In this document: one piece after another, positions 1 through 64,000 of the stretch
Layout of the letters: the number at the start of each line of letters is the position of its first letter
Position numbering within the stretch: the stretch's first letter is position 1
The notes under the pieces: model-generated
Databases searched by the model: none
Told to the model about the DNA's origin: nothing
Seen by the model: the letters and a program-made list of their open reading frames with translations, nothing else
Program-made: the position numbers and the translations under genes
DNA from: an uncultured Bacteriovoracaceae bacterium
GTDB taxonomy: Bacteria; Bdellovibrionota; UBA1018
Direction: 5' to 3'
Length of the DNA: 64,000 bases
Assembly (NCBI GenBank): GCA_964563795.1
Contig: CAZLYB010000004.1
Coordinates: 57,026-121,025 of the forward strand

Positions 1-1
1 C

Positions 2-421
2 GCCGAAAGCGGGAGTTTTTACCAAAGCGGTTTCGGAATCCGCTATGGGTTGAGCCTCCTGAAGCGGGTGATTTTTCGGGGAGCGAACGTGCAGGACTCC
101 CTCACTCCCGAAGTGGGGCTCTTCACTTACAAGCTGATCGATTTTCAGGGAGACAATAATTCCTATTCGGTGACGCCGCTTTCATTGATCGGCCGATACA
201 ATCTGCAGTTCGGGGAAAGCTTTGGCGCGTTCCTTTACGCCGGCATCGTTAAAAACTTCGTATCCTCGAGCGGCCAGAGCAATCCTGATATCACCGCCGA
301 TTTGGGAAGAGTGATGCCCGCGTTTGGGGTGGGCATTCTCGCTCAGCTCGGCCCTCATTGGGATCTCAGGCTCGAGGGTGGAAGTGATATGTTCGGACTC
401 GGCCTTGTGCTAAGGTTTTAG
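2..421 (+). CDS. Outer-membrane beta-barrel protein, C-terminal fragment (gene starts upstream of the window)
   Basis: The ORF is open from the window edge in frame 2. It is rich in Gly, Ser and aromatic residues with alternating hydrophobicity and ends in ...LVLRF with a terminal Phe, which is typical of OMP C-termini. Confidence 0.45.
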   Translation, partial: AESGSFYQSGFGIRYGLSLLKRVIFRGANVQDSLTPEVGLFTYKLIDFQGDNNSYSVTPLSLIGRYNLQFGESFGAFLYAGIVKNFVSSSGQSNPDITADLGRVMPAFGVGILAQLGPHWDLRLEGGSDMFGLGLVLRF

Positions 422-426
422 GCCGT

Positions 427-591
427 ATGCCTCTTCTCCTTTTGGCTCTCGGGATCATCCTCGGTTCTTTCGCATGCGGCGTGAAGGGGCCACCGCTCCC
501 CCCCCTTGCCGATACCCCAGAAAAATCAGATCGCCTGGACGACGCGAAGAAGCCCGCTCCCTCACCGACGCCATCCCCATCCCATCCATGA
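427..591 (+). CDS. lptM: Small lipoprotein (54 aa), LptM/YifL-like (LPAM_2 type), not present in the ORF track
   Basis: Hand translation gives MPLLLLALGIILGSFACGVKGPPLPPLADTPEKSDRLDDAKKPAPSPTPSPSHP. It has a lipoprotein signal with a lipobox-like SFAC, followed by a CG-x-KGP-(L)-PP motif as in E. coli LptM (CGLKGPLYFPP) and a Pro/Ala-rich tail. Its stop overlaps the lysA ATG by 4 nt (ATGA). It lies immediately upstream of lysA, a common location for this family. Confidence 0.55.
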   Translation: MPLLLLALGIILGSFACGVKGPPLPPLADTPEKSDRLDDAKKPAPSPTPSPSHP

Positions 592-1853
592 AAAATACTG
601 ACATCGCCATCGAAGGGGTTTCGCTGCGGGAGCTCGCTGAGACCCATGGAACTCCTTTATATGTGTATTCCGCAGGCGAACTCCTCAAACCCCTGCGGAG
701 CCTGCAAACGCTCCTCCATGACCTCCCTCATTTGGTCTGCTTCGCGGTCAAAGCCTGCTCCAATCTTTCGATCCTCAAACTCCTGACGGAAGCCGGCGCG
801 GGATTGGATCTCGTCTCGGGAGGGGAGCTTTTTCGGGCGGGGTGCATCGGCGCGCCCGGGGAGCGCCTGGTTTTTTCGGGGGTGGGCAAAACGGCGCATG
901 AAATGAGGAGCGCGCTCGCTTATGACGGCGACGGAATTTATTCCTTTCACGTGGAATCACTCGAGGAGCTCCAGCTCCTCAATCAAGTCGCCCGGGACTT
1001 GGGGCGAGTGGCCCCCATCGCCTTTCGGTTCAACCCCGACATTCGCGCCAAAACTCACGCTTACATTTCAACGGGCCTGCGAAAAGATAAATTCGGGTTG
1101 ACCGAAGCGATGCTGAAGCAGGCCTTTCGGGAACTCCCCCGGTTGAGCCATGTGAAGTTTCACGGAATCAGCATTCACATCGGAAGCCAGCTGCTCTCGC
1201 TCGATCCTCTCGAAAGTGCGCTCAAGCGGCTTAAAAAAGTCATCATGGAGATTCCCCCGCCCCTGAAAAAAAATCTCGAGTTCGTCGATCTGGGAGGAGG
1301 AATCGGCGTTCCTTATCAAAGCACCCAAAAACCCATCGACCTCAAACGTTATGTGGACCTCATCATGAAGCATTTCGGGCCTAAGAGCGGGCTTCCCGCA
1401 TTAAAAATCCTTCTTGAACCGGGTCGACTCATCGCCGCGCGCGCAGGAACGCTCGTGAGCCGAGTTCTTTACCGCAAGAGCAATCCCCAAGCCGGAAAAG
1501 AATTCCTGATCATCGACGCGGCCATGAATGATTTGATCCGTCCCGCCCTTTACCAAGGGCACCATGAAATCATCCCGGTCAAAAAAAACCTGTCCCGAAA
1601 AATCGCCATGGACGTGGTGGGACCGGTTTGTGAGAGCGGTGACTTCCTCGCACAAAACCGCAAGCTGCCCTCTTCGCTTCAGCAAGGGGATCTCATCGCG
1701 ATCCTCAACGCCGGGGCTTACGGGTTCTCGATGGCGAGCCACTACAACAGCCGACCCAAAGCCTCCGAGGTGCTCGTTCAAAACGGGCAGGCACGGTTGA
1801 TCCGCCGCCGCGAAACTTACGATGACCTCATTCAGGGCGAGCTGCTGGAATAA
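588..1853 (+). CDS. lysA: Diaminopimelate decarboxylase
   Basis: PLP-fold decarboxylase motifs are present: FAVKAC, HIGSQ, DLGGGIGVPY and GPVCESGDF. The start was refined to MKNTDIAIEG, an internal Met of the longer ORF that begins at 474. Confidence 0.9.
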   Translation: MKNTDIAIEGVSLRELAETHGTPLYVYSAGELLKPLRSLQTLLHDLPHLVCFAVKACSNLSILKLLTEAGAGLDLVSGGELFRAGCIGAPGERLVFSGVGKTAHEMRSALAYDGDGIYSFHVESLEELQLLNQVARDLGRVAPIAFRFNPDIRAKTHAYISTGLRKDKFGLTEAMLKQAFRELPRLSHVKFHGISIHIGSQLLSLDPLESALKRLKKVIMEIPPPLKKNLEFVDLGGGIGVPYQSTQKPIDLKRYVDLIMKHFGPKSGLPALKILLEPGRLIAARAGTLVSRVLYRKSNPQAGKEFLIIDAAMNDLIRPALYQGHHEIIPVKKNLSRKIAMDVVGPVCESGDFLAQNRKLPSSLQQGDLIAILNAGAYGFSMASHYNSRPKASEVLVQNGQARLIRRRETYDDLIQGELLE

Positions 1854-1924
1854 CAAGTCAAGCTGAAGTTCCCGCAGCTTTCCTGTTGCGCAAAAACGCG
1901 TCTCGTCGGTATGATCTGGGAATC

Positions 1925-2698
1925 ATGAACATTTACGTCTGCATCAAGCAGGTTCCGGACACCGAAACCAAGATCAAGCTCACTTCCGACTCACAGGGCA
2001 TCGATACCGCCGGGATCAAATGGATCCTCTCGCCATACGATGAATTCGCGGTCGAAGAAGCGCTGCGACTCAAGGAAAAAAACGCGGGCAGCACTGTCAC
2101 TGCGGTCTCAGCGGGCCCCGCGCGCGTCGTCGAGGCGCTGCGCACCGCGCTCGCCATGGGCGCGGATCACGCCATCCATGTCGAGCTCCCCGAGAACGCG
2201 GATAATAATCTCTCCGCCAAGGCTTTGGCGGGCGCCCTCAAAAAAGAAGCGAAAGTCGATCTCGTTTATTGTGGAAAAGAAGCGATCGACGATGGTTCGG
2301 CTCAAGTGAGCCAACTCGTTTCAGAGTACATGGGCATTCCTTGCGCGACGGTCGTGCTGCAAATCGAGTACGGAGCGAGTTCCATCAAGTGCAAGCGCGA
2401 AGTCGAGGGGGGCGCTTTTGAGATGATCGAAATCAGCCTGCCCGCGGTCGTCGCCGCGCAAAAAGGCCTGAACGAACCCCGCTACGCGAGCCTTCCCAAC
2501 ATCATGAAGGCCAAGAAGAAGGAAGTGAAGATCCTCAAGCTCGCGGACGTGGGCGCAAGCGAAGCGGATCAAAAGATCAAGTACAAGAACTTCCAACTCC
2601 CGCCGCCCAAGCAAGCGGGCAAGAAACTTTCAGGAGATCCCGCCGCCCAGGCCAAAGAATTGGCGCGCCTCCTCCACGAAGAAGCAAAGGTGGTCTGA
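1925..2698 (+). CDS. etfB: Electron transfer flavoprotein beta subunit
   Basis: The N-terminus MNIYVCIKQVPDTE matches the EtfB signature and the length is about 257 aa. The start was refined to the internal Met. Confidence 0.9.
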   Translation: MNIYVCIKQVPDTETKIKLTSDSQGIDTAGIKWILSPYDEFAVEEALRLKEKNAGSTVTAVSAGPARVVEALRTALAMGADHAIHVELPENADNNLSAKALAGALKKEAKVDLVYCGKEAIDDGSAQVSQLVSEYMGIPCATVVLQIEYGASSIKCKREVEGGAFEMIEISLPAVVAAQKGLNEPRYASLPNIMKAKKKEVKILKLADVGASEADQKIKYKNFQLPPPKQAGKKLSGDPAAQAKELARLLHEEAKVV

Positions 2699-2701
2699 TC
2701 C

Positions 2702-3670
2702 ATGGCTAAAGTGCTCGTCGTCGCTGAACACCGAAACGGTAAACTGAAAAAAACCACCTTTGAGCTCCTAAGCGCCTCGGCCGCCGCGGGCAATGAGACC
2801 CACGCCGTGCTGCTGGGGGAAGGAGTGGAAGCGCTCGCGGGCGAACTCGGACCCTACGGAGCCTCCAAAGTCCATCTAGCACAGAACGCCACTTTCAAGT
2901 TTTACACGGGCGAGGCTTATGGCGCCGCGATCCTCGATTTGATCAACTCCCTCAAGCCCGAGATCGTGCTCGCCTCGCACACGCCGACCGGCCGCGATCT
3001 GATGCCTCGGCTCGCTGCGAAGCTCAACGTCGGGCTCGCGAGCGACTGCACCCAGCTTCAGTTTCAAGGCTCGAAGATCCAAGTCAGGCGCCCCGTCTAC
3101 GCGGGCAAAGCGACGGTTGAAGTGGAATTCCTCGGCTCTGGTCCGCAGCTCGCCACGGTGCGGCCCAACGCGCTTGGAAATCCCAAGTCAGACGCCTCGA
3201 AAAAAGCGGAGATCGCCCCACTCGGAGCGAATCCTTCGGCGCTGAAAACCAAAGTTTTGGAAGTTGTCCAAGGCTCAAGTGCCCGGCCCGACGTCACCGA
3301 GGCCTCGGTCGTTATCTCAGGCGGCCGCTCGCTCAAGAACGCGGAGAACTTCAAAATTTTGGAGGAACTCGCCGATGTGCTCGGCGCCGCGGTTGGCGCC
3401 TCTCGAGCCGCTGTGGACGCAGGCTTTCGCCCGCACCGGGACCAAGTGGGGCAGACGGGAAAAGTCGTCTCGCCCTCGCTTTACATCGCCTGCGGGATCA
3501 GCGGCGCCATTCAGCACTTGGCCGGCATGCGAACTTCCAAGGTCATCGTGGCCATCAATACCGATCCTGAGGCCCCCATCTTCCAGGTCGCGGATTACGG
3601 GATCGTGGCGGATTTGTTCACGATGGTTCCCCTGCTGAAGGAAGAGTTCAAAAAAATCAAAGAAAGTTGA
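2702..3670 (+). CDS. etfA: Electron transfer flavoprotein alpha subunit
   Basis: The N-terminus [15 protein letters not shown] and a C-terminal FAD-binding region (SGGRS...[15 protein letters not shown]) identify it. It starts 4 nt after etfB. Confidence 0.9.
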
Positions 3671-3682
3671 GATGAGTCGCCG

Positions 3683-5716
3683 ATGACTTGGCAAACCTGG
3701 GCGTTCTTGGCGGTCGCATCCCTCGCGTTCGGTTACTCCAGCTATCGGCTGTCCTTGCTGCTGAAGCTCATGCGGGCGCAAAAGGGGCGCGCGCCGAAGT
3801 ACGGCGACCTCCTCAAGCGCATCGAAACGACGCTGGTGAACGTTCTGGGGCAAAAGGCCGTTCTCAAAAAGCCGGTCGCGGGCATCATGCATGCGACGAT
3901 TTTTTGGGGATTCCTCATCATCTCGGTAGGAACGCTCGAGCAGTTCGTGAGCACGATTTACGCTCCCGCGAACTTTGAGTTCATCGGCCATGGGCCTTAC
4001 CGGGCGCTCGTCGCGATCCAGGATTTTCTCACGCTCGCCGTGCTGCTCGCCGTGGCCTACGCTTTTTACAGGCGCTTAGTGGTGCGCCCCAAGGGGCTCG
4101 GCCATTCGAGCGATGCGATCATCGTGCTGACCCTCACGGGTTCGCTCATGGTTTCCATCCTGCTCATGAATGGCTTCGGAATTTTGGGCCATTCGCCTTG
4201 GTACGCGGGCGCCATGCCGGTTTCAAACGCATTGGCCGGATTGCTCGCTGGATTGGGCTTCAGCGCCGAAACCTCCACGGGGCTTCATACGCTCTTCAAA
4301 TGGGTACATATGCTGATCGTGCTGGGTTTCTCGGTCTATATCCCGAGCTCCAAGCACCTTCACATCTTAGCGGCGGGTCCCAATACCTTTTTAAAACCTC
4401 TCCATCGCGAAAAAGCGATGAGCGTCATTCCTTTTGAGGACGAATCCGTTCAGCAATACGGCGCGGCCAAAGTCACGGACCTGAGCTGGAAGGACACGCT
4501 CGATTACTACGCCTGCACCGAATGCGGGCGCTGCCAGGACCTCTGTCCCGCCTACAACACCGAGAAGCCGCTCTCGCCCAAGAAGCTCATCCTCGATCTC
4601 AAAGAAAACCTCTACCGCAACAAAGCCGCGGCCCTCGCGGGAAAATACGACGAAGTCTCGCACATCATCGATCAGAACGTCACCGAGGACGTGATCTGGG
4701 CATGCACGAGCTGCCGCGCCTGCGAAGTCGCCTGCCCCGTGTTCATCCAGCACACCGATAAGATTTACGACGCCCGCCGTAACTTGGTGCTCATGGAATC
4801 CAAGTTTCCCTCGGAAGTTCAGACCGTCTTCAAGAACATGGAAACCAACGCCACTCCTTGGGCATTCAGCGCCTCGGATCGCGCGGGTTGGGCTGAGGGG
4901 CTGAGCATCCAAACGATGGCGCAAGCCGCTGCGGCAGCGGGTGAATCCAAAGGCGGCGCCGGGGCCACTGGCGCTCCGATCGACGTGCTGCTCTGGGTGG
5001 GCTGCGCGGGCTCCTACGACGACCGCAATAAGAAGGTGCTGCGCGCGTTCGCAAGCACGCTCAACCGAGCGGGCATCAGTTTCGCGATTTTGGGCTCCGA
5101 GGAGCAGTGCACCGGCGATCCCGCGCGGCGCATCGGCAATGAGTACCTCTACCAAACGCTCGCCAAGGCGAACATCGAGACGCTCAACCGCTACGGCGTG
5201 AAACGCGTCGTCACCGCCTGCCCCCACTGCTTCAACACGATCAAGAATGAGTACAAGGATTTTGGGGGGCAGTATGAAGTGTTCCACCACTCCCAGTTCC
5301 TCGCTCAGCTCATTAAGGAAGGCCGCCTGAAACCCGCCGCGGCGACGATGAAGGATTCCGTGACTTTCCATGACAGTTGCTACTTGGGGCGATGGAACAA
5401 CATTTACGACGAACCCCGCGCGTTGATCGCATCCTCCTCAGCTCAGGCCCCCATCGAGATGAAGAGCCATCATGACCAAAGCTTCTGCTGCGGAGCGGGA
5501 GGCGGGAGGATGTGGATGGAGGAGAAAATCGGCAAGCGCGTCAACATCGCACGCACCGAGCAGGCTCTGGCGACTGGCGCCAAGGTGATCGCCTCTTCCT
5601 GCCCGTTCTGCATGACGATGCTCAACGACGGCTTAAAAGCGAAGGATCAGCAGGATCACGTGCGAGTCATGGACATCGCGGAGCTCGTCGATCAAGCGAC
5701 GGCGGGCGGCCCTTAG
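3683..5716 (+). CDS. Etf-associated membrane-bound Fe-S oxidoreductase (heterodisulfide-reductase-like, two CCG domains)
   Basis: The N-terminal region has about 5 TM helices. Two ferredoxin motifs follow (CTECGRCQDLCP and CTSCRACEVACP), then two cysteine-rich CCG-type motifs (CPHCFN, CPFCM). Its position directly after etfBA fits the EtfAB:quinone oxidoreductase family of anaerobes and deltaproteobacteria. Confidence 0.8.
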   Translation: MTWQTWAFLAVASLAFGYSSYRLSLLLKLMRAQKGRAPKYGDLLKRIETTLVNVLGQKAVLKKPVAGIMHATIFWGFLIISVGTLEQFVSTIYAPANFEFIGHGPYRALVAIQDFLTLAVLLAVAYAFYRRLVVRPKGLGHSSDAIIVLTLTGSLMVSILLMNGFGILGHSPWYAGAMPVSNALAGLLAGLGFSAETSTGLHTLFKWVHMLIVLGFSVYIPSSKHLHILAAGPNTFLKPLHREKAMSVIPFEDESVQQYGAAKVTDLSWKDTLDYYACTECGRCQDLCPAYNTEKPLSPKKLILDLKENLYRNKAAALAGKYDEVSHIIDQNVTEDVIWACTSCRACEVACPVFIQHTDKIYDARRNLVLMESKFPSEVQTVFKNMETNATPWAFSASDRAGWAEGLSIQTMAQAAAAAGESKGGAGATGAPIDVLLWVGCAGSYDDRNKKVLRAFASTLNRAGISFAILGSEEQCTGDPARRIGNEYLYQTLAKANIETLNRYGVKRVVTACPHCFNTIKNEYKDFGGQYEVFHHSQFLAQLIKEGRLKPAAATMKDSVTFHDSCYLGRWNNIYDEPRALIASSSAQAPIEMKSHHDQSFCCGAGGGRMWMEEKIGKRVNIARTEQALATGAKVIASSCPFCMTMLNDGLKAKDQQDHVRVMDIAELVDQATAGGP

Positions 5717-6309
5717 CTGGACAGCGAGCGGCACTCGCTGATCAGCGGCAGAAGCCCAGTTTTTTCCGCAGCGGACAAAGCGGCCGCTAGGATGGATTCC
5801 GTGTCTCTCTCTTTCTGGGAGTGAAGTTGGGCCTCAAGCTCAGGCCAATGATCACGAAACGCCATCTCGAATTTCTGGGAAATTTCACCGCTTTTGAATG
5901 CTTTAAACAGCGCGCAGGACTGACCTCGATCGAGGTCTCCCCCACTTCCGAATTTCAGCGTGAGATCAATTTTATCCTGAAAGAACCATGCCGTACCCGC
6001 GGTTATTTTAATCTGAAGGAGAACAGGATCGAAATCGAATTGCAGCCCTCCCTGATCAGCGATCTGGCAGAGGGATTTCTTCAATTGGCCCCTACTAAAA
6101 CCTCGAAGCGGGGTGTAGGCGTCTGATCCGAATTCGCCAGGCTCTTGAAATCCCACCGCCGCTGCGTCGGTAGATTTGAGAAGCAAAAACTGCCCAATGA
6201 TCCCTTGATACGCCCCTTTTTGATAAGCATGGATTCGACAAACCGGCGTCTGATCAGCCCGCGACTGATGATGCATTAAAACGGCGGCCACTAAAACTAG
6301 CCATTTCAT
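5713..6309 (-). CDS. Secreted hypothetical protein (paralog of 6574..7158)
   Basis: The signal peptide is MKWLVLVAAVLMHHQSRA. It shares an N-terminal motif VCRI-x-Y-Q-x-G-(x)-GY/I-x-GQF with the ORF at 6574..7158. Confidence 0.5.
   Translation of the reverse strand: MKWLVLVAAVLMHHQSRADQTPVCRIHAYQKGAYQGIIGQFLLLKSTDAAAVGFQEPGEFGSDAYTPLRGFSRGQLKKSLCQIADQGGLQFDFDPVLLQIKITAGTAWFFQDKIDLTLKFGSGGDLDRGQSCALFKAFKSGEISQKFEMAFRDHWPELEAQLHSQKERDTESILAAALSAAEKTGLLPLISECRSLSS
5722..5740 (+). terminator. Terminator-like hairpin 6 nt after the Fe-S oxidoreductase stop (CAGCGAG-cggca-CTCGCTG); it lies inside the 3' end of the convergent minus-strand gene
   Basis: A perfect 7-bp inverted repeat is seen directly in the sequence. 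No immediate U-tract follows (a T-run begins about 17 nt later). Confidence 0.3.
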
Positions 6310-6323
6310 AAAACCCGATCCGC

Positions 6324-6512
6324 TTATTTTTTGAAGTCCGGCGGCAAGAAATCTTTATGAGCCGCGATGAAACGTTTGAGCGCGGTGTTCGCGAGCTCGG
6401 ATTTGCTGAGCTTGGCGTGTTTTTCCATTTGAGCCAAGATATCGATCACCGTGGATTCAATTTCGATTTCAAGTTTGGAGGTTTTGGCCTTGATTTTATA
6501 GTCGTCTCTCAT
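6324..6512 (-). CDS. Ribbon-helix-helix (CopG/Arc/MetJ-like) small DNA-binding protein
   Basis: The 62-aa protein has a beta-strand with alternating hydrophobics (KLEIEIES), then helix A (VIDILAQMEKHAKL) and helix B (SKSELANTALKRFIAAH). The S-[KR]-SEL-x-x-x-AL-[KR] pattern is typical of RHH antitoxins and regulators. Confidence 0.45.
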   Translation of the reverse strand: MRDDYKIKAKTSKLEIEIESTVIDILAQMEKHAKLSKSELANTALKRFIAAHKDFLPPDFKK

Positions 6513-6573
6513 GAGGGGTTTATACCAGCAAAATCAATGAATGGGGAGTTGGATCTATCGCTCCTAAAGCTGA

Positions 6574-7158
6574 TCACTGCCCACTTTTTTGCTTCAGTAG
6601 CACCGTATTGACCATCCAAGCCAGGGCGTTGGCGTTTAAAAGCGAGCCGACTTGGTTTTGATACGCGCGGATGCTGGAATCGAATTGATCTTGGGAAATA
6701 TTCAGAGTGATCGTCGTCGACTCCTGAAAAATCTTCCTGCACAGGCCGTTTGAAGCCTCCGCTGAGAGCGAGATAGAGTCAGAGGGGATTACATATCCTT
6801 CCTTCGCGATATGACTCACTTTAAACGAAAAAAAAGTCGGCCGGGAACCCTTGGAATTGCTCACATACTCGATGAGGGAAGACGCTCTTCCGCTGCTCTT
6901 CACAGCTCCTGGTGCGCTCTCATAGAGCTTTCTAAGAGCGTCCGCGTTATCTTTGAGACCATGATGTTGACCCGTTTTGAATTCGTCCCGGTTTTGATAT
7001 CGAATGACCCCATGGTCATTAAAAAACTGCCCCACATAACCCGTCGCTGAGCCCTGTTGATACGTGATTCGGCAAACTTCCGTCTCGGCGGAAGCCGCCT
7101 CAAAACCGGAGAGCAAACCCAAAACTAAAACCATCGCTGAAACGCTGTTGCGAAACAT
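6574..7158 (-). CDS. Secreted hypothetical protein (paralog of 5713..6309)
   Basis: It has a signal peptide (MFRNSVSAMVLVLGLLSGFEAASA) and the shared motif EVCRITYQQGSATGYVGQFF. Confidence 0.5.
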   Translation of the reverse strand: MFRNSVSAMVLVLGLLSGFEAASAETEVCRITYQQGSATGYVGQFFNDHGVIRYQNRDEFKTGQHHGLKDNADALRKLYESAPGAVKSSGRASSLIEYVSNSKGSRPTFFSFKVSHIAKEGYVIPSDSISLSAEASNGLCRKIFQESTTITLNISQDQFDSSIRAYQNQVGSLLNANALAWMVNTVLLKQKSGQ

Positions 7159-7218
7159 CTTTACTTCCTCCGCTTAAAAAATGCTGCTTTTCGCGTATCT
7201 CTTGACCCCGAGGCTTTG

Positions 7219-7773
7219 TCAATAGGCCGATCTCCACAACCGCGCCGCCTTGGAAAGACTTAGGAGCGCCGATAAAAGCTGCGAGGGCCGACTTTGCCAG
7301 GCTTCAATGAATTTTCGAGAGGTCCCCATGGAGGGGTCCCACTGAACTTGGAGCGGGAGGGACTCTCGATTCATCAAGCGCTTGCATTCTGGATTTTGGA
7401 AATAAAGTCGCCAATGGAAATCCTGGAAAATATCGAAAAAATGATTTTGAAATTCGGGAGATCCTGGCGTTTCAAAAACGTAAAAATCAAGTTCTTGATG
7501 CGTGGAATAATAAAAGCCCAGCGATTTTGAGAAATCACGCCCCCCTGCCAATGACCCGAGAAATGCGCGGAATCGCTCTTCACCGCGATCTGGCTTGATT
7601 TCGCGAGCGCCGCTCCGTGTCCGCGCCCTGACTTCGTTCTCGCCCTCGAAGAGAACCTCCCCGATGCCCCAATCCACACTGCCTCTCCGGGCGCGAACGG
7701 CGCAGCCCAGCTCAAGAGCATGGACAGGCACCTCCATGGCTAAGATTAAAAATAAAAAAATGAAAGCCTTCAT
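7219..7773 (-). CDS. Secreted hypothetical protein
   Basis: The start was refined to MKAFIFLFLILAMEVPVHA, a classic signal peptide; the longer ORF extends to 7803. No recognisable domain was found. Confidence 0.45.
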   Translation of the reverse strand: MKAFIFLFLILAMEVPVHALELGCAVRARRGSVDWGIGEVLFEGENEVRARTRSGAREIKPDRGEERFRAFLGSLAGGRDFSKSLGFYYSTHQELDFYVFETPGSPEFQNHFFDIFQDFHWRLYFQNPECKRLMNRESLPLQVQWDPSMGTSRKFIEAWQSRPSQLLSALLSLSKAARLWRSAY

Positions 7774-7830
7774 GCTGCATCCCCCCGGGATATTGGCTCT
7801 CAAGAACTCGGCTTGCGCAAGTTTTTTGTG

Positions 7831-8730
7831 TTAGCCCCTGGACCGCCCCCGAATGAGGTCCTTCACCACGCCGTACATCGCCTGAGGCAAGCCTTCGAGC
7901 TCGGCGATTTCCTTGATCGCTCCGTGCCCTCGGCTCGCGAGCTCCCGGCAGAGCGACAGGCTCGCGCGATCGCGGCCCATCTTCATCACCACGAGGTGAT
8001 CGAAGCGCGGGGCGAGGTAAGCGGGATCTCGGCCCGCCGTGTATTTTCCGTCGGTGAGCAGGAGCGTCGACGTGCCCGCTCGCTCGATCAATCGGAGCGC
8101 GGCCTGAAGCCCTTCCTCCAAATGAGTGTACCCTTGGGCAGGAACATCGAGGAACCGCTCCACGAGCTGCTCGATCGTGATCGTCTCGCGGGGTGATTTG
8201 AGCACGCGGGCTTCATTCTCGAAAGCGACGATGCCGACCGGGCTCTCTGGAAACTGCAGCAGCACCACCGCGAGCGCGACCGCCGTCAGCGCGAGCTTCT
8301 CGCCCGTCATCGAAAGGCTCGTGTCCACGCTGAGCACGATCGGGGTTTGCGGCCTCGTCCTGAAACTCACCCAAAGCTCAGGCGCGGCTCCCTTGCCTTG
8401 ACTCAATGCACGGACCCAGAGCGGCGACTCTTCGAGCGTTGCGTCCCAATCCTCTTCTATGTGCGTCGCGCTCTCGGGAACTTCCTCAAACGGAGCAGTG
8501 CCCTCGCGGCTCACATGCACCACCGAACCCAGCACTTCACGCGCCCGCTCCAGCACCGCTTGCGCCGAGACTTCCCGGATGCGCCTCAAGAGCGGGCTCC
8601 ATGCGTAACGCGCCTTCAACTCATGATAACGGATCGCAATGTCCCAGGAACTCGCGCCCCAGAGCTCCTGCTCCGCGAGCGAAGCGGCTTGATCCGCCTC
8701 AGAAATGAGGCTCAATCCTTTTTCATCCAA
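7831..8730 (-). CDS. von Willebrand factor A (VWA) domain protein, CoxE/ViaA-like partner of a MoxR ATPase
   Basis: A MIDAS motif DTSLSMTG (DxSxS) is followed by a hydrophobic beta-strand (LAVVLLQF) and later TD/G motifs. It lies 77 nt downstream of the MoxR-type AAA+ gene. Confidence 0.75.
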   Translation of the reverse strand: MDEKGLSLISEADQAASLAEQELWGASSWDIAIRYHELKARYAWSPLLRRIREVSAQAVLERAREVLGSVVHVSREGTAPFEEVPESATHIEEDWDATLEESPLWVRALSQGKGAAPELWVSFRTRPQTPIVLSVDTSLSMTGEKLALTAVALAVVLLQFPESPVGIVAFENEARVLKSPRETITIEQLVERFLDVPAQGYTHLEEGLQAALRLIERAGTSTLLLTDGKYTAGRDPAYLAPRFDHLVVMKMGRDRASLSLCRELASRGHGAIKEIAELEGLPQAMYGVVKDLIRGRSRG

Positions 8731-8807
8731 AAGCGAATCCAGACTCGAAGGCAGCGTTTCCGGGGCGATGAAAGAGGGCGGGCTCAGGGTGAGTTTTTCA
8801 CGCGCCG

Positions 8808-9707
8808 TCAGATTTTTTTTTTTGAAGCGGCGGGATCCCCCTGAAGCGCCGCCAATGCCAATTCGCGCAGCAAAGCCTTCCGCTCAGCCTCGAGCCCCAG
8901 ATCAGATTCCGAGTCCCGCTCGAATTCAATGCGCGTGGGAAGCGCCATGAAAACCGCCTGCGTGAACGCTTCTTCGAGGGGCTGTCCCCGCGAAAGCAGC
9001 GACTTCGCGATTTCAGCGATGCTGAGCGCTGCCCGGATCGAGGCGCCCCGCTTGATTCGCGGGTGATCGCGCGTCAAGCGCGCCAGATCCACCGAAGCGT
9101 CGATCAATCTCTCTGTCTCCGAGGAGAATCCCGCCGATTTTTTTGATTTTGCGGGAGCCTGAATCTGAGAGGAAACGATCGCCCGTTCCTCCTCGCGCGA
9201 TTGATAATCCAGCAGGATGAGCTCAAAGCGATCCAAAATCGCCTCGCTCAAATGGGAGGTCGCGACGAATTCCTTGGGGTTTTGCGTCGCTATCACGAGG
9301 AAACTCGGCTTCGCGCGGACTGTTCCCAAACGGGGAATCGCGATCACCCGCTCATCGATCGCCGGCAACAAGACGTTCTGAACGCCTTCCGGCAGCCGAT
9401 TCAGCTCGTTGATGAAGAGCACTCCGCCCTGCTTCATCGCCGCCGTCAGCGGCCCATCCACGAAGGAACGGACGCCGTAACCCCGTTTTAAAACCGCCGG
9501 GGGATCGAACCATCCGCTCAGCTTCTGCTCGCTGTAGCGGCTATCCCCATCCACCCGAAACACGGGGCGCTTCAACTCCTCTACGATCGAGAGAGCGAGC
9601 CTCGTCTTTCCGACCCCCACGGGACCCTCGAGCAATACGTTACGCTGAGCGCTCAAGCACGCCCGGACCCACTCCGATTCCCGCTGCCTGCCGATCAATG
9701 CGCTCAT
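8808..9707 (-). CDS. MoxR/CbbQ/NorQ-family AAA+ ATPase (AAA_5)
   Basis: Walker A is LLEGPVGVGKT and Walker B is VLFINELNR. The sensor and lid regions (ATQNP...LDRF) match the MoxR family. Its ATG overlaps the kamE stop (ATGA). Confidence 0.8.
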   Translation of the reverse strand: MSALIGRQRESEWVRACLSAQRNVLLEGPVGVGKTRLALSIVEELKRPVFRVDGDSRYSEQKLSGWFDPPAVLKRGYGVRSFVDGPLTAAMKQGGVLFINELNRLPEGVQNVLLPAIDERVIAIPRLGTVRAKPSFLVIATQNPKEFVATSHLSEAILDRFELILLDYQSREEERAIVSSQIQAPAKSKKSAGFSSETERLIDASVDLARLTRDHPRIKRGASIRAALSIAEIAKSLLSRGQPLEEAFTQAVFMALPTRIEFERDSESDLGLEAERKALLRELALAALQGDPAASKKKI

Positions 9708-10501
9708 GACTTCCCTCGCTTGGTTTTTTTCGCGGGTTTCCGCTTTTTCTTGAGGACTTCCTCGACAATGGCGCTCGCCACTTCAGAGGGCTTGGTCCCC
9801 ACGCCGAATCCCGCGTCATAGCCGCACTCAAGCGCGAGCGCATGCGTCACCCGCGGCCCTCCCGCGATGCAGATCAACTGATCCCGCATCCCGAGCTTCT
9901 CGGCGCGCTGGATGAGGTCTTTTAAATCACGAACGTGTATCCCATGCTGGGTGACGACCTTCGAGATCAAAATCGCGTCCGCCTTCAATTCTTTCGCGCG
10001 CTTCAAGAGCTCCTCGTTCAGGACCTGCGCCCCTAAGTTGCGCGCGTCGAACCCTTCATAGCGCTCCAATCCGTAATCTCCGGCGAAACCCTTCATATTG
10101 ATGATGGCGTCGATCCCCACGGTGTGGGCGTCGTAGCCGGTGCAAGCGCCCAGGACGACGAGCTTGCGGCCAATCTTCTCCCGGATCAAGGCGTCAATCT
10201 CTTCGCGCGAGCGCTTGGGCGCTTCGACTTCGATGGTCTTGATCCGCGTGAAATCCACGCTGTGCTTGAAGTTGGCGTAGATGACGAAAAAAGCGAACCC
10301 CTCGGCCGCCTTCTCCATGGTCGCCACTTTGATTTGGTCGTAGCCCATCTTGGAAACCAGCTGCATTGCCGCTTCCCGCGCGCGAGCGCTGGGCTCGACC
10401 GGCAATGTAAACGCCAGCTGGACAGTCCCGTCGTTCATGATGTCGCCGTAGGGCTTGAGCTTCTTGAGGTCGGCCTTTTGGGTTTTTGATGGCGCGCTCA
10501 T
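9704..10501 (-). CDS. kamE: Lysine 5,6-aminomutase beta subunit (B12-binding)
   Basis: The start was refined to MSAPSKTQKADLKKLKPYGDIMNDGTVQLAFTLP, which is the KamE N-terminal signature. The B12-binding Rossmann region is VVLGACTGYDAHTVGIDAI. The longer ORF in the track has a non-homologous, Arg/Gly-rich N-terminal extension. Its ATG overlaps the kamD stop (ATGA). Confidence 0.85.
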   Translation of the reverse strand: MSAPSKTQKADLKKLKPYGDIMNDGTVQLAFTLPVEPSARAREAAMQLVSKMGYDQIKVATMEKAAEGFAFFVIYANFKHSVDFTRIKTIEVEAPKRSREEIDALIREKIGRKLVVLGACTGYDAHTVGIDAIINMKGFAGDYGLERYEGFDARNLGAQVLNEELLKRAKELKADAILISKVVTQHGIHVRDLKDLIQRAEKLGMRDQLICIAGGPRVTHALALECGYDAGFGVGTKPSEVASAIVEEVLKKKRKPAKKTKRGKS

Positions 10502-12066
10502 AAGAGATCGAAAAACGGGTTGAGATAATCCTGGGCTTTGGGAATCACGCCTTCCAACCCTTTCCCCCCCGTCTCGGCGCGGCTCACTTCCGCGAAGGCT
10601 TTCTCCTCGATCGCCTTGAAGATCCCCTTGGATCGAACCATCTTCAGATGCTCGTGTGTATCCTTGAGCACTTTCTCGGCCCAACCGGAGATGATTCCCC
10701 CGCGCTTGAATTCCACGTCCGACCCCAAGTCCTTCGCGCCCTCGAAGATGAGCTTCGCGTTCTGAATGCTCATCCAACGGTCCTGCAACAGCGGGGTGTG
10801 CATCGCTTCAGTAGGCATCCCCAGCAATTGTATGGTCTGACCGGTGAAAACGCCAACCAGGTTGAACATCGCGTCCATGAGATGGCTATAGAAGATATCG
10901 CCCCTTTTATGGCGGGTGGGCGGCATGAACTTGATGGGGGACTGCGGAAAAATATCGCGCGTCATCTGAGCGCGCGCGATCTCGAGCAGGAACACGTTCG
11001 GGTGCGTGGGATCCATCTCCTGGGCATGCCCCAAACCCATGAGCTCCTCGGTCATCCGCGCGTTCAGAGCCAGTCGCTCGTTGATGAATTGCGAGGCCAG
11101 GACTTGATGGCCGTTCTCCACGGCGTCAGCGGTCGTGAGGTAATTGTCCTCCCCCGTGTGGATGACGATCCGGGAGAGCGCGATGATCCTCCTTGAAAAA
11201 TGCTGATCAACCCAGGTGCGGCGCATATTGATGTCGCGGAACAAAATCCCGTACATCGAATCGTTCAGGAGGAAGTCCAGCCGTTCCATCGCCCCCAAAG
11301 CCGCGATCTCCGGCATGCAGAGCCCAGAGCAATAATTCGTCAGGCGAATGTAGCGACCGAGGCGCCTGGATTCCTCGTCCAAGGCCTCGCGCATAATTTT
11401 GAAGTTTTCCTGGGTGGCGTAAGTTCCCCCAAAGCCTTCCGTCGTCGCGCCGTGCGGGACGAAATCCAGAAGGGATTGCGCAGTGCTTCGAATCACCGCG
11501 ATCGCATCCGCGCCCGCTTGAGCGGCCGCTTTCGCCTGCGTCACATCCTCGAAAATATTGCCGGTGGCGACGATCACGTAAAGGACTGGTCCACCCTTGC
11601 CGGTCGGATCGAAACGATCGCCCAGTTCTTTTCTGAGGGAATCCCTTTTTTCGCGCGCGTGCACCAGGCTTTTAACCGCTCTCTCGCAGAGCTCGTGGGC
11701 TTTCGCCTGAATCACGCCTTTTTCTTGAAGAGGCGCTGCCATCAAGTTAATCTTCCCCAAGGCCGCCGCGTCGGCCAGCTCCTGCGCCGTCATGCGATGA
11801 TGGATCATCGCGCTCACGAAAGGCCTGAGCACCCCGTGATTCAGCTCCCCTGCCTGCCTCAGCTTTTCAACGATCAAGTTCGCTTGGGGGAAGTGCTGCC
11901 CCCCCTTTTCGCGAACCGCGCCGCTCACTCCCAAAAGCCGCAAGGTCGCGCGCTCGATCGCGACGGTCGTGTTGGATTCGATGAGGGCCGAAATGGGGCG
12001 CGTCACTTCCTTCGCCAACGCCCTGCATTCTTGAACTAGAACCGCGTCCAATGCCAAATGCGCCAA
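10498..12066 (-). CDS. kamD: Lysine 5,6-aminomutase alpha subunit
   Basis: The 522-aa length and TIM-barrel subunit fit. The N-terminus (TTVAIERATLRLLGVSGAV) and overall similarity match KamD/OraE-type PLP/B12 aminomutase large subunits. It is adjacent to kamE. Confidence 0.85.
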   Translation of the reverse strand: MAHLALDAVLVQECRALAKEVTRPISALIESNTTVAIERATLRLLGVSGAVREKGGQHFPQANLIVEKLRQAGELNHGVLRPFVSAMIHHRMTAQELADAAALGKINLMAAPLQEKGVIQAKAHELCERAVKSLVHAREKRDSLRKELGDRFDPTGKGGPVLYVIVATGNIFEDVTQAKAAAQAGADAIAVIRSTAQSLLDFVPHGATTEGFGGTYATQENFKIMREALDEESRRLGRYIRLTNYCSGLCMPEIAALGAMERLDFLLNDSMYGILFRDINMRRTWVDQHFSRRIIALSRIVIHTGEDNYLTTADAVENGHQVLASQFINERLALNARMTEELMGLGHAQEMDPTHPNVFLLEIARAQMTRDIFPQSPIKFMPPTRHKRGDIFYSHLMDAMFNLVGVFTGQTIQLLGMPTEAMHTPLLQDRWMSIQNAKLIFEGAKDLGSDVEFKRGGIISGWAEKVLKDTHEHLKMVRSKGIFKAIEEKAFAEVSRAETGGKGLEGVIPKAQDYLNPFFDLL

Positions 12067-12081
12067 GTCGTCCCTCGCTGT

Positions 12082-13128
12082 TCAGGAGTAGTGCTTGAGA
12101 AAAAGCTGCCGAAGCTCGTCGCTCTCGCGGAGCAGGTTCAGCGCGAGCTCCGCGTGCCCGTCAGCGTAGCCGTTTCCGATCCTGAGATCAATGTCGCAGC
12201 CCACCCCCTCCGCGCCCAGGGCAGCTCGAGTGAATTGGGTCGCCATGCTGAAAAAATAGACGATTCCCCGGCTGCGGCACGCCAGGATCGAAGCCATCTC
12301 AGTCCCGGGGAGATTGGTCACATTGATGACCAGATTCCCCATGTAGCCGCGGGTGGTGTTCCAAACGCGATCCATCACCTCCATGGCGTTTCTCGCGTCA
12401 GCTTGGATCACTTCATCCACGAAGGAGAGGTTGGAAAGCCGATCCAGCGCCTCGCGCGAAAAATCGATGGCGATGGTGCGAACCCCGGATTTTTTCTTCG
12501 CTTCGTAAAGGCAGAGGACCCCCGATTTCCCGCCTCCGCCGATGACGATCACGGTCTGACCTTCCTGGGTCAGGCGCTGCGTTTGCGCGGGAGCTCCCGC
12601 CACGTCCAGGACCGCCAGCGATACGCGTTCGGGAAGATCATCCGGAAGGCGGGCGAAGACTCCCGAGGCGAAAAGGACGGCATGGCCTTCGATGTCCACG
12701 CGCTCCGTTGAAAGATGGATTTTTTTGATCTTCTTGATTTTCAGCGGCGTCAGCGAAAGCGAGACCATCGTCGCGATTCGATCGCCGATCCGAACCGGTT
12801 TTTGATCGAAGGGAAATGACGGTCCCAACTCGGCGACGGTCCCGATCAGCATGCCCCCGGAACCCGTGACCGGGTTATGCATCTTGCCCTGCTCATTCAC
12901 GAGCTGCTCGATATGAGCCGCGATCCGAACCGGATCATCCTGGCAGTGCTCCCGGATCTGCCGAAAACTCGCCGAATCGATGTTGAGGCTTTCAACGTCG
13001 ATGAGCATTTCATCCTGAGCCAGGGTGAGCGAGGAGTCCAATGCGGCCGCTTGCTGGGGAAGCACGCCTTTCGGCTTCAAGACTCTCTGCAACCCAAAAG
13101 GATCCGCCGCGCGATAAGTGCTAACCAT
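12082..13128 (-). CDS. kdd: Putative L-erythro-3,5-diaminohexanoate dehydrogenase (Kdd-like NAD(P) dehydrogenase)
   Basis: The Rossmann motif is VIVIGGGGKSGVLCLYEA. About 348 aa after refining the start to MVSTYRA. Its position directly upstream of kamDE matches lysine-fermentation operons. Family assignment rests on context and length. Confidence 0.55.
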   Translation of the reverse strand: MVSTYRAADPFGLQRVLKPKGVLPQQAAALDSSLTLAQDEMLIDVESLNIDSASFRQIREHCQDDPVRIAAHIEQLVNEQGKMHNPVTGSGGMLIGTVAELGPSFPFDQKPVRIGDRIATMVSLSLTPLKIKKIKKIHLSTERVDIEGHAVLFASGVFARLPDDLPERVSLAVLDVAGAPAQTQRLTQEGQTVIVIGGGGKSGVLCLYEAKKKSGVRTIAIDFSREALDRLSNLSFVDEVIQADARNAMEVMDRVWNTTRGYMGNLVINVTNLPGTEMASILACRSRGIVYFFSMATQFTRAALGAEGVGCDIDLRIGNGYADGHAELALNLLRESDELRQLFLKHYS

Positions 13129-14218
13129 TCCGTTTTTTCCGAGCTTTTTCGACCCTCTCTTCAGCCATGTGGTCCGCGACCTCAGAAGAGGGTTTTTGAG
13201 CGCGCTCGGAACGCTCCAGGATTTCCGTAATCGTCTTTTCGATTTTAGAAACATGCTCGTAAGCTTGCGTTTTTTGATACGATTTCGCCCCGCTCGCGGG
13301 ATGCTCGTAATAAATATTGATCAGGCCCCCGGCGTTGAGCACGTAATCCGGGGCGTAGCAGATGCCACGCTTCAGGAGTTCATAACCATCTTCTGGCGTC
13401 GCGAGCTGATTGTTCGCCCCTCCGGCGATCACCTTGGCGCGAATGCGGGGCAGAGTCTTGGAATTGATGCTCGCTCCCAGCGCGCAGGGCGAAAAAACGT
13501 CGCAAGAAACGTCATAAATCGCCTCGGGCTTCACCACTTCGATCGAAGGGTATTTTTCCTTGGCCCGCTTCACCATTTCAGCGTCAATGTCACAAGCGGT
13601 GATCACCGCTCCCTCGCGGGCCAAATGCTCCAATAAATAATAGGCGACGCTCCCCAAACCTTGAACGGCGACCCGAACCCCTGAGAGGGTGCGCTTCCCG
13701 TTCACCTTTTGCGCGCAAGCGAGCAGACCGTGATACACGCCGTAAGCGGTCGCGGGCGAGGGATCTCCGCTCGACTCGCTCAGGCCCTCAATCCCGAGGA
13801 CGTGAGTCGTCGCTTTCTTCACTTCCTTCAAATCCTCGGAGCCGATCCCCACGTCTTTCGCCGTGATATAGGTGCCTCCCAACGTTTCAACGAACCGGCC
13901 AAAGCGCTGGAGCATGGCGGGATTCTTTTTCGTCTTGGGATCGCCGATCAGAACGGACTTTCCCCCGCCCCAATTCAGTCCCGCGAGCGCGGCTTTGTAA
14001 GTCATTCCCTTAGAGAGGCGCAGCACATCCGTCAAAGCATCGCCCTCTGACGCGTAGTCATACATGCGGCAACCGCCCGTCGCGGCTCCCAATGCGGTCG
14101 AATGTACCGCGATGATCGCTTTCAGCCCGGTCGAACGATCCTGGCAATAAACGACTTGCTCAAAATCTTCGTTTTTGAGGCGCTCGAAAAGAGGCGCCAT
14201 AGAAGGTGCTGGATTCAT
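13121..14218 (-). CDS. Glu/Leu/Phe/Val dehydrogenase family protein (leucine/phenylalanine dehydrogenase-like)
   Basis: The catalytic motif LNWGGGKSVLIGDP is present, with a C-terminal NAD Rossmann (VAVQGLGSVAYYL). The length is 365 aa. It overlaps the kdd start by 8 nt. Confidence 0.8.
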   Translation of the reverse strand: MNPAPSMAPLFERLKNEDFEQVVYCQDRSTGLKAIIAVHSTALGAATGGCRMYDYASEGDALTDVLRLSKGMTYKAALAGLNWGGGKSVLIGDPKTKKNPAMLQRFGRFVETLGGTYITAKDVGIGSEDLKEVKKATTHVLGIEGLSESSGDPSPATAYGVYHGLLACAQKVNGKRTLSGVRVAVQGLGSVAYYLLEHLAREGAVITACDIDAEMVKRAKEKYPSIEVVKPEAIYDVSCDVFSPCALGASINSKTLPRIRAKVIAGGANNQLATPEDGYELLKRGICYAPDYVLNAGGLINIYYEHPASGAKSYQKTQAYEHVSKIEKTITEILERSERAQKPSSEVADHMAEERVEKARKKRNG

Positions 14219-14300
14219 GAGACTTTACCTTGGGTTACCATGTTTAAAATCCATAGCAGCGCCATGGCCTAGAATCAAGGCTTACCGGCATTTCCACCGG

Positions 14301-14330
14301 TTCGACACGAGGCGAAAACCGGCTTATAAT
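14301..14330 (+). promoter_or_regulatory. Sigma70-type promoter for the lipoprotein gene at 14358 (TTCGAC-18 nt-TATAAT)
   Basis: The sequence ttcgacacgaggcgaaaaccggctTATAAT sits about 28 nt upstream of the ATG, in the divergent intergenic region 14219..14357. Confidence 0.4.
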
Positions 14331-14357
14331 GATAGGCGGGGGTTCGTCGTTTTATCC

Positions 14358-15602
14358 ATGATTGATCAGCGTCGCCGTTTTTCATCCCGGGTCATCTCGT
14401 TGACCTTGGGAGCCGCTCTTTTAGTCGCCTCGAGCTGCGGAAACAACGCTCTCAGGCTCATCCACGCCTTCACGCCCTGCATCTCGGGAGTACCGGTCAC
14501 TCTACGCATTCAAAACACCTCCTTCACGCAGAGTTCGAGCGTAAATGACCCGGTCTTAAGTTCGCTGACGCTCTCTGACGCCCTTCAAACCCGCTTTTAC
14601 ATCGGGGCCTTTGACGCGTGCGACCGACTCGTGACCACGAGCGCGTTGACGGATCTCACTCAATGGCAACTGAGTTCACCCGATTATGGCTATCTCAGCT
14701 CCTCAAGCGGAAGCGATACTCAGCTCAACCTCACTCTTTTCGCCACGCTCACCGGCGCGCCCGTCAGATTGAGCGCTGCATTGGGATCGCTCGCCGCTCA
14801 AACCGATCTCACCGTCTCTTGGACCCCAGCCTCCACTTCGGGCCTGCTCCGCTGGTACAAAGCGGATTCGCTGATGCCGCTCTCGGATGACGTGATCGTA
14901 GGCGAAAGCGGCTCGACCCCGGTGAAGGATTTGAGCCGAAATGCAGCTGCATACGATGCAACCGCGAGCACGAACCGGGAGCCGCTGTTTTACGCTTCGA
15001 CCTCGTTCTCGAGCCGGCCGCTCCTTCGTTTTTGCGGGGGGCTGACCACGTGCTCACCCACTTCCTTGAATGAGCACCTTCGCATCGGCTCGACCTATGC
15101 GGATTTCGCAGCGACGGATTTCACCCTTTTCATCGTCGCTGCGCGCGCGAACGCGAGCAGCAATTACTACGTCAGCAATCAAATCGCGGCGAACAACACT
15201 GGAATCTTCCTGGGCTATACTTCGAACACGAATCTGAGATTCTCGCTTGCTGGGCCGGGCGGAACCCCTTCCCTGAACTTGGCTCGACCCGCTTACTCAG
15301 GCAGCCCGGCTCTGGAAATCCTGACTGCGCGCCTGGATACGAACGCCCTCTCACCGCAGCCGGGGATGCAGATATACCTGGATGGCGGGCTTGCGATCGA
15401 TGACTCCTCGGTGAGCGTGACTCAAGCCTCCGCGGTCACCCTTCCCTATTTGGGGACTTCAAGGAACGAGAATAACTCCTCCTCCTTTTACGTCGGGGAA
15501 TTTCTCTTCTACACCCGTGCGCTAGACTCCGCGGAACTCTGCGCGATCCATAGCTATCTCAACGTGAAGTTCAATCTCGAGCTCACCCTCACGGGCTGCT
15601 AA
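14358..15602 (+). CDS. Lipoprotein, Ser/Thr-rich, possible ConA-like/LamG-type jelly-roll domain
   Basis: The start was refined to MIDQRRRFSSRVISLTLGAALLVASSCG, a lipobox (VASSC). The C-terminal ...SSFYVGEFLFYTRALDSAELCAIHSYL resembles the terminal strands of LamG-like domains. The track ORF starts at a TTG at 14175. Confidence 0.5.
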   Translation: MIDQRRRFSSRVISLTLGAALLVASSCGNNALRLIHAFTPCISGVPVTLRIQNTSFTQSSSVNDPVLSSLTLSDALQTRFYIGAFDACDRLVTTSALTDLTQWQLSSPDYGYLSSSSGSDTQLNLTLFATLTGAPVRLSAALGSLAAQTDLTVSWTPASTSGLLRWYKADSLMPLSDDVIVGESGSTPVKDLSRNAAAYDATASTNREPLFYASTSFSSRPLLRFCGGLTTCSPTSLNEHLRIGSTYADFAATDFTLFIVAARANASSNYYVSNQIAANNTGIFLGYTSNTNLRFSLAGPGGTPSLNLARPAYSGSPALEILTARLDTNALSPQPGMQIYLDGGLAIDDSSVSVTQASAVTLPYLGTSRNENNSSSFYVGEFLFYTRALDSAELCAIHSYLNVKFNLELTLTGC

Positions 15603-15821
15603 GCCCCAAAAACGTCTAATCTTTGGCCACCCGTCATCGACCACCGGCCCGAGCCTCCCCCTGAGGATCAGCTCTAATATTATTAAATATTCGTTATTTT
15701 TATCTATTTTTAGATGAACGGGATGGCCCGGCCCTTGCTTTAATCCAACCCCAGAATGACACCACCCCTGCGCGGGTGCCTGTTGATGTGGAACGAGCTG
15801 AGTGAAGCGAGGAATAAAGTC

Positions 15822-17528
15822 ATGGCGAACGTTAAACGCGGTTTTTACTTTTTCATGGGCATGGCATTGGTCATGAGCCTGATTCCCTGGATGGCCTTGG
15901 CGGATGGCGGGATTCCGCTGAAACCCGAGGAACTCAAATACGCGATCTCCGACTTGCAGTTCGTCACGGATGCCGCCCAAAAAAACCAGGTGCGGCTCGA
16001 CGGCCTCATCTTCAGCGAATGCGGCGCTGCCGCGAAGAGCCTCGACGTCCGATGGACTCGCATCGATAAATCCACCCTCTCACCCATCGTCTTGGACCCC
16101 CAGAAAACATTCTGGGCCTGCCAAAAAAAATTCAGAGAGAAAAAAGAATCCTGTGAAAATCAAAATTGCGTCGCGCTCTCGAGCCTGGGCGCCAGCCAAT
16201 TCGAGCACTCGATGCTCGGCACCGAGGAACGGTCGCTGCAAGTCACCCTCGCCTCGAGCAACCCGAATCTCTTGAATTCGGGCTATCAAAAAAGTTCCGC
16301 AATCCGGCCCGTGACGATCGAATGGAAACCGGAAAAAGACGGCAAAGAAAAAGATCCGCGCGACGAAAGAGTGGCGAAAATCAAGGAAAAGGCGGCGAAG
16401 GCTCCCTTTACCGCCGCGGGCTTCAGAGCAGTGCAGGACGCGGGCGAAGAACTGGTCAAGATGAAAGTCATCAATTCTCAAGCCGCCCGCTACGCTTCCC
16501 ATCGCTTTCTCATCTTGGCTTTGAAATCCATTGAGGAAGGCAAATGCCAGAAGAACGATTTCCCCAGAGTGTTGGATCTATTGAAAGCGGCCAAGGATTT
16601 CTATCGGCCTTCTTCGATCAGCAGAAAGCGCACGTCCTCGGAAGATGAGGAGCGCCTGGGCCCCACCGAATCCGAGCTCACGGCGCTCGGCGAAAGCTAC
16701 ATCGAGGCGTGCACCATCGGAGAAAACGCGACGAGCAGAGGCTTGGAGCAAGCCTCCAAGCATTATCAAAGCCTGCTCGCGGTCTGTTCCACCCGCTGCG
16801 AGGACCGCGAAGAGCTAAAAGCTCTGGTGGGCACTTCGCGGTTTCAATCCCGACTCGTAAAATTGGATGAAATCATCGCGTCCGGGCAGCCCGCGAGCGG
16901 GTTGGTTTACATGAACACGAGCCGCAACCTTTACCGGGAGCTCTCCAATTCTTTCAGGCCATGCAGCAACCCCACCGCAGCTTCGTGGGGAAACGGCACT
17001 TGCAATCGGCTCGCGGAAAGCATGAATCAACTTTCCTTGGTTGAAGAGAAGCACCGTGAATATTCGCGCAAACTCGCCCAAGAAAAGCAAATCGCCGCTC
17101 AGCAAGCGCGATTGGACCGGCAGCAAGGGTCTCTCTCGAGCCGTCGCCAGGCAGGACTCCTTTTGCCGGGCGCAAGCTCAGGGCTGAACTCTTACCGATC
17201 CGCATCGGGAATGCGGGACCAGCGGCTCGCCCAGATGCAGCTGAGCGGACGCGCCGACTCGCTCGCGCCCCTTTCGACGCGCAACATGCGACTTGATCCC
17301 GCCGCGTCGGATCCTTACCGAATCCTGGTGCCGGGGATCGACAGCGAATACAGCCTTTCGCTCAATCGATTCAGCGGCCACAACCACTTGCCGGGAATCA
17401 CGGAGCGCTTTCAAGCGATGGACCGCAGCGCTTGGACCGCGAACGCTGTCTCCTCAGAGAAAGAGGACGAGGATTTGAGCACTCTGTTCGATGCTCCGAA
17501 CGGCGCGGGAAAGATCTTCTCGAACTGA
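15822..17528 (+). CDS. Secreted hypothetical protein (about 568 aa), Ser/Gln-rich C-terminal half
   Basis: The start was refined to MANVKRGFYFFMGMALVMSLIPWMALADG (signal peptide), preceded by a GAGGA ribosome-binding site. It contains several Cys pairs. No known domain was found. Confidence 0.5.
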   Translation: MANVKRGFYFFMGMALVMSLIPWMALADGGIPLKPEELKYAISDLQFVTDAAQKNQVRLDGLIFSECGAAAKSLDVRWTRIDKSTLSPIVLDPQKTFWACQKKFREKKESCENQNCVALSSLGASQFEHSMLGTEERSLQVTLASSNPNLLNSGYQKSSAIRPVTIEWKPEKDGKEKDPRDERVAKIKEKAAKAPFTAAGFRAVQDAGEELVKMKVINSQAARYASHRFLILALKSIEEGKCQKNDFPRVLDLLKAAKDFYRPSSISRKRTSSEDEERLGPTESELTALGESYIEACTIGENATSRGLEQASKHYQSLLAVCSTRCEDREELKALVGTSRFQSRLVKLDEIIASGQPASGLVYMNTSRNLYRELSNSFRPCSNPTAASWGNGTCNRLAESMNQLSLVEEKHREYSRKLAQEKQIAAQQARLDRQQGSLSSRRQAGLLLPGASSGLNSYRSASGMRDQRLAQMQLSGRADSLAPLSTRNMRLDPAASDPYRILVPGIDSEYSLSLNRFSGHNHLPGITERFQAMDRSAWTANAVSSEKEDEDLSTLFDAPNGAGKIFSN

Positions 17529-17529
17529 G

Positions 17530-19893
17530 TCAGCGGCGTTTTCGCCTGCCGGGGCTCGAGGCCCTTCTCTCGTCTGATTTGAAGTACTGCTCAATTTCCG
17601 AAGCGACGCCAGGCAATGTTTGAGCGAGAACCGGAAGCGGCGACACATTGGGGAACCCCTGTCGGAACTCCAGCCCAGGATCTCCATGGGTTTGAGGCCC
17701 GTAAAAGGTGCCTCCCATGTAAAAAAGAATCTGGGTGTGGATCGGCGTTCGAATGGCGATCGCCTGAAATCCAGAATTAAACCAGCCTTTAGCGTAATCA
17801 AATGGGAGCGCCGAATGGCCGGCGTTGAACACCTGGTCATACCAACCTGCCACATGAGTATGCCCGTTCGCCTCCGCACCAACGGCCGCGCGCCGATTCA
17901 AGGGAGAAACCGGCTTCCCGAAAACTCCGCCCATATGGCCATGCGAGATATTCAAGTTCGAAACGGAAAAGCGGTCATTCGGGCCGAGAATCTTGAAGTG
18001 CTCATTGTAGCTGACGCCGATGTCTTTTCTTAAGTACTCCTCAAAGGGATTCTTCCCTTCATTGGCGTAATTTTTCATGCGCGTGAGCGCGGCGGCGTTC
18101 CAATGGTTTTCAAGGTATTTTCCCGTCCTCAAAAGCCGCATCACGCGATCGTACCCATGATTGGAATACATATCGACGATGTAAGGTACGTAGCCCCGAG
18201 TCCTCTGCATCTGGTAGAGCAGGTCCTTCTGCATCGTCAGCCCGTACTTCATTTGCAAGTCGTAATCCCGTTCCAAGGGCTGCCGGATCAGGCTCGCGTT
18301 CGCCGAGAAATCGCCTTCGATGTGCCTCCCAAAAAATGAGAGGTCGAAATGATCATTGAAAACGAAGCTGAGAATGTCGACCGGCTTCCCATCAGTCCGC
18401 TTGAGCGCGGTCTCGGGATGGATGAACTGACGGTAAAAATTCTCGTAAAACGCGGGATCGTAGTTCGGCGAATGGGAGTCCCCGAAAACGACCGCCAGGA
18501 TGGGCAGATCCCTGACCTTCCCGTCAATTCCATAATGCTTATTGAGGTCCGAGAATCCGGGAGGGTATTCAATCGGCTCGCCCTTTTCGTTAGTGATCGT
18601 GAAGGATTCCTCGTTGAACGGCATTTCCCGCGGGCGATAGCGGGTTTCGAGCTTGTAGCGGAGATCCTCGGGAAGTCCCGCTATCTTCTCGAGCCTCATG
18701 GCGGCGATGCGCTGCATCTCATTCTGCAGCGCGCTGATCCTCGCTCCGATCGCGCGGCTCGCGAAATTCATGCCCAACGCGTTGATCGCGCCCGTGGTGA
18801 TGATCCCCGAGGGATACTTCGTGCTCGACGCCACGGGCACGAACAGGGAATGAGGGTGGACCAGCACCGAGAGGCCGCCCGGATCCGTGACTTTCACGAC
18901 TCCCGTTTGAGGCACGAGCGCGCGGTTGGGCAAAGGGATGCGATTGACCGAAAGCGACTGCCCGAACCCTCCCTGGAGAAAAAGAGTCTGGGGGCAAACG
19001 AAGCGATGCTGATCCGGGGCGCTGAAAACGTCCGGTAGGCCGCTTGACAGCCCATAAGCGGGAAAAGTAACCAAGGGCATCGCGCTCCCCTCGGCGCGGG
19101 ATGTAAAGTTCTGAAAAGTCATCATCGCATCGATGATCCCGGTTTGAACGGGGATTCCAGAGATGTAACCCGCCACCACCAGGGACTGACTCTTGCTCAC
19201 ATCGGCGATGAGCTGAGCGGCGATCTCATCATTGAAAGCCATGGTGTCCGGATACTGATTGAGGATGGAAGCGAGATCCTTCCACATCCCCGCATTCCCC
19301 TTGAATCCTTCATAGTAATCGCGAAAAAGGCCAAATCTTTTGCTGAAAATACGGATGAACCCGTCACGCTCATTTTTTTGGGTGCTGATCCCCAGGAACT
19401 CGGCGAACTCATTCAGCGTGGGGGGGTAACGGTTTTTGATCTTGGCCCATTCCCCCAGTTTTTTATAAAAAGCCCCGAGAATCGACTCGATCTGCTCAGC
19501 GCTGAAAATGGAATCCTGGATGGCCGCGATCCTCTCGGCGCTGTACTGCGCGGCTGCATTGACGTCCGGAGCGCCTTTTTTCCCGTAGATGGCGGGAATC
19601 TCGGCCCAAACCTCGCCCCAGCTCCCGAAAATCTGCTTGAGAGCGACCGGGGTGATGCCCAGCTCACGCTGCTCTTTTTCAGTGGGGAGCCTGAAATTCT
19701 CGAGGATGAATTTCAAGAAAGCCTGGACTTCTTTTTCCGTAGGCTTTTGAATCGCCTCCGTGGCTGCGGAGGCTTGGATGAAGGAGCCGCTCGCTGCAGC
19801 CGCGATGAGCTGCTCCTTGCAAGTTTTCTTTGCGGTCCCCGCATCGGCGAAGCTGGCAAAAAGCAGCGTGAGCAGCAGGAATGAACGCATCAT
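17530..19893 (-). CDS. Secreted protein with C-terminal calcineurin-like metallophosphoesterase domain
   Basis: The signal peptide is MMRSFLLLTLLFASFADA. Phosphoesterase motifs are VVFGDSHSP (GDxH), GHMGGVFGKP and NGHTHVAGW (GHxH). Its ATG overlaps the upstream gene stop (ATGA). Confidence 0.6.
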   Translation of the reverse strand: MMRSFLLLTLLFASFADAGTAKKTCKEQLIAAAASGSFIQASAATEAIQKPTEKEVQAFLKFILENFRLPTEKEQRELGITPVALKQIFGSWGEVWAEIPAIYGKKGAPDVNAAAQYSAERIAAIQDSIFSAEQIESILGAFYKKLGEWAKIKNRYPPTLNEFAEFLGISTQKNERDGFIRIFSKRFGLFRDYYEGFKGNAGMWKDLASILNQYPDTMAFNDEIAAQLIADVSKSQSLVVAGYISGIPVQTGIIDAMMTFQNFTSRAEGSAMPLVTFPAYGLSSGLPDVFSAPDQHRFVCPQTLFLQGGFGQSLSVNRIPLPNRALVPQTGVVKVTDPGGLSVLVHPHSLFVPVASSTKYPSGIITTGAINALGMNFASRAIGARISALQNEMQRIAAMRLEKIAGLPEDLRYKLETRYRPREMPFNEESFTITNEKGEPIEYPPGFSDLNKHYGIDGKVRDLPILAVVFGDSHSPNYDPAFYENFYRQFIHPETALKRTDGKPVDILSFVFNDHFDLSFFGRHIEGDFSANASLIRQPLERDYDLQMKYGLTMQKDLLYQMQRTRGYVPYIVDMYSNHGYDRVMRLLRTGKYLENHWNAAALTRMKNYANEGKNPFEEYLRKDIGVSYNEHFKILGPNDRFSVSNLNISHGHMGGVFGKPVSPLNRRAAVGAEANGHTHVAGWYDQVFNAGHSALPFDYAKGWFNSGFQAIAIRTPIHTQILFYMGGTFYGPQTHGDPGLEFRQGFPNVSPLPVLAQTLPGVASEIEQYFKSDERRASSPGRRKRR

Positions 19894-21299
19894 CGCCCTT
19901 CTCCCATTTGAGGAGGAATCAAGAGCTTCCGGCAATCCATTTTTCCGCCGAGCGCCTTCTTCGCCGTTTGTTCCGAGACTCCGAAGGCGAGCGAGACCGC
20001 CTGCGTGACGGTGTCCACCCCGTTGTACATTTTCACCGCCTCGCCGCCTCGCTGCATGCGGTAGTTCGAATCAAAAACCATGACTTGCGCGAGATCGACC
20101 GGATTTCCCGCCAAGGCGCTGGGATTGTGCTGCTGCAGACTGGGCACTGGCGCATAGAGCCAGGGAGGCGCGGTATTCAGCAAAATCAAGCGAAGCGGCG
20201 GCTGAGCGCGATTCATGTGCCGATCGAAATCCAGGACGGCGCGCGTGCTCCTCTCAAAAAGGGCGCGCACCTTGAGCAGGATCGAGATGTCATCATCGGC
20301 GTAGACGAGGACGTTCGGTCTCGGGTTCTCGGGCAGCTCCCGATCCATCCGGCGAAGCAGGACTTCCTGGATGAGGTGATTTAAGATCTTCACTTTGAGG
20401 TCGGCCAGGCTGATGTTCGGCTCATTGAATTGACTCACCGAAGTGGCGTCGCTCACCATGAGACGCGGATTGCTCAGCGCGTAGACCCGATCGATCAAGG
20501 ATCCAGCGGCGAGATCCCCGGAATTGATCAAGAGCTCTTTCGCCGCGGCCCATTCCACATCCGAATGCCCCCGATAAGTGAGAATGGACGAAGCCACCGG
20601 GAGCTCGGGCCTCGAGCTCAGCCGAAAGAGGGGGAAAAGCGGGCCGAACCTCCTGGTCTCAGCCATCCTCCCCACCGCTTCGATCAATGGCATATTCCCG
20701 GACGAGGGCGTCCTGAAGGCGCGATATGTTTGAATCGGATCAATATAATAAAATCTCGGGTTCAATTCTTGCCCGTTTGAAAGGCGAATGGGCTTGTCGT
20801 AGTAGGAGTTGCCCGGATTGGCGACCGACATCGCCCCGTCGTCATAGCGGCCCACCAGGTACTTCACCGGAAATTGATCGTAGGGCTGGATGTCGCTCCG
20901 CACGCCCTGCTCCCAATCCCGCATGGGCACATCGATGAACTCAGGGATGTCCCCCGCTGAAGCCAAGTCAAACAGTGGGCTTCCGTGCGTTTGCCATCGA
21001 AAAACCCTGAATACCGACGTTTCGTCGACCGCGAGATTGTAGTCGAAGTCATAAACGAAGAGACGGAGGGGCCCGAGATACGGCTCTTCTTCAGCCGCGA
21101 GCGGGCTGGACTTCTTTTTCGAATTTTTCGAGATCGTATTTTTTTTGGAAGATTTTTTCGCGACTGCTTTTTTCTTGGTCTCCGCGCGCGCGACGGACGG
21201 CGTTCCCATCTCCTCTAAAGAGAAGATGAACGCAAAAGCGCACACGAGCCCCCATTTGGCGAAAGTCCCCACCCCACCCATAGCGCTAGAGGCTAGCAC
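19890..21299 (-). CDS. Secreted hypothetical protein (469 aa in the track; start is GTG, an internal ATG lies 18 nt downstream)
   Basis: The N-terminus is hydrophobic (GTFAKWGLVCAFAFIFSL), followed by a Lys-rich linker. No known domain was found. Confidence 0.5.
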   Translation of the reverse strand: MLASSAMGGVGTFAKWGLVCAFAFIFSLEEMGTPSVARAETKKKAVAKKSSKKNTISKNSKKKSSPLAAEEEPYLGPLRLFVYDFDYNLAVDETSVFRVFRWQTHGSPLFDLASAGDIPEFIDVPMRDWEQGVRSDIQPYDQFPVKYLVGRYDDGAMSVANPGNSYYDKPIRLSNGQELNPRFYYIDPIQTYRAFRTPSSGNMPLIEAVGRMAETRRFGPLFPLFRLSSRPELPVASSILTYRGHSDVEWAAAKELLINSGDLAAGSLIDRVYALSNPRLMVSDATSVSQFNEPNISLADLKVKILNHLIQEVLLRRMDRELPENPRPNVLVYADDDISILLKVRALFERSTRAVLDFDRHMNRAQPPLRLILLNTAPPWLYAPVPSLQQHNPSALAGNPVDLAQVMVFDSNYRMQRGGEAVKMYNGVDTVTQAVSLAFGVSEQTAKKALGGKMDCRKLLIPPQMGEGR

Positions 21300-21440
21300 C
21301 AGGATTTTTGAAAAAGCAAAATTTAATTTGTTAAGGCCCGGGTTTTCGCCTGAAACGTCCCGAAAGCCGCATGGTAGGCGTCGACTCAGCGCGAGAAACC
21401 CGCTGCTAAAAGCGGCTGAATCAACTCAGGAATTATAATT

Positions 21441-21488
21441 AAATAATATTAGAATAAAATCTCGGCCGCTTGACCTGCAAGCCGAGAT
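21441..21488 (-). terminator. Rho-independent terminator candidate for the upstream minus-strand operon (560-aa gene)
   Basis: On the minus strand, the imperfect hairpin ATCTCGGCttgcaggtcaagcgGCCGAGAT is followed directly by TTTTATTCTAAT. It lies in the 330-bp AT-rich intergenic region 21300..21629. Confidence 0.4.
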
Positions 21489-21629
21489 GGGATATCGATA
21501 CATCCATTCGACGGGGGTTCTCAAAAGATTTCCCACTTTTTCTCCGGCTGCAGCACGACCTGCCCTGGCGGTTCGCGTTGCAGCAGAAGAAGCGGTGGGC
21601 GGTCAAAATTCCTCCGCTTGGAATTGAAA

Positions 21630-23312
21630 TCATGGCGCAATCCGCTCGCGATTGAGCCTTTTTAGCTCGATCTCCCGATCCCTTTTCTCGGCCAGTTTCT
21701 TCAGATCAGCCAAATCCTCAGCCGTGTAGTATTTCACGTCGGACAGCTTGATTAAAACCTTCTCAAGAAGAAGTTCCAGCTCATCCAGCCGCTTGGCGAT
21801 CCCGCTGACGTTCAGCCACCACTCATCCAAGGACTCATGATCCTGAATGGTCCCTTTCGTCCGTAAGGGCGCTTCTTTTCGCACTCTCTCCCTCATCCGC
21901 TCATAAGCTTCCTCGATCTCCCGATTTTCCTGAAGATACCGCCTCTTTTTGTCGAGGCGCTTGATTTCAAACGCCGAAGACTGCGAAGTGCTGGATTTTA
22001 TCTTGTTTTCTTTGTAATTCGCCTTGTTGTCCGCGTAAGCGAATTGACTGTAAAGACTCATGGGTGCGAGCTGGATTCGCAGAAAATCTCGGTGCTCGAG
22101 GAGATTCTCGACGTGGAGCTTCATCGCTTCGACTTCGCTTGCGGCCAGGAAAGGGATGTTCCGCGTTTTCTCATTCGGGAACGCGCGGGTAGCTTCCGCC
22201 TCCAGGGCCATGAGATCCAGGTCCAAATTTTGAAGCATGATGAGCAATCCCACCTCCAATGAATCGGAGGGATGAAAGTAATCCCGCGTGGGTTGCTGAT
22301 TTTTATCGTAAAGATAACCCATCAGGCCCGCTGTGGGAGCTGAGGCGATCGTGTAAGCTCCTGCGCGAGCGAGCCGCCTCAGCCATACCACTTTGAACGA
22401 TTTTTTCTCATCGGGATTATCGTACTGAATTTTTTTGTAATAATCAGAGACCTGGTCATAATAAGTTTTAAGGCGGGTCGGCTCCCGCACCGCGACGCTC
22501 AGCTCATCCGCTTTTTTGGAAAGCGGATTTCTGAGCCGATTCAAAACATCAACGAGTTCCTCCCCTTTTTTCCCGGCATTTTTAATGCGGTTCAATCCCC
22601 GGTTTTTCCAATCCACGGCTTTCTGGAACAGGCCCGCCCTTCCCGCGGATCGCCATGACCAGATCATGGTGATCCCCAGCATGGTCGCCGCGGTGGTCGC
22701 GAGCCAGCCGCTATGGCGGTCATAGCGCTTGAACAACTGCTCCATGCTCAATTCGGATTTGAGCAGGAGATCCGCGTAAGCCACTTGCTGGATGGGATTC
22801 CAGGAGTGGATCATCCGCGAAGTGAGGAGCGCGGTGATTTCATTCTGCGTCTCGGGGTACCCTTGGCACGCGGAAGGCACGAATTTCACGAAATAAGGCC
22901 AGATCTTCCTCCAGAGGCTTCCCCATGCCGTGGGCGCGGAGGGGCGGGACGACAGGATCAAGCTCTCGATCGGGAGCCGGATCAAATCATAATTGATCTG
23001 AAGATTGAAAAGCTCATCGAAGGCCTTCGAACCTTGGGCGGAAAAATCAAGGAGCCTGCTCAAATCCTCCTGCTTGCGCTTCTGAAACGGACCGGCGACG
23101 CGGGGATCGTCCAAAAACTCGCTCAGCCTTTTTCTTCGCTCCTCCTGGATCGCTCCGATGTTTTTATCCAATTCCTGGAGGTTGACCGCGCTGAGCTGCT
23201 CCTCGGCCTGGATCAGCTTCGACTCCACGTCACCGGGCGAGCAGAACTGCTCAGCGGCCGCCGGCCTTAGAGCAATGAGTGGAATGAGGAGGAGAGCGGA
23301 GAAAGTTCTCAT
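21630..23312 (-). CDS. Secreted hypothetical protein with coiled-coil segments (560 aa)
   Basis: The signal peptide is MRTFSALLLIPLIALRPAAA. Several Lys/Glu-rich heptad-like stretches are present. No known domain was found. Confidence 0.5.
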   Translation of the reverse strand: MRTFSALLLIPLIALRPAAAEQFCSPGDVESKLIQAEEQLSAVNLQELDKNIGAIQEERRKRLSEFLDDPRVAGPFQKRKQEDLSRLLDFSAQGSKAFDELFNLQINYDLIRLPIESLILSSRPSAPTAWGSLWRKIWPYFVKFVPSACQGYPETQNEITALLTSRMIHSWNPIQQVAYADLLLKSELSMEQLFKRYDRHSGWLATTAATMLGITMIWSWRSAGRAGLFQKAVDWKNRGLNRIKNAGKKGEELVDVLNRLRNPLSKKADELSVAVREPTRLKTYYDQVSDYYKKIQYDNPDEKKSFKVVWLRRLARAGAYTIASAPTAGLMGYLYDKNQQPTRDYFHPSDSLEVGLLIMLQNLDLDLMALEAEATRAFPNEKTRNIPFLAASEVEAMKLHVENLLEHRDFLRIQLAPMSLYSQFAYADNKANYKENKIKSSTSQSSAFEIKRLDKKRRYLQENREIEEAYERMRERVRKEAPLRTKGTIQDHESLDEWWLNVSGIAKRLDELELLLEKVLIKLSDVKYYTAEDLADLKKLAEKRDREIELKRLNRERIAP

Positions 23313-23315
23313 AAA

Positions 23316-24899
23316 CTAATTCAACGAATCTGACACGAAGTCACTGAAGTTTTTGAGATTTGAATAAAGCGTAGGCGTCATGACATCCGCCAATCTCTCA
23401 TTGCTTTTGGAATAAATCATAGCGAGCACTTGCAGATAAATTCGGTCCATCCAGGGATGCACACGCCCCTGCTTGAGATCCTCGAGGAAAGGGGTCTGCA
23501 CTGATTCACTCCATTTTTTCAGCGCGCCCCGCATCCGAGCTGGCCAGGCCGCTCGCGCTTCGCGAAGGAGGTTCGCATTCACGCTCGCCTCGCGCAACGG
23601 GGCGATCATCCGATCCACGTAAGATCTCATGCTCCCCTGAGGCAGCGTCGATACCGCAAAACTCATCGCCGTGAGCCAGTTGCGGTCCGAAAACTTCCTC
23701 TTATTTTGATCCTGCTTCTGCAAAAATAAAATCGCTTCGAGTTGCCTATAAAGAGGGTCAACTCCATAACCCCGAGAGCGAATGACATTCATCAAATCTT
23801 GGCTCAAACCTGAGAGCTGATCCGGGGTTCTCTTATTGTAATCCCTCCAGAGCTTGAAGATCTTCCAGTCTCTTTCGACCGTCAGTAAATCGGCAGCTGA
23901 AATGATGTCCCCAGCCGAAGAGATCAAATCCCCGCTGCTCGCAAGCGGATTCTCCCTGAGGCTCAAAAACTTCCATACGGAATTTTTGAAGTTATTCTCG
24001 AGCTTGGTCCTGGCTTCGTAGGCTTTATAGGTGGGATAGGATTCAAGTAGGAAAGGGGCGACAAAAGTCACAAAATCCAAAGTTTTAGTGACAGGCGCGG
24101 GAATGGGCCGAACCGCGTAATTAATCACCCGAATGGTTCTCGCGGCCGCGCCTAAAACCGAAATGACCGCCAATGAAGCTCCAGCGTAATAAATCTCTCC
24201 CCAAGCCTTCTCGATATTGTACTCCATTGATTTTCTGATGGCCGAAGGGAGCGAAACATTCAGATACCGGCTGGGGGGGAGCGGCAATTGAATGTTGCTT
24301 GAGCTCAAAAAATATCCCGGGGCAACCGCCTGCACACCTTTTAACCCGGCCGCTGAAAGCATCCGCGCATTTCTCACGGCGAAGGAGAGCGTTCTGTATT
24401 CGCTGATTTTATTTTTAAAGTTCAAAAAGCCGCTGATGGCTTCCCCTTTGGAAATGACGGCGGAACCCGCCAAGATCAGGAACGCCCCAATGTTATCTAT
24501 GTCCTGCGCTTCCCCGGCCCGGTAAAAATGATTTTCTTCAATCGAGGGCAAAAATGAGAGCGAGTACATCTGCTCCGCTTGGCTCAAAAGCTCCGTGATC
24601 GCGAACGGATGCCGGGGATATCTGTCCGCGATCAGCCGGCTGCGGGCGTCATACTGGCTTTTCTCGCTATCATCGAACAGTTTTAGGGTGAGATAGGCCA
24701 CGCAATCCCGGTATTTTTGGCGGAGCGGGGAATCCGGGTCAAGCTCGCACTCGCTGGCCGTGGCGAGCTCGATCATTTTATCCACCGAATCGCTGAAGCC
24801 CAACGGTCGATTGGAGCACGACACTTGAGCGTACCCGCTCGCGGGAACAAAAATGCCTGCGACCAAAAAAACCTGCGCCAAGAAAAAAGTTTTTCTCAC
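23316..24899 (-). CDS. Hypothetical exported protein (about 527 aa from a GTG start)
   Basis: The start was refined to GTG giving MRKTFFLAQVFLVAGIFVPASGYAQ (signal peptide). This GTG overlaps the stop of the 1478-aa gene (GTGA). The track ORF extends 98 codons further upstream in another reading of the same frame. Confidence 0.45.
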   Translation of the reverse strand: MRKTFFLAQVFLVAGIFVPASGYAQVSCSNRPLGFSDSVDKMIELATASECELDPDSPLRQKYRDCVAYLTLKLFDDSEKSQYDARSRLIADRYPRHPFAITELLSQAEQMYSLSFLPSIEENHFYRAGEAQDIDNIGAFLILAGSAVISKGEAISGFLNFKNKISEYRTLSFAVRNARMLSAAGLKGVQAVAPGYFLSSSNIQLPLPPSRYLNVSLPSAIRKSMEYNIEKAWGEIYYAGASLAVISVLGAAARTIRVINYAVRPIPAPVTKTLDFVTFVAPFLLESYPTYKAYEARTKLENNFKNSVWKFLSLRENPLASSGDLISSAGDIISAADLLTVERDWKIFKLWRDYNKRTPDQLSGLSQDLMNVIRSRGYGVDPLYRQLEAILFLQKQDQNKRKFSDRNWLTAMSFAVSTLPQGSMRSYVDRMIAPLREASVNANLLREARAAWPARMRGALKKWSESVQTPFLEDLKQGRVHPWMDRIYLQVLAMIYSKSNERLADVMTPTLYSNLKNFSDFVSDSLN

Positions 24900-27800
24900 G
24901 GTACACCGCCGAGCAGGTGGGTGATCCCCTTCATTTCCAGGAACCCGAAGCTTCCCGCGTCTTTTTGCAAATAGAAGCTGTTGTAAATTTCCCGGAGCTC
25001 GGGATGATTCAAGAAATCCTTCAACGCGATCGAAAACCGCCTGAATTCCTCCTGATTGACCTTCGGCCATTGCTCGTTCGACAGGAAAAAACGGTCGACC
25101 AGTCGGCCGACGTTCTTGGGCAGTGCTTGAGTGGGGCCGAACGCGGAGCTCTGCGGGTTCAATGGACTGCTCCCCCGGGATTCCACCCACCTTAATACCT
25201 CATAAAAATCCCAGTCCCACTCTCTCTCCGCGAATACTCTGCGGGCGGCCTCAAATTCATTGGAGTCCACCTCTGCTTGCTTCATGAGATCAAGCCGCTG
25301 CCCGGCATTCTGACCTCCGAGGTTGATGATTTTCGCTTCGAGCAGCTTGGAGGGAACCTTGCCCTGCTCGGGGTTCGCCGGATCCCAGTTCTTGCCGAAG
25401 CGGATCACCCCGTTCTGACCGTAGTACGCCTCATTGAACGCTCTTCGGACGAAGATCGGATCCAGCGTTTTCACGTTGCCACGGGCCAGCCGAAAGCTCT
25501 CGCGCCAGCTGAAGCCGCCCGACGAAGCGCTCGCCTCGAAATTCTTCCAGCTGCTCACGACTTCGGCCATGGCCTCCGAATCCCCCTTGAGCCGGTAATA
25601 GAGCCGCATCAATCCCAACCCGTTCGCCTCGTTCGCTTTTTCCGAAAGGCGCAGGGAGAGGTTCGTGAAGGCGCGCCTGCCCCTCAAATAATCCTGCATC
25701 GCCTCCGCTGACGAGTCGATGAGCGTGCGCCGATACTTGATGCTGATCGCTTCCAACAGGCTTTTTGAGGAAAGGTCAAACGTGGCCTGCTCTCCGTACA
25801 ACGCGACAAGCTCGGGATGGAGCTCCTTCAGCATCAGTTGAAAACTTTTCTCTTCCGCGTCGATCTCGCTCAAGACCCTCGCCGCGGCCCTCCTGAACTT
25901 GGCGATGTTCGCCGCGGCCCTCTCCACCTCGTCGGCAAGCCCGATGATTTCATCATCCAAAACCGTGATGTTTTGGATCGCGGGCAGATCCGCATCGATA
26001 CCCCACTCATCATTCAACTTCCTGGCGATGATCGCCAAACGCTTGAGGACCGTGGTTCGCAGAGCGATCCAATACCCCTGGTTCGCCACTCCGCCCTCGA
26101 GGCTGATCGCCGCCTCGATTTCATCTTTGGTCACCCCCGCCAACCGCATATCTTTGAAAAAACTGTTGAATTTGTACTCCTTCACAGCCAGGCTGATCCC
26201 TTGCGCGAAGATGCCGAGCCCCAAGATCAGCGCCAGCCCCCCCACCGCCAGGGCCTGTTCATTCACTTTTTCGCGGAGGTCTTTTTTCGAGGCCTCATAT
26301 TCGGCCAGGTTGAAGAAGCTCGCCTCCGAGCTGCTGAAATAAAAGCTGTTGATGTTTTGGTAGTTCACGCTCGAGCCCCGAATGAGCGTATCGCCGTAGT
26401 AAACACCGGTCCCCAGGGCGAAAAGAGCGAGCAAGTTCCAAGGCGCGATCACGTCATCGAGATGCGGCCCCAAGATCGGGCCGAATCGATTCGTGAAAAA
26501 AACGGCGCCCGGCTGCAAGAATCGTTGGATCAACGGCCGCTCCGACTCGAGAAAAAATTTCAGGCCCACGATCCTCGCGAGCACTTTTCCCACAATCACG
26601 CCCCCCGCGTAATAGCCGATGTACTTCCCGATCTCCTTGGCCTCCCTCGACCAGAGCGGGCCGTAGAATTTGTCGGGAGCCCGATCCAAGATCGCCCGCC
26701 TCTGCACCTCGGAGAGCGCTGGAAACTGGGACTGAAATCTCTTTTGGAACTGCGAAGAATGCTCGACCAGCGTGAGCATCCGATCGATTTTTTCGGTGAG
26801 TTGTTCCAGCTTTTCGTAATCCCCGTCGCCCAAAAGCGCGAGTTTTTCGGCGGATTGAAAGGCGAAGTTTTTGATCCCCGATTCGGCGCGCGTGATCCAG
26901 TAATCGGCCTGAACAAGATTTTCCGCGTCCGTTGGCCGATCCTCGCCCGCCTGAATATCGAGGTTCGCCAGAATTTCATAGAGCCTCTTCTGCTCCTGCT
27001 CACTGGGACGCTTGGCGAATTCAAAGCGCTTATCCGCCCCGATCCGCTCCCCGATGCTATAAGCGAAATCCTTGAAGGCGCCTGAGACCGTGAATGGATC
27101 GCCGTCCGTCAAGCTCCATTGATTGAAATTCAAGATATTGGAATCGATCAGGCTGCTTTGCAGCATGGCTCGGTAAACCGCGATCTGAGCGGGATTCAGC
27201 GGCAAATCCGCGAGCTTCACCGTGGCGCCCGACTTTTTATGGCCTTGTTGGAGAAATCCGAGCCAGCAGCCCTGCTTCAAGAAAAGCCTCAGCGAATCGC
27301 GGAGAATCACTTTTTTCCTCACGTCCAATTCTTCTTCGGCTTTGTTCCTGTTTTGAGTCCCCGGGATCACGGGCCATCCGATGTACCGCTCGAACGCGGA
27401 TGAATTCACTTCGCAATCTTTTTCGGCCAGCTCGGCGAGCACGACCGGCTGAAACCCGATCGGGTTGTTCAAGACGATTTTCCCGATCATCGAAAGATAA
27501 AGCTGCTGCGCTTGCCGATAGCTCGGAGCGTTTCGGATCAAATCCCACCAGGGTCTCGTCAGGCCTTCCGAGACTGAGCTTCCGGACAGCAAGCCCAAGG
27601 ATTGAATCAAAATCGGGAGATCCACCTCATGCAGATAAGCGGGCTCCTGCGTCGCGCGAAAAATCGCCTTGGAGCGAGAAACCAAGTCCTGGACGTACGG
27701 AGCGCGGATCTTCTCCTCGTAGACTTTCTCTTCGATCGATTTCGCCGTCTGGATCAAATCCGCGATTTCGGGGGCGGTAACGAGCTGCTTTTTGAGCTCT

Positions 27801-29332
27801 TGCCTCCGCTCGGAGAGCAATCTTCTGATCTCCCGGTGCTGGCGCGCTTTCTCGGTCTTGATCTTTGGAGCGTCTTTTTTCTCCGCGACGGGAAGCAGCG
27901 TGTTCAAGATGGGCTCGCTCGCCTGCGAGAGGGCGAGCGAAATCATGTCCGCAAAAACCGCGCGGAGCTCCGTCTCAGTGTAAGCCGAGAAAGGGGCGGC
28001 CCACGTCTCAAGCTGCTCGAGGAGCTTGCCTTGAAAGAGCATGTGCTCGGTGATCACCCAGTCGTCGATGAGAACGGCGACTTCTTTGGCGTTGAGCTCG
28101 GCTGCCTGGGGCAGGAGCACCCGCACCACCGACTCAGCGAGCTCAGGAGTCACATACTCAAAACTCAACGACTGTCGGCGGCGGATTTGCTGGTTCAAGG
28201 CCTCCGCCTGCTCATCGCTCAGGGAGAAAACCCCCGTTTTTGAATCGGCGCCGCCTAACTTCGAATCTTTAGCCAGGGGAAGAGTGAACGCGTACCGCTT
28301 CGCGGCCTCCTGCAGCGAGAGCCTGAGCCGGACTTCCACCCGATCCTTGTCGTTCTCCCAAAACCGCGCGGACTGATCCGCCAGGGCCGGGATATCCTTG
28401 AAGAGCTTCGCGTTGAACTTGGGGGGAGCCTGCACCGGATCGCGCGTGGTGACGTTGAGGACGCCCAGGGATTCGATCAAAAAGGCAGACAAGCCGTAGC
28501 GCGCGGCGCTGAACCATGAGGCTTCGCTCGCATCGCGATCCCTCGCGCGCGCCTCGATCTCCTCGAGCAACTTGCTCGAGAGCTGGAGGCTGATCTCACT
28601 GCGACTGTTGGGGTCCGCCAAAAGCGAGCCGTAGGATTTTTTGGAGAGGATGACGAACGATTGATTCTTCTGAAGCAGCGCCTTGAGCGAGCTCGCCGAG
28701 AGGAATCCCTCGAACTCGTTGTACCCATTCAGGCTATAAAAAGTCCGGACGGGAATTTTGAGCTCGAACTGGTCTTCTGCCTCTTGAGCCCTGAGCGGAG
28801 CGACCCAGGAACCCTGGATCCGCGCGTGCGCGGCTCGAAGCTGGGCGATCTTCATGAGGCGGGAGAAGTAGTCCATCATGAGAAAAAGGCGATTGTCGGT
28901 CTTGAAACCCTTTGAGGAAGGAATGAACGCGTGCTGCCGGAAGTTCTCCTCCAGCGTCGATTTCCAGCTGAGGAGATCGCTTTGGACCTTGAGCAAGTCT
29001 CCGCTGAATTGAATGACGTCGAATGGCCCGGAGGTGACGCTGTTCTTGTTGTTGAAGACGCGGTCGAGCCGCCGGAGCTCACTGCCGAGCCGGATGGAGG
29101 TCTCGGTCAGCCTCACGACTTCGACTTTGCCGCTGGAGGCGGTTGGAGGCTTGGCTTTTTTCAGGGTCTTGGGGGGCGCTTGGTCGATAGCGGCTTCAAA
29201 GGCCTCGACCCGCTCCATCTCTTCGTCCGCGCGCGCGGGCTTGGGAAAAAGAGCCGCCACCCCTGATATCTGGATGATCAGGGGGAAGGAGAGGATGATC
29301 CTGGCGCGTGAACCCCGGTGAAAAAGGCGCAT
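24896..29332 (-). CDS. Giant (1478 aa) exported or membrane-anchored hypothetical protein
   Basis: It has an N-terminal signal peptide (SFPLIIQISGVAALFPKPARA), a predicted helix-rich body, and a mid-protein hydrophobic cluster (GYYAGGVIVGKVLARIVG, LLALFALGTGVYYG, ALAVGGLALILGLGIFAQGISLAV) that implies 3 TM helices. No recognisable catalytic motif was found. Confidence 0.55.
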   Translation of the reverse strand: MRLFHRGSRARIILSFPLIIQISGVAALFPKPARADEEMERVEAFEAAIDQAPPKTLKKAKPPTASSGKVEVVRLTETSIRLGSELRRLDRVFNNKNSVTSGPFDVIQFSGDLLKVQSDLLSWKSTLEENFRQHAFIPSSKGFKTDNRLFLMMDYFSRLMKIAQLRAAHARIQGSWVAPLRAQEAEDQFELKIPVRTFYSLNGYNEFEGFLSASSLKALLQKNQSFVILSKKSYGSLLADPNSRSEISLQLSSKLLEEIEARARDRDASEASWFSAARYGLSAFLIESLGVLNVTTRDPVQAPPKFNAKLFKDIPALADQSARFWENDKDRVEVRLRLSLQEAAKRYAFTLPLAKDSKLGGADSKTGVFSLSDEQAEALNQQIRRRQSLSFEYVTPELAESVVRVLLPQAAELNAKEVAVLIDDWVITEHMLFQGKLLEQLETWAAPFSAYTETELRAVFADMISLALSQASEPILNTLLPVAEKKDAPKIKTEKARQHREIRRLLSERRQELKKQLVTAPEIADLIQTAKSIEEKVYEEKIRAPYVQDLVSRSKAIFRATQEPAYLHEVDLPILIQSLGLLSGSSVSEGLTRPWWDLIRNAPSYRQAQQLYLSMIGKIVLNNPIGFQPVVLAELAEKDCEVNSSAFERYIGWPVIPGTQNRNKAEEELDVRKKVILRDSLRLFLKQGCWLGFLQQGHKKSGATVKLADLPLNPAQIAVYRAMLQSSLIDSNILNFNQWSLTDGDPFTVSGAFKDFAYSIGERIGADKRFEFAKRPSEQEQKRLYEILANLDIQAGEDRPTDAENLVQADYWITRAESGIKNFAFQSAEKLALLGDGDYEKLEQLTEKIDRMLTLVEHSSQFQKRFQSQFPALSEVQRRAILDRAPDKFYGPLWSREAKEIGKYIGYYAGGVIVGKVLARIVGLKFFLESERPLIQRFLQPGAVFFTNRFGPILGPHLDDVIAPWNLLALFALGTGVYYGDTLIRGSSVNYQNINSFYFSSSEASFFNLAEYEASKKDLREKVNEQALAVGGLALILGLGIFAQGISLAVKEYKFNSFFKDMRLAGVTKDEIEAAISLEGGVANQGYWIALRTTVLKRLAIIARKLNDEWGIDADLPAIQNITVLDDEIIGLADEVERAAANIAKFRRAAARVLSEIDAEEKSFQLMLKELHPELVALYGEQATFDLSSKSLLEAISIKYRRTLIDSSAEAMQDYLRGRRAFTNLSLRLSEKANEANGLGLMRLYYRLKGDSEAMAEVVSSWKNFEASASSGGFSWRESFRLARGNVKTLDPIFVRRAFNEAYYGQNGVIRFGKNWDPANPEQGKVPSKLLEAKIINLGGQNAGQRLDLMKQAEVDSNEFEAARRVFAEREWDWDFYEVLRWVESRGSSPLNPQSSAFGPTQALPKNVGRLVDRFFLSNEQWPKVNQEEFRRFSIALKDFLNHPELREIYNSFYLQKDAGSFGFLEMKGITHLLGGVP

Positions 29333-29417
29333 AACCGCGGCACTTTACACCACTTGGCGCAGTTTTATTACATTAAAATAATTTATAAAAATCAGGACCT
29401 TAGGGACTCGGCATTAT

Positions 29418-30602
29418 TTATATAAGCTCAGAGCATTTGCCTGCTGCATCCATCACTGCTTTACGACTCTCTGCGCTCGCTCGAATCGTCTGTCGGATGG
29501 TCCGCGCAAAAAAGCGGCACTCTTCACTCGCCAATATCTCCACTCTGCCAATGGCATCGGCTAATGAAGTATTGAGCGCTTTCGCCAGTGCAGCGACCAC
29601 AATACCAGCTCGGATCACCTCAGCGCCGTTATAGGAACGAATCCCCTCACCGATACGTTGCGCTAAGGTCTGATCGCTCACTTTGAAAAGAGGCGCTCCC
29701 AATGCGTTATGAATTTTCACCCCATTTGCAAGCGCCCAAAGATAAACATAAGCGGGGTTTTCGCCAACAGGGACCTGCCGCGCAGTCGCTGGAGCCGTTG
29801 CATTGGGATTTGCTGTTAACGTGCAAGCAGTGCTGGCTCCTGATCCCACGATGAACGCATAGGCTTGAGGTTCTTTTATCGCTTGCTGAGTCACTGCATC
29901 ATCAGGGAGCTTATGATAACTGACGTCACGTTTAACGAGAGAGGCCATCTGATCTAAAGTGAAAGACATCAAACTTTTAGCTTCCGGAGACAGCTCTTCC
30001 TTGAGTCCCGCAATTTTATCAGATTCCACCACCGGAACCGACTTGACGACTGGACCCCCTGCTACCGTGGTCCCTGAAAATCTACGGGTGCCTGCCCCCG
30101 TTGATACCGTGGCTTTCGAAGGAGCTGTGCCTAACGCCGCTTCCCCGGACACGCGCAAGGCAGTAACGCGATCCGAACTAAAGGCAGAATAGAGTTCGTT
30201 TACTGCGCTTAAAACCTGCAGAAGCTGTTTCTCAGCTTGCTGCGGATTGGTGATGATTCCTTGAACGACGAGTTGGCTCATATCCTTGCCCTCGCTCAGG
30301 ACCAAAGGACCCGTCGCCGATAAAAGCGCGAGAAGGCGGCTCTCAATCAGCCCCTTGGAAGATCCGGCGATGCTCAATATCCCTTGAGCCTTAGTGGTCT
30401 GGCTAGCAAGCACAGCGGCTTCCTCAGTCGTTAACCCCTTTAGCGCCGCAAGAATTTTTTCCGCTACTTTCTCAACCGATTGCGCCGCTCTGAGCACTTC
30501 CGTCGGTCCCGCCTGAACGTAAGCAGAATTCAGAAAAAAAGCAGTCACCAGGAGCGACCCTGAAATTTTTAAACCATTCCTAACACTCATAAAAAAACCC
30601 AT
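29418..30602 (-). CDS. Secreted hypothetical protein, Ala/Ser/Thr/Gly-rich
   Basis: The start was refined to MGFFMSVRNGLKISGSLLVTAFFLNSAYVQA (signal peptide). Its GC content is intermediate (about 50 %) compared with the 60 % neighbours. Confidence 0.45.
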   Translation of the reverse strand: MGFFMSVRNGLKISGSLLVTAFFLNSAYVQAGPTEVLRAAQSVEKVAEKILAALKGLTTEEAAVLASQTTKAQGILSIAGSSKGLIESRLLALLSATGPLVLSEGKDMSQLVVQGIITNPQQAEKQLLQVLSAVNELYSAFSSDRVTALRVSGEAALGTAPSKATVSTGAGTRRFSGTTVAGGPVVKSVPVVESDKIAGLKEELSPEAKSLMSFTLDQMASLVKRDVSYHKLPDDAVTQQAIKEPQAYAFIVGSGASTACTLTANPNATAPATARQVPVGENPAYVYLWALANGVKIHNALGAPLFKVSDQTLAQRIGEGIRSYNGAEVIRAGIVVAALAKALNTSLADAIGRVEILASEECRFFARTIRQTIRASAESRKAVMDAAGKCSELI

Positions 30603-30704
30603 CTTCGAATTGATTCCTTGAATATGCACTTGATCCCCCCTTGCACACGAACTTCAAGATTAAATTCACATAACTCAGAACAAGCGGAGATGCAAGCCGG
30701 CCGC

Positions 30705-31526
30705 TCAGGGAGCGGCAATCCAGGCGAGCTGCCCAATCACCCAAGCATTGCGCTTCTGGTCCTTGAAGAGGAATCCCAGGGAGCTGGAGGGGTGAGCCTC
30801 GGGCGAAAGTCCTTGAATTTTAGCCACTAACTCCCTCCCTCGATTTTCTTGAAGGGTGGGCCATCCCTGAATTTTCACCGCATCCATGCGTTTGATGGCT
30901 ATGCGGACGCAGTCGCTGAGGCTAATGCCCGCAAGCGCTTCCAAATCCAAGTCATCCGCCACTACCGGCTCATACTCTCCGGGCAGACTCGGGCTGATCT
31001 GGCAGTCGCTCCAGCGGTGCTCTTTGAACTTTGCCCATGAAAACAAAGGGATCCCCCAAGCCTCCCAAGGCGTGTAAGCCCAGGGAACGGGAGCGTCAAA
31101 AGCCTCTCGTTCTGAAAGCCGGTATTCAATGGGAATGATCTGTCCCGTCAAGGAGTAAGGGTTGAACGCCTCGGTAGGGAAGGTACGGGTCGAACCCCCG
31201 TAGCCGAAAGTCACTCGACTGATGAAGGCTTCATTGTCCGTCCACAGCGTTTTTTTATCCGAGAGCTTTGACTTGGAGCGGAGCAAACCCACCGCTTGGT
31301 CGACGCATTTCTCAGGGATGCGATGGGCTTCGATGTCTTGGACTTTATGGTGATAAGGCCCGTAAACCAGCCACTTTTGATCGCCATCGTAATGCCCGGT
31401 GAGCGAGCAGCGGAACGGGAAATCGGCTGATTCGAGGGCGTGCGAAACTGGCCCCCCGCTTAATAGGAGCTGAAAAATAAAAACCAATTTGGTCCATGGA
31501 CTTAGACGGATCATCAAGAAAGTCAC
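30705..31526 (-). CDS. Secreted hypothetical protein (273 aa)
   Basis: The N-terminus is a signal peptide (MTFLMIRLSPWTKLVFIFQLLLSGGPVSHA). It is Trp/Tyr-rich. No known domain was found. Confidence 0.45.
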   Translation of the reverse strand: MTFLMIRLSPWTKLVFIFQLLLSGGPVSHALESADFPFRCSLTGHYDGDQKWLVYGPYHHKVQDIEAHRIPEKCVDQAVGLLRSKSKLSDKKTLWTDNEAFISRVTFGYGGSTRTFPTEAFNPYSLTGQIIPIEYRLSEREAFDAPVPWAYTPWEAWGIPLFSWAKFKEHRWSDCQISPSLPGEYEPVVADDLDLEALAGISLSDCVRIAIKRMDAVKIQGWPTLQENRGRELVAKIQGLSPEAHPSSSLGFLFKDQKRNAWVIGQLAWIAAP

Positions 31527-31581
31527 ATACCATAATTTACACTATATTTATATATTAAATAAATTCGGATTATTTTTTTAT

Positions 31582-34191
31582 TTAATTGCTGCTTTTAGCG
31601 CTGTCGATAAGACACTTGATTTTAGCAGAAAGGCTTTTTTCTTTACCTTTATTATCCTTAAAGTGAAGGGCTAATCTAAAACCTGCTTCATCCTCTATTG
31701 CGTCATTGGCGTCACGATAGCTATTTTCGCCTTTATTAAAAAACTTTTTAGCTATTTCGTTTAGAAATTCCTCCCTGTTCTCAATTGAAACTGAAACTCC
31801 ATGGGCTTTTTCTTGAGTTTTAAGGTATGAATCCAATTTGAACTCAAGCACTTTCTTAAACTCCTCTAAGGTTTGAGGGGGGTGAACAACGCCAATCTTC
31901 AGCATTCTATCCAATAGAGGCGCTTTAATTCCCATCCCCTCTCTACCTGGAACACGAGTCATCGCGCTCTTAAGTTCATTTAACTTAATGCCAGTCGGAT
32001 GTTTTACAATGTAGTCCTCGCCTGCATTCGTGGTGAATAAAAAAGAGGCATTCGAGCACATTACCTCAACGGTCGTTTTTCTATTGCTAGTACTTGAGCC
32101 ATCAATGGACTCTGTCATTTGTATGGTTTTGTTTGCTGTTGCCGAAAGAAGCAAATCATGAATCGCAGTAGAGGCTTTATCTATTTCGTCAAACAAGATC
32201 ACAGTATGGGGGTCCTCAGTAAGAATACTGCCCAATCTATTTAAAAAATTCTCAGTATCGCCAGAAGTATAGTCACCCATACGAATCTCAACAAATTTTT
32301 CGCCAAGTGCTCTTGCATACGCTCGAGCCAAAACAGTTTTTCCTAAACCTGGGGGCCCCGCAAGCAACAGAAGAATCCTAGGTTTTGATCGATCATGCGT
32401 TCCGAATAAAACTCGAGTTGTCTCCCTCAGCAGGCCCTCCTTCAAATCTTGCAATCCCAAAACAGTTTCATTCATGGAGGGGATTAACTGATCAAGCTTA
32501 TTGATTCGGGCTTCTGAATCGAACGCAGAGCGATCGATTTTATAAAGGCGTGACGCAGGCCCATCAACGTATTTTTCAGTGAGCGTGCCGATCTCTTTTC
32601 CTTCAAATGCCGCGGTTGCATAGACCATCTCGGTCAATCGTCGCGCTTTTACCAAAGGTGTACCTCTTGCATCATAATCAGCGGATATCGCCAAAATCCT
32701 TACATAAACTTCTTCATTGAGAAGTGGGTAACCATGTTTTTTTGACCAACTTTTTAATGCCTCAACCAATTGATTATTTGGAATAGGTGAAATTTTTATT
32801 TCTGTCATCGCCCCACCGACTGAAAAGCCACTAAAAAGAGACTTTAAATCTTCGGGGGTCGTCGAACCAATCGCTCGTATCGAGCCACTCCTCATCCAAG
32901 GTGCTGCTAAATCAAAAAAACCTGTTGAATCGCCCTGGTGCGCTCCCGTAAATCGAATTAAACTCTGATTATCCATAATTAAGATAACATTAGGATCACT
33001 ACTTGCTAACTCGAACAAGGCGGCAGAACGGCTTGTAAAAGCTCCTGAAAAACGAGAGCCCGCCCCCAAAGCAGCATCAGTGACGTGAATAAAGCGTGTA
33101 GTGGATGGAATTTCTGGATACTTTCCAGCCTTAACACTGGCTACAAAAGTATTGAGATACTCCGTCCTTCCAGATCCTGACTCTCCGACTAAAACTGAGC
33201 TTTTCATTTGCCCTCTTAAAAGATTTATCCGCATACTATCAATGATCTTTGCATCTAATGGCTCTTCAAAAGCCCCCCCATTCCGTTTAATGACCTCCTC
33301 ATAATCAACAAAATGTTCATTAACAATGTCTTCTGCCGGACGCCTTCTCACGCCATCCTCATCAACAATCAGCTTCTTGCCTTTAGCGGGTTGATTGGCT
33401 TTCGAAAGCTCGTCAAATTTAGCAAGCGGCACTGGATGTGAGTCGCCTACAATAACTTTTTTTTCGTTCGATTCACCTTCGGCCCTGATGGAAATCCCTT
33501 CATCAAATTTTGGGGGCAATTTTTGATTCGGAACTAAAACAAACTCCCCATTCTCCCGAATCAAAAATAAATCGCCTACTGTCGGTGGGGCGAGATCACT
33601 CTCAGGCGGATAAGGCAGGAAAAGGCCCCGATATGATTGTCCTTCGATTGTGAGTTCAGGGGAAACTCTCCAGTTCAAGATTTCACTTTTAAGCCCACCA
33701 TTATTTCTTGTATGCTGATGATATTGGCGTTGTTGATTTAGTGGAATTTTTAATTCCGTACGAATTCCACTTTGAGAAATGAGCACAAGGTCAGCACCGA
33801 TGTTTACGACGGTGTATCTCCCTCCTTTTAATTCGTGCTCGACTCGAGCGTGAAAAATTTCACCATTGTTGTGCACATTATTAACCCAAGATGAACCGAC
33901 GTTCGTCGCATAGAACCTTCTTGGAAAAGAAGGATCCAAAATCTCAAATGGCGATGTATTAATCGCATTCACCTTTTCTAAGATAACTCCCTTTTCAACA
34001 TCAAAAATCAACCTATTCCCATTTTCAAAGACATACAAAAATTTAGGCGGATCAGAAAAAGCGATTGAAGGAGAAAAAACAAAGATGCTCAAAAATAAAT
34101 AATTTGTCCGTTTACGCAAAAATAGAATGATGCGCGGTGCAATAGAAAGGGACCAAAACCTCATGCGGACTTTTCGGACATTTAAGCGCAA
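31582..34191 (-). CDS. ClpA/ClpB-family double-AAA+ protein with a unique N-terminal domain of about 310 aa, a hydrophobic anchor and a degenerate D1 domain
   Basis: D1-like Walker A is VGESGSGRT (Lys replaced by Arg) and Walker B is ILIMDN (Glu replaced by Asn). The D1/small-domain junction RAIGSTTPEDL resembles ClpB R-x-IGATT. D2 is canonical (LAGPPGLGKT, VILFDEIDKA, LFTTNAG). The N-terminus has a hydrophobic stretch (YLFLSIFVFSPSIAFS). The gene sits in a DNA block of about 38-40 % GC. Confidence 0.7.
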   Translation of the reverse strand: MRLNVRKVRMRFWSLSIAPRIILFLRKRTNYLFLSIFVFSPSIAFSDPPKFLYVFENGNRLIFDVEKGVILEKVNAINTSPFEILDPSFPRRFYATNVGSSWVNNVHNNGEIFHARVEHELKGGRYTVVNIGADLVLISQSGIRTELKIPLNQQRQYHQHTRNNGGLKSEILNWRVSPELTIEGQSYRGLFLPYPPESDLAPPTVGDLFLIRENGEFVLVPNQKLPPKFDEGISIRAEGESNEKKVIVGDSHPVPLAKFDELSKANQPAKGKKLIVDEDGVRRRPAEDIVNEHFVDYEEVIKRNGGAFEEPLDAKIIDSMRINLLRGQMKSSVLVGESGSGRTEYLNTFVASVKAGKYPEIPSTTRFIHVTDAALGAGSRFSGAFTSRSAALFELASSDPNVILIMDNQSLIRFTGAHQGDSTGFFDLAAPWMRSGSIRAIGSTTPEDLKSLFSGFSVGGAMTEIKISPIPNNQLVEALKSWSKKHGYPLLNEEVYVRILAISADYDARGTPLVKARRLTEMVYATAAFEGKEIGTLTEKYVDGPASRLYKIDRSAFDSEARINKLDQLIPSMNETVLGLQDLKEGLLRETTRVLFGTHDRSKPRILLLLAGPPGLGKTVLARAYARALGEKFVEIRMGDYTSGDTENFLNRLGSILTEDPHTVILFDEIDKASTAIHDLLLSATANKTIQMTESIDGSSTSNRKTTVEVMCSNASFLFTTNAGEDYIVKHPTGIKLNELKSAMTRVPGREGMGIKAPLLDRMLKIGVVHPPQTLEEFKKVLEFKLDSYLKTQEKAHGVSVSIENREEFLNEIAKKFFNKGENSYRDANDAIEDEAGFRLALHFKDNKGKEKSLSAKIKCLIDSAKSSN

Positions 34192-34401
34192 AGGTCAAGT
34201 TCCGTAGTGTAAAAAAGATGCGGCGCGATGAAGCCATTTCACGCCTGATTCCATCCGTTTGCGTCATCCGGATTTTTAATTCGGTGAGTCAGCAGACGCG
34301 CCGGATTGCCGTCAAAAAAATGTTGACGCCACCTCGATTCGAGTCTACTTGGTGACTAGTAGCGGTACCTTTTTAGCATTAGATTTAAGGGGGTTGTCGT
34401 A

Positions 34402-34611
34402 ATGGCTACCGGTTTAGTGAAATGGTTTAATGACAGCAAGGGCTATGGCTTTATCCGCACCGAAGATACGGAGCGGGATATCTTCGTCCACTACAGCGCG
34501 ATCCAGGGCGACGGGTTCAAGACTCTCGTCGAAGGACAGCGCGTCGAGTTCGAGCTTGTGGATGGCCCGAAGGGCCCTCAAGCCTCGAACGTTTTCAAAA
34601 CGCCGCAATAA
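34402..34611 (+). CDS. cspA: Cold-shock protein (CspA family)
   Basis: The motifs [12 protein letters not shown] and VHYSAI are RNP1/RNP2. The length is 69 aa. An AAGGGGG ribosome-binding site is present. Confidence 0.9.
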
Positions 34612-34616
34612 GCCCG

Positions 34617-34633
34617 TCGTCGATTTTTAATCG
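34617..34633. terminator. Bidirectional hairpin between convergent cspA and astD (GTCGATT-ttt-AATCGAC)
   Basis: A perfect 7-bp inverted repeat lies in the 24-nt gap between the two stop codons. It is AT-rich and is flanked by T and A residues. Confidence 0.4.
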
Positions 34634-34635
34634 AC

Positions 34636-36159
34636 TTACATCACGCCAGGCGCAAGCTTTTCGGGGAGTTTGGTTTCAGAAGTCTCGAGCGAGCTCACCG
34701 GCGTGGTGCAGTAAAGCGGAGCGCTGAGCGCGGTCGGAAAATGATTGCCGCTCTTCTTCACCCCTCCGAACGGCAGCCGGGACGAAGCGCCGACGGTGCC
34801 TTTGTTCCAATTCACCGCGCCCATCTCGAGCTCATCGATGCATTTGAGATAGGTCTGCCGCGAACGGCTGAAGACGCTCGCCACCAGCCCGTACTGGGTC
34901 GCGTTGATCTGAGCGATCGCCTCATCCAGATCTGCCACTGGCAAAATCACGAGGTTGGGCGCGAAAAGCTCGGTCTGCTGGTAGACGCTCTTGAGCGTCT
35001 GCTCCAATGACGGCGACTTCACCCGGCAGAGCGTGGGTGAGACATAGAAGCCTTGCACCCCTAGCTCCAAAGCCTTGCCCCGCATGATGATCTCGCATCC
35101 CTCGCGCGTCGCGATCCCCAAAAACTTCATGTAACGATCCACGGAACTCTGATCGATGAGCGGCCCCATGAAAGGATCTTCGAGCGGATGCCCGATCTTG
35201 AACGCCTTGGCGCGCTCGTGCAGACGGCGAGTGAACTCATCGCAGAGGCCGGGGTGAATGACGACGCGGCTCGCGCCGCTGCAGCGCTGGCCCGCCGTCG
35301 CGAAGGCCGAAAAAAGGGTTTCGTAAACCGCGACCTCGAGGTCCGCATCCTCCCAAACGAGGATCGAGTTCTTCCCGCCCATCTCGAGCGCTAGGAGCTT
35401 CCAGTGCTGTTGGAGCGTATCCTGCTTGATCCGCAGCCCCACTTCGTAGGAACCGGTGAACAGGATTCCATCGACTTCGTCATGCACGCAGAGGCGTCGG
35501 CCCACTTCCTTCTCGCCCTGAATCAGGCTGAAGACGCCCGCTGGCAATCCGGCTTCCTCAAAACATTCCGCGATCAGCTGACCCACGAGCGGGGCTTTCT
35601 CGGAGGGCTTGAAGATCACCGTATTCCCGGTCAAAAGCGCGGGAATGAAATGCCCATTTGGAAGATGGCCCGGAAAATTGAAAGGCCCGATCACCGCCAT
35701 CACCCCCAGCGGCCGGTAACGACAGGCGCCGCGCGTGCGCTCCTGAATCTCGGGAATCTCGAAGTCCAAGACAAGCTTCAGGCTTTCGTTGATCGTGATG
35801 TCGACCTTGTTGATCATCGCGTCGACTTCGGTGCGGCTCTCCCAGAGAGGCTTTCCGACTTCGCGCGCGATGATCTCGGCGATCTCGTCCTTGCGGCGAA
35901 TCAGCGCCTGCTGGTAACTTTTGATCAGCGCCTGGCGCTCGGTGAGCCCCGTTTTTTTCCACGAGCGGAACGCCTTGCGCGCAGAGAGCACCGCCTCGTC
36001 GACCGATGCGTAGGAATAATCGAAGCGCCCCAGCTCATCCTGAAAGTTGGCGGGGCTTCGACTCACCCACTGGCCCTGGGGATCGGATGCCCTCGAGAAT
36101 TTTCCTTCGATGAAATTTCCACGAACCGGGAACTGGAAGCGGCCAACGGCGGTTTTCAT
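34636..36159 (-). CDS. astD: Aldehyde dehydrogenase, succinylglutamate-semialdehyde dehydrogenase-like
   Basis: ALDH-family motifs are present (GKNSILV around the catalytic Cys region, FTGSYEVG, ELGGK-like ALEMGGKN). The length is 507 aa. It is adjacent to astA. Confidence 0.75.
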   Translation of the reverse strand: MKTAVGRFQFPVRGNFIEGKFSRASDPQGQWVSRSPANFQDELGRFDYSYASVDEAVLSARKAFRSWKKTGLTERQALIKSYQQALIRRKDEIAEIIAREVGKPLWESRTEVDAMINKVDITINESLKLVLDFEIPEIQERTRGACRYRPLGVMAVIGPFNFPGHLPNGHFIPALLTGNTVIFKPSEKAPLVGQLIAECFEEAGLPAGVFSLIQGEKEVGRRLCVHDEVDGILFTGSYEVGLRIKQDTLQQHWKLLALEMGGKNSILVWEDADLEVAVYETLFSAFATAGQRCSGASRVVIHPGLCDEFTRRLHERAKAFKIGHPLEDPFMGPLIDQSSVDRYMKFLGIATREGCEIIMRGKALELGVQGFYVSPTLCRVKSPSLEQTLKSVYQQTELFAPNLVILPVADLDEAIAQINATQYGLVASVFSRSRQTYLKCIDELEMGAVNWNKGTVGASSRLPFGGVKKSGNHFPTALSAPLYCTTPVSSLETSETKLPEKLAPGVM

Positions 36160-36171
36160 GGGTTGATTTTA

Positions 36172-37218
36172 TCAGTAATAAGGCATGAAGGCCACTGCAT
36201 CTCCCGCTTTGAGCGAAAGAGCTTCGGAAGCCTCGGGAAGAGAAGGCGACTGAAGCGAGAGCTCCGAGCCGCTGACTTTGACGGCCGCGTGAATCGCGCG
36301 GAACTGCCCCGGCTGCTGAGCGGAACTCGCGAGAAGTCCTATCATCTCGGGCGACTGAGACTGCGATGGCGCGCTCGAAAGCGCGTATCTCGCCATCCGG
36401 AGGATGGGCTGCAGCCGGCTCACTTCGCCCATGAAGTGGGGCCCTCCGTCGAAGGGGTCGACCTGCTTCTGATATTCAAACCCGATTTTCTTCAGCATGT
36501 GCAGGACGGGTTCGGTTTCCTTCCCCACCTTGCCGATCGAATTTCTCGCCTCCGCCGAGAGGAAGGTTGTGTAAATTTTTTCAATCGGAAACAAGGATAG
36601 AATGAATTCCTTGTCCTTCTGGCTGAGCTGGTCGGCCTCCCAGTAATCCATGTTGGTGAAGCGCCGCCCGATCGCCTCCCAGAGCGGCGCTTGGCCGCGT
36701 TTGTTGATCGGCGGCAGGAGCTCTGCCAGGATGCGGTCCTTGAACTTCTCCCGATTCAGGGCGAGGAACAAAAAGCGCACGAACGCGATTTGCCGGCCGA
36801 CGCGCTGATCGGAGTTGCGCCACTGCGGATCGATCACGAGCCCGCCGATTTCGGAGGGACCGTTGGAGTCCGTCTTGAGCGTGAGCGTCCCGTGGATGAA
36901 CCCGGTCTGGATCGTCTTCGAGAATTTTTCCTCGCTCCCAACTTGGAGGTAGAAATGCGGAGACTCCTCCGTCCCATGCTGGGAGGCGATCATCGAAGTC
37001 CCCAGGATCTGGCGGGTCGCCAGGTCCTCGGCGATGAAAATGTATTTCCCCTCCGAGAAATCCTCGTTCTCGCCGCGAAACGAGATCGAAGCTCTGTGGA
37101 TCCGCTCCTTGAGCAGATCCCGGTCGTTCGGGAGATTGATGAAGCCCGGGATCTGAGCGAACCGTTCGAGGGCATCCAGATCGCGGTCTTGAATCTCGCG
37201 CAGGAGGATCATAGGCAC
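36172..37218 (-). CDS. astA: Arginine/ornithine N-succinyltransferase (AstA/AruF family)
   Basis: The 348-aa length and overall similarity to the AstA family (N-terminal MILLREIQDRDLDALERFA) support the call. It overlaps the upstream M20 gene by 10 nt. Confidence 0.75.
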   Translation of the reverse strand: MPMILLREIQDRDLDALERFAQIPGFINLPNDRDLLKERIHRASISFRGENEDFSEGKYIFIAEDLATRQILGTSMIASQHGTEESPHFYLQVGSEEKFSKTIQTGFIHGTLTLKTDSNGPSEIGGLVIDPQWRNSDQRVGRQIAFVRFLFLALNREKFKDRILAELLPPINKRGQAPLWEAIGRRFTNMDYWEADQLSQKDKEFILSLFPIEKIYTTFLSAEARNSIGKVGKETEPVLHMLKKIGFEYQKQVDPFDGGPHFMGEVSRLQPILRMARYALSSAPSQSQSPEMIGLLASSAQQPGQFRAIHAAVKVSGSELSLQSPSLPEASEALSLKAGDAVAFMPYY

Positions 37219-38696
37219 GCTTTTTCGATGAGTTTCTCGTAAAAAGCCGTCGCTTTTTGCAAGTGGTCAAGCCAGTTGAATTCGTTCGGACTGTGGCTGT
37301 TGCCCTGCGAAAGGCCCGGGCCGAAGACGACCGCCTCGTAGCCCGCCTGAAAATACTGGGCCGCCTCCGTGGAAGTCGCCTTCTTGGCGAGCGCGGACTC
37401 GAGGTTCGCCTCCTTCAGCGAGGCCTCGCAGAGCTTCACCAGCTCATGGTCGCGCGTCATCCCGAGGCCGGGATTCATCCGCTCGCGCGCCGCCGAAATA
37501 TTCAAGTTCGAGTATTGAGCGGCGATCGACTGGATCTCCTTCTGGATGTGGCGCTCGATCTCCTCGGGCACGAGGTCCGGGAGCAGCCTCATGTCGAAGT
37601 TGAAATCCAGCCCCCCCACGCCCTGCCGCATCCGCCCGAAGTTCAGCGTGGAATGGGGCGGGTCGTAGGTGTCGTCGCGGACTTTCTTGAAATCCAGCAT
37701 GACCGACTGAAAGAGCTGAGCGATCTGGAGCACGCTCATGAACAGGTTGTCGGGCATGAACTTCGCGCCCGCGTCGCCCACTCCGCCGAACTCCACGCGG
37801 AAGGGCGGGGACTTCCCGGCGCTCTTCGCCTGGACGCTCTCCCTGAAGAACCGCTTGAAATCCTCGAACTGGTGCGAAGTCAGGTAAAACTGCGCCATCG
37901 CGCGGTCGGGGACCTTGTTCACCGTCTCGCCACCCTCCAGGCGCGTGAAGCGCAGCTCGAAGCCCGCCTCGATCGCGCTCCTCAGGAATTCGAGGAGCGA
38001 CAAGATCGCGTTCTCCCCCAGATCCGGGTAGGAGCTGTGGGCGGACCTCCCAAACGAAAACAAATCCACGCGCCGATTGAATCCCCTGACGTCGCGCTCG
38101 ATGAGCTGATAGCCGATCGACACCTTCAAGAGGTTGAAGCACTTGTGCGCGTAGACGACCTTGAGCTCCGAGGGCTCGCCAACCACGACGTAACGCGGGT
38201 TGAGCGCCATCGATTTGATGAGGTATTTCGCACCGAACATCCCGACTTCCTCGCCGCAGGTCCCGACGAGGTAGATCGGCTGCTTGAGTTTTTTCTCGCG
38301 GAACTTCTCGATCGCGTGGAGCTTGCAGAGAAAATCCAGCTTCACGTCCGCGGTGCCCAGGCCGTAAATCTTGCCTTCTTTCGTCGTCGCAGCGAAAGGG
38401 TCGCCGCCGACTTCGGTCCAATTCTCGGTGATCCCGGGGCTGACCGTGTCCAAATGCGTGTTAAGGAGGAGGCCCTTGCGGATTTTTCGGTCGACCAGGG
38501 GATCGCCCAGGATGCCGATCACGTTGAATTGGCGCTTCGAAAAATCCTCGAGCGAGTGGGTCACTTGCTGAAGCTGGGTTTTGAGGCCCCGGTCCTTCAA
38601 AAGCCCCACGACAAAATTGGCGAGCTCCTCATTGCCGTTCGAGGTGATCGAGTTGATCCGGATCATCTTGCGGGCTTCCTCGAGGAACCGCTTCAT
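37209..38696 (-). CDS. M20-family metallohydrolase (ArgE/DapE-like desuccinylase or deacetylase)
   Basis: Metal-binding motifs are LLLNTHLDTV, the Glu motif GTCGEEVG and a Zn-binding dimerisation domain. It is 495 aa. Confidence 0.7.
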   Translation of the reverse strand: MKRFLEEARKMIRINSITSNGNEELANFVVGLLKDRGLKTQLQQVTHSLEDFSKRQFNVIGILGDPLVDRKIRKGLLLNTHLDTVSPGITENWTEVGGDPFAATTKEGKIYGLGTADVKLDFLCKLHAIEKFREKKLKQPIYLVGTCGEEVGMFGAKYLIKSMALNPRYVVVGEPSELKVVYAHKCFNLLKVSIGYQLIERDVRGFNRRVDLFSFGRSAHSSYPDLGENAILSLLEFLRSAIEAGFELRFTRLEGGETVNKVPDRAMAQFYLTSHQFEDFKRFFRESVQAKSAGKSPPFRVEFGGVGDAGAKFMPDNLFMSVLQIAQLFQSVMLDFKKVRDDTYDPPHSTLNFGRMRQGVGGLDFNFDMRLLPDLVPEEIERHIQKEIQSIAAQYSNLNISAARERMNPGLGMTRDHELVKLCEASLKEANLESALAKKATSTEAAQYFQAGYEAVVFGPGLSQGNSHSPNEFNWLDHLQKATAFYEKLIEKACL

Positions 38697-40102
38697 GAGC
38701 GAACCTCAGGGAGAGCTTGCGCGATGAGGTCGCACGCCAAATCTACGTCCGCCTCAGTCATCGCCCCGAGCGGCGGCAGCATGCGCACCAAGTAGGGGTC
38801 ATGCCCGCAGTAGAACGCGACCGCGCCGCGGTCAAAGAGGCGCAGCAGCAGCCTGCGCACTTCATCGAGGCTCCCCCCATGCGGTTGAAAAGCAATCATC
38901 CCGCCGATGGCGCGGATTTCGCCGACTCCGGAATTCTTGAGCTTCTCGAGCCCGCGGACGAAGCGCTCGGAGAGTTTTTGGATCTTCCCGGATTTCCCGA
39001 GCAATCCCTCCTCATGCAAAAGCTCGATCGAACGCCGCGCGACCCGCAAAGCCGCCGTGCTCCCGGTGAAAGTCCCCGCGACCAAACCGGGCTTGGGATT
39101 GTACTCGGGACTGAAAAGCACGGCGCAGGCCTGCAGCATTTTGCCCACGGTCACGACGTCGATGAATTCAGCTAGCTCGAAGGTTTGGAACGCGAACAAT
39201 TCCCCGGTCCGCCCGAACGTCTGGACTTCATCCGCCCAAACGGCGAGGCCCGCCTTCTTCGCCTGGTCAAAAATCGCGGTGTAAAATTCCCGGGGCGCAT
39301 GGCGGAATCCCCCCTCTCCCTGCACGAGCTCCATCATGAGAGCCGCGAATTTTCCGGGATGCGCGCTCAAATGCTGGCTCATGCGCAGCGACGCCTTTTC
39401 GATCGAAGCCGGGAGCCCAAGCTTGGGGTCGAAAAAGGGCAAGTACTCGACCTCCCCGTAAACCGGCTGCCCTTCCCGGTATTTGGGGTTGTCCGTGATT
39501 TCCTGCATGGCGGTGGAGCGGCCCGCGAAGCCCGATTCGAAGGCCAAGATCTTGGTGGCGGGGGATTTTTTCTGGCGGATGATCTTGAGCGCGATCTCGT
39601 TGGCCATCGTGCCGCTGCAAGTGATCCAGCCATTCCGAATCTTTGAGGAAGGGCCCACGCGATCCAAAAGCGCGCGCAAAAGCACCGGCGCCTCGTAGCC
39701 CGGCTCCAGGTTCCCCTGCATGAGATCCGAGCTCAACGCCTCGATCGACTCCGCGATCAGCTGCGGATGGCTATGACCGAAGAAATTGATGCCGATTCCC
39801 GTGATGAGATCCAGCTTCACGCTGCCGTCCAAAAGCTCGACGAACGGCCCGGAGCCCAAGCCGGAAGCGAGAAAAGGGAAATAAAGCTCCCTTCCCCGAT
39901 CATGATTGAACTGCTTCAGAAACTCTTGGTAGCGCGCCCTGACGTCGGCGTCCTGGGAGGAGGGCTTGACCCCCCGCAGATTCCTCGAGCTTTCGATGAT
40001 TGCGCCGAGCAATTCGCGCTTGGCGCCTTGAAAGCGCGAGGAGTTCAGAAGGCCTTGGGACTCGAGAGAAGCTGGTGGTTTTATGGAAGTCATTGTATGC
40101 AT
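38693..40102 (-). CDS. Class III PLP aminotransferase (succinylornithine/acetylornithine transaminase-like) with an N-terminal extension
   Basis: Motifs are LDGSVKLDLITGIGINFFGHSHP and the PLP region CSGTMANEIALKI. The start was tentatively set at MHTMTSIK; the track ORF begins at 40156. Confidence 0.75.
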   Translation of the reverse strand: MHTMTSIKPPASLESQGLLNSSRFQGAKRELLGAIIESSRNLRGVKPSSQDADVRARYQEFLKQFNHDRGRELYFPFLASGLGSGPFVELLDGSVKLDLITGIGINFFGHSHPQLIAESIEALSSDLMQGNLEPGYEAPVLLRALLDRVGPSSKIRNGWITCSGTMANEIALKIIRQKKSPATKILAFESGFAGRSTAMQEITDNPKYREGQPVYGEVEYLPFFDPKLGLPASIEKASLRMSQHLSAHPGKFAALMMELVQGEGGFRHAPREFYTAIFDQAKKAGLAVWADEVQTFGRTGELFAFQTFELAEFIDVVTVGKMLQACAVLFSPEYNPKPGLVAGTFTGSTAALRVARRSIELLHEEGLLGKSGKIQKLSERFVRGLEKLKNSGVGEIRAIGGMIAFQPHGGSLDEVRRLLLRLFDRGAVAFYCGHDPYLVRMLPPLGAMTEADVDLACDLIAQALPEVRS

Positions 40103-40174
40103 CTTTAATAGCCGCGAGCATGCTCGCGGCGCATTCGCTGGCGCCCAGGGGCGCAACGAGGTTATCGTTCGTTT

Positions 40175-40951
40175 ATGAGAAAAAAAAACTCACCTCTCGC
40201 AAGAAGTTTCTCAAGGAATATCACCCGCTTGCTTTTTTGGCAAACCAGGCGCGCGCGCCTTTTGAGCGTCGCTGCTCTGGCGTTCGCCCTGGGAATCGGC
40301 ATCACCAGCTGCTCCAATCCGGCGATCGATGAAACCAACCCCGAAACTCTCATGAAAGAGGCCGAGGACGACATCAAGAACGATCACTACCAGATCGCGA
40401 TCGATAAACTGCGAATCGTCAAAAATAAATTCCCTTATTCCAAGTTCGCGGCTGAAGCGCACCTCCGCATGGGCGACGTGCAGTACATGGAGGAGTCTTT
40501 CGCCGAAGCGGCGGTCACTTACGAGACCTTCCGCGACCTGCATCCCAAGCATGAGCGCATCGCTTACGCGCTCTATCGGATCGGGAAATCCTACTATAGC
40601 GAAATCCCCGGCACCATCGCGCGCGACATGTCGCCTGCCCTCAAGGCCCAGGAAGCCTACGGGGACTACCTGACGCGATTCCCGAAGGATGCGCAAGCCG
40701 AGGAAGCCCGCAAGGAGCAGGAAGAGGTTCGCGCGAAGCTCGCCGAAAAAGAGCTCTACATCGCCAACTATTACTCCAAGCGGGATTTCCACGAGTCCGC
40801 GAAACCCCGCTACCAAAAGATCCTTCAGCTTTACCCTGAGACCGTCTCCGCGAAGGAAGCGCGTGAGAAATTGGAAATGATCAGAAAACTGCCACCCAAG
40901 GAGCCGGACCCCGATGATCGACCTTTCAGAAAAGTCCCTGAATCCCTCTAA
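40175..40951 (+). CDS. bamD: Outer membrane protein assembly factor BamD (TPR lipoprotein)
   Basis: The lipobox is ALGIGITSC. TPR repeats with YxxAxxY and the conserved BamD pattern follow (FPYSKFAAEAHLRMGDVQYMEESFAEAAVTYETF). The true start may be the TTG at about 40229, preceded by AAGGAA. Confidence 0.75.
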   Translation: MRKKNSPLARSFSRNITRLLFWQTRRARLLSVAALAFALGIGITSCSNPAIDETNPETLMKEAEDDIKNDHYQIAIDKLRIVKNKFPYSKFAAEAHLRMGDVQYMEESFAEAAVTYETFRDLHPKHERIAYALYRIGKSYYSEIPGTIARDMSPALKAQEAYGDYLTRFPKDAQAEEARKEQEEVRAKLAEKELYIANYYSKRDFHESAKPRYQKILQLYPETVSAKEAREKLEMIRKLPPKEPDPDDRPFRKVPESL

Positions 40952-41654
40952 ATCCGAGGGTTCCTCCTCGCGGCTTTCGGAGCTCCTCTCGCGGCGAGAA
41001 TTTCAGCAGGCCGAGCAGCTCATCACGGCGCGACTTCGCGAAGATCCCGAGGACCCCGACACCCATTATTTTCACGGCGTGCTCCGCTACCTGCAGGGGC
41101 AGCTGGCGCCCACGGTCGAATCCCTGAAGAAGGCGCTGCTTCTGGATCCGAAGCACACCGACGCCGCCATTTGCCTCTCAGTCCTCTATAATGACATCGG
41201 AAAATACGACGAGGCCAAGCGCGTCTTCGAGCAGGCCAATCAATCCGTCACCGCGAAGGCTTCGCTCGAGAATTCAGAGATCAACCGCAAGTTCGCGGTC
41301 AAGCACTTGGAGATCGCGGATCTTTACTTCAGATACCGCCGCTTTGATGAGGCGATCGAGGAATACGGCAAAGCGATCCTGCTCGAACCCTCGAACCTCG
41401 AGATCCGCATCCGGCGAGCCAAGGCGTACGCCAAAAAGGGCTTCCTCACCCGCTCCATGCAGGAGCTTCAGCAGCTCAAGCATGAATATCCCGAGTACAT
41501 CCCGGCGCGGATCCAGCTGGGGCTGCTGCATTACAGCCAGGGCAACGTGCTCGATGCGGAGCTCGAATGGGAAGCCGTGCTCGAGATCGACGCGGATCAC
41601 CGCGAGGCGCAGGCTTATTTGAAGATGGCGCAGCAGATGCGCACGAAGGTGTGA
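40914..41654 (+). CDS. TPR-repeat protein
   Basis: It has 4-5 TPR-like helical repeats (for example ADLYFRYRRFDEAIEEYGKAILLEPSN). It overlaps the bamD 3' end by 38 nt. Confidence 0.6.
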   Translation: MIDLSEKSLNPSKSEGSSSRLSELLSRREFQQAEQLITARLREDPEDPDTHYFHGVLRYLQGQLAPTVESLKKALLLDPKHTDAAICLSVLYNDIGKYDEAKRVFEQANQSVTAKASLENSEINRKFAVKHLEIADLYFRYRRFDEAIEEYGKAILLEPSNLEIRIRRAKAYAKKGFLTRSMQELQQLKHEYPEYIPARIQLGLLHYSQGNVLDAELEWEAVLEIDADHREAQAYLKMAQQMRTKV

Positions 41655-41666
41655 GCGACGGAGCGG

Positions 41667-42350
41667 TTATTGAGAAAGCTGCCGCCCGTATTCGCCGAGC
41701 TGCGTCCACAAGCAGCTTTCCTGACCTGAGCTCACGTCTACGCTTGAATCACTATCCATGATTTCAGCTGTATTGCATTTCCCTCGCTTCAGCTGCTTCA
41801 CGACGTTGACGCTTCTCTCGAGGGATTTTGAAAAATCCGCCAGCCCGCCCCCGGCGTTTTGGGCCACTTTGCGGTAGCAATCGGATCGCATCTCAATTTG
41901 CTCCCGATCTTGCACGCGGAGTTTTCGCGTGGACGGTGTCCGCGGCATGGTGATGCAAATCGACTGGAGCAAACCCAGCTGCAGGAGCTGGTTGGACTTC
42001 AAACCCGCCGCACCGCGCTTTCGGAAGTCAGGTTCGGCATAGTTTTGAATGTATTGCGCTCCCCCCGAAATGCACGCGGAGTAAGCGCTTTTAGCTATGG
42101 ATTCATCGCCTCGCTTGCTTTCACCCGCCGAAACGAACGCTCCGCAACCGAGCGCGACGCTCTTTTCGAGGGAACGCGCGGGGTATCGATCCAGCCCTTT
42201 GGCGATGCATTGAATGGCGCTCTTGCCTTTGCAGATCTCCTGCAATTCTCTCGCTGTCAGCAACCTTGGGCCTTGCTCTCCGCATTCCAACGCAAGCGAT
42301 GGAGTTATGAATCCTGCCGCTGCAATAAACGCTAAAACTGGATTGATCAT
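41667..42350 (-). CDS. Cys-rich secreted protein (paralog of 43134..43814)
   Basis: The start was refined to MINPVLAFIAAAGFITPSLA (signal peptide). It has 10 or more Cys and shares LLQLGLLQSIC and CYRKVAQNAGGGLADFSKSLE with the paralog. Confidence 0.5.
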   Translation of the reverse strand: MINPVLAFIAAAGFITPSLALECGEQGPRLLTARELQEICKGKSAIQCIAKGLDRYPARSLEKSVALGCGAFVSAGESKRGDESIAKSAYSACISGGAQYIQNYAEPDFRKRGAAGLKSNQLLQLGLLQSICITMPRTPSTRKLRVQDREQIEMRSDCYRKVAQNAGGGLADFSKSLERSVNVVKQLKRGKCNTAEIMDSDSSVDVSSGQESCLWTQLGEYGRQLSQ

Positions 42351-42629
42351 CAGAGCTACATAGACATATTTATAAATAAGGTCAAAAAAATTATGAGATA
42401 CGTGCAGCTGGCCCGCATCCCCTCCACTCCGCCTCGGCGCCAATTCACCTTAGGCTGATTTGGGACCTCGGCTTATTTTTATATTGAGCCTGAAAAATCC
42501 TGAAATCCCTGTCGATGGATTCATACACTACTTGATCCCTCTTTTCGGCTTCCGTCACTCGAAGCAAGTACGCATGCGTTTCCCAAAGCCTGAACGCCTG
42601 TTCCTGATCCACTAAGCCTGTCAACTGAA

Positions 42630-43082
42630 TCAAGCACCCCGCTTTTGACGGCCCGAGGGATACGCAAATTGATCCAGGCGATCGATCGTGGAATCGAACC
42701 TTCCGCTGTAGGTTAGGCAAATTCGGTAAATCTCATCGACGACCGGTTGATTCGCGTGAGAGGGAGCCTCATTGAGGGCTTGCACCAAGCAGCTTGAATA
42801 AAATCGGAATCGAAGCCCGTTCCTCACATCGGAAAAGACTTTGTAGTTTTTGTAATAATAGCCGCACCCCTCGTAAACGAGGGACTCGTAAGCCCCTTCT
42901 TTGAACTGCTTGCGCAATGATGACTCGAGACAACGCAATTCCTCGAGCGAAGAGATCTCACCGGAGATCTTGCATGCGCTCAGGGCTGCATGCTGCTTCT
43001 GATAATAAGGGGCGAAAATGCCGCTCCCGAACGACGCAGCCAACGCGCCACTTGCCACCCACCCCAACACGATTGCCCACAT
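42630..43082 (-). CDS. Cys-containing secreted protein (150 aa)
   Basis: It has a signal peptide (MWAIVLGWVASGALAASFG) and 8 Cys, and sits between the two Cys-rich paralogs. A 91-aa ORF (42445..42720) overlaps its 3' end and is of uncertain reality. Confidence 0.45.
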   Translation of the reverse strand: MWAIVLGWVASGALAASFGSGIFAPYYQKQHAALSACKISGEISSLEELRCLESSLRKQFKEGAYESLVYEGCGYYYKNYKVFSDVRNGLRFRFYSSCLVQALNEAPSHANQPVVDEIYRICLTYSGRFDSTIDRLDQFAYPSGRQKRGA

Positions 43083-43133
43083 CAGTCGTCAATAGGCCTA
43101 AATCCCAAACTTGGCAAGTGGGGCCAGTTGCGC

Positions 43134-43814
43134 TTACTGTGAAACGCCAATACGCTGGGCCTGCGCTGTCTTCCAGGCTTGCAACTGATCTCGAAGGCAA
43201 TTCTCCTTTGCCAATTCGAAAAGAGCATTTACATCGCCTTGCTCATGAAGCACGTGATTCATTCTGCTTAAAATCGCCTTGAGACCGCAGGGGGCGTCTT
43301 TTTTGTCGAACCCCGAATCCATTTCAAGAGACCCGTAAAACTTGCTCAGCCTCCCGCCAGCCCCGCGCGCGATCCGGTCATAGCAACTCGCCTGAGCGGC
43401 CAATCTCAGGCTCTGGATCTGCGGATCCAATGCCTTGCGATCCGACTCATTCAGCTTTTCGGAATGAACCGGCGTGGTGCATGCGGTCTGCAGCAATCCC
43501 AATTGCCCAAGCTGATTTTTGATCTGCAAGCGCATGGGCCATCGCAGATGAAAAGGCCCCAGGTAAGTTCTAATGAAGGCCACGCCATTTTTTATGCAAT
43601 CGGAGCGCGCTCGCTGAAAAAGATCCTGAATCTTGGGATCGCTGGAATTCTTCATGGAGCGCCCCAAATAACTCTGACAGCCGAGGATCAGGTTTTTTTC
43701 TTCCGATCCGCCGGGGTACTGATGGAGCGAGGGGGGCGCGTTTTTTACGAAAGAAGCGCGGCGCTCATCAGCCCAACCACTGAGCGAAAAAAACAGCAAT
43801 AAACTCATCCACAT
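43134..43814 (-). CDS. Cys-rich secreted protein (paralog of 41667..42350)
   Basis: It has a signal peptide (MWMSLLLFFSLSGWA) and shares QLGQLGLLQTAC and SCYDRIARGAGGRLSKFYGSLE with the paralog. Confidence 0.5.
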   Translation of the reverse strand: MWMSLLLFFSLSGWADERRASFVKNAPPSLHQYPGGSEEKNLILGCQSYLGRSMKNSSDPKIQDLFQRARSDCIKNGVAFIRTYLGPFHLRWPMRLQIKNQLGQLGLLQTACTTPVHSEKLNESDRKALDPQIQSLRLAAQASCYDRIARGAGGRLSKFYGSLEMDSGFDKKDAPCGLKAILSRMNHVLHEQGDVNALFELAKENCLRDQLQAWKTAQAQRIGVSQ

Positions 43815-43886
43815 CGGATGAGCCTTAGATCAAAATCCCGCTTTTTTTGCAAGAGCAAGAGGATGAAAGTTAATCAAGCCCTGTCT

Positions 43887-44474
43887 TCAGGTTAGACCCA
43901 CCGCCGTCGGCGAGGGAGCGATGTTCCGCAGCGTGACCGCGAAAACGCCGGTCGCTTCCGACGATGCCGCGTCAGCGCCGCGGTTCGCGGCGGCGCTCTG
44001 ACCGGCCGCAGTCTGCGCCTGAATCGTCATGAGATGCGCGCGCAATTCCTTGAAGATCGGGTGCTTCACCGCGTATTCGTTCTCTTGAAGGACGACTTGC
44101 TTGGCGAGCTGGGAGCGCAGGTTGATCACGAGCGGGGCTTTGAGGTTGGCGGACATCTGGGCCACGTCGCCAGGAATGGTCAAAATCGTGAAAACCACCG
44201 AATGGTTCACTGTATCAAGCTTGAGCTCTCGGAGCTCCGAAGCTGAAAGCCGAGCCGCATAATTGGGTTTAAATACTTTGGGCTCAAGCACTGGAAACGC
44301 GATTAACGGATGATCCACCGACTGCAGCCAAAGGATCAATGTCTCATCGCCTGGATCCACCAGGCAATACCGATGCTGCTCAGGGAACCCTAGAATCCCT
44401 TGCGGCATATGAATCAATTCGTCGTCCCCGACTTTGAGCTCACCAAAACGTCCTGTTTTAATAATCACGCTCAT
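43887..44474 (-). CDS. fliW: Flagellar assembly factor FliW with a C-terminal extension of about 50 aa
   Basis: The N-terminal 140 aa match the FliW/DUF180 pattern (MPQGILGFPEQHRYCLV, PLVIN). It lies adjacent to csrA. Confidence 0.8.
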   Translation of the reverse strand: MSVIIKTGRFGELKVGDDELIHMPQGILGFPEQHRYCLVDPGDETLILWLQSVDHPLIAFPVLEPKVFKPNYAARLSASELRELKLDTVNHSVVFTILTIPGDVAQMSANLKAPLVINLRSQLAKQVVLQENEYAVKHPIFKELRAHLMTIQAQTAAGQSAAANRGADAASSEATGVFAVTLRNIAPSPTAVGLT

Positions 44475-44504
44475 CCCCTAATGGAAACTGTACTGCTAAA
44501 TGCT

Positions 44505-44729
44505 CTATCCTTTCAATGCTTTTGTCACGGAACTCATTTCCGTGGGCGCTTGGATCGCCTCCTTATTTTGTTGTTGGATAGCTTCATAAACTTCTTCGCG
44601 ATGTATTTTGGTTTCTTTAGGCGCCTGGATGCCGAGTCGAACTTGCTTACCCTTGATTTGAACCACGACAATCTTGATATGATCGTCGATCGCTATGCTT
44701 TCCCCCAATTTTCGGGTGAGTACTAACAT
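44505..44729 (-). CDS. csrA: Carbon storage regulator CsrA
   Basis: [48 protein letters not shown] is a canonical CsrA. An upstream GGAG ribosome-binding site is present. Confidence 0.9.
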
Positions 44730-44816
44730 AAGATCTCCGTTTCCATTCGGGCACGTATTCCGTTACAGGGACTCCTTTATGCTAACGCACCGCCACTTGC
44801 AACTCGAAATCCCCGG

Positions 44817-45800
44817 CTACCGCAAAAAATCAAGCAAAGTGGGCTGGATCAACTTTCGAGATGTAGCCAGCGCGCTTCTAAAAACAGTCTCTTCTTTCGC
44901 CAAATCACTCACGACCTGAACCATATCAGCATCTTCCAAAGACGAGCTCAACATCGCATTCGTGATGTTGTTTCTCTCAATCGCTTGGTTGGCGGATTGA
45001 ATTCCTTGGGCTCTTGAACCAATCTGCGCCCGAACCGCAACCAGCTTTCGATGCAAGGAATCGAACTTCTCGAGCGATTGCCTCACCCCCTCGATATCCC
45101 CGCTGAGCAGCGCGATGCGCAGGCTCTGCAGTTGATCAAAAAGGTTAACATTCGCTTCCTCATCCGCCTTCGATGCGGGGGCGCGCTCTGAAATCGTTTC
45201 GCCGTTTTCCTTTCGCTCCTGCTCTGACTGCTGGGCTCTGAAAACCTGTTCAGGCTCGGTATTGAAAACATCCATCCCCGGGATGTTGATCGTGACGAAA
45301 ACGTCTTTGCTCGTCTCCAGCATCATCTGCCCGCGATCGCCCCGGTATTGCCCATTCATGTCGACCGGGGGCTGGGTGGTTTTATATCCACCGAATAGAA
45401 AACGATTCGCCACGTTTCGATTTGAAACGGAGACGGCTTGGTTGAAAAGCTGCGTGACTTCCTCGGAGACGCCGATGCGGGTGTCCTCATTCGAGCTCGC
45501 TCCGCTCGCCTGGCCGAGGGCGATTTCCTTCGCCCGGAGGACGATTTCGGAAAGCTCGCTGACCGCCTGATCGGAATTGTTGAGGAACGCCTCGGCGATC
45601 TTTGAGTTGACCTGGTACTGGTCGTTGTTCACCTTGTCCGTCCTCAATTCGAGGACCTTCACGGATCCCACGGGATCGTCCGAGGGCGCATTGAGCTTCT
45701 TCAAGGTCGCGGATTGGCCTTGAAGAGTCTCCATTCGCTCCTTGCTGCGGCGGATGCTGTCCCGGACCACGTCGTAATTGGTATTTTCAGTGACTCTCAT
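44817..45800 (-). CDS. flgL: Flagellar hook-associated protein 3 FlgL
   Basis: It has the flagellin-like N-terminus MRVTENTNYDVV, a C-terminal coiled-coil region, and is 327 aa long. Confidence 0.85.
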   Translation of the reverse strand: MRVTENTNYDVVRDSIRRSKERMETLQGQSATLKKLNAPSDDPVGSVKVLELRTDKVNNDQYQVNSKIAEAFLNNSDQAVSELSEIVLRAKEIALGQASGASSNEDTRIGVSEEVTQLFNQAVSVSNRNVANRFLFGGYKTTQPPVDMNGQYRGDRGQMMLETSKDVFVTINIPGMDVFNTEPEQVFRAQQSEQERKENGETISERAPASKADEEANVNLFDQLQSLRIALLSGDIEGVRQSLEKFDSLHRKLVAVRAQIGSRAQGIQSANQAIERNNITNAMLSSSLEDADMVQVVSDLAKEETVFRSALATSRKLIQPTLLDFLR

Positions 45801-45812
45801 GATTCACCTCCA

Positions 45813-47234
45813 TTACCTCTTCAATTCCAGGATGGTTTTGAGCATTTCATCGGCCACTTGAATGACTTTCGCGGAAGCGTCGAAAGCGTGCTGGAACTGC
45901 ATCAAATTCGCCGTTTCCTCATCGATCGAGACTCCTGAGATCTGGTCGCGCATCTTGTTGAGCTGGGTCACGATGTCTCGCTGCTGATTGAGGCTGGATT
46001 TGGTCCGGGCCGAAGCCACGCCGATGTCGCTGACGATCGAATTGTACCAGTCATCGACCGTGACTTTTCCGCCATCCATCATGCGGATGTTCTGAATCCC
46101 CGCGATCGCAATCGCGACCCGGTTGTCGCCCGGCGAATCCGGCTCAGCGGCGGTCGCGATGTACCGCACGTTGGAGCGGACCGCTTCGGAGAGGCTGAGC
46201 GCCTCCGCGGCGCGCTCAGGGCCGGCCATGGGAGCGAAAAAATCGATGTTCGTCGCCCCATCCCGGGTAAAACCCGTGCGGTGAACCTGGTTCACAGAAG
46301 TTCCGATCGCGTAAGCCAAGTCATCGAGCCGGGTCAGGACGTTCGCGAGCGTCTTGTCGCGCACTTCGAGGAGGGCGCCGAGCTTTCCGCCCTTGAGCTG
46401 GTGCGTGACATCCGATCGAGCCGTCGCAGTCGTCTTCAAGGAGAGCGTATTCTCGCGCTTGCCCTGATCGTCGCTCTTGGTGCGCTCGACGGTGAACTTT
46501 TCGGCGATGGGGCCCGCCACGAAAGGGCCGACGCCGACGATATCCACGTGCAAGTTGCCGTTACCGTCCTGATGCGTGCTGATGTCCATGAACGACGCGA
46601 GCTTCTTGAGGGCCTGATCCCTCTTGTCCTTGAGGTCGTTTGCGGAACCGCCGGAAACCTCGGAGGAACGGATTTTCGCGTTCAGATCCTTGATCTCCTC
46701 ACCGAGCGAATTCACTTCGGTGACGTAACCCGCGAGCCGTGAATCCAAGTGATCCTGCGTCGCCATGGTCTGATTTCGCAGGCGCTTGAAGTCGTTCACC
46801 ATCGACTGCGAAGCTTCGCGCACGGACTCGCGGATCGCCTGGTTCTCGGGCTCGGAGGACAGCTTCCTGAACTCATTGAAGAACCGTGAGATCAATCGGC
46901 TCAACCCATCCCCGTTTGATTCGTTAAAAATATCTTGGGCCTGGTTGAGAGCCATGTCCTTCTCCTCGAAGTGGGAGAGCTCCTTGGCCCCGTTCCTGAC
47001 TTGGCGATCCAGGTACTCGTCATTGATGCGCTCCACGCGGGAGATTTGCGTCCCGGTGCCGATGATGTTCTTGCTGCCGGGACCCTGATCCGGAGTCGTC
47101 GTCTCGGTGAGCACGCGCTGCCTCGAGTAGCCCGGCGTGTTGGCGTTCGAGATATTGTGGCCCGTCGTCGCGATGGCGGCCTTGGAGGCCATCATCCCGG
47201 TGCGGCCGGTGTTGAAGACGCTTGGGATCCCCAT
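45813..47234 (-). CDS. flgK: Flagellar hook-associated protein 1 FlgK
   Basis: The N-terminus is MGIPSVFNTGRTGMMASKAAIATTGHNISNANTPGYSRQ; the C-terminal FlgK domain is present. Confidence 0.9.
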   Translation of the reverse strand: MGIPSVFNTGRTGMMASKAAIATTGHNISNANTPGYSRQRVLTETTTPDQGPGSKNIIGTGTQISRVERINDEYLDRQVRNGAKELSHFEEKDMALNQAQDIFNESNGDGLSRLISRFFNEFRKLSSEPENQAIRESVREASQSMVNDFKRLRNQTMATQDHLDSRLAGYVTEVNSLGEEIKDLNAKIRSSEVSGGSANDLKDKRDQALKKLASFMDISTHQDGNGNLHVDIVGVGPFVAGPIAEKFTVERTKSDDQGKRENTLSLKTTATARSDVTHQLKGGKLGALLEVRDKTLANVLTRLDDLAYAIGTSVNQVHRTGFTRDGATNIDFFAPMAGPERAAEALSLSEAVRSNVRYIATAAEPDSPGDNRVAIAIAGIQNIRMMDGGKVTVDDWYNSIVSDIGVASARTKSSLNQQRDIVTQLNKMRDQISGVSIDEETANLMQFQHAFDASAKVIQVADEMLKTILELKR

Positions 47235-47238
47235 CGCC

Positions 47239-47772
47239 CTAAGCCTCCCTCGAGACGAAACGGGGGCTGGTCGAGGAGCTCACTTTTTTTCCTTCGCTGG
47301 AGTAGTTTCGCGACGCGGGCTCGGATCCCCCGAGCAGGTTTCTCTTCATGCTCTGGATATGCTCGAGCGATTTTTCGACTAGAAGCTGATTAGAGGTGTT
47401 TTGCTGCGTGATCAGCGGAATGACCCGCATCAAGGTTTCAAACGAGGATTCAAGCGACTGCCTCACGGCTGAAATTCCTGGCATGCCCTCTTCGTTGATT
47501 TCGCGGATCGACTGGAGCAAGGAGGTCATGGAAAGGTCGGAGGGTTTTTTCCAGGAACGCGCAAGGCGCGCCATGCAGCTGACTCGCACGGCCTCGGTTC
47601 TCCGGATCCGATCGACGGTTTTCTGCTTTTGAGCGCTCGCTTCCTGTACTGAGGAAATATCGGCCTGAACCAAAGCCTCATTTTCAGAGCGAACGACGCC
47701 GAGAAGCTCGTGGTGAGCGCCCACGAGCTCGAGCAGAACGCTTGAAATTTCCTGGAGCGCAGCGTGTTCCAT
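47239..47772 (-). CDS. flgN: FlgN-like flagellar export chaperone
   Basis: The protein is small, helical and acidic, and sits between flgM and flgK, as FlgN does in other flagellar operons. Sequence similarity is weak. Confidence 0.55.
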   Translation of the reverse strand: MEHAALQEISSVLLELVGAHHELLGVVRSENEALVQADISSVQEASAQKQKTVDRIRRTEAVRVSCMARLARSWKKPSDLSMTSLLQSIREINEEGMPGISAVRQSLESSFETLMRVIPLITQQNTSNQLLVEKSLEHIQSMKRNLLGGSEPASRNYSSEGKKVSSSTSPRFVSREA

Positions 47773-47832
47773 ACGGACGTCCTGTCCTCACCGATTCACC
47801 CGGGAAAATCCTTTCCCCGAGTTCCTTTTAAC

Positions 47833-48159
47833 TCAGCCCATTCCCGACATCTTCAGATGATCATCGACGAGGCGATCCGCCACAGCGCCGTGATCCACTT
47901 GGTACTTGCCCTCGGCGATCCGTTGCTTCAACGACGCCACGCGATCTTCGCGGACATCGGGAGCTTCTTGAGCCAGGTTTTTAACTCGAGCGAAATCCCG
48001 GCTGCGGGAGGAGATCTCGGTTTTGACGTCGTCGTTCTGCGTTTGCTCCACGGCTTTCGCGCCGACGCTCGCCCTGTTTTTCTTGGGGGAATTGACTTCC
48101 GAAGTTCCGCGCGTCTGCGATTTCGAGACGGACGATGACTGAGTTGAATCCACCTTCAT
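47833..48159 (-). CDS. flgM: Anti-sigma-28 factor FlgM
   Basis: The N-terminus is Ser/Thr-rich and disordered. The C-terminal helices VASLKQRIAEGKYQVDHGAVADRLV carry the FlgM signature. Confidence 0.75.
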   Translation of the reverse strand: MKVDSTQSSSVSKSQTRGTSEVNSPKKNRASVGAKAVEQTQNDDVKTEISSRSRDFARVKNLAQEAPDVREDRVASLKQRIAEGKYQVDHGAVADRLVDDHLKMSGMG

Positions 48160-48506
48160 GGTTTTTTCTCTCCTTCAACCGGAGGCTTCAAGGCAATCCC
48201 TGTCCCAGCACTTCCAGCCTGAATTCCAGTGTAGCTCTCGCGCTGAAGATACGCAATGATTTGATCGGCTAGGCCCACCCCTCGGGAGCGAACCGCCTGC
48301 TCGGCGTACTCACTGTCAAGCATCCCCCGGTAGATTTCTGTCGCTGATGACTCCAAGTCCATGTCGTTCTTGGGGACAGTTTGCCTCATGACTTTCATCA
48401 AATAGTCCACAAACATGGTTTCCATTCCCTCTGCCGCCTTGCGCAACTGGGGATCCACCTCCCGCTGGGCGGGCGGGGAAGATAAACCCGGGGGGGCGAC
48501 TTTCAT
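48156..48506 (-). CDS. flgJ: Flagellar rod-assembly protein FlgJ, rod-binding domain only (no muramidase domain)
   Basis: The Rod_binding motif is AAEGMETMFVDYLMKVMRQT...LDSEYAEQAVRSRGVGLADQI. At 116 aa it is too short to carry a glucosaminidase domain. Confidence 0.75.
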   Translation of the reverse strand: MKVAPPGLSSPPAQREVDPQLRKAAEGMETMFVDYLMKVMRQTVPKNDMDLESSATEIYRGMLDSEYAEQAVRSRGVGLADQIIAYLQRESYTGIQAGSAGTGIALKPPVEGEKKP

Positions 48507-48787
48507 GTCGCTTCCCCCGAGTCAAACGGAGCTCGGTCCAGACCGCCTAGCCCGGCATCCTTGCCGCTCGAAGCATCTTTGAGATCGTGAATGCCTACCA
48601 TCCTAGCAGGGCATTGCGTCTGTCTTGTTTCCTGGGTGGAATGAGACCAGATGCGATCGCAGCCTTCCTGGCTTGCCAAGCTGGCCTGGCGAGCTCCGTC
48701 TTCTGGGGACTCCGGCACGTAAAGCAGAGGCCCCCAAAACCATTCTTCTTGCGTTTCACTCAAGATGAAATCTTGCCAAAGGATCAC
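48503..48787 (-). CDS. Hypothetical small protein (94 aa) wedged between flgI and flgJ
   Basis: Its GTG start overlaps the flgI stop (GTGA) and its stop overlaps the flgJ ATG (ATGA). It has a Trp-rich N-terminus (WQDFILSETQEEWFW). No homology was recognised. Confidence 0.4.
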   Translation of the reverse strand: MILWQDFILSETQEEWFWGPLLYVPESPEDGARQASLASQEGCDRIWSHSTQETRQTQCPARMVGIHDLKDASSGKDAGLGGLDRAPFDSGEAT

Positions 48788-49857
48788 AGAATCTCCAGTT
48801 CGGCCTGCAGGGCGCCGACTTGCTTCAAGGTTTGAAAAATCGCGGTCAGATCCTTGGGTTGAACTCCGAGCGCGTTCAGCGCCTTCACGAGGTCGGAGAC
48901 GTTGGAGCCTCCCTTGAAATCGGCCAGCCGCTCGGGCTTCGCCCCCTTCGCGGCGCCCTTCACCTCGATGGCGAGGTCGCCGTGGGCGATCGCGACGGGG
49001 CTCAGCTGGATATGCTCCCCCATCACGACGGTGCCCGTGCGCTCGTTCAAGACGACCTTCGCCTTGGAATCAATGTTCACCTGGACGTTCTCCAAAACCG
49101 CGAGGAGCTCCACCGAGTTGCCGTTGTAGTTGAACGGCACCACGACGTCGATCGTCGCGCTGTCGCGCGCGCTCGCGAATTTTCCGCCGAGCTCACCGTT
49201 GATGAGCGCGACCACGCGCGCTGCCGTGGTGAAATCCGGGTGATGCAGGGACAGCCTGAAGTTCTTTTTGCCCGCGAAGTTGATGTCGATGTCCTTCTCG
49301 ATAGTGGCCCCGTCCACGACCCGACCCACCGTAGGAAAGTTTTTCGAAGTCCCGTCCGCGATTCCGCCGATGCTCACGGAGCCCTGGGCCACCGCATAGA
49401 CATTTTGATCGCCCGCCCGCAACGGCGTCACCAGCAGCATCCCGCCTTCGAGGCTTGAAGCGTCCCCGATCGAGCTCACCGTCACGTCAATGGGATTCCC
49501 AACGCGCGCGAACGCGGGCAGTTTGGCCGTGACGATCACGGCGGCCGCGTTCTTGGATTTCACGGCGGCGTTGCCCTGGACATCGAGCCCCAGCTTGCCG
49601 AAGAGCCTCCCCAGGGATTGGCTCGTCACCTCGACGCTTGAATCGCCGGAGCCCCTCAGGCCCACAACGATCCCGTAGCCGATCAGGATGTTCTCGCGCA
49701 CGCCTTTGACAGTGGCGATGTCTTTAAGTCTCGCGGCGCCTTCGCTGGATCTCGGCCAGGACACGAGGATCGCCACGATCGCGAGGAAGATCGCCAGCCC
49801 GAACGCGAACGCCGGGATGCGCGAGGATTTATGACGAAGATTCGATGCGATATTCAT
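48784..49857 (-). CDS. flgI: Flagellar P-ring protein FlgI
   Basis: A signal peptide is followed by ARLKDIATVKGVRENILIGYGIVVGLRGSGD, the FlgI signature. The start was tentatively set at MNIASNL; the track ORF begins at 49893. Confidence 0.9.
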   Translation of the reverse strand: MNIASNLRHKSSRIPAFAFGLAIFLAIVAILVSWPRSSEGAARLKDIATVKGVRENILIGYGIVVGLRGSGDSSVEVTSQSLGRLFGKLGLDVQGNAAVKSKNAAAVIVTAKLPAFARVGNPIDVTVSSIGDASSLEGGMLLVTPLRAGDQNVYAVAQGSVSIGGIADGTSKNFPTVGRVVDGATIEKDIDINFAGKKNFRLSLHHPDFTTAARVVALINGELGGKFASARDSATIDVVVPFNYNGNSVELLAVLENVQVNIDSKAKVVLNERTGTVVMGEHIQLSPVAIAHGDLAIEVKGAAKGAKPERLADFKGGSNVSDLVKALNALGVQPKDLTAIFQTLKQVGALQAELEIL

Positions 49858-50761
49858 AAAGTTTCCCTGATAGGAGAGTGTCGTCATCTCCAATGTCTAT
49901 CCCTCGGGCGATGGCCTGAAATTGGATCATCCGCGCCGTCCCGTTTTTATATACAATCCGTTTAGTTCCCTTGAGCTTGTAATTCCCGTTCGGGTACCGC
50001 TCCAAGATCTCGGCCATGATTCCGTCGCCCGCCTTGAGCTCTAACGAGGGGAGGACGTCGATGTCGAGATCGGTGACTTCCGGGGCCTCCGGTTTCTTGG
50101 CTTTTTCCTTGGATCCCGCCGGGGATCTCGATGCGGCTGCCGGGTCTTCCTTAGGAGTCTTTCGCTCGCGGGCGAGCTTCAGCTCGAGCTCTTTTTCGTC
50201 CTCATTCAATGTCCGCTGGATTTCCATGCTGATGTCCTTGAGGACTGGCGCTTCCAAATTCACGGTGACGATATCGCCCACCGATCGAATCCGGTTCTTG
50301 GTGAAATAGTAATTTGTCTGCCCGTCGGACGCCCACAACGAGCCCTCATTCGGCGACTCATCCCTGAAGTCGGCCCGCGTCGCGCGCCTCTTTCTCAGAG
50401 CCATGGCCTTGGCTGCGACGGGGTTCTCCTCAGACTCCCCTTCGGAGACTCCCTGCCCACGGTAAAAATCGCGTTGATTGGACGCGGCGTCCTGACGCGA
50501 AATCCAGGAGGTCCCTGAGGCGCTGTCATTCGCGTAGCCCCGCTGGCCGTAATCCTGACTCGCGGGCGAGCGCTCCGAATGGCCCACGGAGCGATAGCGG
50601 TCATCCTCGGCCTCATCCGAGAGAAGCCCCTGTTCCGTCCACCTCCCCCCGATCGTCGGGCGGGTGGCGTCGTCATCGAAATCGCGACGCAAGTTCCCGA
50701 AGAACTTCGAGCAGCCCGTGCTCAGCACCGCGAGGATGAGCGCCGCGAAAATCGGCCTCAT
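49829..50761 (-). CDS. flgH: Flagellar L-ring lipoprotein FlgH
   Basis: The lipobox is MRPIFAALILAVLSTGCS. The conserved C-terminal region of FlgH is present (DIVTVNL...). Confidence 0.9.
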   Translation of the reverse strand: MRPIFAALILAVLSTGCSKFFGNLRRDFDDDATRPTIGGRWTEQGLLSDEAEDDRYRSVGHSERSPASQDYGQRGYANDSASGTSWISRQDAASNQRDFYRGQGVSEGESEENPVAAKAMALRKRRATRADFRDESPNEGSLWASDGQTNYYFTKNRIRSVGDIVTVNLEAPVLKDISMEIQRTLNEDEKELELKLARERKTPKEDPAAASRSPAGSKEKAKKPEAPEVTDLDIDVLPSLELKAGDGIMAEILERYPNGNYKLKGTKRIVYKNGTARMIQFQAIARGIDIGDDDTLLSGKLYEYRIESSS

Positions 50762-51465
50762 AAAAGAACCTCCACCGTCCTGGAATCCACGAGCTTCCCG
50801 ATCAATTCCCGCTTGCTCTTGGTGGTCAGCACACGCACTCTCCCCTGCAGCTCGGCCGGCTCTTGAGCGAGCCCCGAAGTCACGATCTTCAAATCCCCCG
50901 ATAAAATCTCGATGCGAACCGCTTCGCCGCTCCTCAAAGCGGGGATCCGCCTCATGGCGGTCGTTAAAAGAGGGGCGCCGTCGAGGATCGTTTGACGAGC
51001 CTCGAATCCCTCCACTGATTGGCGCTCCTTGAACAGGATGCCGCGGTATTCACGCCCCAAGCCCGATGCGATATTGAGTTCCCTGGCCTCAAACTGATCC
51101 GCGCTCAGGATTTGCCCCGGAAAAATCTTGGATTTCGCCGTGGGAATTTTGATCCACGCCTCAAAGCTCACCCAGCCTTGATGAATCACTCCCTCGCCCC
51201 CTTCCAGCGAAAATTCCGCGCGCCCGGAGGCGTCCTCCTGGATGAGCGAGGCTTTTTTCAATGAAACTGGGGCATCTTCGCCTGAAACACTCAGAGCAGG
51301 GATGAATGAGCGAAGAACGATGCGGGCGCCGGGATAGCGCTCTTGGATCGCTCTTTGAACCATCGCAGAAACCTTCCCATCGAGCGCGCTTCCCAAAGCG
51401 CTGAGCGGGATGAGCGAGAGGGAGATTAAATTCATGATAAAAAATATTTTTTTCATAATCATCAT
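50758..51465 (-). CDS. flgA: Flagellar P-ring chaperone FlgA (SAF domain)
   Basis: A signal peptide is followed by a C-terminal SAF/FlgA domain (ILSGDLKIVTSGLAQEPAELQGRVRVL). The start was set at MMIMKK, whose ATG overlaps the flgG stop (ATGA). Confidence 0.7.
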   Translation of the reverse strand: MMIMKKIFFIMNLISLSLIPLSALGSALDGKVSAMVQRAIQERYPGARIVLRSFIPALSVSGEDAPVSLKKASLIQEDASGRAEFSLEGGEGVIHQGWVSFEAWIKIPTAKSKIFPGQILSADQFEARELNIASGLGREYRGILFKERQSVEGFEARQTILDGAPLLTTAMRRIPALRSGEAVRIEILSGDLKIVTSGLAQEPAELQGRVRVLTTKSKRELIGKLVDSRTVEVLL

Positions 51466-52244
51466 TTCATCTGATTGGTGGATTCCCACATCTTGTCGGC
51501 GACGCCCATCATTCGCGTCCCCATTTCATAAGCGCGCTGAGTCGTGATCATCTCCACCATGCTGTTGGCGACGTTGACGTTGGATCCTTCGAGCGCTCCC
51601 TGCTGGATCTTCCCGGATCCCGACTCGCCAGGGGCCGTCGGGGTCGCCGCGCCGGAGGCGTCGGTCTTCTTGAGAATGTGCCCGCCGGCCGCGCTGAGGC
51701 CCGCTTCGTTGCCGATCATCACGAGCGTGATCTGACCGATCGTGTTTTGGCTCTGATCGGGCATCGTCACCTTGACTTCGCCCTCAGGCGAAATGACGAC
51801 GTTCACCGCATTGGGCGGAACCGTGATCTCTGGAATGATGCGGGCCCCGCTGGAGAGCTGCACTCTTCCTTGAGCGTCCGTGTGGAAGCTCCCATGGCGC
51901 GTGTAACCGATTTCGCCCGAGGGAAGCTGGACTTGAAAGAAGCCCCTGCCCTCGATCATGAGATCGTAAGGGTGGTACGTCGTCCTTGCGGGCCCCTGCT
52001 CGAAGACTTTGTGGGTGGCCCCCACCTTCACGCCCAGGCCGGTTTGGATTCCCACGGGGGATTTCGACGCAGCCCCCGTCGACCCTCCCGGCTCCTTGAT
52101 CGTCTGGTACATGAGATCCTGGAATTCCGTGCGGCTGCGCTTGTAGCCGTCAGTGTTGACGTTGGCCAGGTCGTTGGAGATGCGTTCGATGTTGGCTTGC
52201 TGCGCTTCAAGTCCCGTGGCCGCAGTCGTGAGGGTTTTGATCAT
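51462..52244 (-). CDS. flgG: Flagellar distal rod protein FlgG
   Basis: The N-terminus is MIKTLTTAATGLEAQQANIERISNDLANVNTDGYKRSR. The C-terminus is ...TTQRAYEMGTRMMGVADKM. Confidence 0.9.
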   Translation of the reverse strand: MIKTLTTAATGLEAQQANIERISNDLANVNTDGYKRSRTEFQDLMYQTIKEPGGSTGAASKSPVGIQTGLGVKVGATHKVFEQGPARTTYHPYDLMIEGRGFFQVQLPSGEIGYTRHGSFHTDAQGRVQLSSGARIIPEITVPPNAVNVVISPEGEVKVTMPDQSQNTIGQITLVMIGNEAGLSAAGGHILKKTDASGAATPTAPGESGSGKIQQGALEGSNVNVANSMVEMITTQRAYEMGTRMMGVADKMWESTNQMK

Positions 52245-52247
52245 AAA

Positions 52248-53102
52248 TTACAGTTTCCCGATATCGTTGGCTTCTTTGCCCATGAGCTCGCCGTGCGTTT
52301 TCATGGCTTTCAAGCTTTGTTCGAAAAGGCGGTTGGCCTGGATGAGCTTCGTCATCTCCTCGATGGGGTTGACGTTGGAACCCTCGAGCATTCCTTGGTG
52401 AACTTTAGTGGTCGCGGTGGCCGCGACGTTGGCCGCGTCCGTGTTCTCGAAAAGGCTGGTCCCGGATTTTCTCAGGCGGTTGAGATCCTTGAACTCGACA
52501 AGACTCAGACGGGACACGAGCTCATCGCCCGCGTAGATCTCGCCTTCTTCGGTGATGGAGAGCGCGCCTTCGCGGTCCTGGAGATTGATCTCGCGCGCTT
52601 TCACCGAGGCGGGCGCGCGAGCCGCTAAATCCTGCGCGGGCACCGCTTCTCCGGCGATCCCCTGGGCCTGGCCGGCGAGCACCGAGAATCCATCGCTCGT
52701 CACGAGGCGGCCGTCCTGCGCGATCTTGAGGCTCCCCATCCGCGTATATCGAATGCCCTGGGGCGTAGCGACTTCCATGAACCCTGGCCCCTCGAGCGCG
52801 AGATCCGTTTTTCCCTGCGTGACCCTGAGTCCACCCTGCTTGAACTGGGTGTACGTTCCGTCGACCACCACGTAGGCTTGGTCACGGCCATCGAGGGGGT
52901 AAAATTCCTTCTCTTTGATCGGGCCTCGGGGAATGTCGACGCTGGGTTTTTCGCGCTCAAGCGTGGCTAAGTATTCCCGGAACGCGGGCGCGTCCTTCTT
53001 GAATCCGAGCGTATCGACGTTGGCGAGGTTGTTGGCGATCGTATCGACGCTCAGTGATTGAGCCGCCGCGCCTGAAGCTGAAGTCCAAATTCCACTTGGC
53101 AC
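52248..53102 (-). CDS. flgF: Flagellar proximal rod protein FlgF
   Basis: SGIWTSASGAAAQSLSVDTIANNLANVDTLGFKKD aligns with FlgF N-termini. The start was refined to a GTG (MPSGIWTS...) preceded by a GGGGGA ribosome-binding site. The track ORF starts at a TTG at 53135. Confidence 0.8.
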   Translation of the reverse strand: MPSGIWTSASGAAAQSLSVDTIANNLANVDTLGFKKDAPAFREYLATLEREKPSVDIPRGPIKEKEFYPLDGRDQAYVVVDGTYTQFKQGGLRVTQGKTDLALEGPGFMEVATPQGIRYTRMGSLKIAQDGRLVTSDGFSVLAGQAQGIAGEAVPAQDLAARAPASVKAREINLQDREGALSITEEGEIYAGDELVSRLSLVEFKDLNRLRKSGTSLFENTDAANVAATATTKVHQGMLEGSNVNPIEEMTKLIQANRLFEQSLKAMKTHGELMGKEANDIGKL

Positions 53103-53127
53103 TATTCCCGGTCCCCCGGGGACAGAA

Positions 53128-53148
53128 GATAGCAATCGGCATGCCGCG
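53128..53148 (-). promoter_or_regulatory. Sigma54-like promoter upstream of flgF (GG-N10-GC: cGGCATgccgaTTGCT)
   Basis: The minus strand reads gcgcGGCATGCCGATTGCTatcttctgtcc. The GG and GC dinucleotides are separated by exactly 10 nt, with a TTGCT -12 element, about 30 nt upstream of the refined flgF start and its ribosome-binding site. This is inference from sequence only. Confidence 0.35.
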
Positions 53149-53335
53149 CCGTTTTCTTGAGGGAAAATAAATCCTATTTTAAATAAACATTAAATACGAG
53201 AGGTTAGTTCCCGCAAGGCGATTCCGGCATACCCGACTCCTGGCCTGGGCGTGCATTTTTTTCCCGGAGACGGGCAAATGCTGCCTAAAAAATGGCGCGC
53301 CGGCGCGGCTAGCCATCCTTAAAACTCCGTGCTAG

Positions 53336-53800
53336 GTGAGGGTCATGAACATGTCAAAATCAACGATTTTAGGGTTGGGGGTTTTCATCGCAATCGCGTT
53401 TTCATCGCAAGCTTTCGCTCAAGAATGGAAATACAAGGGGAAAGGCAGCGACTTCAAATCTTGCGCCGAGGATTTGATTCAGGTCATCTTCAAGCAGAAA
53501 TGGAATCAATTCGAGTCGAAGTCGGAACTCGTTTTTTTCGGAAACCTCGAAGAATCCAGGGCGCATCCCCCGATCATGCTTGAGTTCTCGGCTCAAGACG
53601 TTTATTGGCAAAGCAAGCTGGTTGGGGAGATTCAGGGGCGCATCTGGGTGGCTGTATCAGGATGTGAGGATCGCAAAGCCTGCATTTGCAAATTGGAGCA
53701 AGCCATGACCCCCTCCAAACAGTATCGCAATCTTTTTGAGATCTGGTCTCCGCGAAACCCGAATCAATACTTGATTCGGGTCCCCAAGGTTTCTTTATAA
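53336..53800 (+). CDS. Small secreted hypothetical protein (about 150 aa)
   Basis: It has a signal peptide (MSKSTILGLGVFIAIAFSSQAFA) and 4 Cys. No known domain was found. Confidence 0.45.
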   Translation: MRVMNMSKSTILGLGVFIAIAFSSQAFAQEWKYKGKGSDFKSCAEDLIQVIFKQKWNQFESKSELVFFGNLEESRAHPPIMLEFSAQDVYWQSKLVGEIQGRIWVAVSGCEDRKACICKLEQAMTPSKQYRNLFEIWSPRNPNQYLIRVPKVSL

Positions 53801-53817
53801 GTGAGCGTTACCCCTTG

Positions 53818-54975
53818 TCAGGGCCTACCGAGCAAGTTCCAAAGCACGAGCCAGATCGCCTGCGGGATCCAGTGACCGGTTTGAATAAAAGCGCTTTTCC
53901 AAACTAATGGATTCTTTTCCAACAGGATTTTTTGCTGGGTTAATGGAGCTTGAATCGCATTCAGAGCAAAACCACAGCTTTTCGAATCCCTCCTCGCTTC
54001 GGCATCGATTGCGAAAGGGAGTAACCGAGAAAGATATTCCCCAACAGGGTGGCCATCTTCTCGAGTTCCGTCACTGGCTTGCCACTCTCTCACGTCGTAG
54101 GTTTGATTCTGAAAATCGCGAAAAACGAGGCTTTGGTTCGCGAAAAAAATGGATTTTGGCTGTATGAAATCATAGGCAGCCGTTTTACGGTCTCTCAAGT
54201 CATTTAAAATCCAATCTTTTGTCGCTCTGGTTTCCCAAATATCTTTTAAATCGTTAGCCCAATTTAAATCTCTGCTTAGATCAGCTGCGCTCTTCGCCAA
54301 AAAAAACGTATAGAGCCAAGAATAATGGTCTCCACGGATCCTGATTTCCGATTTTTTTCCAGTTGGGTTTTCAGGAAAAGGAAGATCGCCCTCCAAAGTT
54401 TTTTTGAGCCAGGACTTCACCCAGGCGGTATCCGCCTGTTGCACTTTATCGATCTGTGAGGCAAGCAATGCAAACCATCCCATCCCTATGGGGAACATTA
54501 AATTCTTCCCTTTGCCGTAAATCCAAGGCTTGAACCACGCCATCTCACTCTTCCATCGATCATTCAGCTTATAGACTGTTCTCTGGAATTCTGATGTCGT
54601 ACCGCTAGTAACACTGATGATTGAAAGAAGCGCCCAGTACGCTGCGACTGACGAGTGCCAGTCGTAGTTCTCTGAAAAAACGGAGTTTTTGGTATCTTGG
54701 TAATAATTGCAGCTGATCACGTTGTACTGCTTACATTCAGGATCGTTCCGATGAGCAAAGGTGCAATTGCTCGGAATCGGGAATTTGCAATCATTCAAGC
54801 CTCTAAACTCCGTCACATAAGTGGTTTTCATGAGAATGGGCTTCAGCTGATTTTGAGCAAGCTCCAGAATTTTTTGCTGAATCTTTGGGCCGCATCCAGA
54901 GCTAATTGAACCCGCATCGCAGTCAAAAGCCCCGATAAAAGCCACCAGAGCCAATATCCAGATCATTTTTTTCAT
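53818..54975 (-). CDS. Secreted hypothetical protein, Cys/Trp-rich
   Basis: The start was refined to MKKMIWILALVAFIGAFDCDAGS (signal peptide). The track ORF extends to 55197 and overlaps the folD 5' end. Confidence 0.5.
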   Translation of the reverse strand: MKKMIWILALVAFIGAFDCDAGSISSGCGPKIQQKILELAQNQLKPILMKTTYVTEFRGLNDCKFPIPSNCTFAHRNDPECKQYNVISCNYYQDTKNSVFSENYDWHSSVAAYWALLSIISVTSGTTSEFQRTVYKLNDRWKSEMAWFKPWIYGKGKNLMFPIGMGWFALLASQIDKVQQADTAWVKSWLKKTLEGDLPFPENPTGKKSEIRIRGDHYSWLYTFFLAKSAADLSRDLNWANDLKDIWETRATKDWILNDLRDRKTAAYDFIQPKSIFFANQSLVFRDFQNQTYDVREWQASDGTREDGHPVGEYLSRLLPFAIDAEARRDSKSCGFALNAIQAPLTQQKILLEKNPLVWKSAFIQTGHWIPQAIWLVLWNLLGRP

Positions 54976-55056
54976 AACCACTTCTCCGGGTCGCAGGCTT
55001 AGCACGACTTGCGTTTTCTTGCACTCCCTTTGGGGCCGCGCTAGGATCGGCTCCCG

Positions 55057-55908
55057 ATGCCCACCCTCCTGGAAGCAAAAGCCGTAGCCGCCGCAATAGA
55101 AACTGAGCTCCAAAACGAAGTGGAGACTTTCAAGAAATCGCAGGGGCGAACCCCGCGGCTCGTGGTGGTACTTGTGGGCGAGAATCCCGCAAGCCAACTT
55201 TACGTGAAAAGAAAATCCGAGGCCGCAAAACGCCTGGGAATCCGGGGAGAGACGATCACTCTACCCGCAACCTCAACACCTGCCGAAGTTCGCTCGCGCA
55301 TTGCAGCCTTGAATTCAGATCCGGACGTCGACGGAATCCTCATTCAAAGGCCGCTTCCCCCTTCATTCAAAGAAGAGGAAGTCCTTTATTGGGTTCACCC
55401 TTCCAAGGATGTGGACGCGTTTCATCCCGAGAACGCGGGGCGGCTGTGGCTCGGGCTCGACTCCTTCCAGCCCTGCACGCCGGCCGGGGTCATGGAGTTG
55501 CTGAAGCATTACAAAATCCCAGTCCAGGGCAAAACCGCCTGCGTGCTCGGGCGAAGCTCCATCGTGGGCAAGCCCATGGCCGCTCTCCTGCTTCAGGCCG
55601 ACGCCACCGTCCTCCATTGCCACAGCAAAACGCCACAACTGGAATCGCTCTCCAAAAGCGCGGATCTCGTGATCGTCGCCATCGGCCAGCCCGAACACAT
55701 TGATGAACGCTTCATCAAACCGGGCGCCGTTGTCGTGGACGTGGGCATTCACCGCGCCGCTGAGGGACGCGTGGTGGGCGATGTTCGCTTTGATCGCGTG
55801 GCGCCGATCGCATCCGCGATCACGCCGGTGCCAGGCGGCGTGGGCCCGATGACGATCGGGATCCTCATGCGCAACACGGTGAGGGCAGCGAAGCTCCGCG
55901 CCCGCTGA
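55057..55908 (+). CDS. folD: Bifunctional methylenetetrahydrofolate dehydrogenase/cyclohydrolase
   Basis: FolD motifs are present: VVLVGENPASQLYVKRK, GRSSIVGKP, and the dehydrogenase region VVDVGIHR. The length is 283 aa. Confidence 0.9.
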   Translation: MPTLLEAKAVAAAIETELQNEVETFKKSQGRTPRLVVVLVGENPASQLYVKRKSEAAKRLGIRGETITLPATSTPAEVRSRIAALNSDPDVDGILIQRPLPPSFKEEEVLYWVHPSKDVDAFHPENAGRLWLGLDSFQPCTPAGVMELLKHYKIPVQGKTACVLGRSSIVGKPMAALLLQADATVLHCHSKTPQLESLSKSADLVIVAIGQPEHIDERFIKPGAVVVDVGIHRAAEGRVVGDVRFDRVAPIASAITPVPGGVGPMTIGILMRNTVRAAKLRAR

Positions 55909-55915
55909 GGCGGCG

Positions 55916-57676
55916 CTATTTACGATTCAGGGTCAGCGGCTGAGTCGTTGAAAGCTTGGGCGCGATGATCTGATTGAGCTCCAGCCCCAGCTGATTTCCC
56001 GTCCTCAGTGAGAGCCTGATATTGACGTTTACGGGGACCTGCTGTGCGACCCAAACTCCGTTTCGCTCCACGACGACGCATTTGTCGAAAACCGTGAGAA
56101 CATAGGGAAGCGCGCTCGTGATCAACTGCCCCACGACGAAGGTCTGGTCCAAACATCGGGTGACCACGTCGAATTGATTGTCAGCGATGCGAAGCACGTC
56201 CTTGCCGTCAAACGTGATTTTGGTCGGCCCGCTCAAACTGCTATAGAGAACTTCCGCATTGACCTTGAACTCTTGAGTCGAAACACGCTCAACACTCGCG
56301 GATGAAGATAAAACCTCATAACGAGTGCCGGTGGAAACCGCCTCGAGCGCGCCACCAGTCCCCGCATAAGATCCCTCAAAAGCCGGCAGCGCGTCTTGAA
56401 TGGGTTGCACCAGATCCGCCCAATCCGCCATGGGCCGCGCGAGATTGCCCTTGGGCCAGAGCCGGAGCAAGAGCGGCTGAAACTGCCCCTGAAAATTCCT
56501 GAAACTTCCTCCAACGAGAATCGTCCCTTCCAAGCCCAAACGAACATCAGTGACAAAACCTCCTGTAAATCCCTTGCCCTGATGGTTTTGGTTGAAGCGA
56601 GGATCCAAGTTCCCCGAGCTGTCCAGCTGAACCAATCCCGCAAACGTGCCTTTTCCGTAAGTGACGAAATTTCCGCCCACCAGCACGCCTCCAGCTGGCA
56701 GCGGCTCCACGGATGAAATCAAAGGCGGCGCATAAGCGAGATTTTTAGCCTCAAGCGAGATGAAGCTCTGATCTTTTTGCCCGTCCTGCTGGAAACGATA
56801 AACGAATTTGCCATCCGTCGCGAAAACCCGGGCATCGGGCTGGCCAGAGCGATAGCTCAGGCCCACCCACGTCAGCGGATCTTCCGTCGCCTGAAAGAAT
56901 CCTTGAAACTCCCCATCTCTTCCTAGTTTCAAAAGCCCTGCGTCGGGAATCAGATGAGGGAGGCGAATTTGCCCCAAGTAAGAAAACAATTTTCCTGAAA
57001 CCCAGATCGTTCCATCTGCTGCTTGAACGATTCCATGAACGTTGCCGATCAATCCCGTCAAATCTTCAGTAGGCGCTGGATTTTTGGGGTGCGCTTTGAA
57101 GCTATAATCCAAAGTCCCATCCGCGTTCAGGCGCGCGAGATTTTGCACAGAAATCCCGCTGACCCGATTGAACTCTCCAACCACGAGGACCTTGCCATCG
57201 GATTGCAGCGCAAGCGAACGAATCCGGCCACGCTCGTAATAGCGTTTGCCGCTGTAGATATGATCCGAGAAAAAACCGGTTCCGATCTCGTAATCCTCAT
57301 CGAGCTTGCCGTTCTGATCGAGCCTCACGAGGTTCGCAACGGGCTCACCCTGAAAATGATCGAAGTCCCCCGCGACTAAAATCTTGCCTGATGGAAGCGG
57401 GAGAAGATGCTGGATTTTTCCAAAGGCCAAAATCCCGGAGATCTTTTTTTGGAAGCCCGCTCCGACGTCAAATGAAAGATCCACGGATCCGTTCGTGAAC
57501 AATCGAATGAGTCCGCTTTTCACCTGGGTGCTCAAACCTGAAAAATTCCCGGCCACGTAGACGTGACCCGTGCCTGGCTCAACGGCGATTCGGTCGACAT
57601 CGCCCCAGGCCGCGCTCCCGAAGATGAAAACGGAGATCAAACCCACTTGCTTGAAACGCGAAAAAACTTTCTCCAT
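55916..57676 (-). CDS. Delta-60 repeat domain protein (secreted beta-propeller-like)
   Basis: Motifs of the form L-[RL]-L-[ND]-x-[DN]-G-x-L-D-x-x-F recur every 50-60 aa (LARLNADGTLDYSF, VQLDSSGNLDPRF, VRLDQNGKLDEDY). The start was set at MEKVFSRF... (signal peptide). Confidence 0.65.
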   Translation of the reverse strand: MEKVFSRFKQVGLISVFIFGSAAWGDVDRIAVEPGTGHVYVAGNFSGLSTQVKSGLIRLFTNGSVDLSFDVGAGFQKKISGILAFGKIQHLLPLPSGKILVAGDFDHFQGEPVANLVRLDQNGKLDEDYEIGTGFFSDHIYSGKRYYERGRIRSLALQSDGKVLVVGEFNRVSGISVQNLARLNADGTLDYSFKAHPKNPAPTEDLTGLIGNVHGIVQAADGTIWVSGKLFSYLGQIRLPHLIPDAGLLKLGRDGEFQGFFQATEDPLTWVGLSYRSGQPDARVFATDGKFVYRFQQDGQKDQSFISLEAKNLAYAPPLISSVEPLPAGGVLVGGNFVTYGKGTFAGLVQLDSSGNLDPRFNQNHQGKGFTGGFVTDVRLGLEGTILVGGSFRNFQGQFQPLLLRLWPKGNLARPMADWADLVQPIQDALPAFEGSYAGTGGALEAVSTGTRYEVLSSSASVERVSTQEFKVNAEVLYSSLSGPTKITFDGKDVLRIADNQFDVVTRCLDQTFVVGQLITSALPYVLTVFDKCVVVERNGVWVAQQVPVNVNIRLSLRTGNQLGLELNQIIAPKLSTTQPLTLNRK

Positions 57677-57677
57677 C

Positions 57678-60104
57678 TCAGCGATCCTCCCCATCCACAC
57701 TCAAATCAGACACTTTCACGCGAAAAATCCAGGGCATGTAAGGCGCCGAAAACGAGCCTCCGATCAGGATGCGATCCTGTGACTGGAGCGCAAAAGCTTG
57801 GGGAGCCCCGCTCTTCTGGCTTTGGCGCACAGGAAGCCACGGATCCCAGGGACTCGGAAGCGGCGATCCATTGGGACCGAGTGTTTTGAGCGCGATGACT
57901 TCCTTTCGGGTGGAGGAATCCGTGCCCTGCCAACTCACCAAAATTCGCCCGTCAAGCGGCAACGCCAAAGCGTCATTGAAAAGGGGATAATCGATGCTCA
58001 ATGAAGTTCCATCCGACGCGGTAAATAGCCTTGGGATAAAACCAGGATCCCATTGACCAGAAGCCATCACTCGCGCCAAAAATCCGGCTTCCCTGGGATA
58101 ATGCGACATGCGGCCCAAAACCCCGGCAAAGAGCCACGAACCATTCCCCCCGGGGAATAGTCTTTCGATGTTCGATGGTCCTGGGGGCTTCGGCGTGGAG
58201 CTCTCCCTGACGAACCCGTCTCTCTTGAGATTCACAAGGCTATTGAGACCCGTCACTCCATCGTAGCTTGAAAAAATCCCGCCGAGCATCAAACCCCGGT
58301 CCGAGAGCATCACCCCGTCATTGAAGGCGGCGCTCGTTTCGACGAACCCCAGCGCGCCCGCCCCAAAGCCAGAGTACAGCGAGCCATCGGTGTTCAAGAT
58401 CGCCACCCCAGCCCGGGTGGCTCCGTTCCATTTGCTGAATTTTCCAAGCACGATGAAGCGCTGATCGGCTGCGCGAAAAAACCCTCGGCTCACGTCGTAA
58501 TCCGGCCCCGTGCCCGTATCAAAACTTTCATCCAAACTCCCGTCGGCGTTGAGGAGCGCGATCCTGGATTTTGCGATGCCGTCATAGCGATCAAAATTTC
58601 CGGCGATCAAAAGCTTGCCGTCAGGTCGTGCTGCCAGCACCTGCGCCATTGCTTGCAGACCGCTTTGATTCGAAATCACTCTGAGCCTAAAGCCCGGGTC
58701 CACGCGCCCGCTTGGCGTGAGCACTACGATGCCACCTGGACGGCTCCAGCCCCAAAAATTCGAAAAACTCCCACTCACCGCGCTGCCCCCGTTTGAAAGC
58801 GAGGTAACGCGACTAACAGCGCTCACATCCCCTTGTTCGGTCAGCGAAGCGCTGGGTTCACCGCCAGGACTGAAATCCAGGTTCACGCGACCCAGCGCAC
58901 TGGGCTCTTGAGTGAGGCCCGCTGCAGCACCACCGCGGGAATTGTTCCAACCAAAAAGAAGCTGCCCGGAGCTCAGGCTAGCGAGCGGAATCAAGCCGGG
59001 TTGAGTCTGCTGAGCGATCCATGGGAGCGCGCTACTGGGGATCGCACCCTGATCATCCAGGGCGAGCGTCAGGGGCCGCCCATTCGCCCGGCCCTGCAAC
59101 CAAATCCCCGCGTCTTGCCCTCGTTCCAGGGCCAAGGATGCCTGTTTCATTTGATGGAGCGAAATGACGCGTGAATCGAGATTAAATCCCGTATCCATGC
59201 TCCCATCCGAATTGAGCCGTAGAAGAGGTGCTTCTGCCGAACCATTCGCCAAGCCCTGCCCAAAAACGGCGAGCTTTCCGTTTGAAAGCGCCGCCACCCC
59301 GGTGATCGAGCTGGCTTGCGTAGCGAGATATTTGAAACCCTGTCGATGGTCGACGGCCAAACCCTCTTCTTGTCCTTGGTCGCTCAGACGGGTGAGGCGG
59401 TTTCGGCTCGCGACCCAAACGCCGCCATCGGATTGGGCGGAAATCCAGAGGATCTCATTAGGGCGAGCGGGGTCCACGAAGAGGCGGGTAGGATTGGGCG
59501 TTATCTGCCCATCACTGCCGCTCACTCGGTCCACCCATTGCCGATATTCATTCGTGCGAGTCACCGGGTTATAAATCAACGCGTTTTTAGCTACCCAGAG
59601 ATCTCCATCCGGGCGAAGCTCCACGAGCCGCTCGTGCTTTACTTGAATCGGCGCCCAATTCGCATCGAGCGCGCCATCGGGATTGACCCTTAAAATCCTA
59701 GGGTCTGATGAAAAAGAAGAACCCGCGATCGCGGCAACGACCCAAAGCTTAGGGTGATTCGGATCAGAATTGCGATCGATGCCCAGGATCCTCATAACCC
59801 AGGAAATCGAGCTGAAATTGAGGAACACGCTGGAAGCCCGCTTGAACTGGAAAGACGGATCCAGCTTGCCTTGCGCGTCGAACTTCGCCAGCCCCTCTCC
59901 GCCCCTGCCGAATGAACAGTAAAAACCACCGCTGACGTAAGTAGCTGAATTCTTCTCATCAACAAAGGCGGAATAAACAGAATTAGCCGCCTGGAGCCAG
60001 CAGCGGCGTGTATCCCAGTCGGCTGCCTGAGACGGCTGTGCCCCTAGCTGCGAGAGCAAAACACAAAGAACTCCCATCCATCCTAAAAACAGCTGTTTTC
60101 TCAT
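57678..60104 (-). CDS. Delta-60 repeat domain protein (secreted, about 808 aa), tandem paralog
   Basis: Repeats include LRVNPDGALDANW, LRLNSDGSMDTGF, ALLNADGSLDESFDTGTG and AILNTDGSLYSGFGAG. The signal peptide is MRKQLFLGWMGVLCVLLSQLGAQPSQA. Confidence 0.65.
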   Translation of the reverse strand: MRKQLFLGWMGVLCVLLSQLGAQPSQAADWDTRRCWLQAANSVYSAFVDEKNSATYVSGGFYCSFGRGGEGLAKFDAQGKLDPSFQFKRASSVFLNFSSISWVMRILGIDRNSDPNHPKLWVVAAIAGSSFSSDPRILRVNPDGALDANWAPIQVKHERLVELRPDGDLWVAKNALIYNPVTRTNEYRQWVDRVSGSDGQITPNPTRLFVDPARPNEILWISAQSDGGVWVASRNRLTRLSDQGQEEGLAVDHRQGFKYLATQASSITGVAALSNGKLAVFGQGLANGSAEAPLLRLNSDGSMDTGFNLDSRVISLHQMKQASLALERGQDAGIWLQGRANGRPLTLALDDQGAIPSSALPWIAQQTQPGLIPLASLSSGQLLFGWNNSRGGAAAGLTQEPSALGRVNLDFSPGGEPSASLTEQGDVSAVSRVTSLSNGGSAVSGSFSNFWGWSRPGGIVVLTPSGRVDPGFRLRVISNQSGLQAMAQVLAARPDGKLLIAGNFDRYDGIAKSRIALLNADGSLDESFDTGTGPDYDVSRGFFRAADQRFIVLGKFSKWNGATRAGVAILNTDGSLYSGFGAGALGFVETSAAFNDGVMLSDRGLMLGGIFSSYDGVTGLNSLVNLKRDGFVRESSTPKPPGPSNIERLFPGGNGSWLFAGVLGRMSHYPREAGFLARVMASGQWDPGFIPRLFTASDGTSLSIDYPLFNDALALPLDGRILVSWQGTDSSTRKEVIALKTLGPNGSPLPSPWDPWLPVRQSQKSGAPQAFALQSQDRILIGGSFSAPYMPWIFRVKVSDLSVDGEDR

Positions 60105-60148
60105 GCCTGCCTCCTCAGGGGCCATGGAACGGCCTCACAGAAGCTTAC

Positions 60149-60200
60149 ACAAAAAAGAAAAAAAAACAAAAAAGACAATCTCCTCGAGTCTCAAGGAGAT
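60149..60200 (-). terminator. Rho-independent terminator after the 186-aa gene
   Basis: The minus strand reads ATCTCCTtgagactcgAGGAGAT (7-bp stem; the stop codon lies in the loop), followed by TGTCTTTTTTGTTTTTTTTTCTTTTTTGTG. Confidence 0.6.
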
Positions 60201-60751
60201 CGAGTATTGGCTCCGATGTCGGTGTATTTCCCATCGCTGAAAACATTCGTGACCTGCCGATAGGAAGCCGCGTTGACTTTACTGGCCTCAGACGGCCGAT
60301 CAAGGTCGATATTCAAATTCGCGATACTGAGGGAAAGTTGATCTTCCACGCACCCAGCGGAAGCGGCGGGGGACTGGGGCTTATTTTTGGCCGAGATTCG
60401 AATTTTTCCGCTATTCGCCTTGAGAAGCAGCTGAAGGAACTTTTCGCAACTGTTATCGCGGAAAGACGCACTCACTTCGTACGCTCGCTGCGCGGCGTTC
60501 GAGGATAATTTAATCTTAACTTTTTTGCCTTCACAACTCATGATCTGAAGTTTGACCCCAAATCGGCTCCAAACCAGGGTTTCGCTATTCTGCTTCAGTG
60601 TATTGTATTCTGCGCTGCCGCAATAATTCGCGTCATTCGCGTCAACGACAAAGTCCCACGAGAACGCCTTCGGCTTGGGCTCACCCCCGAACGCGACGAT
60701 CTCGATCGACATGATGATCATGATAAACAATAAATAGATAATATCTCTCAT
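60191..60751 (-). CDS. Secreted hypothetical protein (186 aa)
   Basis: The N-terminus is hydrophobic (MRDIIYLLFIMIIMSIEIVAFG). It has Cys pairs. No known domain was found. Confidence 0.45.
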   Translation of the reverse strand: MRDIIYLLFIMIIMSIEIVAFGGEPKPKAFSWDFVVDANDANYCGSAEYNTLKQNSETLVWSRFGVKLQIMSCEGKKVKIKLSSNAAQRAYEVSASFRDNSCEKFLQLLLKANSGKIRISAKNKPQSPAASAGCVEDQLSLSIANLNIDLDRPSEASKVNAASYRQVTNVFSDGKYTDIGANTRSP

Positions 60752-60897
60752 GCGGCCTTTAGATCACGGTTGCCTTTGGCTTAAAACCCTTCAATTCCAA
60801 AGCTTTTGCAAAGCTTGACCGGAACGCTCCCAACCTGGTAGGTATTGCCCCTTTACAGAAATGGCCGCAGTGGCCAGAATAAGTCAGAGTATTTTTT

Positions 60898-61722
60898 ATG
60901 AAAAATAGATTAAATTTATTTAAAAAAACATTCCTCCCTTCCGCCGCAGCAGCGACCCTGGCCGCGCTGATCCCCAGCTACGCGTTAGCCGTGGGAGATC
61001 CCGAAGTGAACCATTCGCTATCAATCGGAGGCGGAATCTCTTCCCCCTCCATCACGTCCGCTCTCGTGGAAAATCCAGCTGGGCTCGGGCACAACCGCCG
61101 TTTTAATCTGCTGGCTTCCGCGGTCTCCGATGACGACGATCACGACCACGTCGGGTTGGGCGGCCATCTCTACCTGGGCAACGGCTCCATCGGCGCGGGC
61201 TTGGGCCTCCAAAATTATTCGACCACGGGGGGCCGAACGGATCACAAGATCTTCAATTACGGGGCGGGTCTCATCGTGGATCCGTTGGACATCGCGATCG
61301 GCGCCGCAGCGGCCACCCGCCTTGGCGACAGCTCCACTGCCGCATTTTCCACCAACGTCGGGGCGCTCTTCAATCCGCGGGGAACGACCCGACTCGGATT
61401 CACCGCGTTCGATATCAATCACCAGTTCAATCAGTGGGGCGCCGGAATCGCGAGCGACATCGACCCTGCGGCCACCTTCGCTGTCGACTTCTCGACCAAT
61501 AAAGGCCGCCGCGCGAAAACCATCAAGCCGTCGCTGGGCATTCATCTCGCCGATCTTCAGCTCGTCGCGGGTTACGGCATCAAACTCGACGACGACGCCG
61601 GCAGCTGGATCCGTCGCGGCAGTTCCTTCGGCATCGGCCTCAAACTCACGCGCAACGCGCTCCTTCAGGCTTATTACAATCAGCTCTCCCTTTTTTACGC
61701 GGCGCTTAGGCTCGAACTTTAA
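60898..61722 (+). CDS. Outer-membrane beta-barrel protein (putative)
   Basis: The signal peptide is MKNRLNLFKKTFLPSAAAATLAALIPSYALA. It is rich in Gly, Ala and aromatics with alternating beta-strand patterns and a C-terminal ...YAALRLEL. Confidence 0.5.
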   Translation: MKNRLNLFKKTFLPSAAAATLAALIPSYALAVGDPEVNHSLSIGGGISSPSITSALVENPAGLGHNRRFNLLASAVSDDDDHDHVGLGGHLYLGNGSIGAGLGLQNYSTTGGRTDHKIFNYGAGLIVDPLDIAIGAAAATRLGDSSTAAFSTNVGALFNPRGTTRLGFTAFDINHQFNQWGAGIASDIDPAATFAVDFSTNKGRRAKTIKPSLGIHLADLQLVAGYGIKLDDDAGSWIRRGSSFGIGLKLTRNALLQAYYNQLSLFYAALRLEL

Positions 61723-61778
61723 TCGCATTCGTCAACGCGCGCTTGCCCGGCCGGGCAACCGATGTTACCTAAAAGTCC

Positions 61779-62915
61779 ATGTCGAAACGGACCGCGCTCT
61801 TTGAGGAACACCAACGCCTAAGCGGTCGCATCGTCGAATTCGGCGGATGGGAACTGCCCATCCAATACACCGGCGTCATGGACGAGCACCTCGCCTGCCG
61901 CGAAAAAGCGGGCCTCTTTGACGTCAGCCACATGGGCGAAATCGAAGTGCAAGGGCCGGATGCCTGCGCGTTCCTGGATTTTGCGGTGACCCAGGACCTG
62001 AGCGCCTGCGCCGTGGGCCAAGCCGTTTACACCGTGCTTTGCCACGAGAGCGGCGGCATCGTGGATGATCTCGTCATCTACCGCCGCGCCCCCGATCGTT
62101 TTCTCGCCGTCGTCAACGCGTCGAATACCGCGAAAGATTGGGATCACTTCCAAAGCGTTTCAAAAGAATTTCGCGCGCTGAATCCCCAAGCGGATTTTAA
62201 AATCGAAAACCAGAGCGCCGAGACTTCTCAAATCGCGATCCAGGGCCCGCAAGCTGAGACGATCCTCCAGCGCATCACTCAAACCCCTCTTTCATCCATT
62301 CAGACCTACCGCTTCGCTGAAGGCAGGCTTCTGGGCGAAATTTCTTCTCTCATCGCGCGAACCGGATACACCGGCGAAGATGGATTCGAGCTCTACACGC
62401 CCTGGCAAGCGGCGCCGCGCGTTTGGCGTGCGCTGCTTGAAGAAGGCGCGCCTCACGGGATCAAACCCTGCGGGCTCGGGGCGCGCGATACGCTCAGGCT
62501 TGAGATGAAATACCCGCTCTACGGGCATGAGCTCAGTGATGAGACCACGCCGCTTGAAGCAGGTCTCGGCTGGGTCGTGAAGCTCGCGAAAGCATCGCCC
62601 TTTATGGGCAAAGAAGCGCTCAGCGCGCAAAAAGCCGCGGGCGTGAAGAAAAAGCTCGTGGGCTTCAAACTCTTGGAGCGCGGAATCCCCCGCCAAGGCT
62701 ACCCCATCCTGGCGGATGGCCAAGCGATCGGAATCATCACGAGCGGAACGCATTCCCCCTCGCTGAAAGAAGCGATCGGAATCGGCTACGTCGATCTCGC
62801 CCACGCCGCTCCTGGGTGCGCGATCCAAGTGGATATTCGCGGAAGCCTCGTGCCCGCCCAAATCGTTCCCACGCCCTTTTACCGTCCCACCCCACGAAGG
62901 AGTCCCACATCATGA
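61779..62915 (+). CDS. gcvT: Glycine cleavage system aminomethyltransferase T
   Basis: The N-terminus is ...RTALFEEHQRLSGRIVEFGGWELPIQYTGVMDEHLACREKAGLFDVSHMG, followed by a folate-binding domain. The length is 378 aa. Confidence 0.9.
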   Translation: MSKRTALFEEHQRLSGRIVEFGGWELPIQYTGVMDEHLACREKAGLFDVSHMGEIEVQGPDACAFLDFAVTQDLSACAVGQAVYTVLCHESGGIVDDLVIYRRAPDRFLAVVNASNTAKDWDHFQSVSKEFRALNPQADFKIENQSAETSQIAIQGPQAETILQRITQTPLSSIQTYRFAEGRLLGEISSLIARTGYTGEDGFELYTPWQAAPRVWRALLEEGAPHGIKPCGLGARDTLRLEMKYPLYGHELSDETTPLEAGLGWVVKLAKASPFMGKEALSAQKAAGVKKKLVGFKLLERGIPRQGYPILADGQAIGIITSGTHSPSLKEAIGIGYVDLAHAAPGCAIQVDIRGSLVPAQIVPTPFYRPTPRRSPTS

Positions 62916-63295
62916 AATTCCCCGAAAACCTCAAGTACACGCGCGATCACGAATGGGCCAAGATCGAAGGCTCAACCCTCACGGTTGGCGTAACCGATCA
63001 TGCGCAGAGCTCGCTAGGCGATGTGGTGTTCGTGGAACTGCCTGCCGTCGGGCGCGAGCTCAAAAAGGGCGAGACCTTCGGCGTGATCGAGAGCATCAAG
63101 GCGGTCTCCGACCTTTACAGCCCCGTCTCAGGGAAAGTCACGGCGGTGAATTCGGATCTGATCCAGAATCCTTCGCTCATCAACACCGACCCGCACGCGG
63201 GCGCGTGGATGATCCGCCTTGAGGCGGCGAATCCCGCGGAACTCAGCGACCTGCTGAGCGCCGGGGATTACGCTAAGACCGTAGAGACGAATTAG
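62912..63295 (+). CDS. gcvH: Glycine cleavage system H protein (lipoyl carrier)
   Basis: MKFPENLKYTRDHEWAKIEG... is followed by the lipoyl-lysine motif GVIESIKAVSDLYSPVSG. Its ATG overlaps the gcvT stop (ATGA). The track ORF has a spurious 32-codon N-terminal extension. Confidence 0.9.
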   Translation: MKFPENLKYTRDHEWAKIEGSTLTVGVTDHAQSSLGDVVFVELPAVGRELKKGETFGVIESIKAVSDLYSPVSGKVTAVNSDLIQNPSLINTDPHAGAWMIRLEAANPAELSDLLSAGDYAKTVETN

Positions 63296-63993
63296 CGCCT
63301 CTGATTCGCGATGGAATCAAAAACTCCAAGCCTACCGCTGAAATTATCTTTCCCGAAGCAGATATTATTCAAGTTAATGAGCGCGATCTTGTACGTCTGA
63401 TTGCTTACCCAGTCTTCTCTCTTGTTTATTTTAGGATTAACTGACACCCAGTATCTCATTAAACGGCTGTCGCTCCCTGACGGAAATGCACGATTGTCCG
63501 AAACATAATGAAAGTTTTTGCTGACAAATCGGCAAGCATCCGTTTCAACGTCATACTGCCATTGAGTCACCGGAAGATTGAACCTTTGTGAAAGCGGGGA
63601 ACAATCGTAATTTCTATCGTAAATAAAAGTAATGAAAATACTGCTCGGAGCAGCATTGTATCGGTTTGCATCTTCATGCCAAAAGAGCTGGGCCGTTTGC
63701 AAGGTGTACGGGTCATTTTCACGGGCATGCGTCAGGATCAGTCCCTGGAGCTTCTTAAATTCCTTGGATTTTTTGTCTAGAGCGAAAGCTTCCTTGAATA
63801 CGACCTCAGGCTTGGGGCTGGGGCTAATTTTATAGTTTTGCGACGGATTGATGCGTCCAGAGGTCAAATTAATGCTTATCCCAGCATTTTTAAGCAGCGG
63901 ATGGCTGTTTAGCCATCGATAGCAAGCCTCCCCTCCACTGGCAAAAGCGGAGCTATTCCATCCCAAGCTGAACAAAAAGACACTGATTCCCAT
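63292..63993 (-). CDS. Secreted hypothetical protein (233 aa)
   Basis: It has a signal peptide (MGISVFLFSLGWNSSAFA) and is convergent with gcvH, overlapping it by 4 nt. No known domain was found. Confidence 0.45.
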   Translation of the reverse strand: MGISVFLFSLGWNSSAFASGGEACYRWLNSHPLLKNAGISINLTSGRINPSQNYKISPSPKPEVVFKEAFALDKKSKEFKKLQGLILTHARENDPYTLQTAQLFWHEDANRYNAAPSSIFITFIYDRNYDCSPLSQRFNLPVTQWQYDVETDACRFVSKNFHYVSDNRAFPSGSDSRLMRYWVSVNPKINKREDWVSNQTYKIALINLNNICFGKDNFSGRLGVFDSIANQRR

Positions 63994-64000
63994 CGCGAAT

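Follow-up and report, generated by a model that had tools for sequence, protein, structure and literature searches.

B12 radical enzymes inactivate themselves and rely on dedicated factors for repair or loading. Among these factors, DdrAB/PduGH, EutA, GlmL/MutL and MeaB use nucleotides to release or exchange the cobalamin of the inactivated enzyme, and DdrAB, EutA, MeaB and KamBC have each been informative on the exchange of a tightly bound cofactor. Lysine 5,6-aminomutase (5,6-LAM) is of interest for the production of beta- and diamino acids, a use that is limited by its rapid suicide inactivation. The enzyme has been reported to require an ATP-dependent reactivating partner, "E2" (PMC9081730), and its canonical gene clusters contain genes designated "HP" and "mutS" (PMC3149608). 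These two genes are now named KamB and KamC in NCBIfam (NF052386 and NF052383, lysine 5,6-aminomutase reactivase) and are the usual partners of kamDE in canonical clusters. KamC is an ATPase with a MutS domain V and KamB is without any Pfam domain; we found neither an experimental basis for the two names in the literature nor a solved structure of either protein.

Pairs of a MoxR-type AAA+ ATPase and a VWA protein serve other enzymes. NorQ/NorD, which functions in nitric oxide reductase maturation (PDB 9qh4-9qhg), combines a single-module AAA_5 MoxR ATPase with a VWA/MIDAS adaptor encoded beside the client gene, the client being a haem-copper oxidase relative. The task of NorQ/NorD and of CoxD/CoxE is to insert a cofactor, not to repair the enzyme. 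The Rubisco activase CbbQ/CbbO likewise consists of a MoxR hexamer and a VWA adaptor, which together free the enzyme of a tightly bound inhibitory ligand. To our knowledge, most MoxR ATPases are without a known function, and our literature search turned up no publication that connects MoxR/VWA with a B12 enzyme. Here we describe a MoxR-VWA pair encoded directly behind kamDE in a 64-kb stretch of DNA (the window). It is probably a B12-enzyme helper of a new kind, because it stands in place of KamBC and because its linkage to kamDE is conserved across a deep clade.

Results

Six genes on the minus strand of the window form one operon, in the order ELFV-dehydrogenase, kdd, kamD, kamE, MoxR-type AAA+ gene and VWA gene. 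The first (13121-14218; all features given here lie on the minus strand) encodes an amino-acid dehydrogenase of the ELFV (Glu/Leu/Phe/Val) family with the Pfam domains ELFV_dehydrog_N and ELFV_dehydrog; its top NCBIfam match, Trp_DH_ScyB, reaches 353 bits and lies below the cut-off of 600. The position of this gene is kept in closer relatives, and its stop overlaps the start of kdd (12082-13128), which encodes L-erythro-3,5-diaminohexanoate dehydrogenase (NCBIfam Lys_ferment_KDD, 255 bits against a cut-off of 200). The start of kdd is likely the ATG at 13128, the Lys_ferment_KDD match beginning at residue 54 of the longest open reading frame.

Both aminomutase subunits score above their equivalog cut-offs and the beta subunit carries the expected B12 and PLP motifs, which identifies the enzyme as lysine 5,6-aminomutase. 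KamD (10498-12066) matches Pfam Lys-AminoMut_A with 740 bits and NCBIfam Lys_5_6_mutase with 740 bits (cut-off 600), and it aligns to solved 5,6-LAM structures at E 1.8e-172 (PDB 9q1a/8t0v) and 1.2e-167 (1xrs). KamE (9704-10501) has OAM_dimer and B12-binding domains and scores 344 bits with NCBIfam Lys_5_6_beta (cut-off 280); the B12-binding motif DxHxxG (DAHTVG) and the PLP lysine (INMKG) were found by eye.

The start and stop of kamE both lie in ATGA overlaps, read directly in the sequence, one with the kamD stop (10501-10498) and the other with the MoxR start (9707-9704). The MoxR stop (8808-8810) is separated by 77 nt from the TTG of the VWA gene (8730) on the same strand. These readings confirm the two overlaps and the spacing described in the first-pass annotation, whose gene calls and identification of the MoxR and VWA proteins were also correct, AAA_5 and VWA_2 scoring above their Pfam cut-offs. 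No terminator-like site was found on the minus strand within the operon, and a promoter-like site upstream of it (14329-14358) is a consensus match only. An Rfam scan of the 64-kb window returned zero matches, and thus no cobalamin riboswitch.

The MoxR-type ATPase (8808-9707; 299 aa; Pfam AAA_5 at 87.8 bits, cut-off 22) is a single AAA+ module in which Walker A, sensor 1, the arginine finger and sensor 2 are all present. Its motifs GPVGVGKT (Walker A), ATQNP, LDRFE and RGASIRA do not vary within the family. Walker B is a variant, FINELNR, which departs from the canonical hhhhDE in that N-E replaces D-E, the glutamate being kept, and its F-I-N-E aligns with the L-D-E of midasin. N-E was present in 91 of 91 family members sampled and among the nearest representatives, about 60 in number, and the next family outward has E-E. 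The predicted structure (pLDDT 91.9) has NorQ as its best Foldseek match (E 9e-19, TM 0.79 on target, 27% identity), then CbbQ, with strong matches to structures 6l1q and 5c3c. By sequence, the AAA modules of midasin are most similar (E 7.6e-37); similarity to NorQ is E 5.6e-14 and to CbbQ E 6e-11. Eukaryotic midasins are among the closest representatives of the protein. Scores against NCBIfam equivalogs fell below the cut-offs for GvpN (89.9 of 266.8 bits), MadB (59 of 475) and CobS (26.5 of 558.55), the BchI/D assignment likewise failed, and an NCBIfam scan of fused and distant relatives placed no curated family above its cut-off.

The VWA/MIDAS adaptor (7831-8730; 299 aa; TTG start; Pfam VWA_2, 39.7 against 27), whose gene adjoins that of the ATPase, consists of a helical N-terminal part of ~120 aa and a VWA domain with a complete MIDAS (DxSxS...T...D). 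The MIDAS residues D136, S138, S140, T202 and D227 do not vary among 37 orthologues. Its predicted structure (pLDDT 89.9) matches the Rea1 MIDAS domain best, with the NorD VWA domain (NorQD complexes) among the top Foldseek matches. The VWA_CoxE model gave 22.5 bits, below its cut-off of 26.4, so the label "CoxE-like" is a loose one; the "CoxE/ViaA-like" and CobS/CobT kinship first suggested for the pair gives way to NorQ/NorD and CbbQ, the nearest by structure, and midasin, the nearest by sequence.

The locus differs from NorQ/NorD in its client, putatively a B12/PLP aminomutase, in its 299-aa adaptor with a short helical N-terminal part, and in the N-E Walker B. CbbQ/CbbO has another client and another ligand, and sequence-level orthology to it was not found (E 6e-11); CbbO is also several times larger than the 299-aa adaptor. 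With KamB/KamC, the pair shares its putative client enzyme, a gene position immediately beside kamDE and the inclusion of an ATPase, whereas sequence and fold are unrelated and KamBC lies upstream of kamD, MoxR-VWA downstream of kamE. The job proposed below is that of DdrAB/PduGH, EutA, GlmL/MutL and MeaB, but those families are ASKHA-type or G-proteins, and Pfam detected no such domain in the MoxR and VWA proteins. Midasin/Rea1, the best sequence match to the ATPase and the top structural match to the adaptor, is a giant six-AAA ribosome-biogenesis protein, unlike the single AAA module and separate small adaptor found here.

Gene neighbourhoods were surveyed with KamD as seed in GTDB species genomes and with MoxR as seed in metagenomes. 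A KamD tree (like all trees here neighbour-joining, midpoint-rooted and without bootstrap support) separates two clades, and clade-specific residues and an insertion also support this split. The window's KamD belongs to clade 1, whose markers comprise six inserted residues at 151-156 and 14 further residues specific to the clade in KamD, and D142, K181, D192 and P238 in KamE, together with a KamE C-terminal tail rich in Lys/Arg. MoxR-VWA follows kamE in 29/29 members of clade 1, with KamB or KamC in 0/29; clade 2 has kamB and/or kamC in 59/74 and MoxR-VWA in 0/74. The two partners are mutually exclusive throughout the sampled loci, the absence of kamBC from the MoxR-VWA clade covering the locus flanks and this window. 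KamA, KamB, KamC and Kce were not detectable in the 64 kb (tblastn for KamB and KamC), and the MoxR and VWA proteins gave no match to models NF052386 and NF052383. The gene for KamC immediately precedes kamD in 52 of 55 loci. The 15 clade-2 loci (of 74) with neither partner within 10 kb indicate that co-location of a reactivase is not obligatory; no third accessory type was found beside such loci, their neighbours being CoA-transferase, glycosidase, tRNA synthetase and transposase genes. The 80 MoxR-seeded loci contained no OraE-like gene, and their only weak KamE-like matches (31-34% identity) were corrinoid proteins.

The kamE-MoxR junction measures -20 to +14 nt in all 38 related loci, with a 4-nt NTGA overlap in 24 of them. 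Because the junction is conserved in 38/38 loci, the overlaps go beyond chance; in every one, kamE and MoxR remain translationally coupled. The neighbourhood survey that had been proposed finds MoxR-VWA behind kamE throughout one deep clade, without exception, and the patterns that would have argued against a link, a pair never accompanying kamDE or kamDE loci of close relatives lacking the pair, did not appear. The surveys from both directions support, at the level of gene order and sequence, a functional link between MoxR-VWA and KamDE. The suggestion of a new KamDE module is strengthened by the conserved linkage; since KamB/KamC is the named partner in canonical clusters, the pair is better described as displacing a known reactivase than as filling an empty slot.

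Other gene combinations also occur. Seven loci carry kamD-kamE-MoxR-VWA without kdd or ELFV; such four-gene loci are deep-branching and have unrelated surroundings (response regulator, PilZ, subtilase). The kce gene follows the VWA gene in four loci (L010-L012 and L108) and lies ~2 kb further on in a fifth (L123). ELFV-MoxR-VWA loci from which kdd-kamDE is missing occur in at least two lineages (L004/L005/L167-170 and L098; probably also L157). Between L004 and L167, the two pair genes show dN/dS of 0.027 and 0.023 at dS 0.7-0.9, which is strong purifying selection; the pair therefore works without adjacent kamDE. Judged by these loci, it does not strictly depend on an aminomutase gene next to it and need not serve KamDE exclusively; ELFV-only lineages would either have kamDE elsewhere in the genome or use the pair on other clients.

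In the MoxR/VWA family with the N-E Walker B, the two proteins are separate in Bdellovibrionota-like bacteria and joined in a single chain in Methanomethylicia, Bathyarchaeia and others. The fused MoxR~VWA protein forms the sister clade and recurs inside corrinoid methyltransferase islands, where its neighbours are DUF2284, corrinoid proteins, methyltransferases (MttB/MtmB-type) and RACo. Since RACo already supplies reductive reactivation, a fused protein beside it points to another role in these islands, for example the loading of corrinoid. Further look-ups of fused relatives found no B12 gene nearby in 3 of 6 cases, as at many metagenome loci. One sub-branch adjoins polyamine genes.

Discussion

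We consider it somewhat probable that the MoxR-VWA pair is an ATP-driven remodeller of the NorQ/NorD or CbbQ/CbbO kind whose client is KamD2E2, and that it replaces KamB/KamC as reactivase or cofactor-exchange factor. CbbQ/CbbO is the closest mechanistic analogy to the putative removal of dead cobalamin. The analysis shows the gene identities, the tight and conserved linkage, the mutual exclusion with kamBC and the likeness in structure to NorQ/NorD and CbbQ, and the recurrence of the fused sister protein in corrinoid methyltransferase islands also speaks for this reading; the client, the contact and the type of reaction we infer as follows. The VWA protein would dock on KamDE via its MIDAS site, with the clade-specific acidic residues D142 and D192 of KamE, or the KamD insertion at 151-156, as candidate contacts. 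A MoxR hexamer would then pull on the adaptor-client complex with ATP and open the interface at which the Rossmann domain that binds B12 meets the TIM barrel, so that cobalamin damaged by suicide inactivation could leave and fresh adenosylcobalamin could bind. The non-canonical N-E Walker B may count against such an ATP-driven role.

The same conserved kamDE linkage would be expected of a dedicated KamDE accessory that is not a reactivase and acts instead in AdoCbl/PLP loading, in alpha2beta2 assembly or in the ATP-dependent regulation historically ascribed to E2. Structural similarity to NorQ/NorD, a cofactor-insertion system, is consistent with this, as is the fused sister protein beside RACo, with its suggested role in corrinoid loading. 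We nevertheless regard it as unlikely: the pair sits in the place of KamBC, named a reactivase by NCBIfam, and CbbQ/CbbO, which is no less close an analogue, truly reactivates an enzyme that has been inhibited, although loading and exchange are inseparable by sequence data.

A general MoxR-VWA chaperone whose main client is not, or not only, KamDE but for instance the ELFV dehydrogenase or B12 proteins encoded at other sites, and whose position is inherited synteny, would account for the ELFV-MoxR-VWA loci lacking kdd-kamDE in several lineages, with purifying selection in the one measured. It would also fit the three of six extra fused-relative look-ups and the many metagenome loci without a nearby B12 gene, and the sub-branch beside polyamine genes. 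This account is rather doubtful, because the deep-branching loci drop ELFV yet hold kamD-kamE-MoxR-VWA in unrelated surroundings, the kamE start/stop overlap is conserved, the exclusion of kamBC is complete in the sample, and the ELFV-only loci branch from inside the MoxR clade that is linked to Kam genes, which marks them as secondary losses.

Two further readings were rejected. A MoxR-vWA-beta-propeller conflict/defence system, or another mobile module beside kamDE by chance, is very improbable. In its favour are a weak Pfam bpMoxR match (16.9 bits, E 0.0034) and a WD40 protein encoded two genes beyond the pair at one of the four-gene loci (L155). Against it, the bpMoxR match is below the 27-bit cut-off, PADLOC gave only weak generic P-loop matches, no propeller gene is adjacent in the window, where the nearest (DUF5122) lie ~47 kb off, and the position of the pair is stable over a deep clade. 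A CobS/CobT-like chelatase motor for cobalamin biosynthesis is scarcely credible, for although CobS/CobT likewise couples an AAA_5 protein with a VWA protein and weak NCBIfam matches to CobS (26.5 bits) and a putative cobaltochelatase exist, these scores lie far under the cut-offs (558 and 779 bits), a non-exhaustive Pfam scan of window ORFs found no CobN or other B12 biosynthesis gene, and the structural neighbours are NorQ and CbbQ.

Conclusions

If MoxR-VWA is indeed the reactivase or exchange factor of KamDE, it would be an independent evolutionary solution to B12 cofactor exchange, and MoxR ATPases would gain a defined, assayable client. The co-expressed pair could then stabilise 5,6-LAM, which is limited by rapid suicide inactivation. 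We suggest tentatively that the N-E MoxR/VWA family as a whole may be an unrecognised class of ATP-driven chaperone for proteins with a Rossmann-type B12-binding domain, loading or exchanging corrinoid in two enzyme systems unrelated to each other, KamDE and the MttB/MtmB-type methyltransferases. The fused clade in methylotrophic archaea suggests a possible extension to a second, ecologically important B12 system, and in lineages without KamBC the pair would explain the upkeep of 5,6-aminomutase.

Results

The aminomutase genes of the window belong to six co-directional, minimally spaced genes on the minus strand, running from 14218 to 7831. The first-pass annotation had described only the stretch from kamD to the VWA gene; its gene order and junctions stand, with ATGA overlaps at 10501-10498 and 9707-9704 and a gap of exactly 77 nt ahead of the VWA gene, but the operon extends over two more upstream genes. 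The first gene encodes a Glu/Leu/Phe/Val-family (ELFV) amino-acid dehydrogenase (13121-14218, -) and is followed by kdd (12082-13128, -), kamD (10498-12066, -), kamE (9704-10501, -), and the genes for a 299-aa AAA_5/MoxR ATPase (8808-9707, -) and a 299-aa VWA protein (7831-8730, -). KamD and KamE score 740 and 344 against NCBIfam equivalog cut-offs of 600 and 280, respectively, and KamD matches the solved lysine 5,6-aminomutase at E 1e-172. A promoter-like site lies just 5' of the first gene, and no terminator-like site was found inside the operon on the minus strand. KamA, KamB, KamC and Kce were not detected in the window by tblastn. The ELFV gene, whose stop overlaps the kdd start, has tryptophan dehydrogenase ScyB as its best NCBIfam match (353 bits, under the 600 cut-off). 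An alpha-amino-acid dehydrogenase of this kind could use 2,5-diaminohexanoate as a substrate, and its gene still adjoins MoxR-VWA in lineages that lost kdd-kamDE.

In relatives, ELFV-only loci included, the VWA gene is followed by a conserved ~60-aa ribbon-helix-helix-like ORF (...ELANTALKRFISSHKDFLPP; L001:10525-10728, L004:9976-10167, L006:2085-2270, L167:10929-11126) that might be an operon regulator. Inserted genes split it (6339-6512, -) from the VWA gene in the window. Three tandem genes downstream of the VWA gene (5713-6309, 6574-7158 and 7219-7803, all -) are insertions relative to the related loci. They encode ~195-aa proteins that lack Pfam matches and start with a signal-peptide-like segment; paralogy can be detected between two of these proteins, at 32% identity over 66 aa. 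The ~20 kb at about 14200-34400, between the operon and a cold-shock gene (34402-34608) with the AST cluster, holds large ORFs, the longest of 1478 aa, most of them without a Pfam match; relatives have one gene of ~660-710 aa there. A low-GC segment in this stretch (31.6-34.2 kb, GC 0.43-0.49) encodes an 869-aa AAA+ protein.

The ATPase has canonical Walker A, sensor 1, arginine finger and sensor 2 motifs, and its Walker B region (residues 97-104, window about 9398-9419) reads F-I-N-E, aligning to midasin L-D-E. By sequence its nearest solved relatives are midasin AAA modules, ahead of NorQ, CbbQ and CobS. By structure (model pLDDT 91.9) the nearest is NorQ, from the 2026 NorQ-NorD complexes (E 9e-19, 27% identity), with CbbQ second. 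The MIDAS motif of the VWA protein (D136, S138, S140, T202, D227) is invariant, and the protein's model (pLDDT 89.9) has structural matches in the MIDAS domain of Rea1 and the VWA domain of NorD. No curated family model covers either protein, no NCBIfam family scoring above its cut-off (for the ATPase, GvpN 90 bits against 267 and CobS 26 against 558). A defence-system role was rejected, PADLOC returning only generic matches and the bpMoxR model scoring below its threshold.

A scan of GTDB with a KamD alignment, each species being represented by one genome, gave at least 595 loci that encode a relative, of which the best 80 were retrieved together with their 10-kb flanks. In this survey of kamDE neighbourhoods, as suggested by the first-pass annotation, all six loci from Bdellovibrionota, Oligoflexia or a 'Deltaproteobacteria' MAG have MoxR directly 3' of kamE, with the VWA gene next wherever the contig goes on (that of L007 ends inside MoxR). 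Neither a MoxR nor a VWA homologue lies in the 10-kb flanks of the remaining 74, whose sources include Bacillota, Bacteroidota, Fusobacteriota, Thermotogota and Asgard archaea. Immediately 5' of kamD, 52 of these 74 carry two genes and a further 7 carry one of them; the NCBIfam names of the products are 'lysine 5,6-aminomutase reactivase subunit KamB' and 'reactivase ATPase KamC', and KamC is a MutS-domain-V ATPase. They correspond to the 'HP' and 'mutS' genes of published lysine-fermentation clusters (PMC3149608) and are consistent with component E2, the ATP-dependent reactivating component of older biochemistry (PMC9081730).

No kamA was found near MoxR-linked kamDE (window; L001-L012, L088-L155), and kce is near in some loci only; in the KamBC clade kamA usually lies two genes 5' of kamD. 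KamD homologues beside which no KamE was detected occur in Chloroflexia, some Bacteroidales and one Myxococcales MAG (L025, L043, L065, L046, L053, L083) and could reflect split clusters or a different enzyme.

A KamD tree of 103 sequences (neighbour-joining, midpoint-rooted, no bootstrap) has two clades. Clade 1 is linked to MoxR-VWA in 29/29 members and to KamBC in 0/29, whereas clade 2 is linked to KamBC in 59/74, to neither partner in 15/74 and to MoxR-VWA in 0/74. The split is supported by independent sequence characters: 14 clade-specific KamD positions (for example Q321 vs T and R365 vs Q, T and Q each present in 100% of the other clade), a 6-residue KamD insertion at 151-156, four notable clade-specific KamE positions (D142, K181, D192, P238) and a basic KamE C-terminal tail. 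In the MoxR-linked clade, a deep one, the basal members (L119, L125, L126, L130, L133, L143, L155), with ~52-60% KamD identity to the window, carry only kamD-kamE-MoxR-VWA among unrelated neighbours (response regulator, PilZ, subtilase, CAAX protease), and in other loci kce comes next after the VWA gene (L010-L012, L108) or ~2 kb further on (L123). Given these minimal and kce-bearing loci, kamD-kamE-MoxR-VWA behaves as a single unit, found in some loci within the remaining pathway and in others apart from it.

PilZ-domain genes lie 5' of kamD in minimal modules (L133:6913-7578, L125, L119) and 3' of kamE in Brachyspira loci with neither accessory (L031:13468-14706). Their presence in two unrelated settings may point to a connection with c-di-GMP signalling.

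A MoxR orthologue alignment scanned against JGI metagenome contigs found at least 533 relatives. Immediately upstream of MoxR in the best 80 was kamE in 28 and an ELFV gene, with kdd-kamDE absent, in 2; another 11 had MttB-family methyltransferases, corrinoid proteins or both as neighbours, 6 were beside polyamine genes, 15 were in other contexts, and 18 lacked upstream sequence. With loci from all sources combined, the distance from kamE to MoxR is -20 to +14 nt in 38/38, with a 4-nt NTGA overlap in 24.

The ELFV gene is directly followed by MoxR-VWA in L004/L005, L167-170, L098 and probably L157, where just the kdd-kamD-kamE block is gone from an otherwise syntenic neighbourhood. The nested position of these loci inside the Kam-linked clade of the MoxR tree marks them as secondary losses, which occurred independently at least twice. 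Between L004 and L167 (dS 0.74-0.94), the dN/dS values of MoxR (0.027) and VWA (0.023) resemble that of the dehydrogenase next to them (0.014), and the MIDAS motif is intact; the pair is thus still under selection with no aminomutase adjacent.

A search of 1.84 billion representative proteins returned 252 at E <= 1e-30. An N-E Walker B characterizes the ~60 closest representatives. The next family out, in which MoxR and VWA are separate proteins in some members and fused in others, has E-E, and few of the 150 closest (P0241-P0390) have the canonical D-E. About half of the relatives are ATPase-VWA fusions of about 600 aa, which independently confirms that the two proteins act together. By source name, the fused proteins come from Ca. 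Methanomethylicia, Bathyarchaeia, Methylarchaceae and Nitrososphaerales. Their gene lies inside corrinoid methyltransferase islands in 11 metagenome loci (among the best 80 of at least 533) and 3/6 further look-ups, often with MTTB directly 5' and with DUF2284, corrinoid proteins (B12-binding + B12-binding_2), MtmB, MtrH, URO-D-type methyltransferases, RACo and CdhD nearby. The fullest island, L174, has LarA-like, URO-D, RACo, MtmB, corrinoid protein and CdhD genes. Other family members adjoin polyamine or housekeeping genes, and the link is recurrent, not universal; part of it could be background, since such archaea carry many methyltransferase paralogues.

The order MTTB-DUF2284-fused gene recurs inside such methyltransferase islands in L135, L122, L160, L171, L174 and L175. 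A polyamine sub-branch (L110-L113, L127, L136, L140) lies between histidine kinase/GNAT genes and those for pyruvoyl arginine decarboxylase, deoxyhypusine synthase and class III aminotransferase, with no evident B12 link.

Discussion

From the observed gene identities, linkage, exclusion pattern and structural similarity, the most economical reading is non-orthologous displacement, in which one deep KamDE clade has a NorQ/NorD- or CbbQ/CbbO-like remodeller in place of KamBC; we judge this somewhat more probable than even. CbbQO frees Rubisco of a tightly bound inhibitor. By analogy, the client would be KamDE, contacted by the VWA adaptor through its MIDAS site; an ATP-driven MoxR hexamer would open the interface between B12-binding domain and barrel, and damaged cobalamin would then be swapped for adenosylcobalamin.

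Both the ELFV-only loci and the fused sister clade suggest a wider range of clients than KamDE. In the ELFV-only genomes, either kamDE has been relocated elsewhere or the pair has further clients, and it is mainly this selection on the pair apart from an adjacent aminomutase that keeps our confidence in a KamDE remodeller only slightly on the favourable side. A role in loading or assembly instead of repair is possible, and sequence cannot tell the two apart.

The hypothesis of a KamDE remodeller is specific and directly testable, and comparative genomics appears to support it well. A literature search, outside which most subscription journals lay, found no paper that connects MoxR/VWA proteins with aminomutases or cobalamin enzymes. 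MoxR-VWA remodellers and B12 reactivases are each already known; if the proposal is true, their combination, a MoxR-VWA remodeller serving as a B12 reactivase, would be new.

Follow-up and report, generated by a model that had tools for sequence, protein, structure and literature searches.

The 64 kb window (the whole stretch of DNA analysed) carries a six-gene operon, ELFV-kdd-kamD-kamE-AAA-VWA, which is common to many predatory Bdellovibrionota and which we are somewhat inclined to read as a lineage-specific variant of the known B12-dependent lysine pathway rather than as evidence for a new diamino-acid route. All genes of the operon lie on the minus strand. It is headed by an ELFV dehydrogenase of the Leu/Phe/Val type (13121-14218, 365 aa; Pfam ELFV_dehydrog_N and ELFV_dehydrog, E ~1e-25), for which an alternative start at 14200 gives a product of 359 aa corresponding to database gene call P0001. 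It continues with Kdd, L-erythro-3,5-diaminohexanoate dehydrogenase (12082-13128, 348 aa), KamD and KamE, the alpha and beta subunits of lysine 5,6-aminomutase (10498-12066 and 9704-10501, the latter of 265 aa), a MoxR-class AAA+ ATPase (8808-9707; Pfam AAA_5, 87.8 bits) and a VWA-domain partner protein (7831-8730; Pfam VWA_2 and VWA), with which the operon closes in the window's lineage. The stop of ELFV and the start of Kdd overlap by 8 nt, stop and start are shared within an ATGA at both the KamD/KamE and the KamE/AAA junctions, and the VWA gene starts 77 nt downstream of the AAA gene. These overlapping stops and starts, together with matching gene calls in relatives, indicate that the genes from ELFV to AAA belong to one operon. 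The order originally predicted for the first four genes was recovered by Pfam and, for the last three of them, by NCBIfam equivalog models, which supported their description as part of a lysine-fermentation-type module with a Leu/Phe-type gene in first place; the predicted extent (9704-14218) was right for these genes but ended too early, the AAA and VWA genes following. The divergent intergenic region upstream of ELFV (14219-14357) is presumed, from position alone, to hold the promoter; sigma-70-like matches in it were weak, it contained no Rfam family or riboswitch, and no sigma-54 motif was found in 69 orthologous upstream regions.

KamD scored 740 on model NF052384 (cut-off 600) and matched Pfam Lys-AminoMut_A with E = 1e-222, while KamE, which carries the Pfam domains OAM_dimer and B12-binding, scored 344 on NF052385 (cut-off 280). 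Comparison with lysine 5,6-aminomutase (5,6-LAM) entries of the PDB yielded 578 bits for the alpha subunit (9Q1A/8T0V/1XRS) and 273 bits for the beta subunit, and KamE keeps the DxHxxG motif (DAHTVG) as well as the downstream PLP lysine. Kdd passed the equivalog model NF052381 (255.8, cut-off 200) and aligned over its full length with the solved 3,5-diaminohexanoate dehydrogenase (3,5-DAHDH) 7DL3 (335 bits); its motif AALGAEGV, which includes the E310-equivalent, is conserved, and the E310-equivalent itself is kept in crown, basal and canonical enzymes. The substrate scope of 3,5-DAHDH is strict and is broadened in an E310G variant (PMC9902596). The sequences identify KamDE as an intact lysine 5,6-aminomutase that depends on adenosylcobalamin and PLP, and Kdd as a 3,5-diaminohexanoate dehydrogenase, a pair predicted to convert L-beta-lysine to 3,5-diaminohexanoate and this to 3-keto-5-aminohexanoate. 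The D-ornithine 4,5-aminomutase pathway (oraSE-ord-ortAB) involves the same B12-/PLP-dependent aminomutase superfamily, and its small subunit likewise carries OAM_dimer and B12-binding domains, but an ornithine mutase identity was rejected, as KamD and KamE reached only 117 and 135 bits on the OraE model (cut-off 800) and passed those for lysine 5,6-aminomutase.

Scanning genomes with KamD and metagenomes with AAA brought together ~100 Bdellovibrionota-type loci with the order [ELFV]-Kdd-KamD-KamE-AAA-VWA. The cluster is typical of Bdellovibrionota, and the original impression that it was unusual in a predator-like genome was mistaken. In 44 related loci (~32-40 lineages after dereplication) ELFV was the gene immediately preceding Kdd, a repetition that places their adjacency far beyond chance and removes the suspicion of an accidental co-location. 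Its place at the head of the operon, translationally coupled to kdd, is kept while KamD diverges down to 56%, a point against our preferred explanation. ELFV was missing from ~18 of 50 dereplicated clusters (25 loci), in which kdd-kamDE was intact and 1.3 kb or more of the upstream DNA could be seen. Conversely, ELFV-AAA-VWA without kdd-kamDE was found in four lineages (L004/5, L101, L107 and L156), which occupy at least three places in the AAA tree and have an identical ELFV pocket signature. These independent losses of ELFV and, more rarely, of kdd-kamDE suggest that ELFV is separable from the rest of the cassette.

The ELFV protein is ~55% identical to the Geobacillus leucine dehydrogenase (LeuDH) 6ACF (359 bits); its best NCBIfam match, Trp_DH_ScyB, stayed below the cut-off (353 vs 600). 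It resembles the Bacillus/Geobacillus LeuDH/Bcd enzymes (EC 1.4.1.9), which open branched-chain amino-acid catabolism, in its two-domain fold family and in K68, K80, D115 and N261 (LeuDH numbering), the residues for catalysis and carboxylate binding, which are invariant among 154 ELFV orthologues; residue roles were taken from published work (PMC8766677, PMC2723916). Unlike those enzymes, it is encoded beside lysine genes and not in a bkd operon, and its pocket differs by the replacements L40->T/V (T in the window), E114->K, V291->L, V294->I and A295->Y, leaving no acidic residue. Position 114 is Lys in all 154 orthologues and in 9 of 150 diverse family representatives. In the active-site comparison proposed at the outset, the shared catalytic residues agreed with an alpha-amino-acid dehydrogenase and the invariant Lys in place of Glu114 disfavoured a diamino substrate. 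The LINxY motif of the pocket presumably also occurs in Trp dehydrogenase. The combination T/V40, K114, L291, I294 and Y295 is unlike that of characterised LeuDHs, which counts against our preferred explanation. Bcd/LeuDH orthologues are reported to be common in Bdellovibrionota (PMC12181280), and LeuDH-type activity has been measured for a LeuDH homologue of B. bacteriovorus (PMC8042219), at most a candidate orthologue of the window's ELFV.

The absence of kamA, kce and kal from the window, also part of the original prediction, was borne out. No Radical_SAM/LAM_C and no BKACE domain was detected by Pfam among window ORFs of at least 100 aa, picked greedily without overlap so that some small or overlapped ORFs were left out, and tblastn of the whole 64 kb with KamA, Kal, Kce, KamB, KamC, thiolase, CoA-transferase and acyl-CoA dehydrogenase as references produced no match with E < 0.1. 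Nor are the genes hidden just outside: neither a kamA-family gene nor kal was present within ±10 kb of any of the ~100 related clusters, and kce was absent from the cluster in all loci of the crown clade, to which the window belongs. In 13 of 17 canonical or other loci, by contrast, kamA adjoins kamDE. The lack of kamA and kal near the clusters weighs against our preferred explanation; a KamA search seeded from a sister lineage retrieved no recognisable Bdellovibrionota protein. The fate of 3-keto-5-aminohexanoate in a clade whose cluster has no kce is a further point against it, and no crown-clade-type Kce occurred among the best 120 Kce homologues. In 13 dereplicated basal lineages, Kce immediately follows VWA, with scores of 391.5 and 382.3 on NF052387 (cut-off 382), and all six Bdellovibrionota Kce proteins looked up were members of this seven-gene operon. 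The presence of Kce in the basal operon implies the canonical 3-keto-5-aminohexanoate intermediate and 3,5-diaminohexanoate chemistry.

The canonical operon of anaerobes (kal-kce-kdd-kamA-kamB-kamC-kamD-kamE-atoDA-thl, of the Fusobacterium, Clostridium, Porphyromonas and Bacteroidales type) has orthologous KamD (51-56% identical), KamE and Kdd passing the same equivalog models, with cofactor motifs and the Kdd E310-equivalent kept, and it shares Kce with basal Bdellovibrionota. In contrast, the Bdellovibrionota cluster is devoid of kamA, kal, kamB/kamC, CoA-transferase, thiolase and butyryl-CoA dehydrogenase as well as, in the window's clade, kce, is headed by ELFV and has MoxR AAA+/VWA genes added. 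Its hosts are flagellated, presumably aerobic predators, whereas the canonical operon is found in anaerobes. Partial-looking clusters can nonetheless be complete pathways, as in the Kat variant of Candidatus Cloacamonas acidaminovorans and a Bacteroidetes genome, where kamA is present and the missing kal is replaced for 3-aminobutyryl-CoA (PMC3149608); unlike in that variant, no Kat-type gene was seen in or next to the window operon, and no kamA was found.

Under our preferred explanation, the six genes would be transcribed as one unit and constitute a 3,5-diaminohexanoate (lysine) catabolic cluster of Bdellovibrionota's own. The ancestral operon would have held Kce, retained in basal lineages, where the keto acid and acetyl-CoA would be converted to acetoacetate and 3-aminobutyryl-CoA, and kce would have departed from the cluster in the window's clade. 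The lysine 2,3-aminomutase entry step may be encoded elsewhere in the genome or by a non-orthologous enzyme, and so may the deamination of 3-aminobutyryl-CoA by Kal or a Kat-type transaminase. ELFV would be a phylum-specific L-alpha-amino-acid dehydrogenase of the Bcd/LeuDH family acting on neutral, probably branched-chain or similar, substrates, a genetically separable module rather than the enzyme defining a new diamino-acid route. Its co-expression with the lysine genes would belong to an amino-acid-catabolic neighbourhood (Ast-like genes, Etf and an Fe-S oxidoreductase) fitting predators that live off prey amino acids, and the MoxR AAA+/VWA pair may be a remodelling chaperone co-transcribed with KamE.

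The different diamino-acid substrate of the original prediction was disfavoured by the model scores of KamD and KamE, the kept Kdd E310-equivalent, the basal Kce, the non-acidic ELFV pocket and the independent losses. A KamA-independent route, in which KamDE would make 2,5-diaminohexanoate from D- or L-lysine and the Kdd-like enzyme and ELFV would oxidatively remove both amino groups, would make kamA, kce and kal unneeded. It would agree with their absence, that of kce in the window's clade included, and with the place of ELFV as operon head coupled to kdd; moreover, 5,6-LAM accepts D-lysine. However, a 2,5-route offers no substrate to the beta-keto-acid cleavage enzyme encoded in the basal operon, Kdd resembles a substrate-strict enzyme over its full length (PMC9902596), and both the Lys114 pocket and the survival of ELFV and kdd-kamDE without each other speak against it; we regard this route as distinctly improbable. 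That the window clade's cluster is a decaying remnant supporting no pathway seems more improbable still. The loss of kce, the lack of a crown-type Kce among the best homologues and the ongoing loss of ELFV and, less often, of kdd-kamDE are compatible with decay, but in a set of more than 50 crown-clade loci Kdd, KamD and KamE are full-length and share 65-76% identity, with cofactor and substrate residues kept and coupled gene junctions retained, all of which indicates purifying selection.

ELFV may also have a dedicated role in the full pathway. It was kept in all 13 lineages whose operon includes kce, while lineages missing kce were divided into 19 with and 18 without it (Fisher p ~0.002, not corrected for phylogeny and involving about two kce-loss events); such unbroken retention together with kce is a hint that ELFV is functionally linked to the complete pathway, and it is at odds with our preferred explanation. 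A transdeamination couple could act after Kce, a Kat-type beta-transaminase using 3-aminobutyryl-CoA as amino donor for a 2-oxo acid and ELFV regenerating that acid with release of ammonia and NADH, in replacement of Kal. Kal is absent around all clusters, its replacement by a class-III aminotransferase has a precedent (PMC3149608), and such an aminotransferase lies in the conserved adjoining Ast-like cluster. Yet the operon itself has none, the adjoining enzyme is grouped with AstA, AstD and M20 and best matches acetyl/succinyl-ornithine transaminase models, all below cut-offs, and ELFV remains in lineages that lost kdd-kamDE. Both the transaminase step and the Kal-replacing role of ELFV appear unlikely to us.

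KamB and KamC were present in 14 of the 17 canonical loci and in no Bdellovibrionota locus, and the AAA gene directly follows KamE in ~80 related loci. As an add-on hypothesis, possible but tentative, the AAA+/VWA pair could serve KamDE as an ATP-dependent reactivase or as a cofactor chaperone, in place of the MutS-like KamB/KamC. The ATGA overlap in the window and the location of the pair between kamE and kce in basal lineages favour this role, as do two other lineages (L146/L131 and L165/L166) in which homologues come after a B12-binding radical-SAM gene. CbbQ/CbbO and NorQ/NorD remodel the active sites of enzymes. As in CbbQ/CbbO (Rubisco activase), NorQ/NorD and CobS/CobT, an AAA_5-type ATPase and a VWA protein encoded next to each other are found here beside a cofactor-dependent enzyme. 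The AAA protein meets no equivalog model (GvpN 90 vs 267), and its relatives are the CbbQ, NorQ, GvpN and midasin modules, with PDB matches to NorQ (55 bits) and CbbQ (45 bits). The pair shows no sequence relation to the KamB/KamC reactivase of 5,6-LAM. Against the proposed role, it persists intact beside ELFV in the four lineages without kdd-kamDE, and its largest homologue group (52-56% identity) adjoins genes for a histidine kinase, a pyruvoyl arginine decarboxylase and a deoxyhypusine-synthase-like protein, no B12 enzyme being visible there. From operon position, KamDE may be the client of the pair, a candidate pairing. In every relative examined, the VWA gene itself had the AAA gene as its partner.

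Six closely packed genes occupy positions 7831-14218 of the minus strand. The head gene, ELFV (13121-14218, minus), encodes an amino-acid dehydrogenase with both ELFV domains of Pfam and about 55% identity to the Geobacillus leucine dehydrogenase (LeuDH) 6ACF (359 bits). It is followed on the same strand by kdd (12082-13128), encoding L-erythro-3,5-diaminohexanoate dehydrogenase (NCBIfam NF052381, 255.8 for a cut-off of 200; full-length alignment to the solved enzyme 7DL3, 335 bits), and by the genes for the alpha and beta subunits of lysine 5,6-aminomutase, kamD (10498-12066; NF052384, 740 for a cut-off of 600) and kamE (9704-10501; NF052385, 344 for a cut-off of 280). Both subunits were aligned with PDB entries, and KamE kept the cobalamin motif DxHxxG, as DAHTVG, and the downstream PLP-binding lysine. 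The last two genes encode a MoxR-class AAA_5 ATPase (8808-9707, minus; Pfam AAA_5, 87.8 bits), kin to the NorQ, CbbQ and midasin modules, and a VWA protein (7831-8730, minus; Pfam VWA_2, 39.7 bits). ELFV and kdd overlap by 8 nt, an ATGA is shared at the kamD/kamE junction and again at the kamE/AAA junction, and the remaining spacers measure 15 nt (kdd-kamD) and 77 nt (AAA-VWA). These overlapping or tight junctions indicate a single transcript with translational coupling. The four genes and the order announced by the original prediction were borne out by Pfam, NCBIfam and the coordinates, the unit being in fact six genes long. On the same strand, the VWA gene is followed by three ORFs (5713-7803) of about 195 aa whose N-termini resemble signal peptides, and two of which are weakly paralogous (32% identity over 66 aa). 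The three were excluded from the operon because they had no family matches and their position was not conserved in relatives. Rfam searches of the window and of three related loci, and a sensitive one of the region upstream of ELFV, detected neither a riboswitch nor any other family. A sigma-54 promoter motif was absent from 69 orthologous upstream regions, and sigma-70 and terminator scans gave no more than the shuffled expectation.

The nearest ELFV homologues were found in Bdellovibrionota MAGs, at 61-67% identity. A KamD scan restricted to one genome per species yielded 80 loci, about 62 of Bdellovibrionota type (KamD 56-76% identity) and about 18 canonical operons of Firmicutes and Bacteroidota, and approximately 35 further clusters of Bdellovibrionota type came from searching metagenomes with the AAA protein. 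Among these, the order [ELFV]-Kdd-KamD-KamE-AAA-VWA was the rule: the AAA gene directly succeeded kamE at about 80 loci, and at a single one two genes were inserted between them. In this sole case of separation (locus L064, 12441-15175), the two genes encode an NDH-2-like pyridine-nucleotide-disulphide oxidoreductase and a lyase of the class-II fumarase/aspartase type. The recurrent order makes the cluster a characteristic of the phylum and no oddity of the window genome, so the expectation that it would be unusual in a predator-like genome did not hold. A literature search on this cluster in Bdellovibrio, and on MoxR proteins with aminomutases, returned nothing relevant.

The module had been thought to serve a different diamino acid, through a D-lysine, D-ornithine or undescribed route. 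Several results argue against such a substrate. KamD, KamE and Kdd all passed their own equivalogs, and D-ornithine 4,5-aminomutase (OraE, NF040743) was rejected, with 117 bits for KamD and 135 bits for KamE against a cut-off of 800. A BKACE protein, placed next after VWA in the basal subclades of the KamD neighbour-joining tree, passed the Kce equivalog NF052387 (391.5 and 382.3, for a cut-off of 382); all six Bdellovibrionota Kce contexts looked up had this seven-gene arrangement. Alignment of Kdd revealed conservation of the residue equivalent to E310, and in the characterised 3,5-diaminohexanoate dehydrogenase the variant E310G broadens an otherwise strict substrate scope (PMC9902596). The presence of Kce in the presumed ancestral operon, together with the retained E310 equivalent, points to the canonical intermediates beta-lysine, 3,5-diaminohexanoate and 3-keto-5-aminohexanoate; the ELFV pocket, devoid of an acidic residue, likewise speaks against a diamino acid as the substrate of that enzyme. 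In one basal subclade (L057-L064; e.g. L060, 15016-16233), a threonine ammonia-lyase gene (PALP and one ACT domain; TIGR01127, 424 for 379) directly follows kce and ends the operon, so that one transcript joins the threonine deaminase gene to the lysine genes and to that of a LeuDH-like enzyme.

Canonical loci usually carry KamA, Kal, KamB and KamC together. None of the four was found within 10 kb on either side of any Bdellovibrionota locus among approximately 100 related clusters, and the KamB/KamC reactivase, present at 14 of 17 canonical loci, was present at no Bdellovibrionota locus. A Pfam scan of the window, which covered ORFs of at least 100 aa picked greedily without overlap and left out some small or overlapped ORFs, detected no Radical_SAM/LAM_C (KamA) and no BKACE (Kce) protein. 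Similarly, tblastn of Kal, Kce, KamA, KamB, KamC, CoA-transferase, thiolase and acyl-CoA dehydrogenase from a canonical Bacteroidales operon (all NCBIfam-verified), and of two further references, gave nothing below E = 0.1 over the whole 64 kb. As no match lay in the flanks, which measure 7.8 kb on the downstream and 50 kb on the upstream side, the missing genes (kamA, kce and kal among them) are not placed just outside the operon, as one refuting condition of the original prediction would have had it. A KamA search seeded with a sister-lineage protein brought up Myxococcota and others and was uninformative. Kce was absent from the cluster throughout the crown clade (the window's clade; 56 loci with enough flank), and the best 120 Kce homologues included none attributable to this clade; one outlier BKACE protein (P0180) belonged to an unrelated transporter context. 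The crown clade has no visible means of disposing of 3-keto-5-aminohexanoate.

With regard to the head gene, K80 and D115 (catalysis) and K68 and N261 (binding of the alpha-carboxylate) were invariant among 154 ELFV orthologues. Given the roles of these residues in the family (PMC8766677, PMC2723916), the enzyme is predicted to be an L-alpha-amino-acid dehydrogenase. Its side-chain pocket is still largely hydrophobic, yet unlike that of characterised LeuDHs in its residues. A113 is retained, whereas L40 is replaced by T or V, E114 by an invariant K, V291 by L, V294 by I and A295 by Y. In 150 diverse representatives of the family, Glu114 occurred in 98 and Lys114 in 9. Having lost its only acidic residue and gained a lysine, the pocket would be ill suited to hold the second ammonium group of a diamino acid. 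Tryptophan dehydrogenase was also considered and rejected, ScyB (NF035922) scoring 353.5 bits for a cut-off of 600 and the PDB match to TrpDH 5B37 reaching 273 bits against 359 for LeuDH. Bcd/LeuDH orthologues have been reported as common in Bdellovibrionota (PMC12181280), and a LeuDH homologue of B. bacteriovorus reduces trimethylpyruvate and 2-oxo-4-methylpentanoate (PMC8042219). Cluster membership provided no link between the B. bacteriovorus enzyme (WP_088565218.1) and the orthologous group of the window ELFV.

These data are best accommodated, albeit with only a slight preponderance of probability, by a Bdellovibrionota variant of the lysine 3,5-diaminohexanoate pathway that is split between the operon and genes elsewhere and is co-transcribed with an independent Bcd/LeuDH-like dehydrogenase and a MoxR/VWA chaperone. 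The independence of ELFV is suggested by its pattern of presence and loss. It lay directly upstream of kdd in 44 loci and was absent from 25 loci with at least 1.3 kb visible upstream, where a divergent gene abutted kdd; after dereplication at 97% KamD identity, ELFV was present in about 32-40 lineages and missing from about 18-22. Within the KamD tree, loci devoid of ELFV were scattered over the crown and frequently paired with ELFV-bearing sisters, which implies repeated loss. Conversely, in L004/L005, L101, L107 and L156, which occupy at least three places in the AAA tree, ELFV is directly followed by AAA-VWA and kdd-kamDE is cleanly missing; the ELFV of these loci has the same active-site signature as that of the window. 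Losses in both directions signify that neither ELFV nor the kdd-kamDE cassette needs the other in order to persist. A dedicated role for ELFV downstream of Kce, for example as the dehydrogenase half of a transdeamination replacing Kal, for which the Kat variant of the lysine pathway offers an analogue (PMC3149608), appears in comparison improbable. It would be in line with the coupling of ELFV to kdd through the overlapping start, with its retention at the operon head down to a KamD divergence of 56%, with the lack of kamA and kal near all clusters and with the missing outlet for 3-keto-5-aminohexanoate in the crown clade. It would also agree with the co-retention of ELFV and kce, ELFV being present in 13/13 dereplicated lineages with kce in the operon versus 19/37 without, a difference (Fisher p ~0.002, with no correction for phylogeny) that rests on about two events of kce loss. 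In G+C-rich sequence the longest ORF was sometimes the antisense of a real gene, as with a 512-aa ORF without matches (37257-38795, plus) overlying the M20 peptidase gene at 37209-38696 (minus); the same artefact masked ELFV in several relatives, where it was revealed by tblastn.

The AAA+/VWA pair raises a comparable question. NorQ and CbbQ were the best non-midasin PDB matches of the ATPase, which has, like the members of the CbbQ/NorQ/GvpN group, a single AAA_5-type AAA+ module and an adjoining VWA-domain gene. Named equivalogs were rejected (GvpN, 89.9 for 266.8; MadB, 59 for 475; CobS, 26.5 for 558). The pair occupies the position held by the KamB/KamC reactivase in canonical operons, lies between kamE and kce in basal lineages and, in two further lineages (L146/L131 and L165/L166), has homologues placed after a B12-binding radical-SAM gene, so that it may conceivably act as the reactivase of KamDE. 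We consider this function rather doubtful, however, as the pair stays intact where kdd-kamDE has been deleted, and the most populous group of homologues, at 52-56% identity and often with AAA and VWA fused, adjoins genes for a histidine kinase, a pyruvoyl arginine decarboxylase and a deoxyhypusine-synthase-like protein. Even less credible is a reading in which ELFV-kdd-kamDE-AAA-VWA(-kce) constitutes a self-contained aerobic lysine route in no need of a clustered KamA or of Kal, with a Lys114-type ELFV in a dedicated role and MoxR/VWA as a new type of reactivase replacing KamBC; ELFV would then, for example, regenerate the amino acceptor for the deamination of 3-aminobutyryl-CoA, or otherwise replace this step. 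Homologues of the pair (7831-9707 in the window) also occur outside Bdellovibrionota (L146, 990-5391; L165, 2234-5853; L124, 7684-15229), where a cobalamin-related role is possible. A Nudix gene separates the B12-binding radical-SAM gene from the homologues in L146/L131, and the fusion group is also flanked by a class-III aminotransferase gene.

The B12-dependent 3,5-diaminohexanoate pathway is considered characteristic of strictly anaerobic lysine fermenters that form butyrate. Here a large group of presumably aerobic, flagellated predators keeps its core, apparently under purifying selection, adjoining respiratory Etf genes and without the usual entry, exit and reactivase genes. The way in which the pathway is fed and drained would reveal the use of prey lysine by these predators, and could bring to light a substitute for Kal or Kce or, LeuDH-type enzymes being useful biocatalysts, a new LeuDH-type substrate class. 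Whether cobalamin enzymes are serviced by chaperones of the MoxR/VWA kind would be tested as well. Should the missing genes simply lie elsewhere in the genome, the pathway would be an ordinary split one.

The region downstream of the operon (474-5716) encodes diaminopimelate decarboxylase LysA (TIGR01048, 465 for 298), EtfB/EtfA and a CCG/4Fe-4S oxidoreductase, and the window has flagellar genes as well. The lysA gene lies about 6 kb from the lysine-catabolic operon, and in relatives (L004, 13352-21056) dapA, dapB and an aminotransferase gene are joined to lysA. Only etfBA and the CCG/4Fe-4S oxidoreductase gene part the lysA set from the catabolic operon, and lysine-making and lysine-breaking genes are syntenic across the phylum. 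Further upstream, an Ast-like cluster (34636-40156) comprises genes for a class-III aminotransferase (487 aa), an M20 deacylase (37209-38696, minus), an AstA-like succinyltransferase and an AstD-like aldehyde dehydrogenase. An AstB gene was not among them, and every NCBIfam score fell short of its Ast equivalog cut-off; the cluster may represent a variant of the succinyltransferase pathway, of ornithine type or otherwise. Most relatives show synteny between it and the lysine operon. Between the two clusters, positions 15756-34191 hold a run of large ORFs without Pfam match (590, 801, 469, 560, 624, 1478, 403 and 273 aa) and an 869-aa AAA protein. At 30-34 kb the G+C content falls to 43-49%, from about 56% in the rest of the window, and the region may be an acquired island or a predator-specific set of secreted proteins.

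What the first reader, a model, noticed from the sequence alone, without database searches (positions are those of the whole stretch)
17530..29332. 17 kb same-strand array of large exported hypothetical proteins (1478, 527, 560, 469 and 801 aa) with start/stop overlaps, ending in a metallophosphoesterase
Five consecutive genes on the minus strand all carry N-terminal signal peptides. The 1478-aa and 527-aa genes overlap by GTGA, and the 469-aa and 801-aa genes overlap by ATGA. This implies two co-translated modules separated by a 330-bp AT-rich gap that holds a terminator-like hairpin. The 1478-aa protein is predicted helical with an internal 3-TM cluster. The last protein carries a C-terminal calcineurin-like phosphoesterase (GDxH, GNH-like, GHxH motifs). 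None has an assignable function. Such arrays are candidates for an envelope-associated or secreted machinery, for example prey-interaction or surface-structure factors in a predatory lineage. The function cannot be read from the sequence.
Basis: seen in the sequence. Interest (0 to 1): 0.6.

Follow-up and report, generated by a model that had tools for sequence, protein, structure and literature searches.

The report
Exported phage-A1-like phosphoesterase cassette beside orphan genes
The "array" is not one machine: it is two separate small operons in a predatory-type (Bdellovibrionales-like) genome. One is a rare conserved pair that includes an exported relative of the phage T5 protein that destroys host DNA; the other is three large membrane proteins, the largest of which has no detectable relative anywhere.

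Summary
The sequence observation holds, with small corrections. The five genes span 11.8 kb, not 17 kb, and the last gene is 787 aa when the ATGA overlap is used.

The five genes are not co-conserved. They form two units separated by a terminator-like hairpin.

Unit 1 (1478, 527 and 560 aa):
- An exhaustive HMMER scan of representatives of about 15 billion proteins found only the 1478-aa protein itself.
- The function of all three is unknown.

Unit 2 (469 and 787 aa):
- This is a conserved, translationally coupled cassette. It occurs in four other loci, one of them a Bdellovibrionales genome bin, in unrelated neighbourhoods. A deeper version occurs in L008.
- The 787-aa protein is a diverged, signal-peptide-bearing member of the phage T5 A1 "DNA transfer protein" family (phrog_1745). 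All five metallophosphoesterase motif blocks are intact.
- In distant relatives, the N-terminal extension matches sigma-70 region 3 HTH repeats.
- The 469-aa partner carries a co-linear HAD-like motif set (DxDG / T / K / ED). No HMM confirms this.

Best reading: Unit 2 is an exported DNA-binding phosphodiesterase plus a phosphatase that digest DNA outside the cytoplasm, paralleling T5 A1 and Dmp. The activity is inferred, not shown. Both AlphaFold models failed.

The parts
24896..29332 (-). 1478-aa orphan protein. It has a signal-peptide-like N-terminus (residues 1-35, ARA|DE) and a large N-terminal domain, and its codon usage looks native.
   Evidence: ORF. The word-index search found only itself. 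An exhaustive phmmer of residues 279-1478 against 1.84e9 representatives found only itself. No Pfam, NCBIfam, PADLOC, PHROG or PDB hit. GC3 is 0.75, like the housekeeping genes. No internal repeats or paralogs.
26183..26617 (-). Hydrophobic cluster of the 1478-aa protein (residues ~906-1050). It has two strong segments (961-975 and 1025-1050) and one weak, charged segment (910-926).
   Evidence: Kyte-Doolittle scans.
29333..29417 (-). 85-nt AT-rich spacer upstream of the 1478-aa gene. It is a likely promoter region of its own for the 1478-527-560 unit.
   Evidence: Sequence. This is an inference only; the consensus scan gave no match above background.
23316..24899 (-). 527-aa protein. Its GTG start overlaps the stop of the 1478-aa gene (GTGA). 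It has a signal peptide (GYA|QV) and internal hydrophobic segments at 134-151 and 236-259.
   Evidence: The exact product is an NCBI gene call and a singleton cluster. No family or PDB hit.
21630..23312 (-). 560-aa protein, 3 nt after the 527-aa gene. It has a signal peptide (AAA|EQ) and a charged C-terminal tail.
   Evidence: Singleton cluster. No family or PDB hit.
21452..21488 (-). Terminator-like hairpin (9-bp stem) plus a U-run, ending the 1478-527-560 unit.
   Evidence: strand folding: dG -15.8 kcal/mol, z -2.25. Sequence. The simple scanner missed it because of its loop-size limit.
21432..21437 (-). TATAAT hexamer in the AT-rich stretch after the hairpin. It is a candidate -10 element for the 469-787 unit.
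   Evidence: Read from the sequence. Inference only.
19890..21299 (-). 469-aa exported partner protein. It has a signal peptide (ARA|ET), a Lys/Ser-rich linker unique to this copy, and HAD-like motifs: I LFVYDFDYNL (D84, D86), II SILT241, III K302, IV VYADD336.
   Evidence: Homologs lie immediately upstream of the A1-like gene in L001/L002, L003 and L007 at 39-43% identity. A distant homolog is at the same position in L008 (hhalign score 21.6, 0 of 200 shuffles reach it). The motif-I regex hits only these ORFs among all six-frame ORFs of the window and loci. No HMM or PDB hit. The AF2 model is unusable.
17530..19893 (-). 787-aa exported T5-A1-family metallophosphoesterase. Its ATG start overlaps the stop of the 469-aa gene (ATGA).
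   Evidence: phrog_1745 at E=5e-9. T5 A1 itself is a member of phrog_1745.
19840..19893 (-). Signal peptide of the 787-aa protein (residues 1-18, ADA|GT). It is followed by a Cys that is conserved in all full-length relatives.
   Evidence: N-termini of L001, L003, L004, L007 and L008 also look like signal peptides.
19294..19731 (-). N-terminal extension with two 'P-T-x-x-E-x-x-x-x-L-G-I' HTH-like units (residues ~55-200). It aligns to the sigma-70 region-3 repeats of distant relatives.
   Evidence: Pfam Sigma70_r3: L004 at E=3.8e-9 and L008 at E=1.5e-16 with 3 stretches. Alignment. There is no direct Pfam hit in the window protein.
17638..19158 (-). A1-like metallophosphoesterase domain (residues ~246-752) with motif blocks GDSH471-474, D514, SNH577-579, HGH651-653 and GHTH677-680.
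   Evidence: All five blocks align with T5 A1. D472, H474, D514, N578, H579, H651 and H680 are invariant in 8 family members. phmmer chain from T5 A1: L009 3.6e-38, L008 7.7e-28, L004 9.5e-21, window 1.5e-5. Three relatives hit phrog_221 'metallo-phosphoesterase'.

Best explanation
The region is not a single system. It holds two independent, internally translationally coupled transcription units inside a roughly 20-kb run of exported-protein genes in a Bdellovibrionales-like genome.

Unit B (469 + 787 aa) is a conserved two-gene cassette.
- The 787-aa protein is exported through Sec. It uses tandem sigma-70-region-3-like HTH units to bind DNA, and an intact binuclear-metal phosphoesterase centre of the phage T5 A1 type to cleave it. 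It would act outside the predator's cytoplasm, in the periplasm, the bdelloplast or the medium.
- The co-translated 469-aa partner is also exported. It is most likely a HAD-type phosphatase that removes phosphate from the released nucleotides so that they can be taken up. Alternatively it is a stoichiometric subunit of the nuclease.
- This mirrors the T5 pre-early pair A1 (host-DNA destruction) and Dmp (a HAD-type dNMP phosphatase).

Unit A (1478 + 527 + 560 aa) is a lineage-restricted trio of signal-peptide proteins with internal hydrophobic segments. They are most likely inner-membrane-anchored envelope proteins with large periplasmic domains. Their function is unknown, and nothing ties them to Unit B.

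What is shown: the gene structure, the lack of co-conservation, A1-family membership, the intact motifs and the conserved pairing. What is inferred: export, DNA as the substrate, the HAD chemistry and any role in predation.
For: Two units:
- 4-nt overlaps and a 3-nt spacer within the units.
- A 330-nt gap with a terminator-like hairpin between them.

Pair conserved, trio not:
- L001/L002, L003 and L007 carry 469- and 787-homologs side by side in different neighbourhoods (urocanase and a DEAD helicase in L003). They show nothing similar to 1478/527/560.
- L008 has a signal-peptide protein with a canonical DFDGSL motif 6 nt upstream of a 799-aa A1-like gene.

A1 family:
- phrog_1745 at E=5e-9 for the window protein. 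7 of 8 family members hit it, the best at 5.7e-93.
- T5 A1 is itself a member of phrog_1745.
- A stepwise phmmer chain links T5 A1 to the window protein.
- The five motif blocks align.
- tblastn hits phage 'DNA transfer protein'.
- The L009 type matches 1132 phage records annotated A1, DNA transfer protein or metallophosphatase.
- A1 is reported as necessary and sufficient for host DNA degradation (bioRxiv 10.64898/2026.04.02.716235).

DNA binding: Sigma70_r3 repeats in L004 and L008, aligned to the window N-terminus.

HAD-like partner: co-linear motifs survive at about 18% identity. T5 Dmp shows the same motif types.

Orphan trio. Native codon usage of all five genes.
Against: - No nuclease activity has been demonstrated biochemically even for T5 A1.
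- Pfam Metallophos does not match the window protein, its relatives or T5 A1.
- The HTH/sigma-r3 match is not detectable directly in the window protein.
- No HMM library or PDB sequence search recognises the 469-aa family as HAD. It shows no significant similarity to T5 Dmp.
- Both AlphaFold2 models failed (pLDDT 33), so no fold evidence exists.
- The signal peptides were judged by eye.
- The cassette is rare: 3 loci among 185,579 species genomes and 4 among the metagenome records. It cannot be a general predation function.
- 527 and 560 were not searched exhaustively.
Confidence: 0.55

Rival explanations
1. One envelope or secretion machine. All five, or all eight, same-strand exported proteins assemble into a single surface or prey-interaction apparatus.
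For: All genes are on the same strand, all products look exported, and the spacing within sub-groups is tight. Ten consecutive genes with signal-peptide-like N-termini is a non-random clustering.
Against: The 469+787 pair occurs without the other genes in four other loci, and the trio occurs nowhere else. A terminator-like hairpin and a promoter-like AT stretch separate the two groups. The upstream genes for the 869-aa AAA protein and the 403-aa protein have foreign codon usage (GC3 0.37 and 0.49), unlike the five.
Confidence: 0.08
2. Unit B is a periplasmic phosphate- or nucleotide-scavenging pair that acts on small phosphoesters (nucleotides, cyclic or oligo-nucleotides, phospholipid head groups) and not on polymeric DNA. 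It would be comparable in role to UshA/CpdB-type periplasmic metallophosphoesterases.
For: Metallophosphoesterase motifs alone do not specify the substrate. Many exported bacterial members of this superfamily are nucleotidases (established knowledge; PMC10454023 is listed). A HAD-like partner fits a phosphatase pathway.
Against: The specific family is T5 A1, whose only known phenotype is destruction of the host chromosome. Relatives carry 2-3 sigma-70 region-3 HTH repeats, which bind DNA.
Confidence: 0.22
3. The region is a decayed prophage or mobile-element remnant. The A1-like gene would be a phage leftover and the orphan genes would be phage 'dark matter' with no cellular role.
For: The A1 family is overwhelmingly a phage family. 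The adjacent stretch at 30-34 kb has low GC, and its AAA protein hits a phage ATPase/protease family.
Against: The five genes have native GC3 and codon usage. The window has no tRNA genes, and no phage structural or integrase family was hit among the proteins scanned. Viral-contig scans found no relatives of the 787 family, 1478, 527 or 560. The bacterial versions have gained signal peptides, HTH repeats and a conserved partner, and they keep every catalytic residue, which indicates selection for a cellular function.
Confidence: 0.07
4. The 469-aa protein is not an enzyme. It would be a chaperone, inhibitor or structural subunit of the exported A1-like enzyme, analogous to the A1-A2 heterodimer of T5.
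For: Translational coupling suggests 1:1 production. T5 A1 works with a partner, A2. No HMM supports a HAD assignment.
Against: The DxD / T / K / ED motifs are among the few residues conserved between the 469 family and the distant L008 protein. That pattern is what an active HAD site would predict.
Confidence: 0.25

Closest known systems
Phage T5 A1 ('DNA transfer protein', phrog_1745), a predicted metallophosphatase required and sufficient for host-DNA degradation
   Same: There is significant profile homology over the catalytic half. All five metallophosphoesterase motif blocks are aligned and conserved. It is encoded near or with a HAD-type phosphatase gene (T5 dmp lies three genes from A1).
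   Different: The window protein is chromosomal and bacterial. It carries a Sec signal peptide and a roughly 230-residue N-terminal HTH-like extension. Direct phmmer to T5 A1 gives only 1.5e-5. It lacks an A2-like partner and has a 469-aa exported partner instead. It would act outside the producer's cytoplasm.
Calcineurin-like metallophosphoesterase superfamily nucleases (Mre11/SbcD type)
   Same: It has the same motif set (DxH, D, NH, H, GHxH) for a binuclear metal centre. The T5 authors note that A1 shares features with such nucleases.
   Different: There is no Pfam PF00149 match, and no PDB sequence match with E-value up to 1 for the protein or up to 10 for its family profile. The fold could not be verified.
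Secreted DNases of Bdellovibrio bacteriovorus (Bd0934, Bd3507, Bd1244, Bd1934)
   Same: These are signal-peptide-bearing nucleases released into the bdelloplast to digest prey DNA, and they are individually dispensable (PMC7925074). This is the same proposed biological role.
   Different: No sequence comparison with these proteins was run here, so any relationship to them is untested. The cassette is rare: it was found in 3 of the 185,579 species genomes scanned, none of them a named B. bacteriovorus record.
HAD-superfamily phosphatases (e.g. T5 Dmp, a 5'-dNMP phosphatase)
   Same: The four motifs are co-linear, with the nucleophile DxD at the end of a hydrophobic strand. T5 Dmp shows DLDGT / CTAR / IDD.
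   Different: There is no statistically significant similarity to Dmp or to any HAD model. There is a very large (~150 aa) insert between motifs I and II. The protein is exported.

Membership tests
Phage T5 A1 / DNA transfer protein family (phrog_1745) | Significant match to the family profile | tested here: met
   E=5e-9 for window residues 448-704 against profile positions 265-516 of 542. 7 of 8 relatives match, the best at 5.7e-93. T5 A1 itself scores 8.5e-244.
Phage T5 A1 / DNA transfer protein family (phrog_1745) | Full-length correspondence to A1 | tested here: inconclusive
   The window protein aligns directly only over the C-terminal catalytic part. Relatives L009, L008 and L005 align over A1 residues ~95/203-555. 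The window region 246-440 is linked only through L009.
Phage T5 A1 / DNA transfer protein family (phrog_1745) | Causes degradation of target-cell DNA | not testable with these tools
   This needs biochemistry or expression tests.
Calcineurin-like metallophosphoesterase superfamily | Five conserved motif blocks: DxH, (G)D, (G)NH, H, GHxH | tested here: met
   GDSH471-474, D514, SNH577-579, HGH651-653 and GHTH677-680. Seven ligand or catalytic residues are invariant in 8 sequences.
Calcineurin-like metallophosphoesterase superfamily | Match to the Pfam Metallophos model (PF00149 or clan) | tested here: not met
   No Pfam hit for the window protein, its relatives or T5 A1. Three relatives do hit phrog_221 'metallo-phosphoesterase' at 2.3e-8.
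Calcineurin-like metallophosphoesterase superfamily | Alpha-beta-beta-alpha sandwich fold | tested here: inconclusive
   The AlphaFold2 model has mean pLDDT 32.8. No fold search was run on it.
HAD superfamily (469-aa protein) | Motifs I (hhhDxD), II (S/T), III (K/R) and IV (D/E-D), in order and conserved | tested here: met
   D84/D86, T241, K302 and D335/D336 are conserved in 4 close homologs and in the distant L008 protein (DFDGSL, LTAR, RK, IEDT).
HAD superfamily (469-aa protein) | Significant match to any HAD profile or solved HAD structure | tested here: not met
   Pfam with E-values up to 5-10, PHROGs up to 5, NCBIfam up to 0.1 and a PDB profile search up to 10 gave nothing. hhalign against T5 Dmp aligns only motif I, with probability 1%.
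HAD superfamily (469-aa protein) | Rossmannoid core fold with squiggle and flap | tested here: inconclusive
   The AlphaFold2 single-sequence model has pLDDT 33.4.
Sigma-70 region 3 HTH domain (N-terminus of the 787-aa protein) | Pfam PF04539 match above the gathering score | tested here: not met
   There is no hit in the window protein or its N-terminal fragment. Homologs L004 (37 bits) and L008 (60.6 bits, 3 stretches) do match, and these segments align to window residues ~64-100 and ~155-190.
Single co-conserved five-gene system (operon-level 'machine') | Genes co-occur in related genomes | tested here: not met
   Only the 469+787 pair co-occurs. 1478, 527 and 560 are absent from every related locus, and 1478 has no homolog at all.

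The most novel reading that the evidence does not exclude
Some predatory Bdellovibrionota may have domesticated the phage T5 host-takeover enzyme A1. They would have added a signal peptide, DNA-binding sigma-region-3 repeats and a HAD nucleotidase partner, creating an exported 'prey-chromosome shredder' that works like the T5 pre-early A1/Dmp programme but from outside the victim's cytoplasm. The neighbouring orphan trio (1478/527/560), with hydrophobic hairpins embedded in huge soluble domains, could be a newly evolved, lineage-specific membrane-inserting complex that gives such enzymes access to the prey.
Probability: 0.1. Interest if true: 0.75.

Novelty: new variant of a known kind. Interest (0 to 1): 0.45.

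Why it matters
- Which enzymes clear the prey chromosome in predatory bacteria is still open. The four studied B. bacteriovorus DNases are individually dispensable (PMC7925074; PMC3593177).
- An exported, HTH-bearing relative of T5 A1 would be a new kind of candidate. A1 is the one phage protein shown to be necessary and sufficient for rapid host-DNA destruction.
- It would also give T5 research soluble bacterial homologs in which to test whether A1-type enzymes are nucleases.
- The conserved coupling to a HAD-like protein suggests a two-step path from DNA to nucleotide to nucleoside, shared by a phage and a predator.
- Separately, a 1478-aa, natively coded protein with no relative among about 15 billion proteins is a clear example of lineage-restricted 'dark' proteome.
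- The cassette is rare, and every activity is inferred, so its weight is that of a testable lead.

Tried and rejected
1. I concatenated 527+560+469+403+273 into one 2232-aa query for the last homologous-protein search. It returned nothing, not even the self proteins known to be in the database. This was a technical failure and is uninformative. As a result, 527 and 560 never had a proper remote-homology search.
2. AlphaFold2 on the 787-aa protein (2-sequence alignment) and on the 469-aa protein (single sequence) gave pLDDT of about 33. No fold search was attempted on these models.
4. Pfam, NCBIfam and PADLOC gave nothing for the five proteins. PDB sequence searches also gave nothing.
5. Viral-contig scans for the 787 family, 1478, 560 and 527 were empty. 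A tblastn of the 469-aa protein against phages was also empty.
6. Direct similarity between the 469 family (or the L008 369-aa protein) and T5 Dmp is not significant.
7. A link to the AAA ATPase was considered, because a 24%-identical AAA gene also lies upstream in L001. It was rejected as part of the cassette because it is absent from L003 and L007.
8. [quoted passage not shown] I treated it as unrelated on that description alone, without a sequence comparison.
9. The Rfam scan and the repeat scans of the region found nothing relevant.
Full report
**Gene structure.** On the minus strand the window carries the following ORFs:

| Coordinates | Product |
|---|---|
| 24896-29332 | 1478 aa |
| 23316-24899 | 527 aa, GTG start |
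| 21630-23312 | 560 aa |
| 19890-21299 | 469 aa |
| 17530-19893 | 787 aa |

- The junctions are as described: ccGTGAg for 1478/527, cgATGAtg for 469/787, and TAGtttATG for 527/560.
- NCBI gene calls with exactly the 1478-, 527-, 560- and 787-aa products exist in the protein collection. Each is a singleton cluster from one 132,186-bp contig.
- The stated interval is 11.8 kb. The '17 kb' figure is reached only by adding three further same-strand genes: 403 aa (29418-30629), 273 aa (30705-31526) and an 869-aa AAA ATPase (31582-34191).
- GC1/GC2/GC3 and codon usage of the five genes resemble the housekeeping genes of the window (GC3 0.62-0.75). The AAA gene (GC3 0.37) and the 403-aa gene (0.49) look foreign.

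**Export signals and clustering.**
- All five N-termini have a basic n-region, a hydrophobic core and an AxA-type site: ARA|DE, GYA|QV, AAA|EQ, ARA|ET and ADA|GT.
- A crude script flags 16 of 51 window genes as signal-peptide-like. Together with inspection by eye of the three it missed, ten consecutive genes from 14151 to 34194 qualify. The clustering of exported proteins is therefore real.
- The hydrophobic cluster in the 1478-aa protein is confirmed at residues 910-926 (weak, charged), 961-975 and 1025-1050.
- No dedicated signal-peptide or topology predictor was available.

**Operon structure.**
- The 330-nt gap between the 560- and 469-aa genes contains a 9-bp-stem hairpin (21459-21488) followed by UUUUAUU (dG -15.8 kcal/mol, z -2.25). 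An AT-rich stretch with a TATAAT follows.
- An 85-nt AT-rich spacer precedes the 1478-aa gene.
- The sequence therefore supports two units, [1478-527-560] and [469-787].
- The generic promoter/terminator scan was no better than shuffles. These elements are inferences.

**Co-conservation test.**
- The 787-aa protein has only one non-self cluster in the word-index search of 5.8e9 clusters (P0002, 44% identity).
- Its contigs (L001/L002), a Bdellovibrionales genome bin (L003) and a metagenome contig (L007) all carry a 469-homolog (39-43% identity) immediately upstream of the 787-homolog (42-44%). In L001 the two overlap by 4 nt.
- The neighbourhoods differ. L003 has urocanase and an amidohydrolase on one side and a DEAD helicase and FtsJ on the other. 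L001 has DUF4423, a P-type ATPase and pirin.
- No ORF in any related locus resembles 1478, 527, 560, 403 or 273, even at phmmer E-values up to 1. No other window gene is syntenic with these loci.
The 469+787 pair is a genuine conserved cassette.

**The 787-aa protein.**
- Pfam, NCBIfam, PADLOC and PDB sequence searches gave nothing.
- PHROGs matched phrog_1745 'DNA transfer protein' at E=5e-9. Phage T5 A1 (NC_005859, 1706-3376) is a member of that family at 8.5e-244.
- Seven of eight family members hit phrog_1745 (best 5.7e-93). Three hit phrog_221 'metallo-phosphoesterase'.
- phmmer with T5 A1 gives a graded chain:

| Target | E-value | Note |
|---|---|---|
| L009 | 3.6e-38 | 439 aa, no signal peptide, typical phage type; matches 1132 phage records, |
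| L005 | 2.7e-28 | |
| L008 | 7.7e-28 | |
| L004 | 9.5e-21 | |
| window | 1.5e-5 | |

- A joint alignment places all five metallophosphoesterase blocks of T5 A1 opposite the window's blocks. The pairs are YGDIH/FGDSH, HD/ND, SNHD/SNHG, HGH/HGH and GHTH/GHTH.
- D472, H474, D514, N578, H579, H651 and H680 are invariant in eight sequences.
- The relatives come from Bdellovibrionales, Bacteriovoracaceae and Pseudobdellovibrionaceae bins. The full-length ones all start with signal-peptide-like segments followed by a conserved Cys.
- A 2026 preprint reports that A1, a predicted metallophosphatase, is the sole pre-early gene necessary and sufficient for host-DNA degradation. Its in vitro nuclease activity is still untested.
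- An earlier analysis notes that A1 is membrane-associated and forms a heterodimer with the DNA-binding protein A2.

**The N-terminal extension.**
- Residues ~20-245 have no counterpart in phage A1.
- In L004 this region matches Pfam Sigma70_r3 (E=3.8e-9, two stretches). In L008 it matches at E=1.5e-16 with three stretches, plus weaker HTH-type hits.
- These segments align with two 'PTxxExxxxLGI(S/T)' units of the window protein. A PDB profile search weakly picked the same motif in FliA.
- The window protein itself does not reach significance. DNA binding is therefore inferred by homology of position.

**The 469-aa partner.**
- No library recognises it.
- The family conserves hhhDxDGN (D84, D86), LT(x)GG (T241), K302 and Y(x)(D/E)D (D335/D336). 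These have the order and strand context of HAD motifs I-IV.
- In L008, a 369-aa signal-peptide protein lies 6 nt upstream of the A1-like gene. It has a canonical LILTDFDGSL right after its signal peptide, followed by GMLTAR, RKINVL and VVLIEDT.
- hhalign of the 469 family against this protein gives a co-linear alignment with score 21.6 and E 0.055. None of 200 shuffles reaches that score.
- A motif-I regular expression hits only these five ORFs among all six-frame ORFs of at least 100 aa in the window and loci.
- I take this as probable distant homology. It suggests that a HAD-like partner is an old feature of the exported A1-like genes. L004 lacks one; its upstream gene looks like a small beta-barrel protein.
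- T5 Dmp, encoded three genes from A1, shows the same motif types (DLDGT, CTAR, IDD). It has no significant similarity to the 469 family. The parallel is therefore functional, not demonstrated common descent.

**The trio.**
- The 1478-aa protein has no relative in the word-index search.
- For residues 279-1478, an exhaustive phmmer scan of 1.84e9 representatives of about 15 billion proteins also found no relative.
- It has no repeats, no paralogs and no similarity to 527 or 560.
- 527 and 560 are singleton clusters with no family, PDB or viral hit.
- The only deep search attempted for 527 and 560 failed technically. Their orphan status is likely but not shown.
- With cleavable signal peptides and strongly hydrophobic internal segments, the simplest topology is an inner-membrane anchor with large periplasmic domains. 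Nothing links them functionally to the cassette.

**Mechanism and alternatives.**
- Most likely (about 0.55 overall), Unit B encodes an exported DNA-binding phosphodiesterase of the A1 type together with a HAD-type phosphatase or obligate subunit. They would digest DNA outside the cytoplasm. In a predatory lineage that DNA would be prey or environmental DNA.
- Rivals considered:
  - a small-ester scavenging pair (0.22);
  - a non-enzymatic partner role for the 469-aa protein (0.25, not exclusive of the main model);
  - a single five-gene machine (0.08);
  - a prophage remnant (0.07).
- Structure prediction could not arbitrate, because both models have pLDDT of about 33.

**Comparison and novelty.**
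- The 787-aa protein is a member of the T5 A1 family with a new architecture (signal peptide, HTH repeats, A1 domain), a new genomic setting and a new partner.
- Literature searches found no paper linking Bdellovibrio with 'DNA transfer protein'. The known Bdellovibrio secreted DNases are the four B. bacteriovorus proteins named; I did not compare their sequences with this cassette.
- I rate it a new variant of a known kind, of moderate interest. It is a concrete, testable candidate for extracellular or prey-DNA degradation. It is rare and entirely inferential at the level of activity.

Noticed in passing
window 31582-34191 (-): An 869-aa AAA+ ATPase with a hydrophobic N-terminus and very low GC (0.42, GC3 0.37), so it is probably recently acquired. 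It hits phrog_4871 'ATP-dependent protease' (3.6e-33) and matches the PADLOC IetA and DolB ATPases weakly. A 24%-identical AAA gene also lies upstream of the cassette in L001, but not in L003 or L007.
   Followed up: partly
window 14151-34194: Ten consecutive genes on both strands all have signal-peptide-like N-termini. They include a 475-aa Laminin_G_3/ConA-like protein and 590-, 403- and 273-aa proteins. The run is flanked by a Glu/Leu/Phe/Val dehydrogenase gene and the arginine succinyltransferase (AstA / aldehyde dehydrogenase / M20) genes.
   Followed up: partly
window 5713-7803 (-): Three tandem ~195-aa signal-peptide proteins, about 30% identical to each other, share a Cys just after the predicted cleavage site. 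They form a small paralogous family of exported proteins.
   Followed up: partly
L008 1193-3592; L004 9779-12076: Signal-peptide-bearing proteins carry two or three Pfam Sigma70_r3 repeats (E down to 1.5e-16) fused to a phage-A1-type phosphoesterase domain. This is an unusual place to find a sigma-factor DNA-binding module.
   Followed up: partly
window 21100-21180 (residues ~41-66 of the 469-aa protein): A Lys/Ser-rich low-complexity insert (KKKAVAKKSSKKNTISKNSKKKSS) follows the signal peptide. It is absent from all homologs of the 469-aa protein.
   Followed up: no
window 17528-17530: The convergent 590-aa (+) and 787-aa (-) genes end one base apart, leaving no intergenic room for a terminator. 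A terminator-like hairpin for the + strand lies inside the 3' end of the 787-aa gene (17557-17572).
   Followed up: no
window 25817-27085 (+): A 422-aa ORF lies antisense to the 1478-aa gene. It is probably a shadow ORF caused by the high GC3 of the coding strand, not a gene.
   Followed up: no
L009 777-2096: A 439-aa A1-type protein without a signal peptide sits on an 11-kb metagenome contig. It is 37% identical to an Ochrobactrum jumbo-phage 'metallophosphatase domain-containing protein', so the contig is probably a phage contig. It served as the bridge between T5 A1 and the bacterial exported forms.
   Followed up: partly
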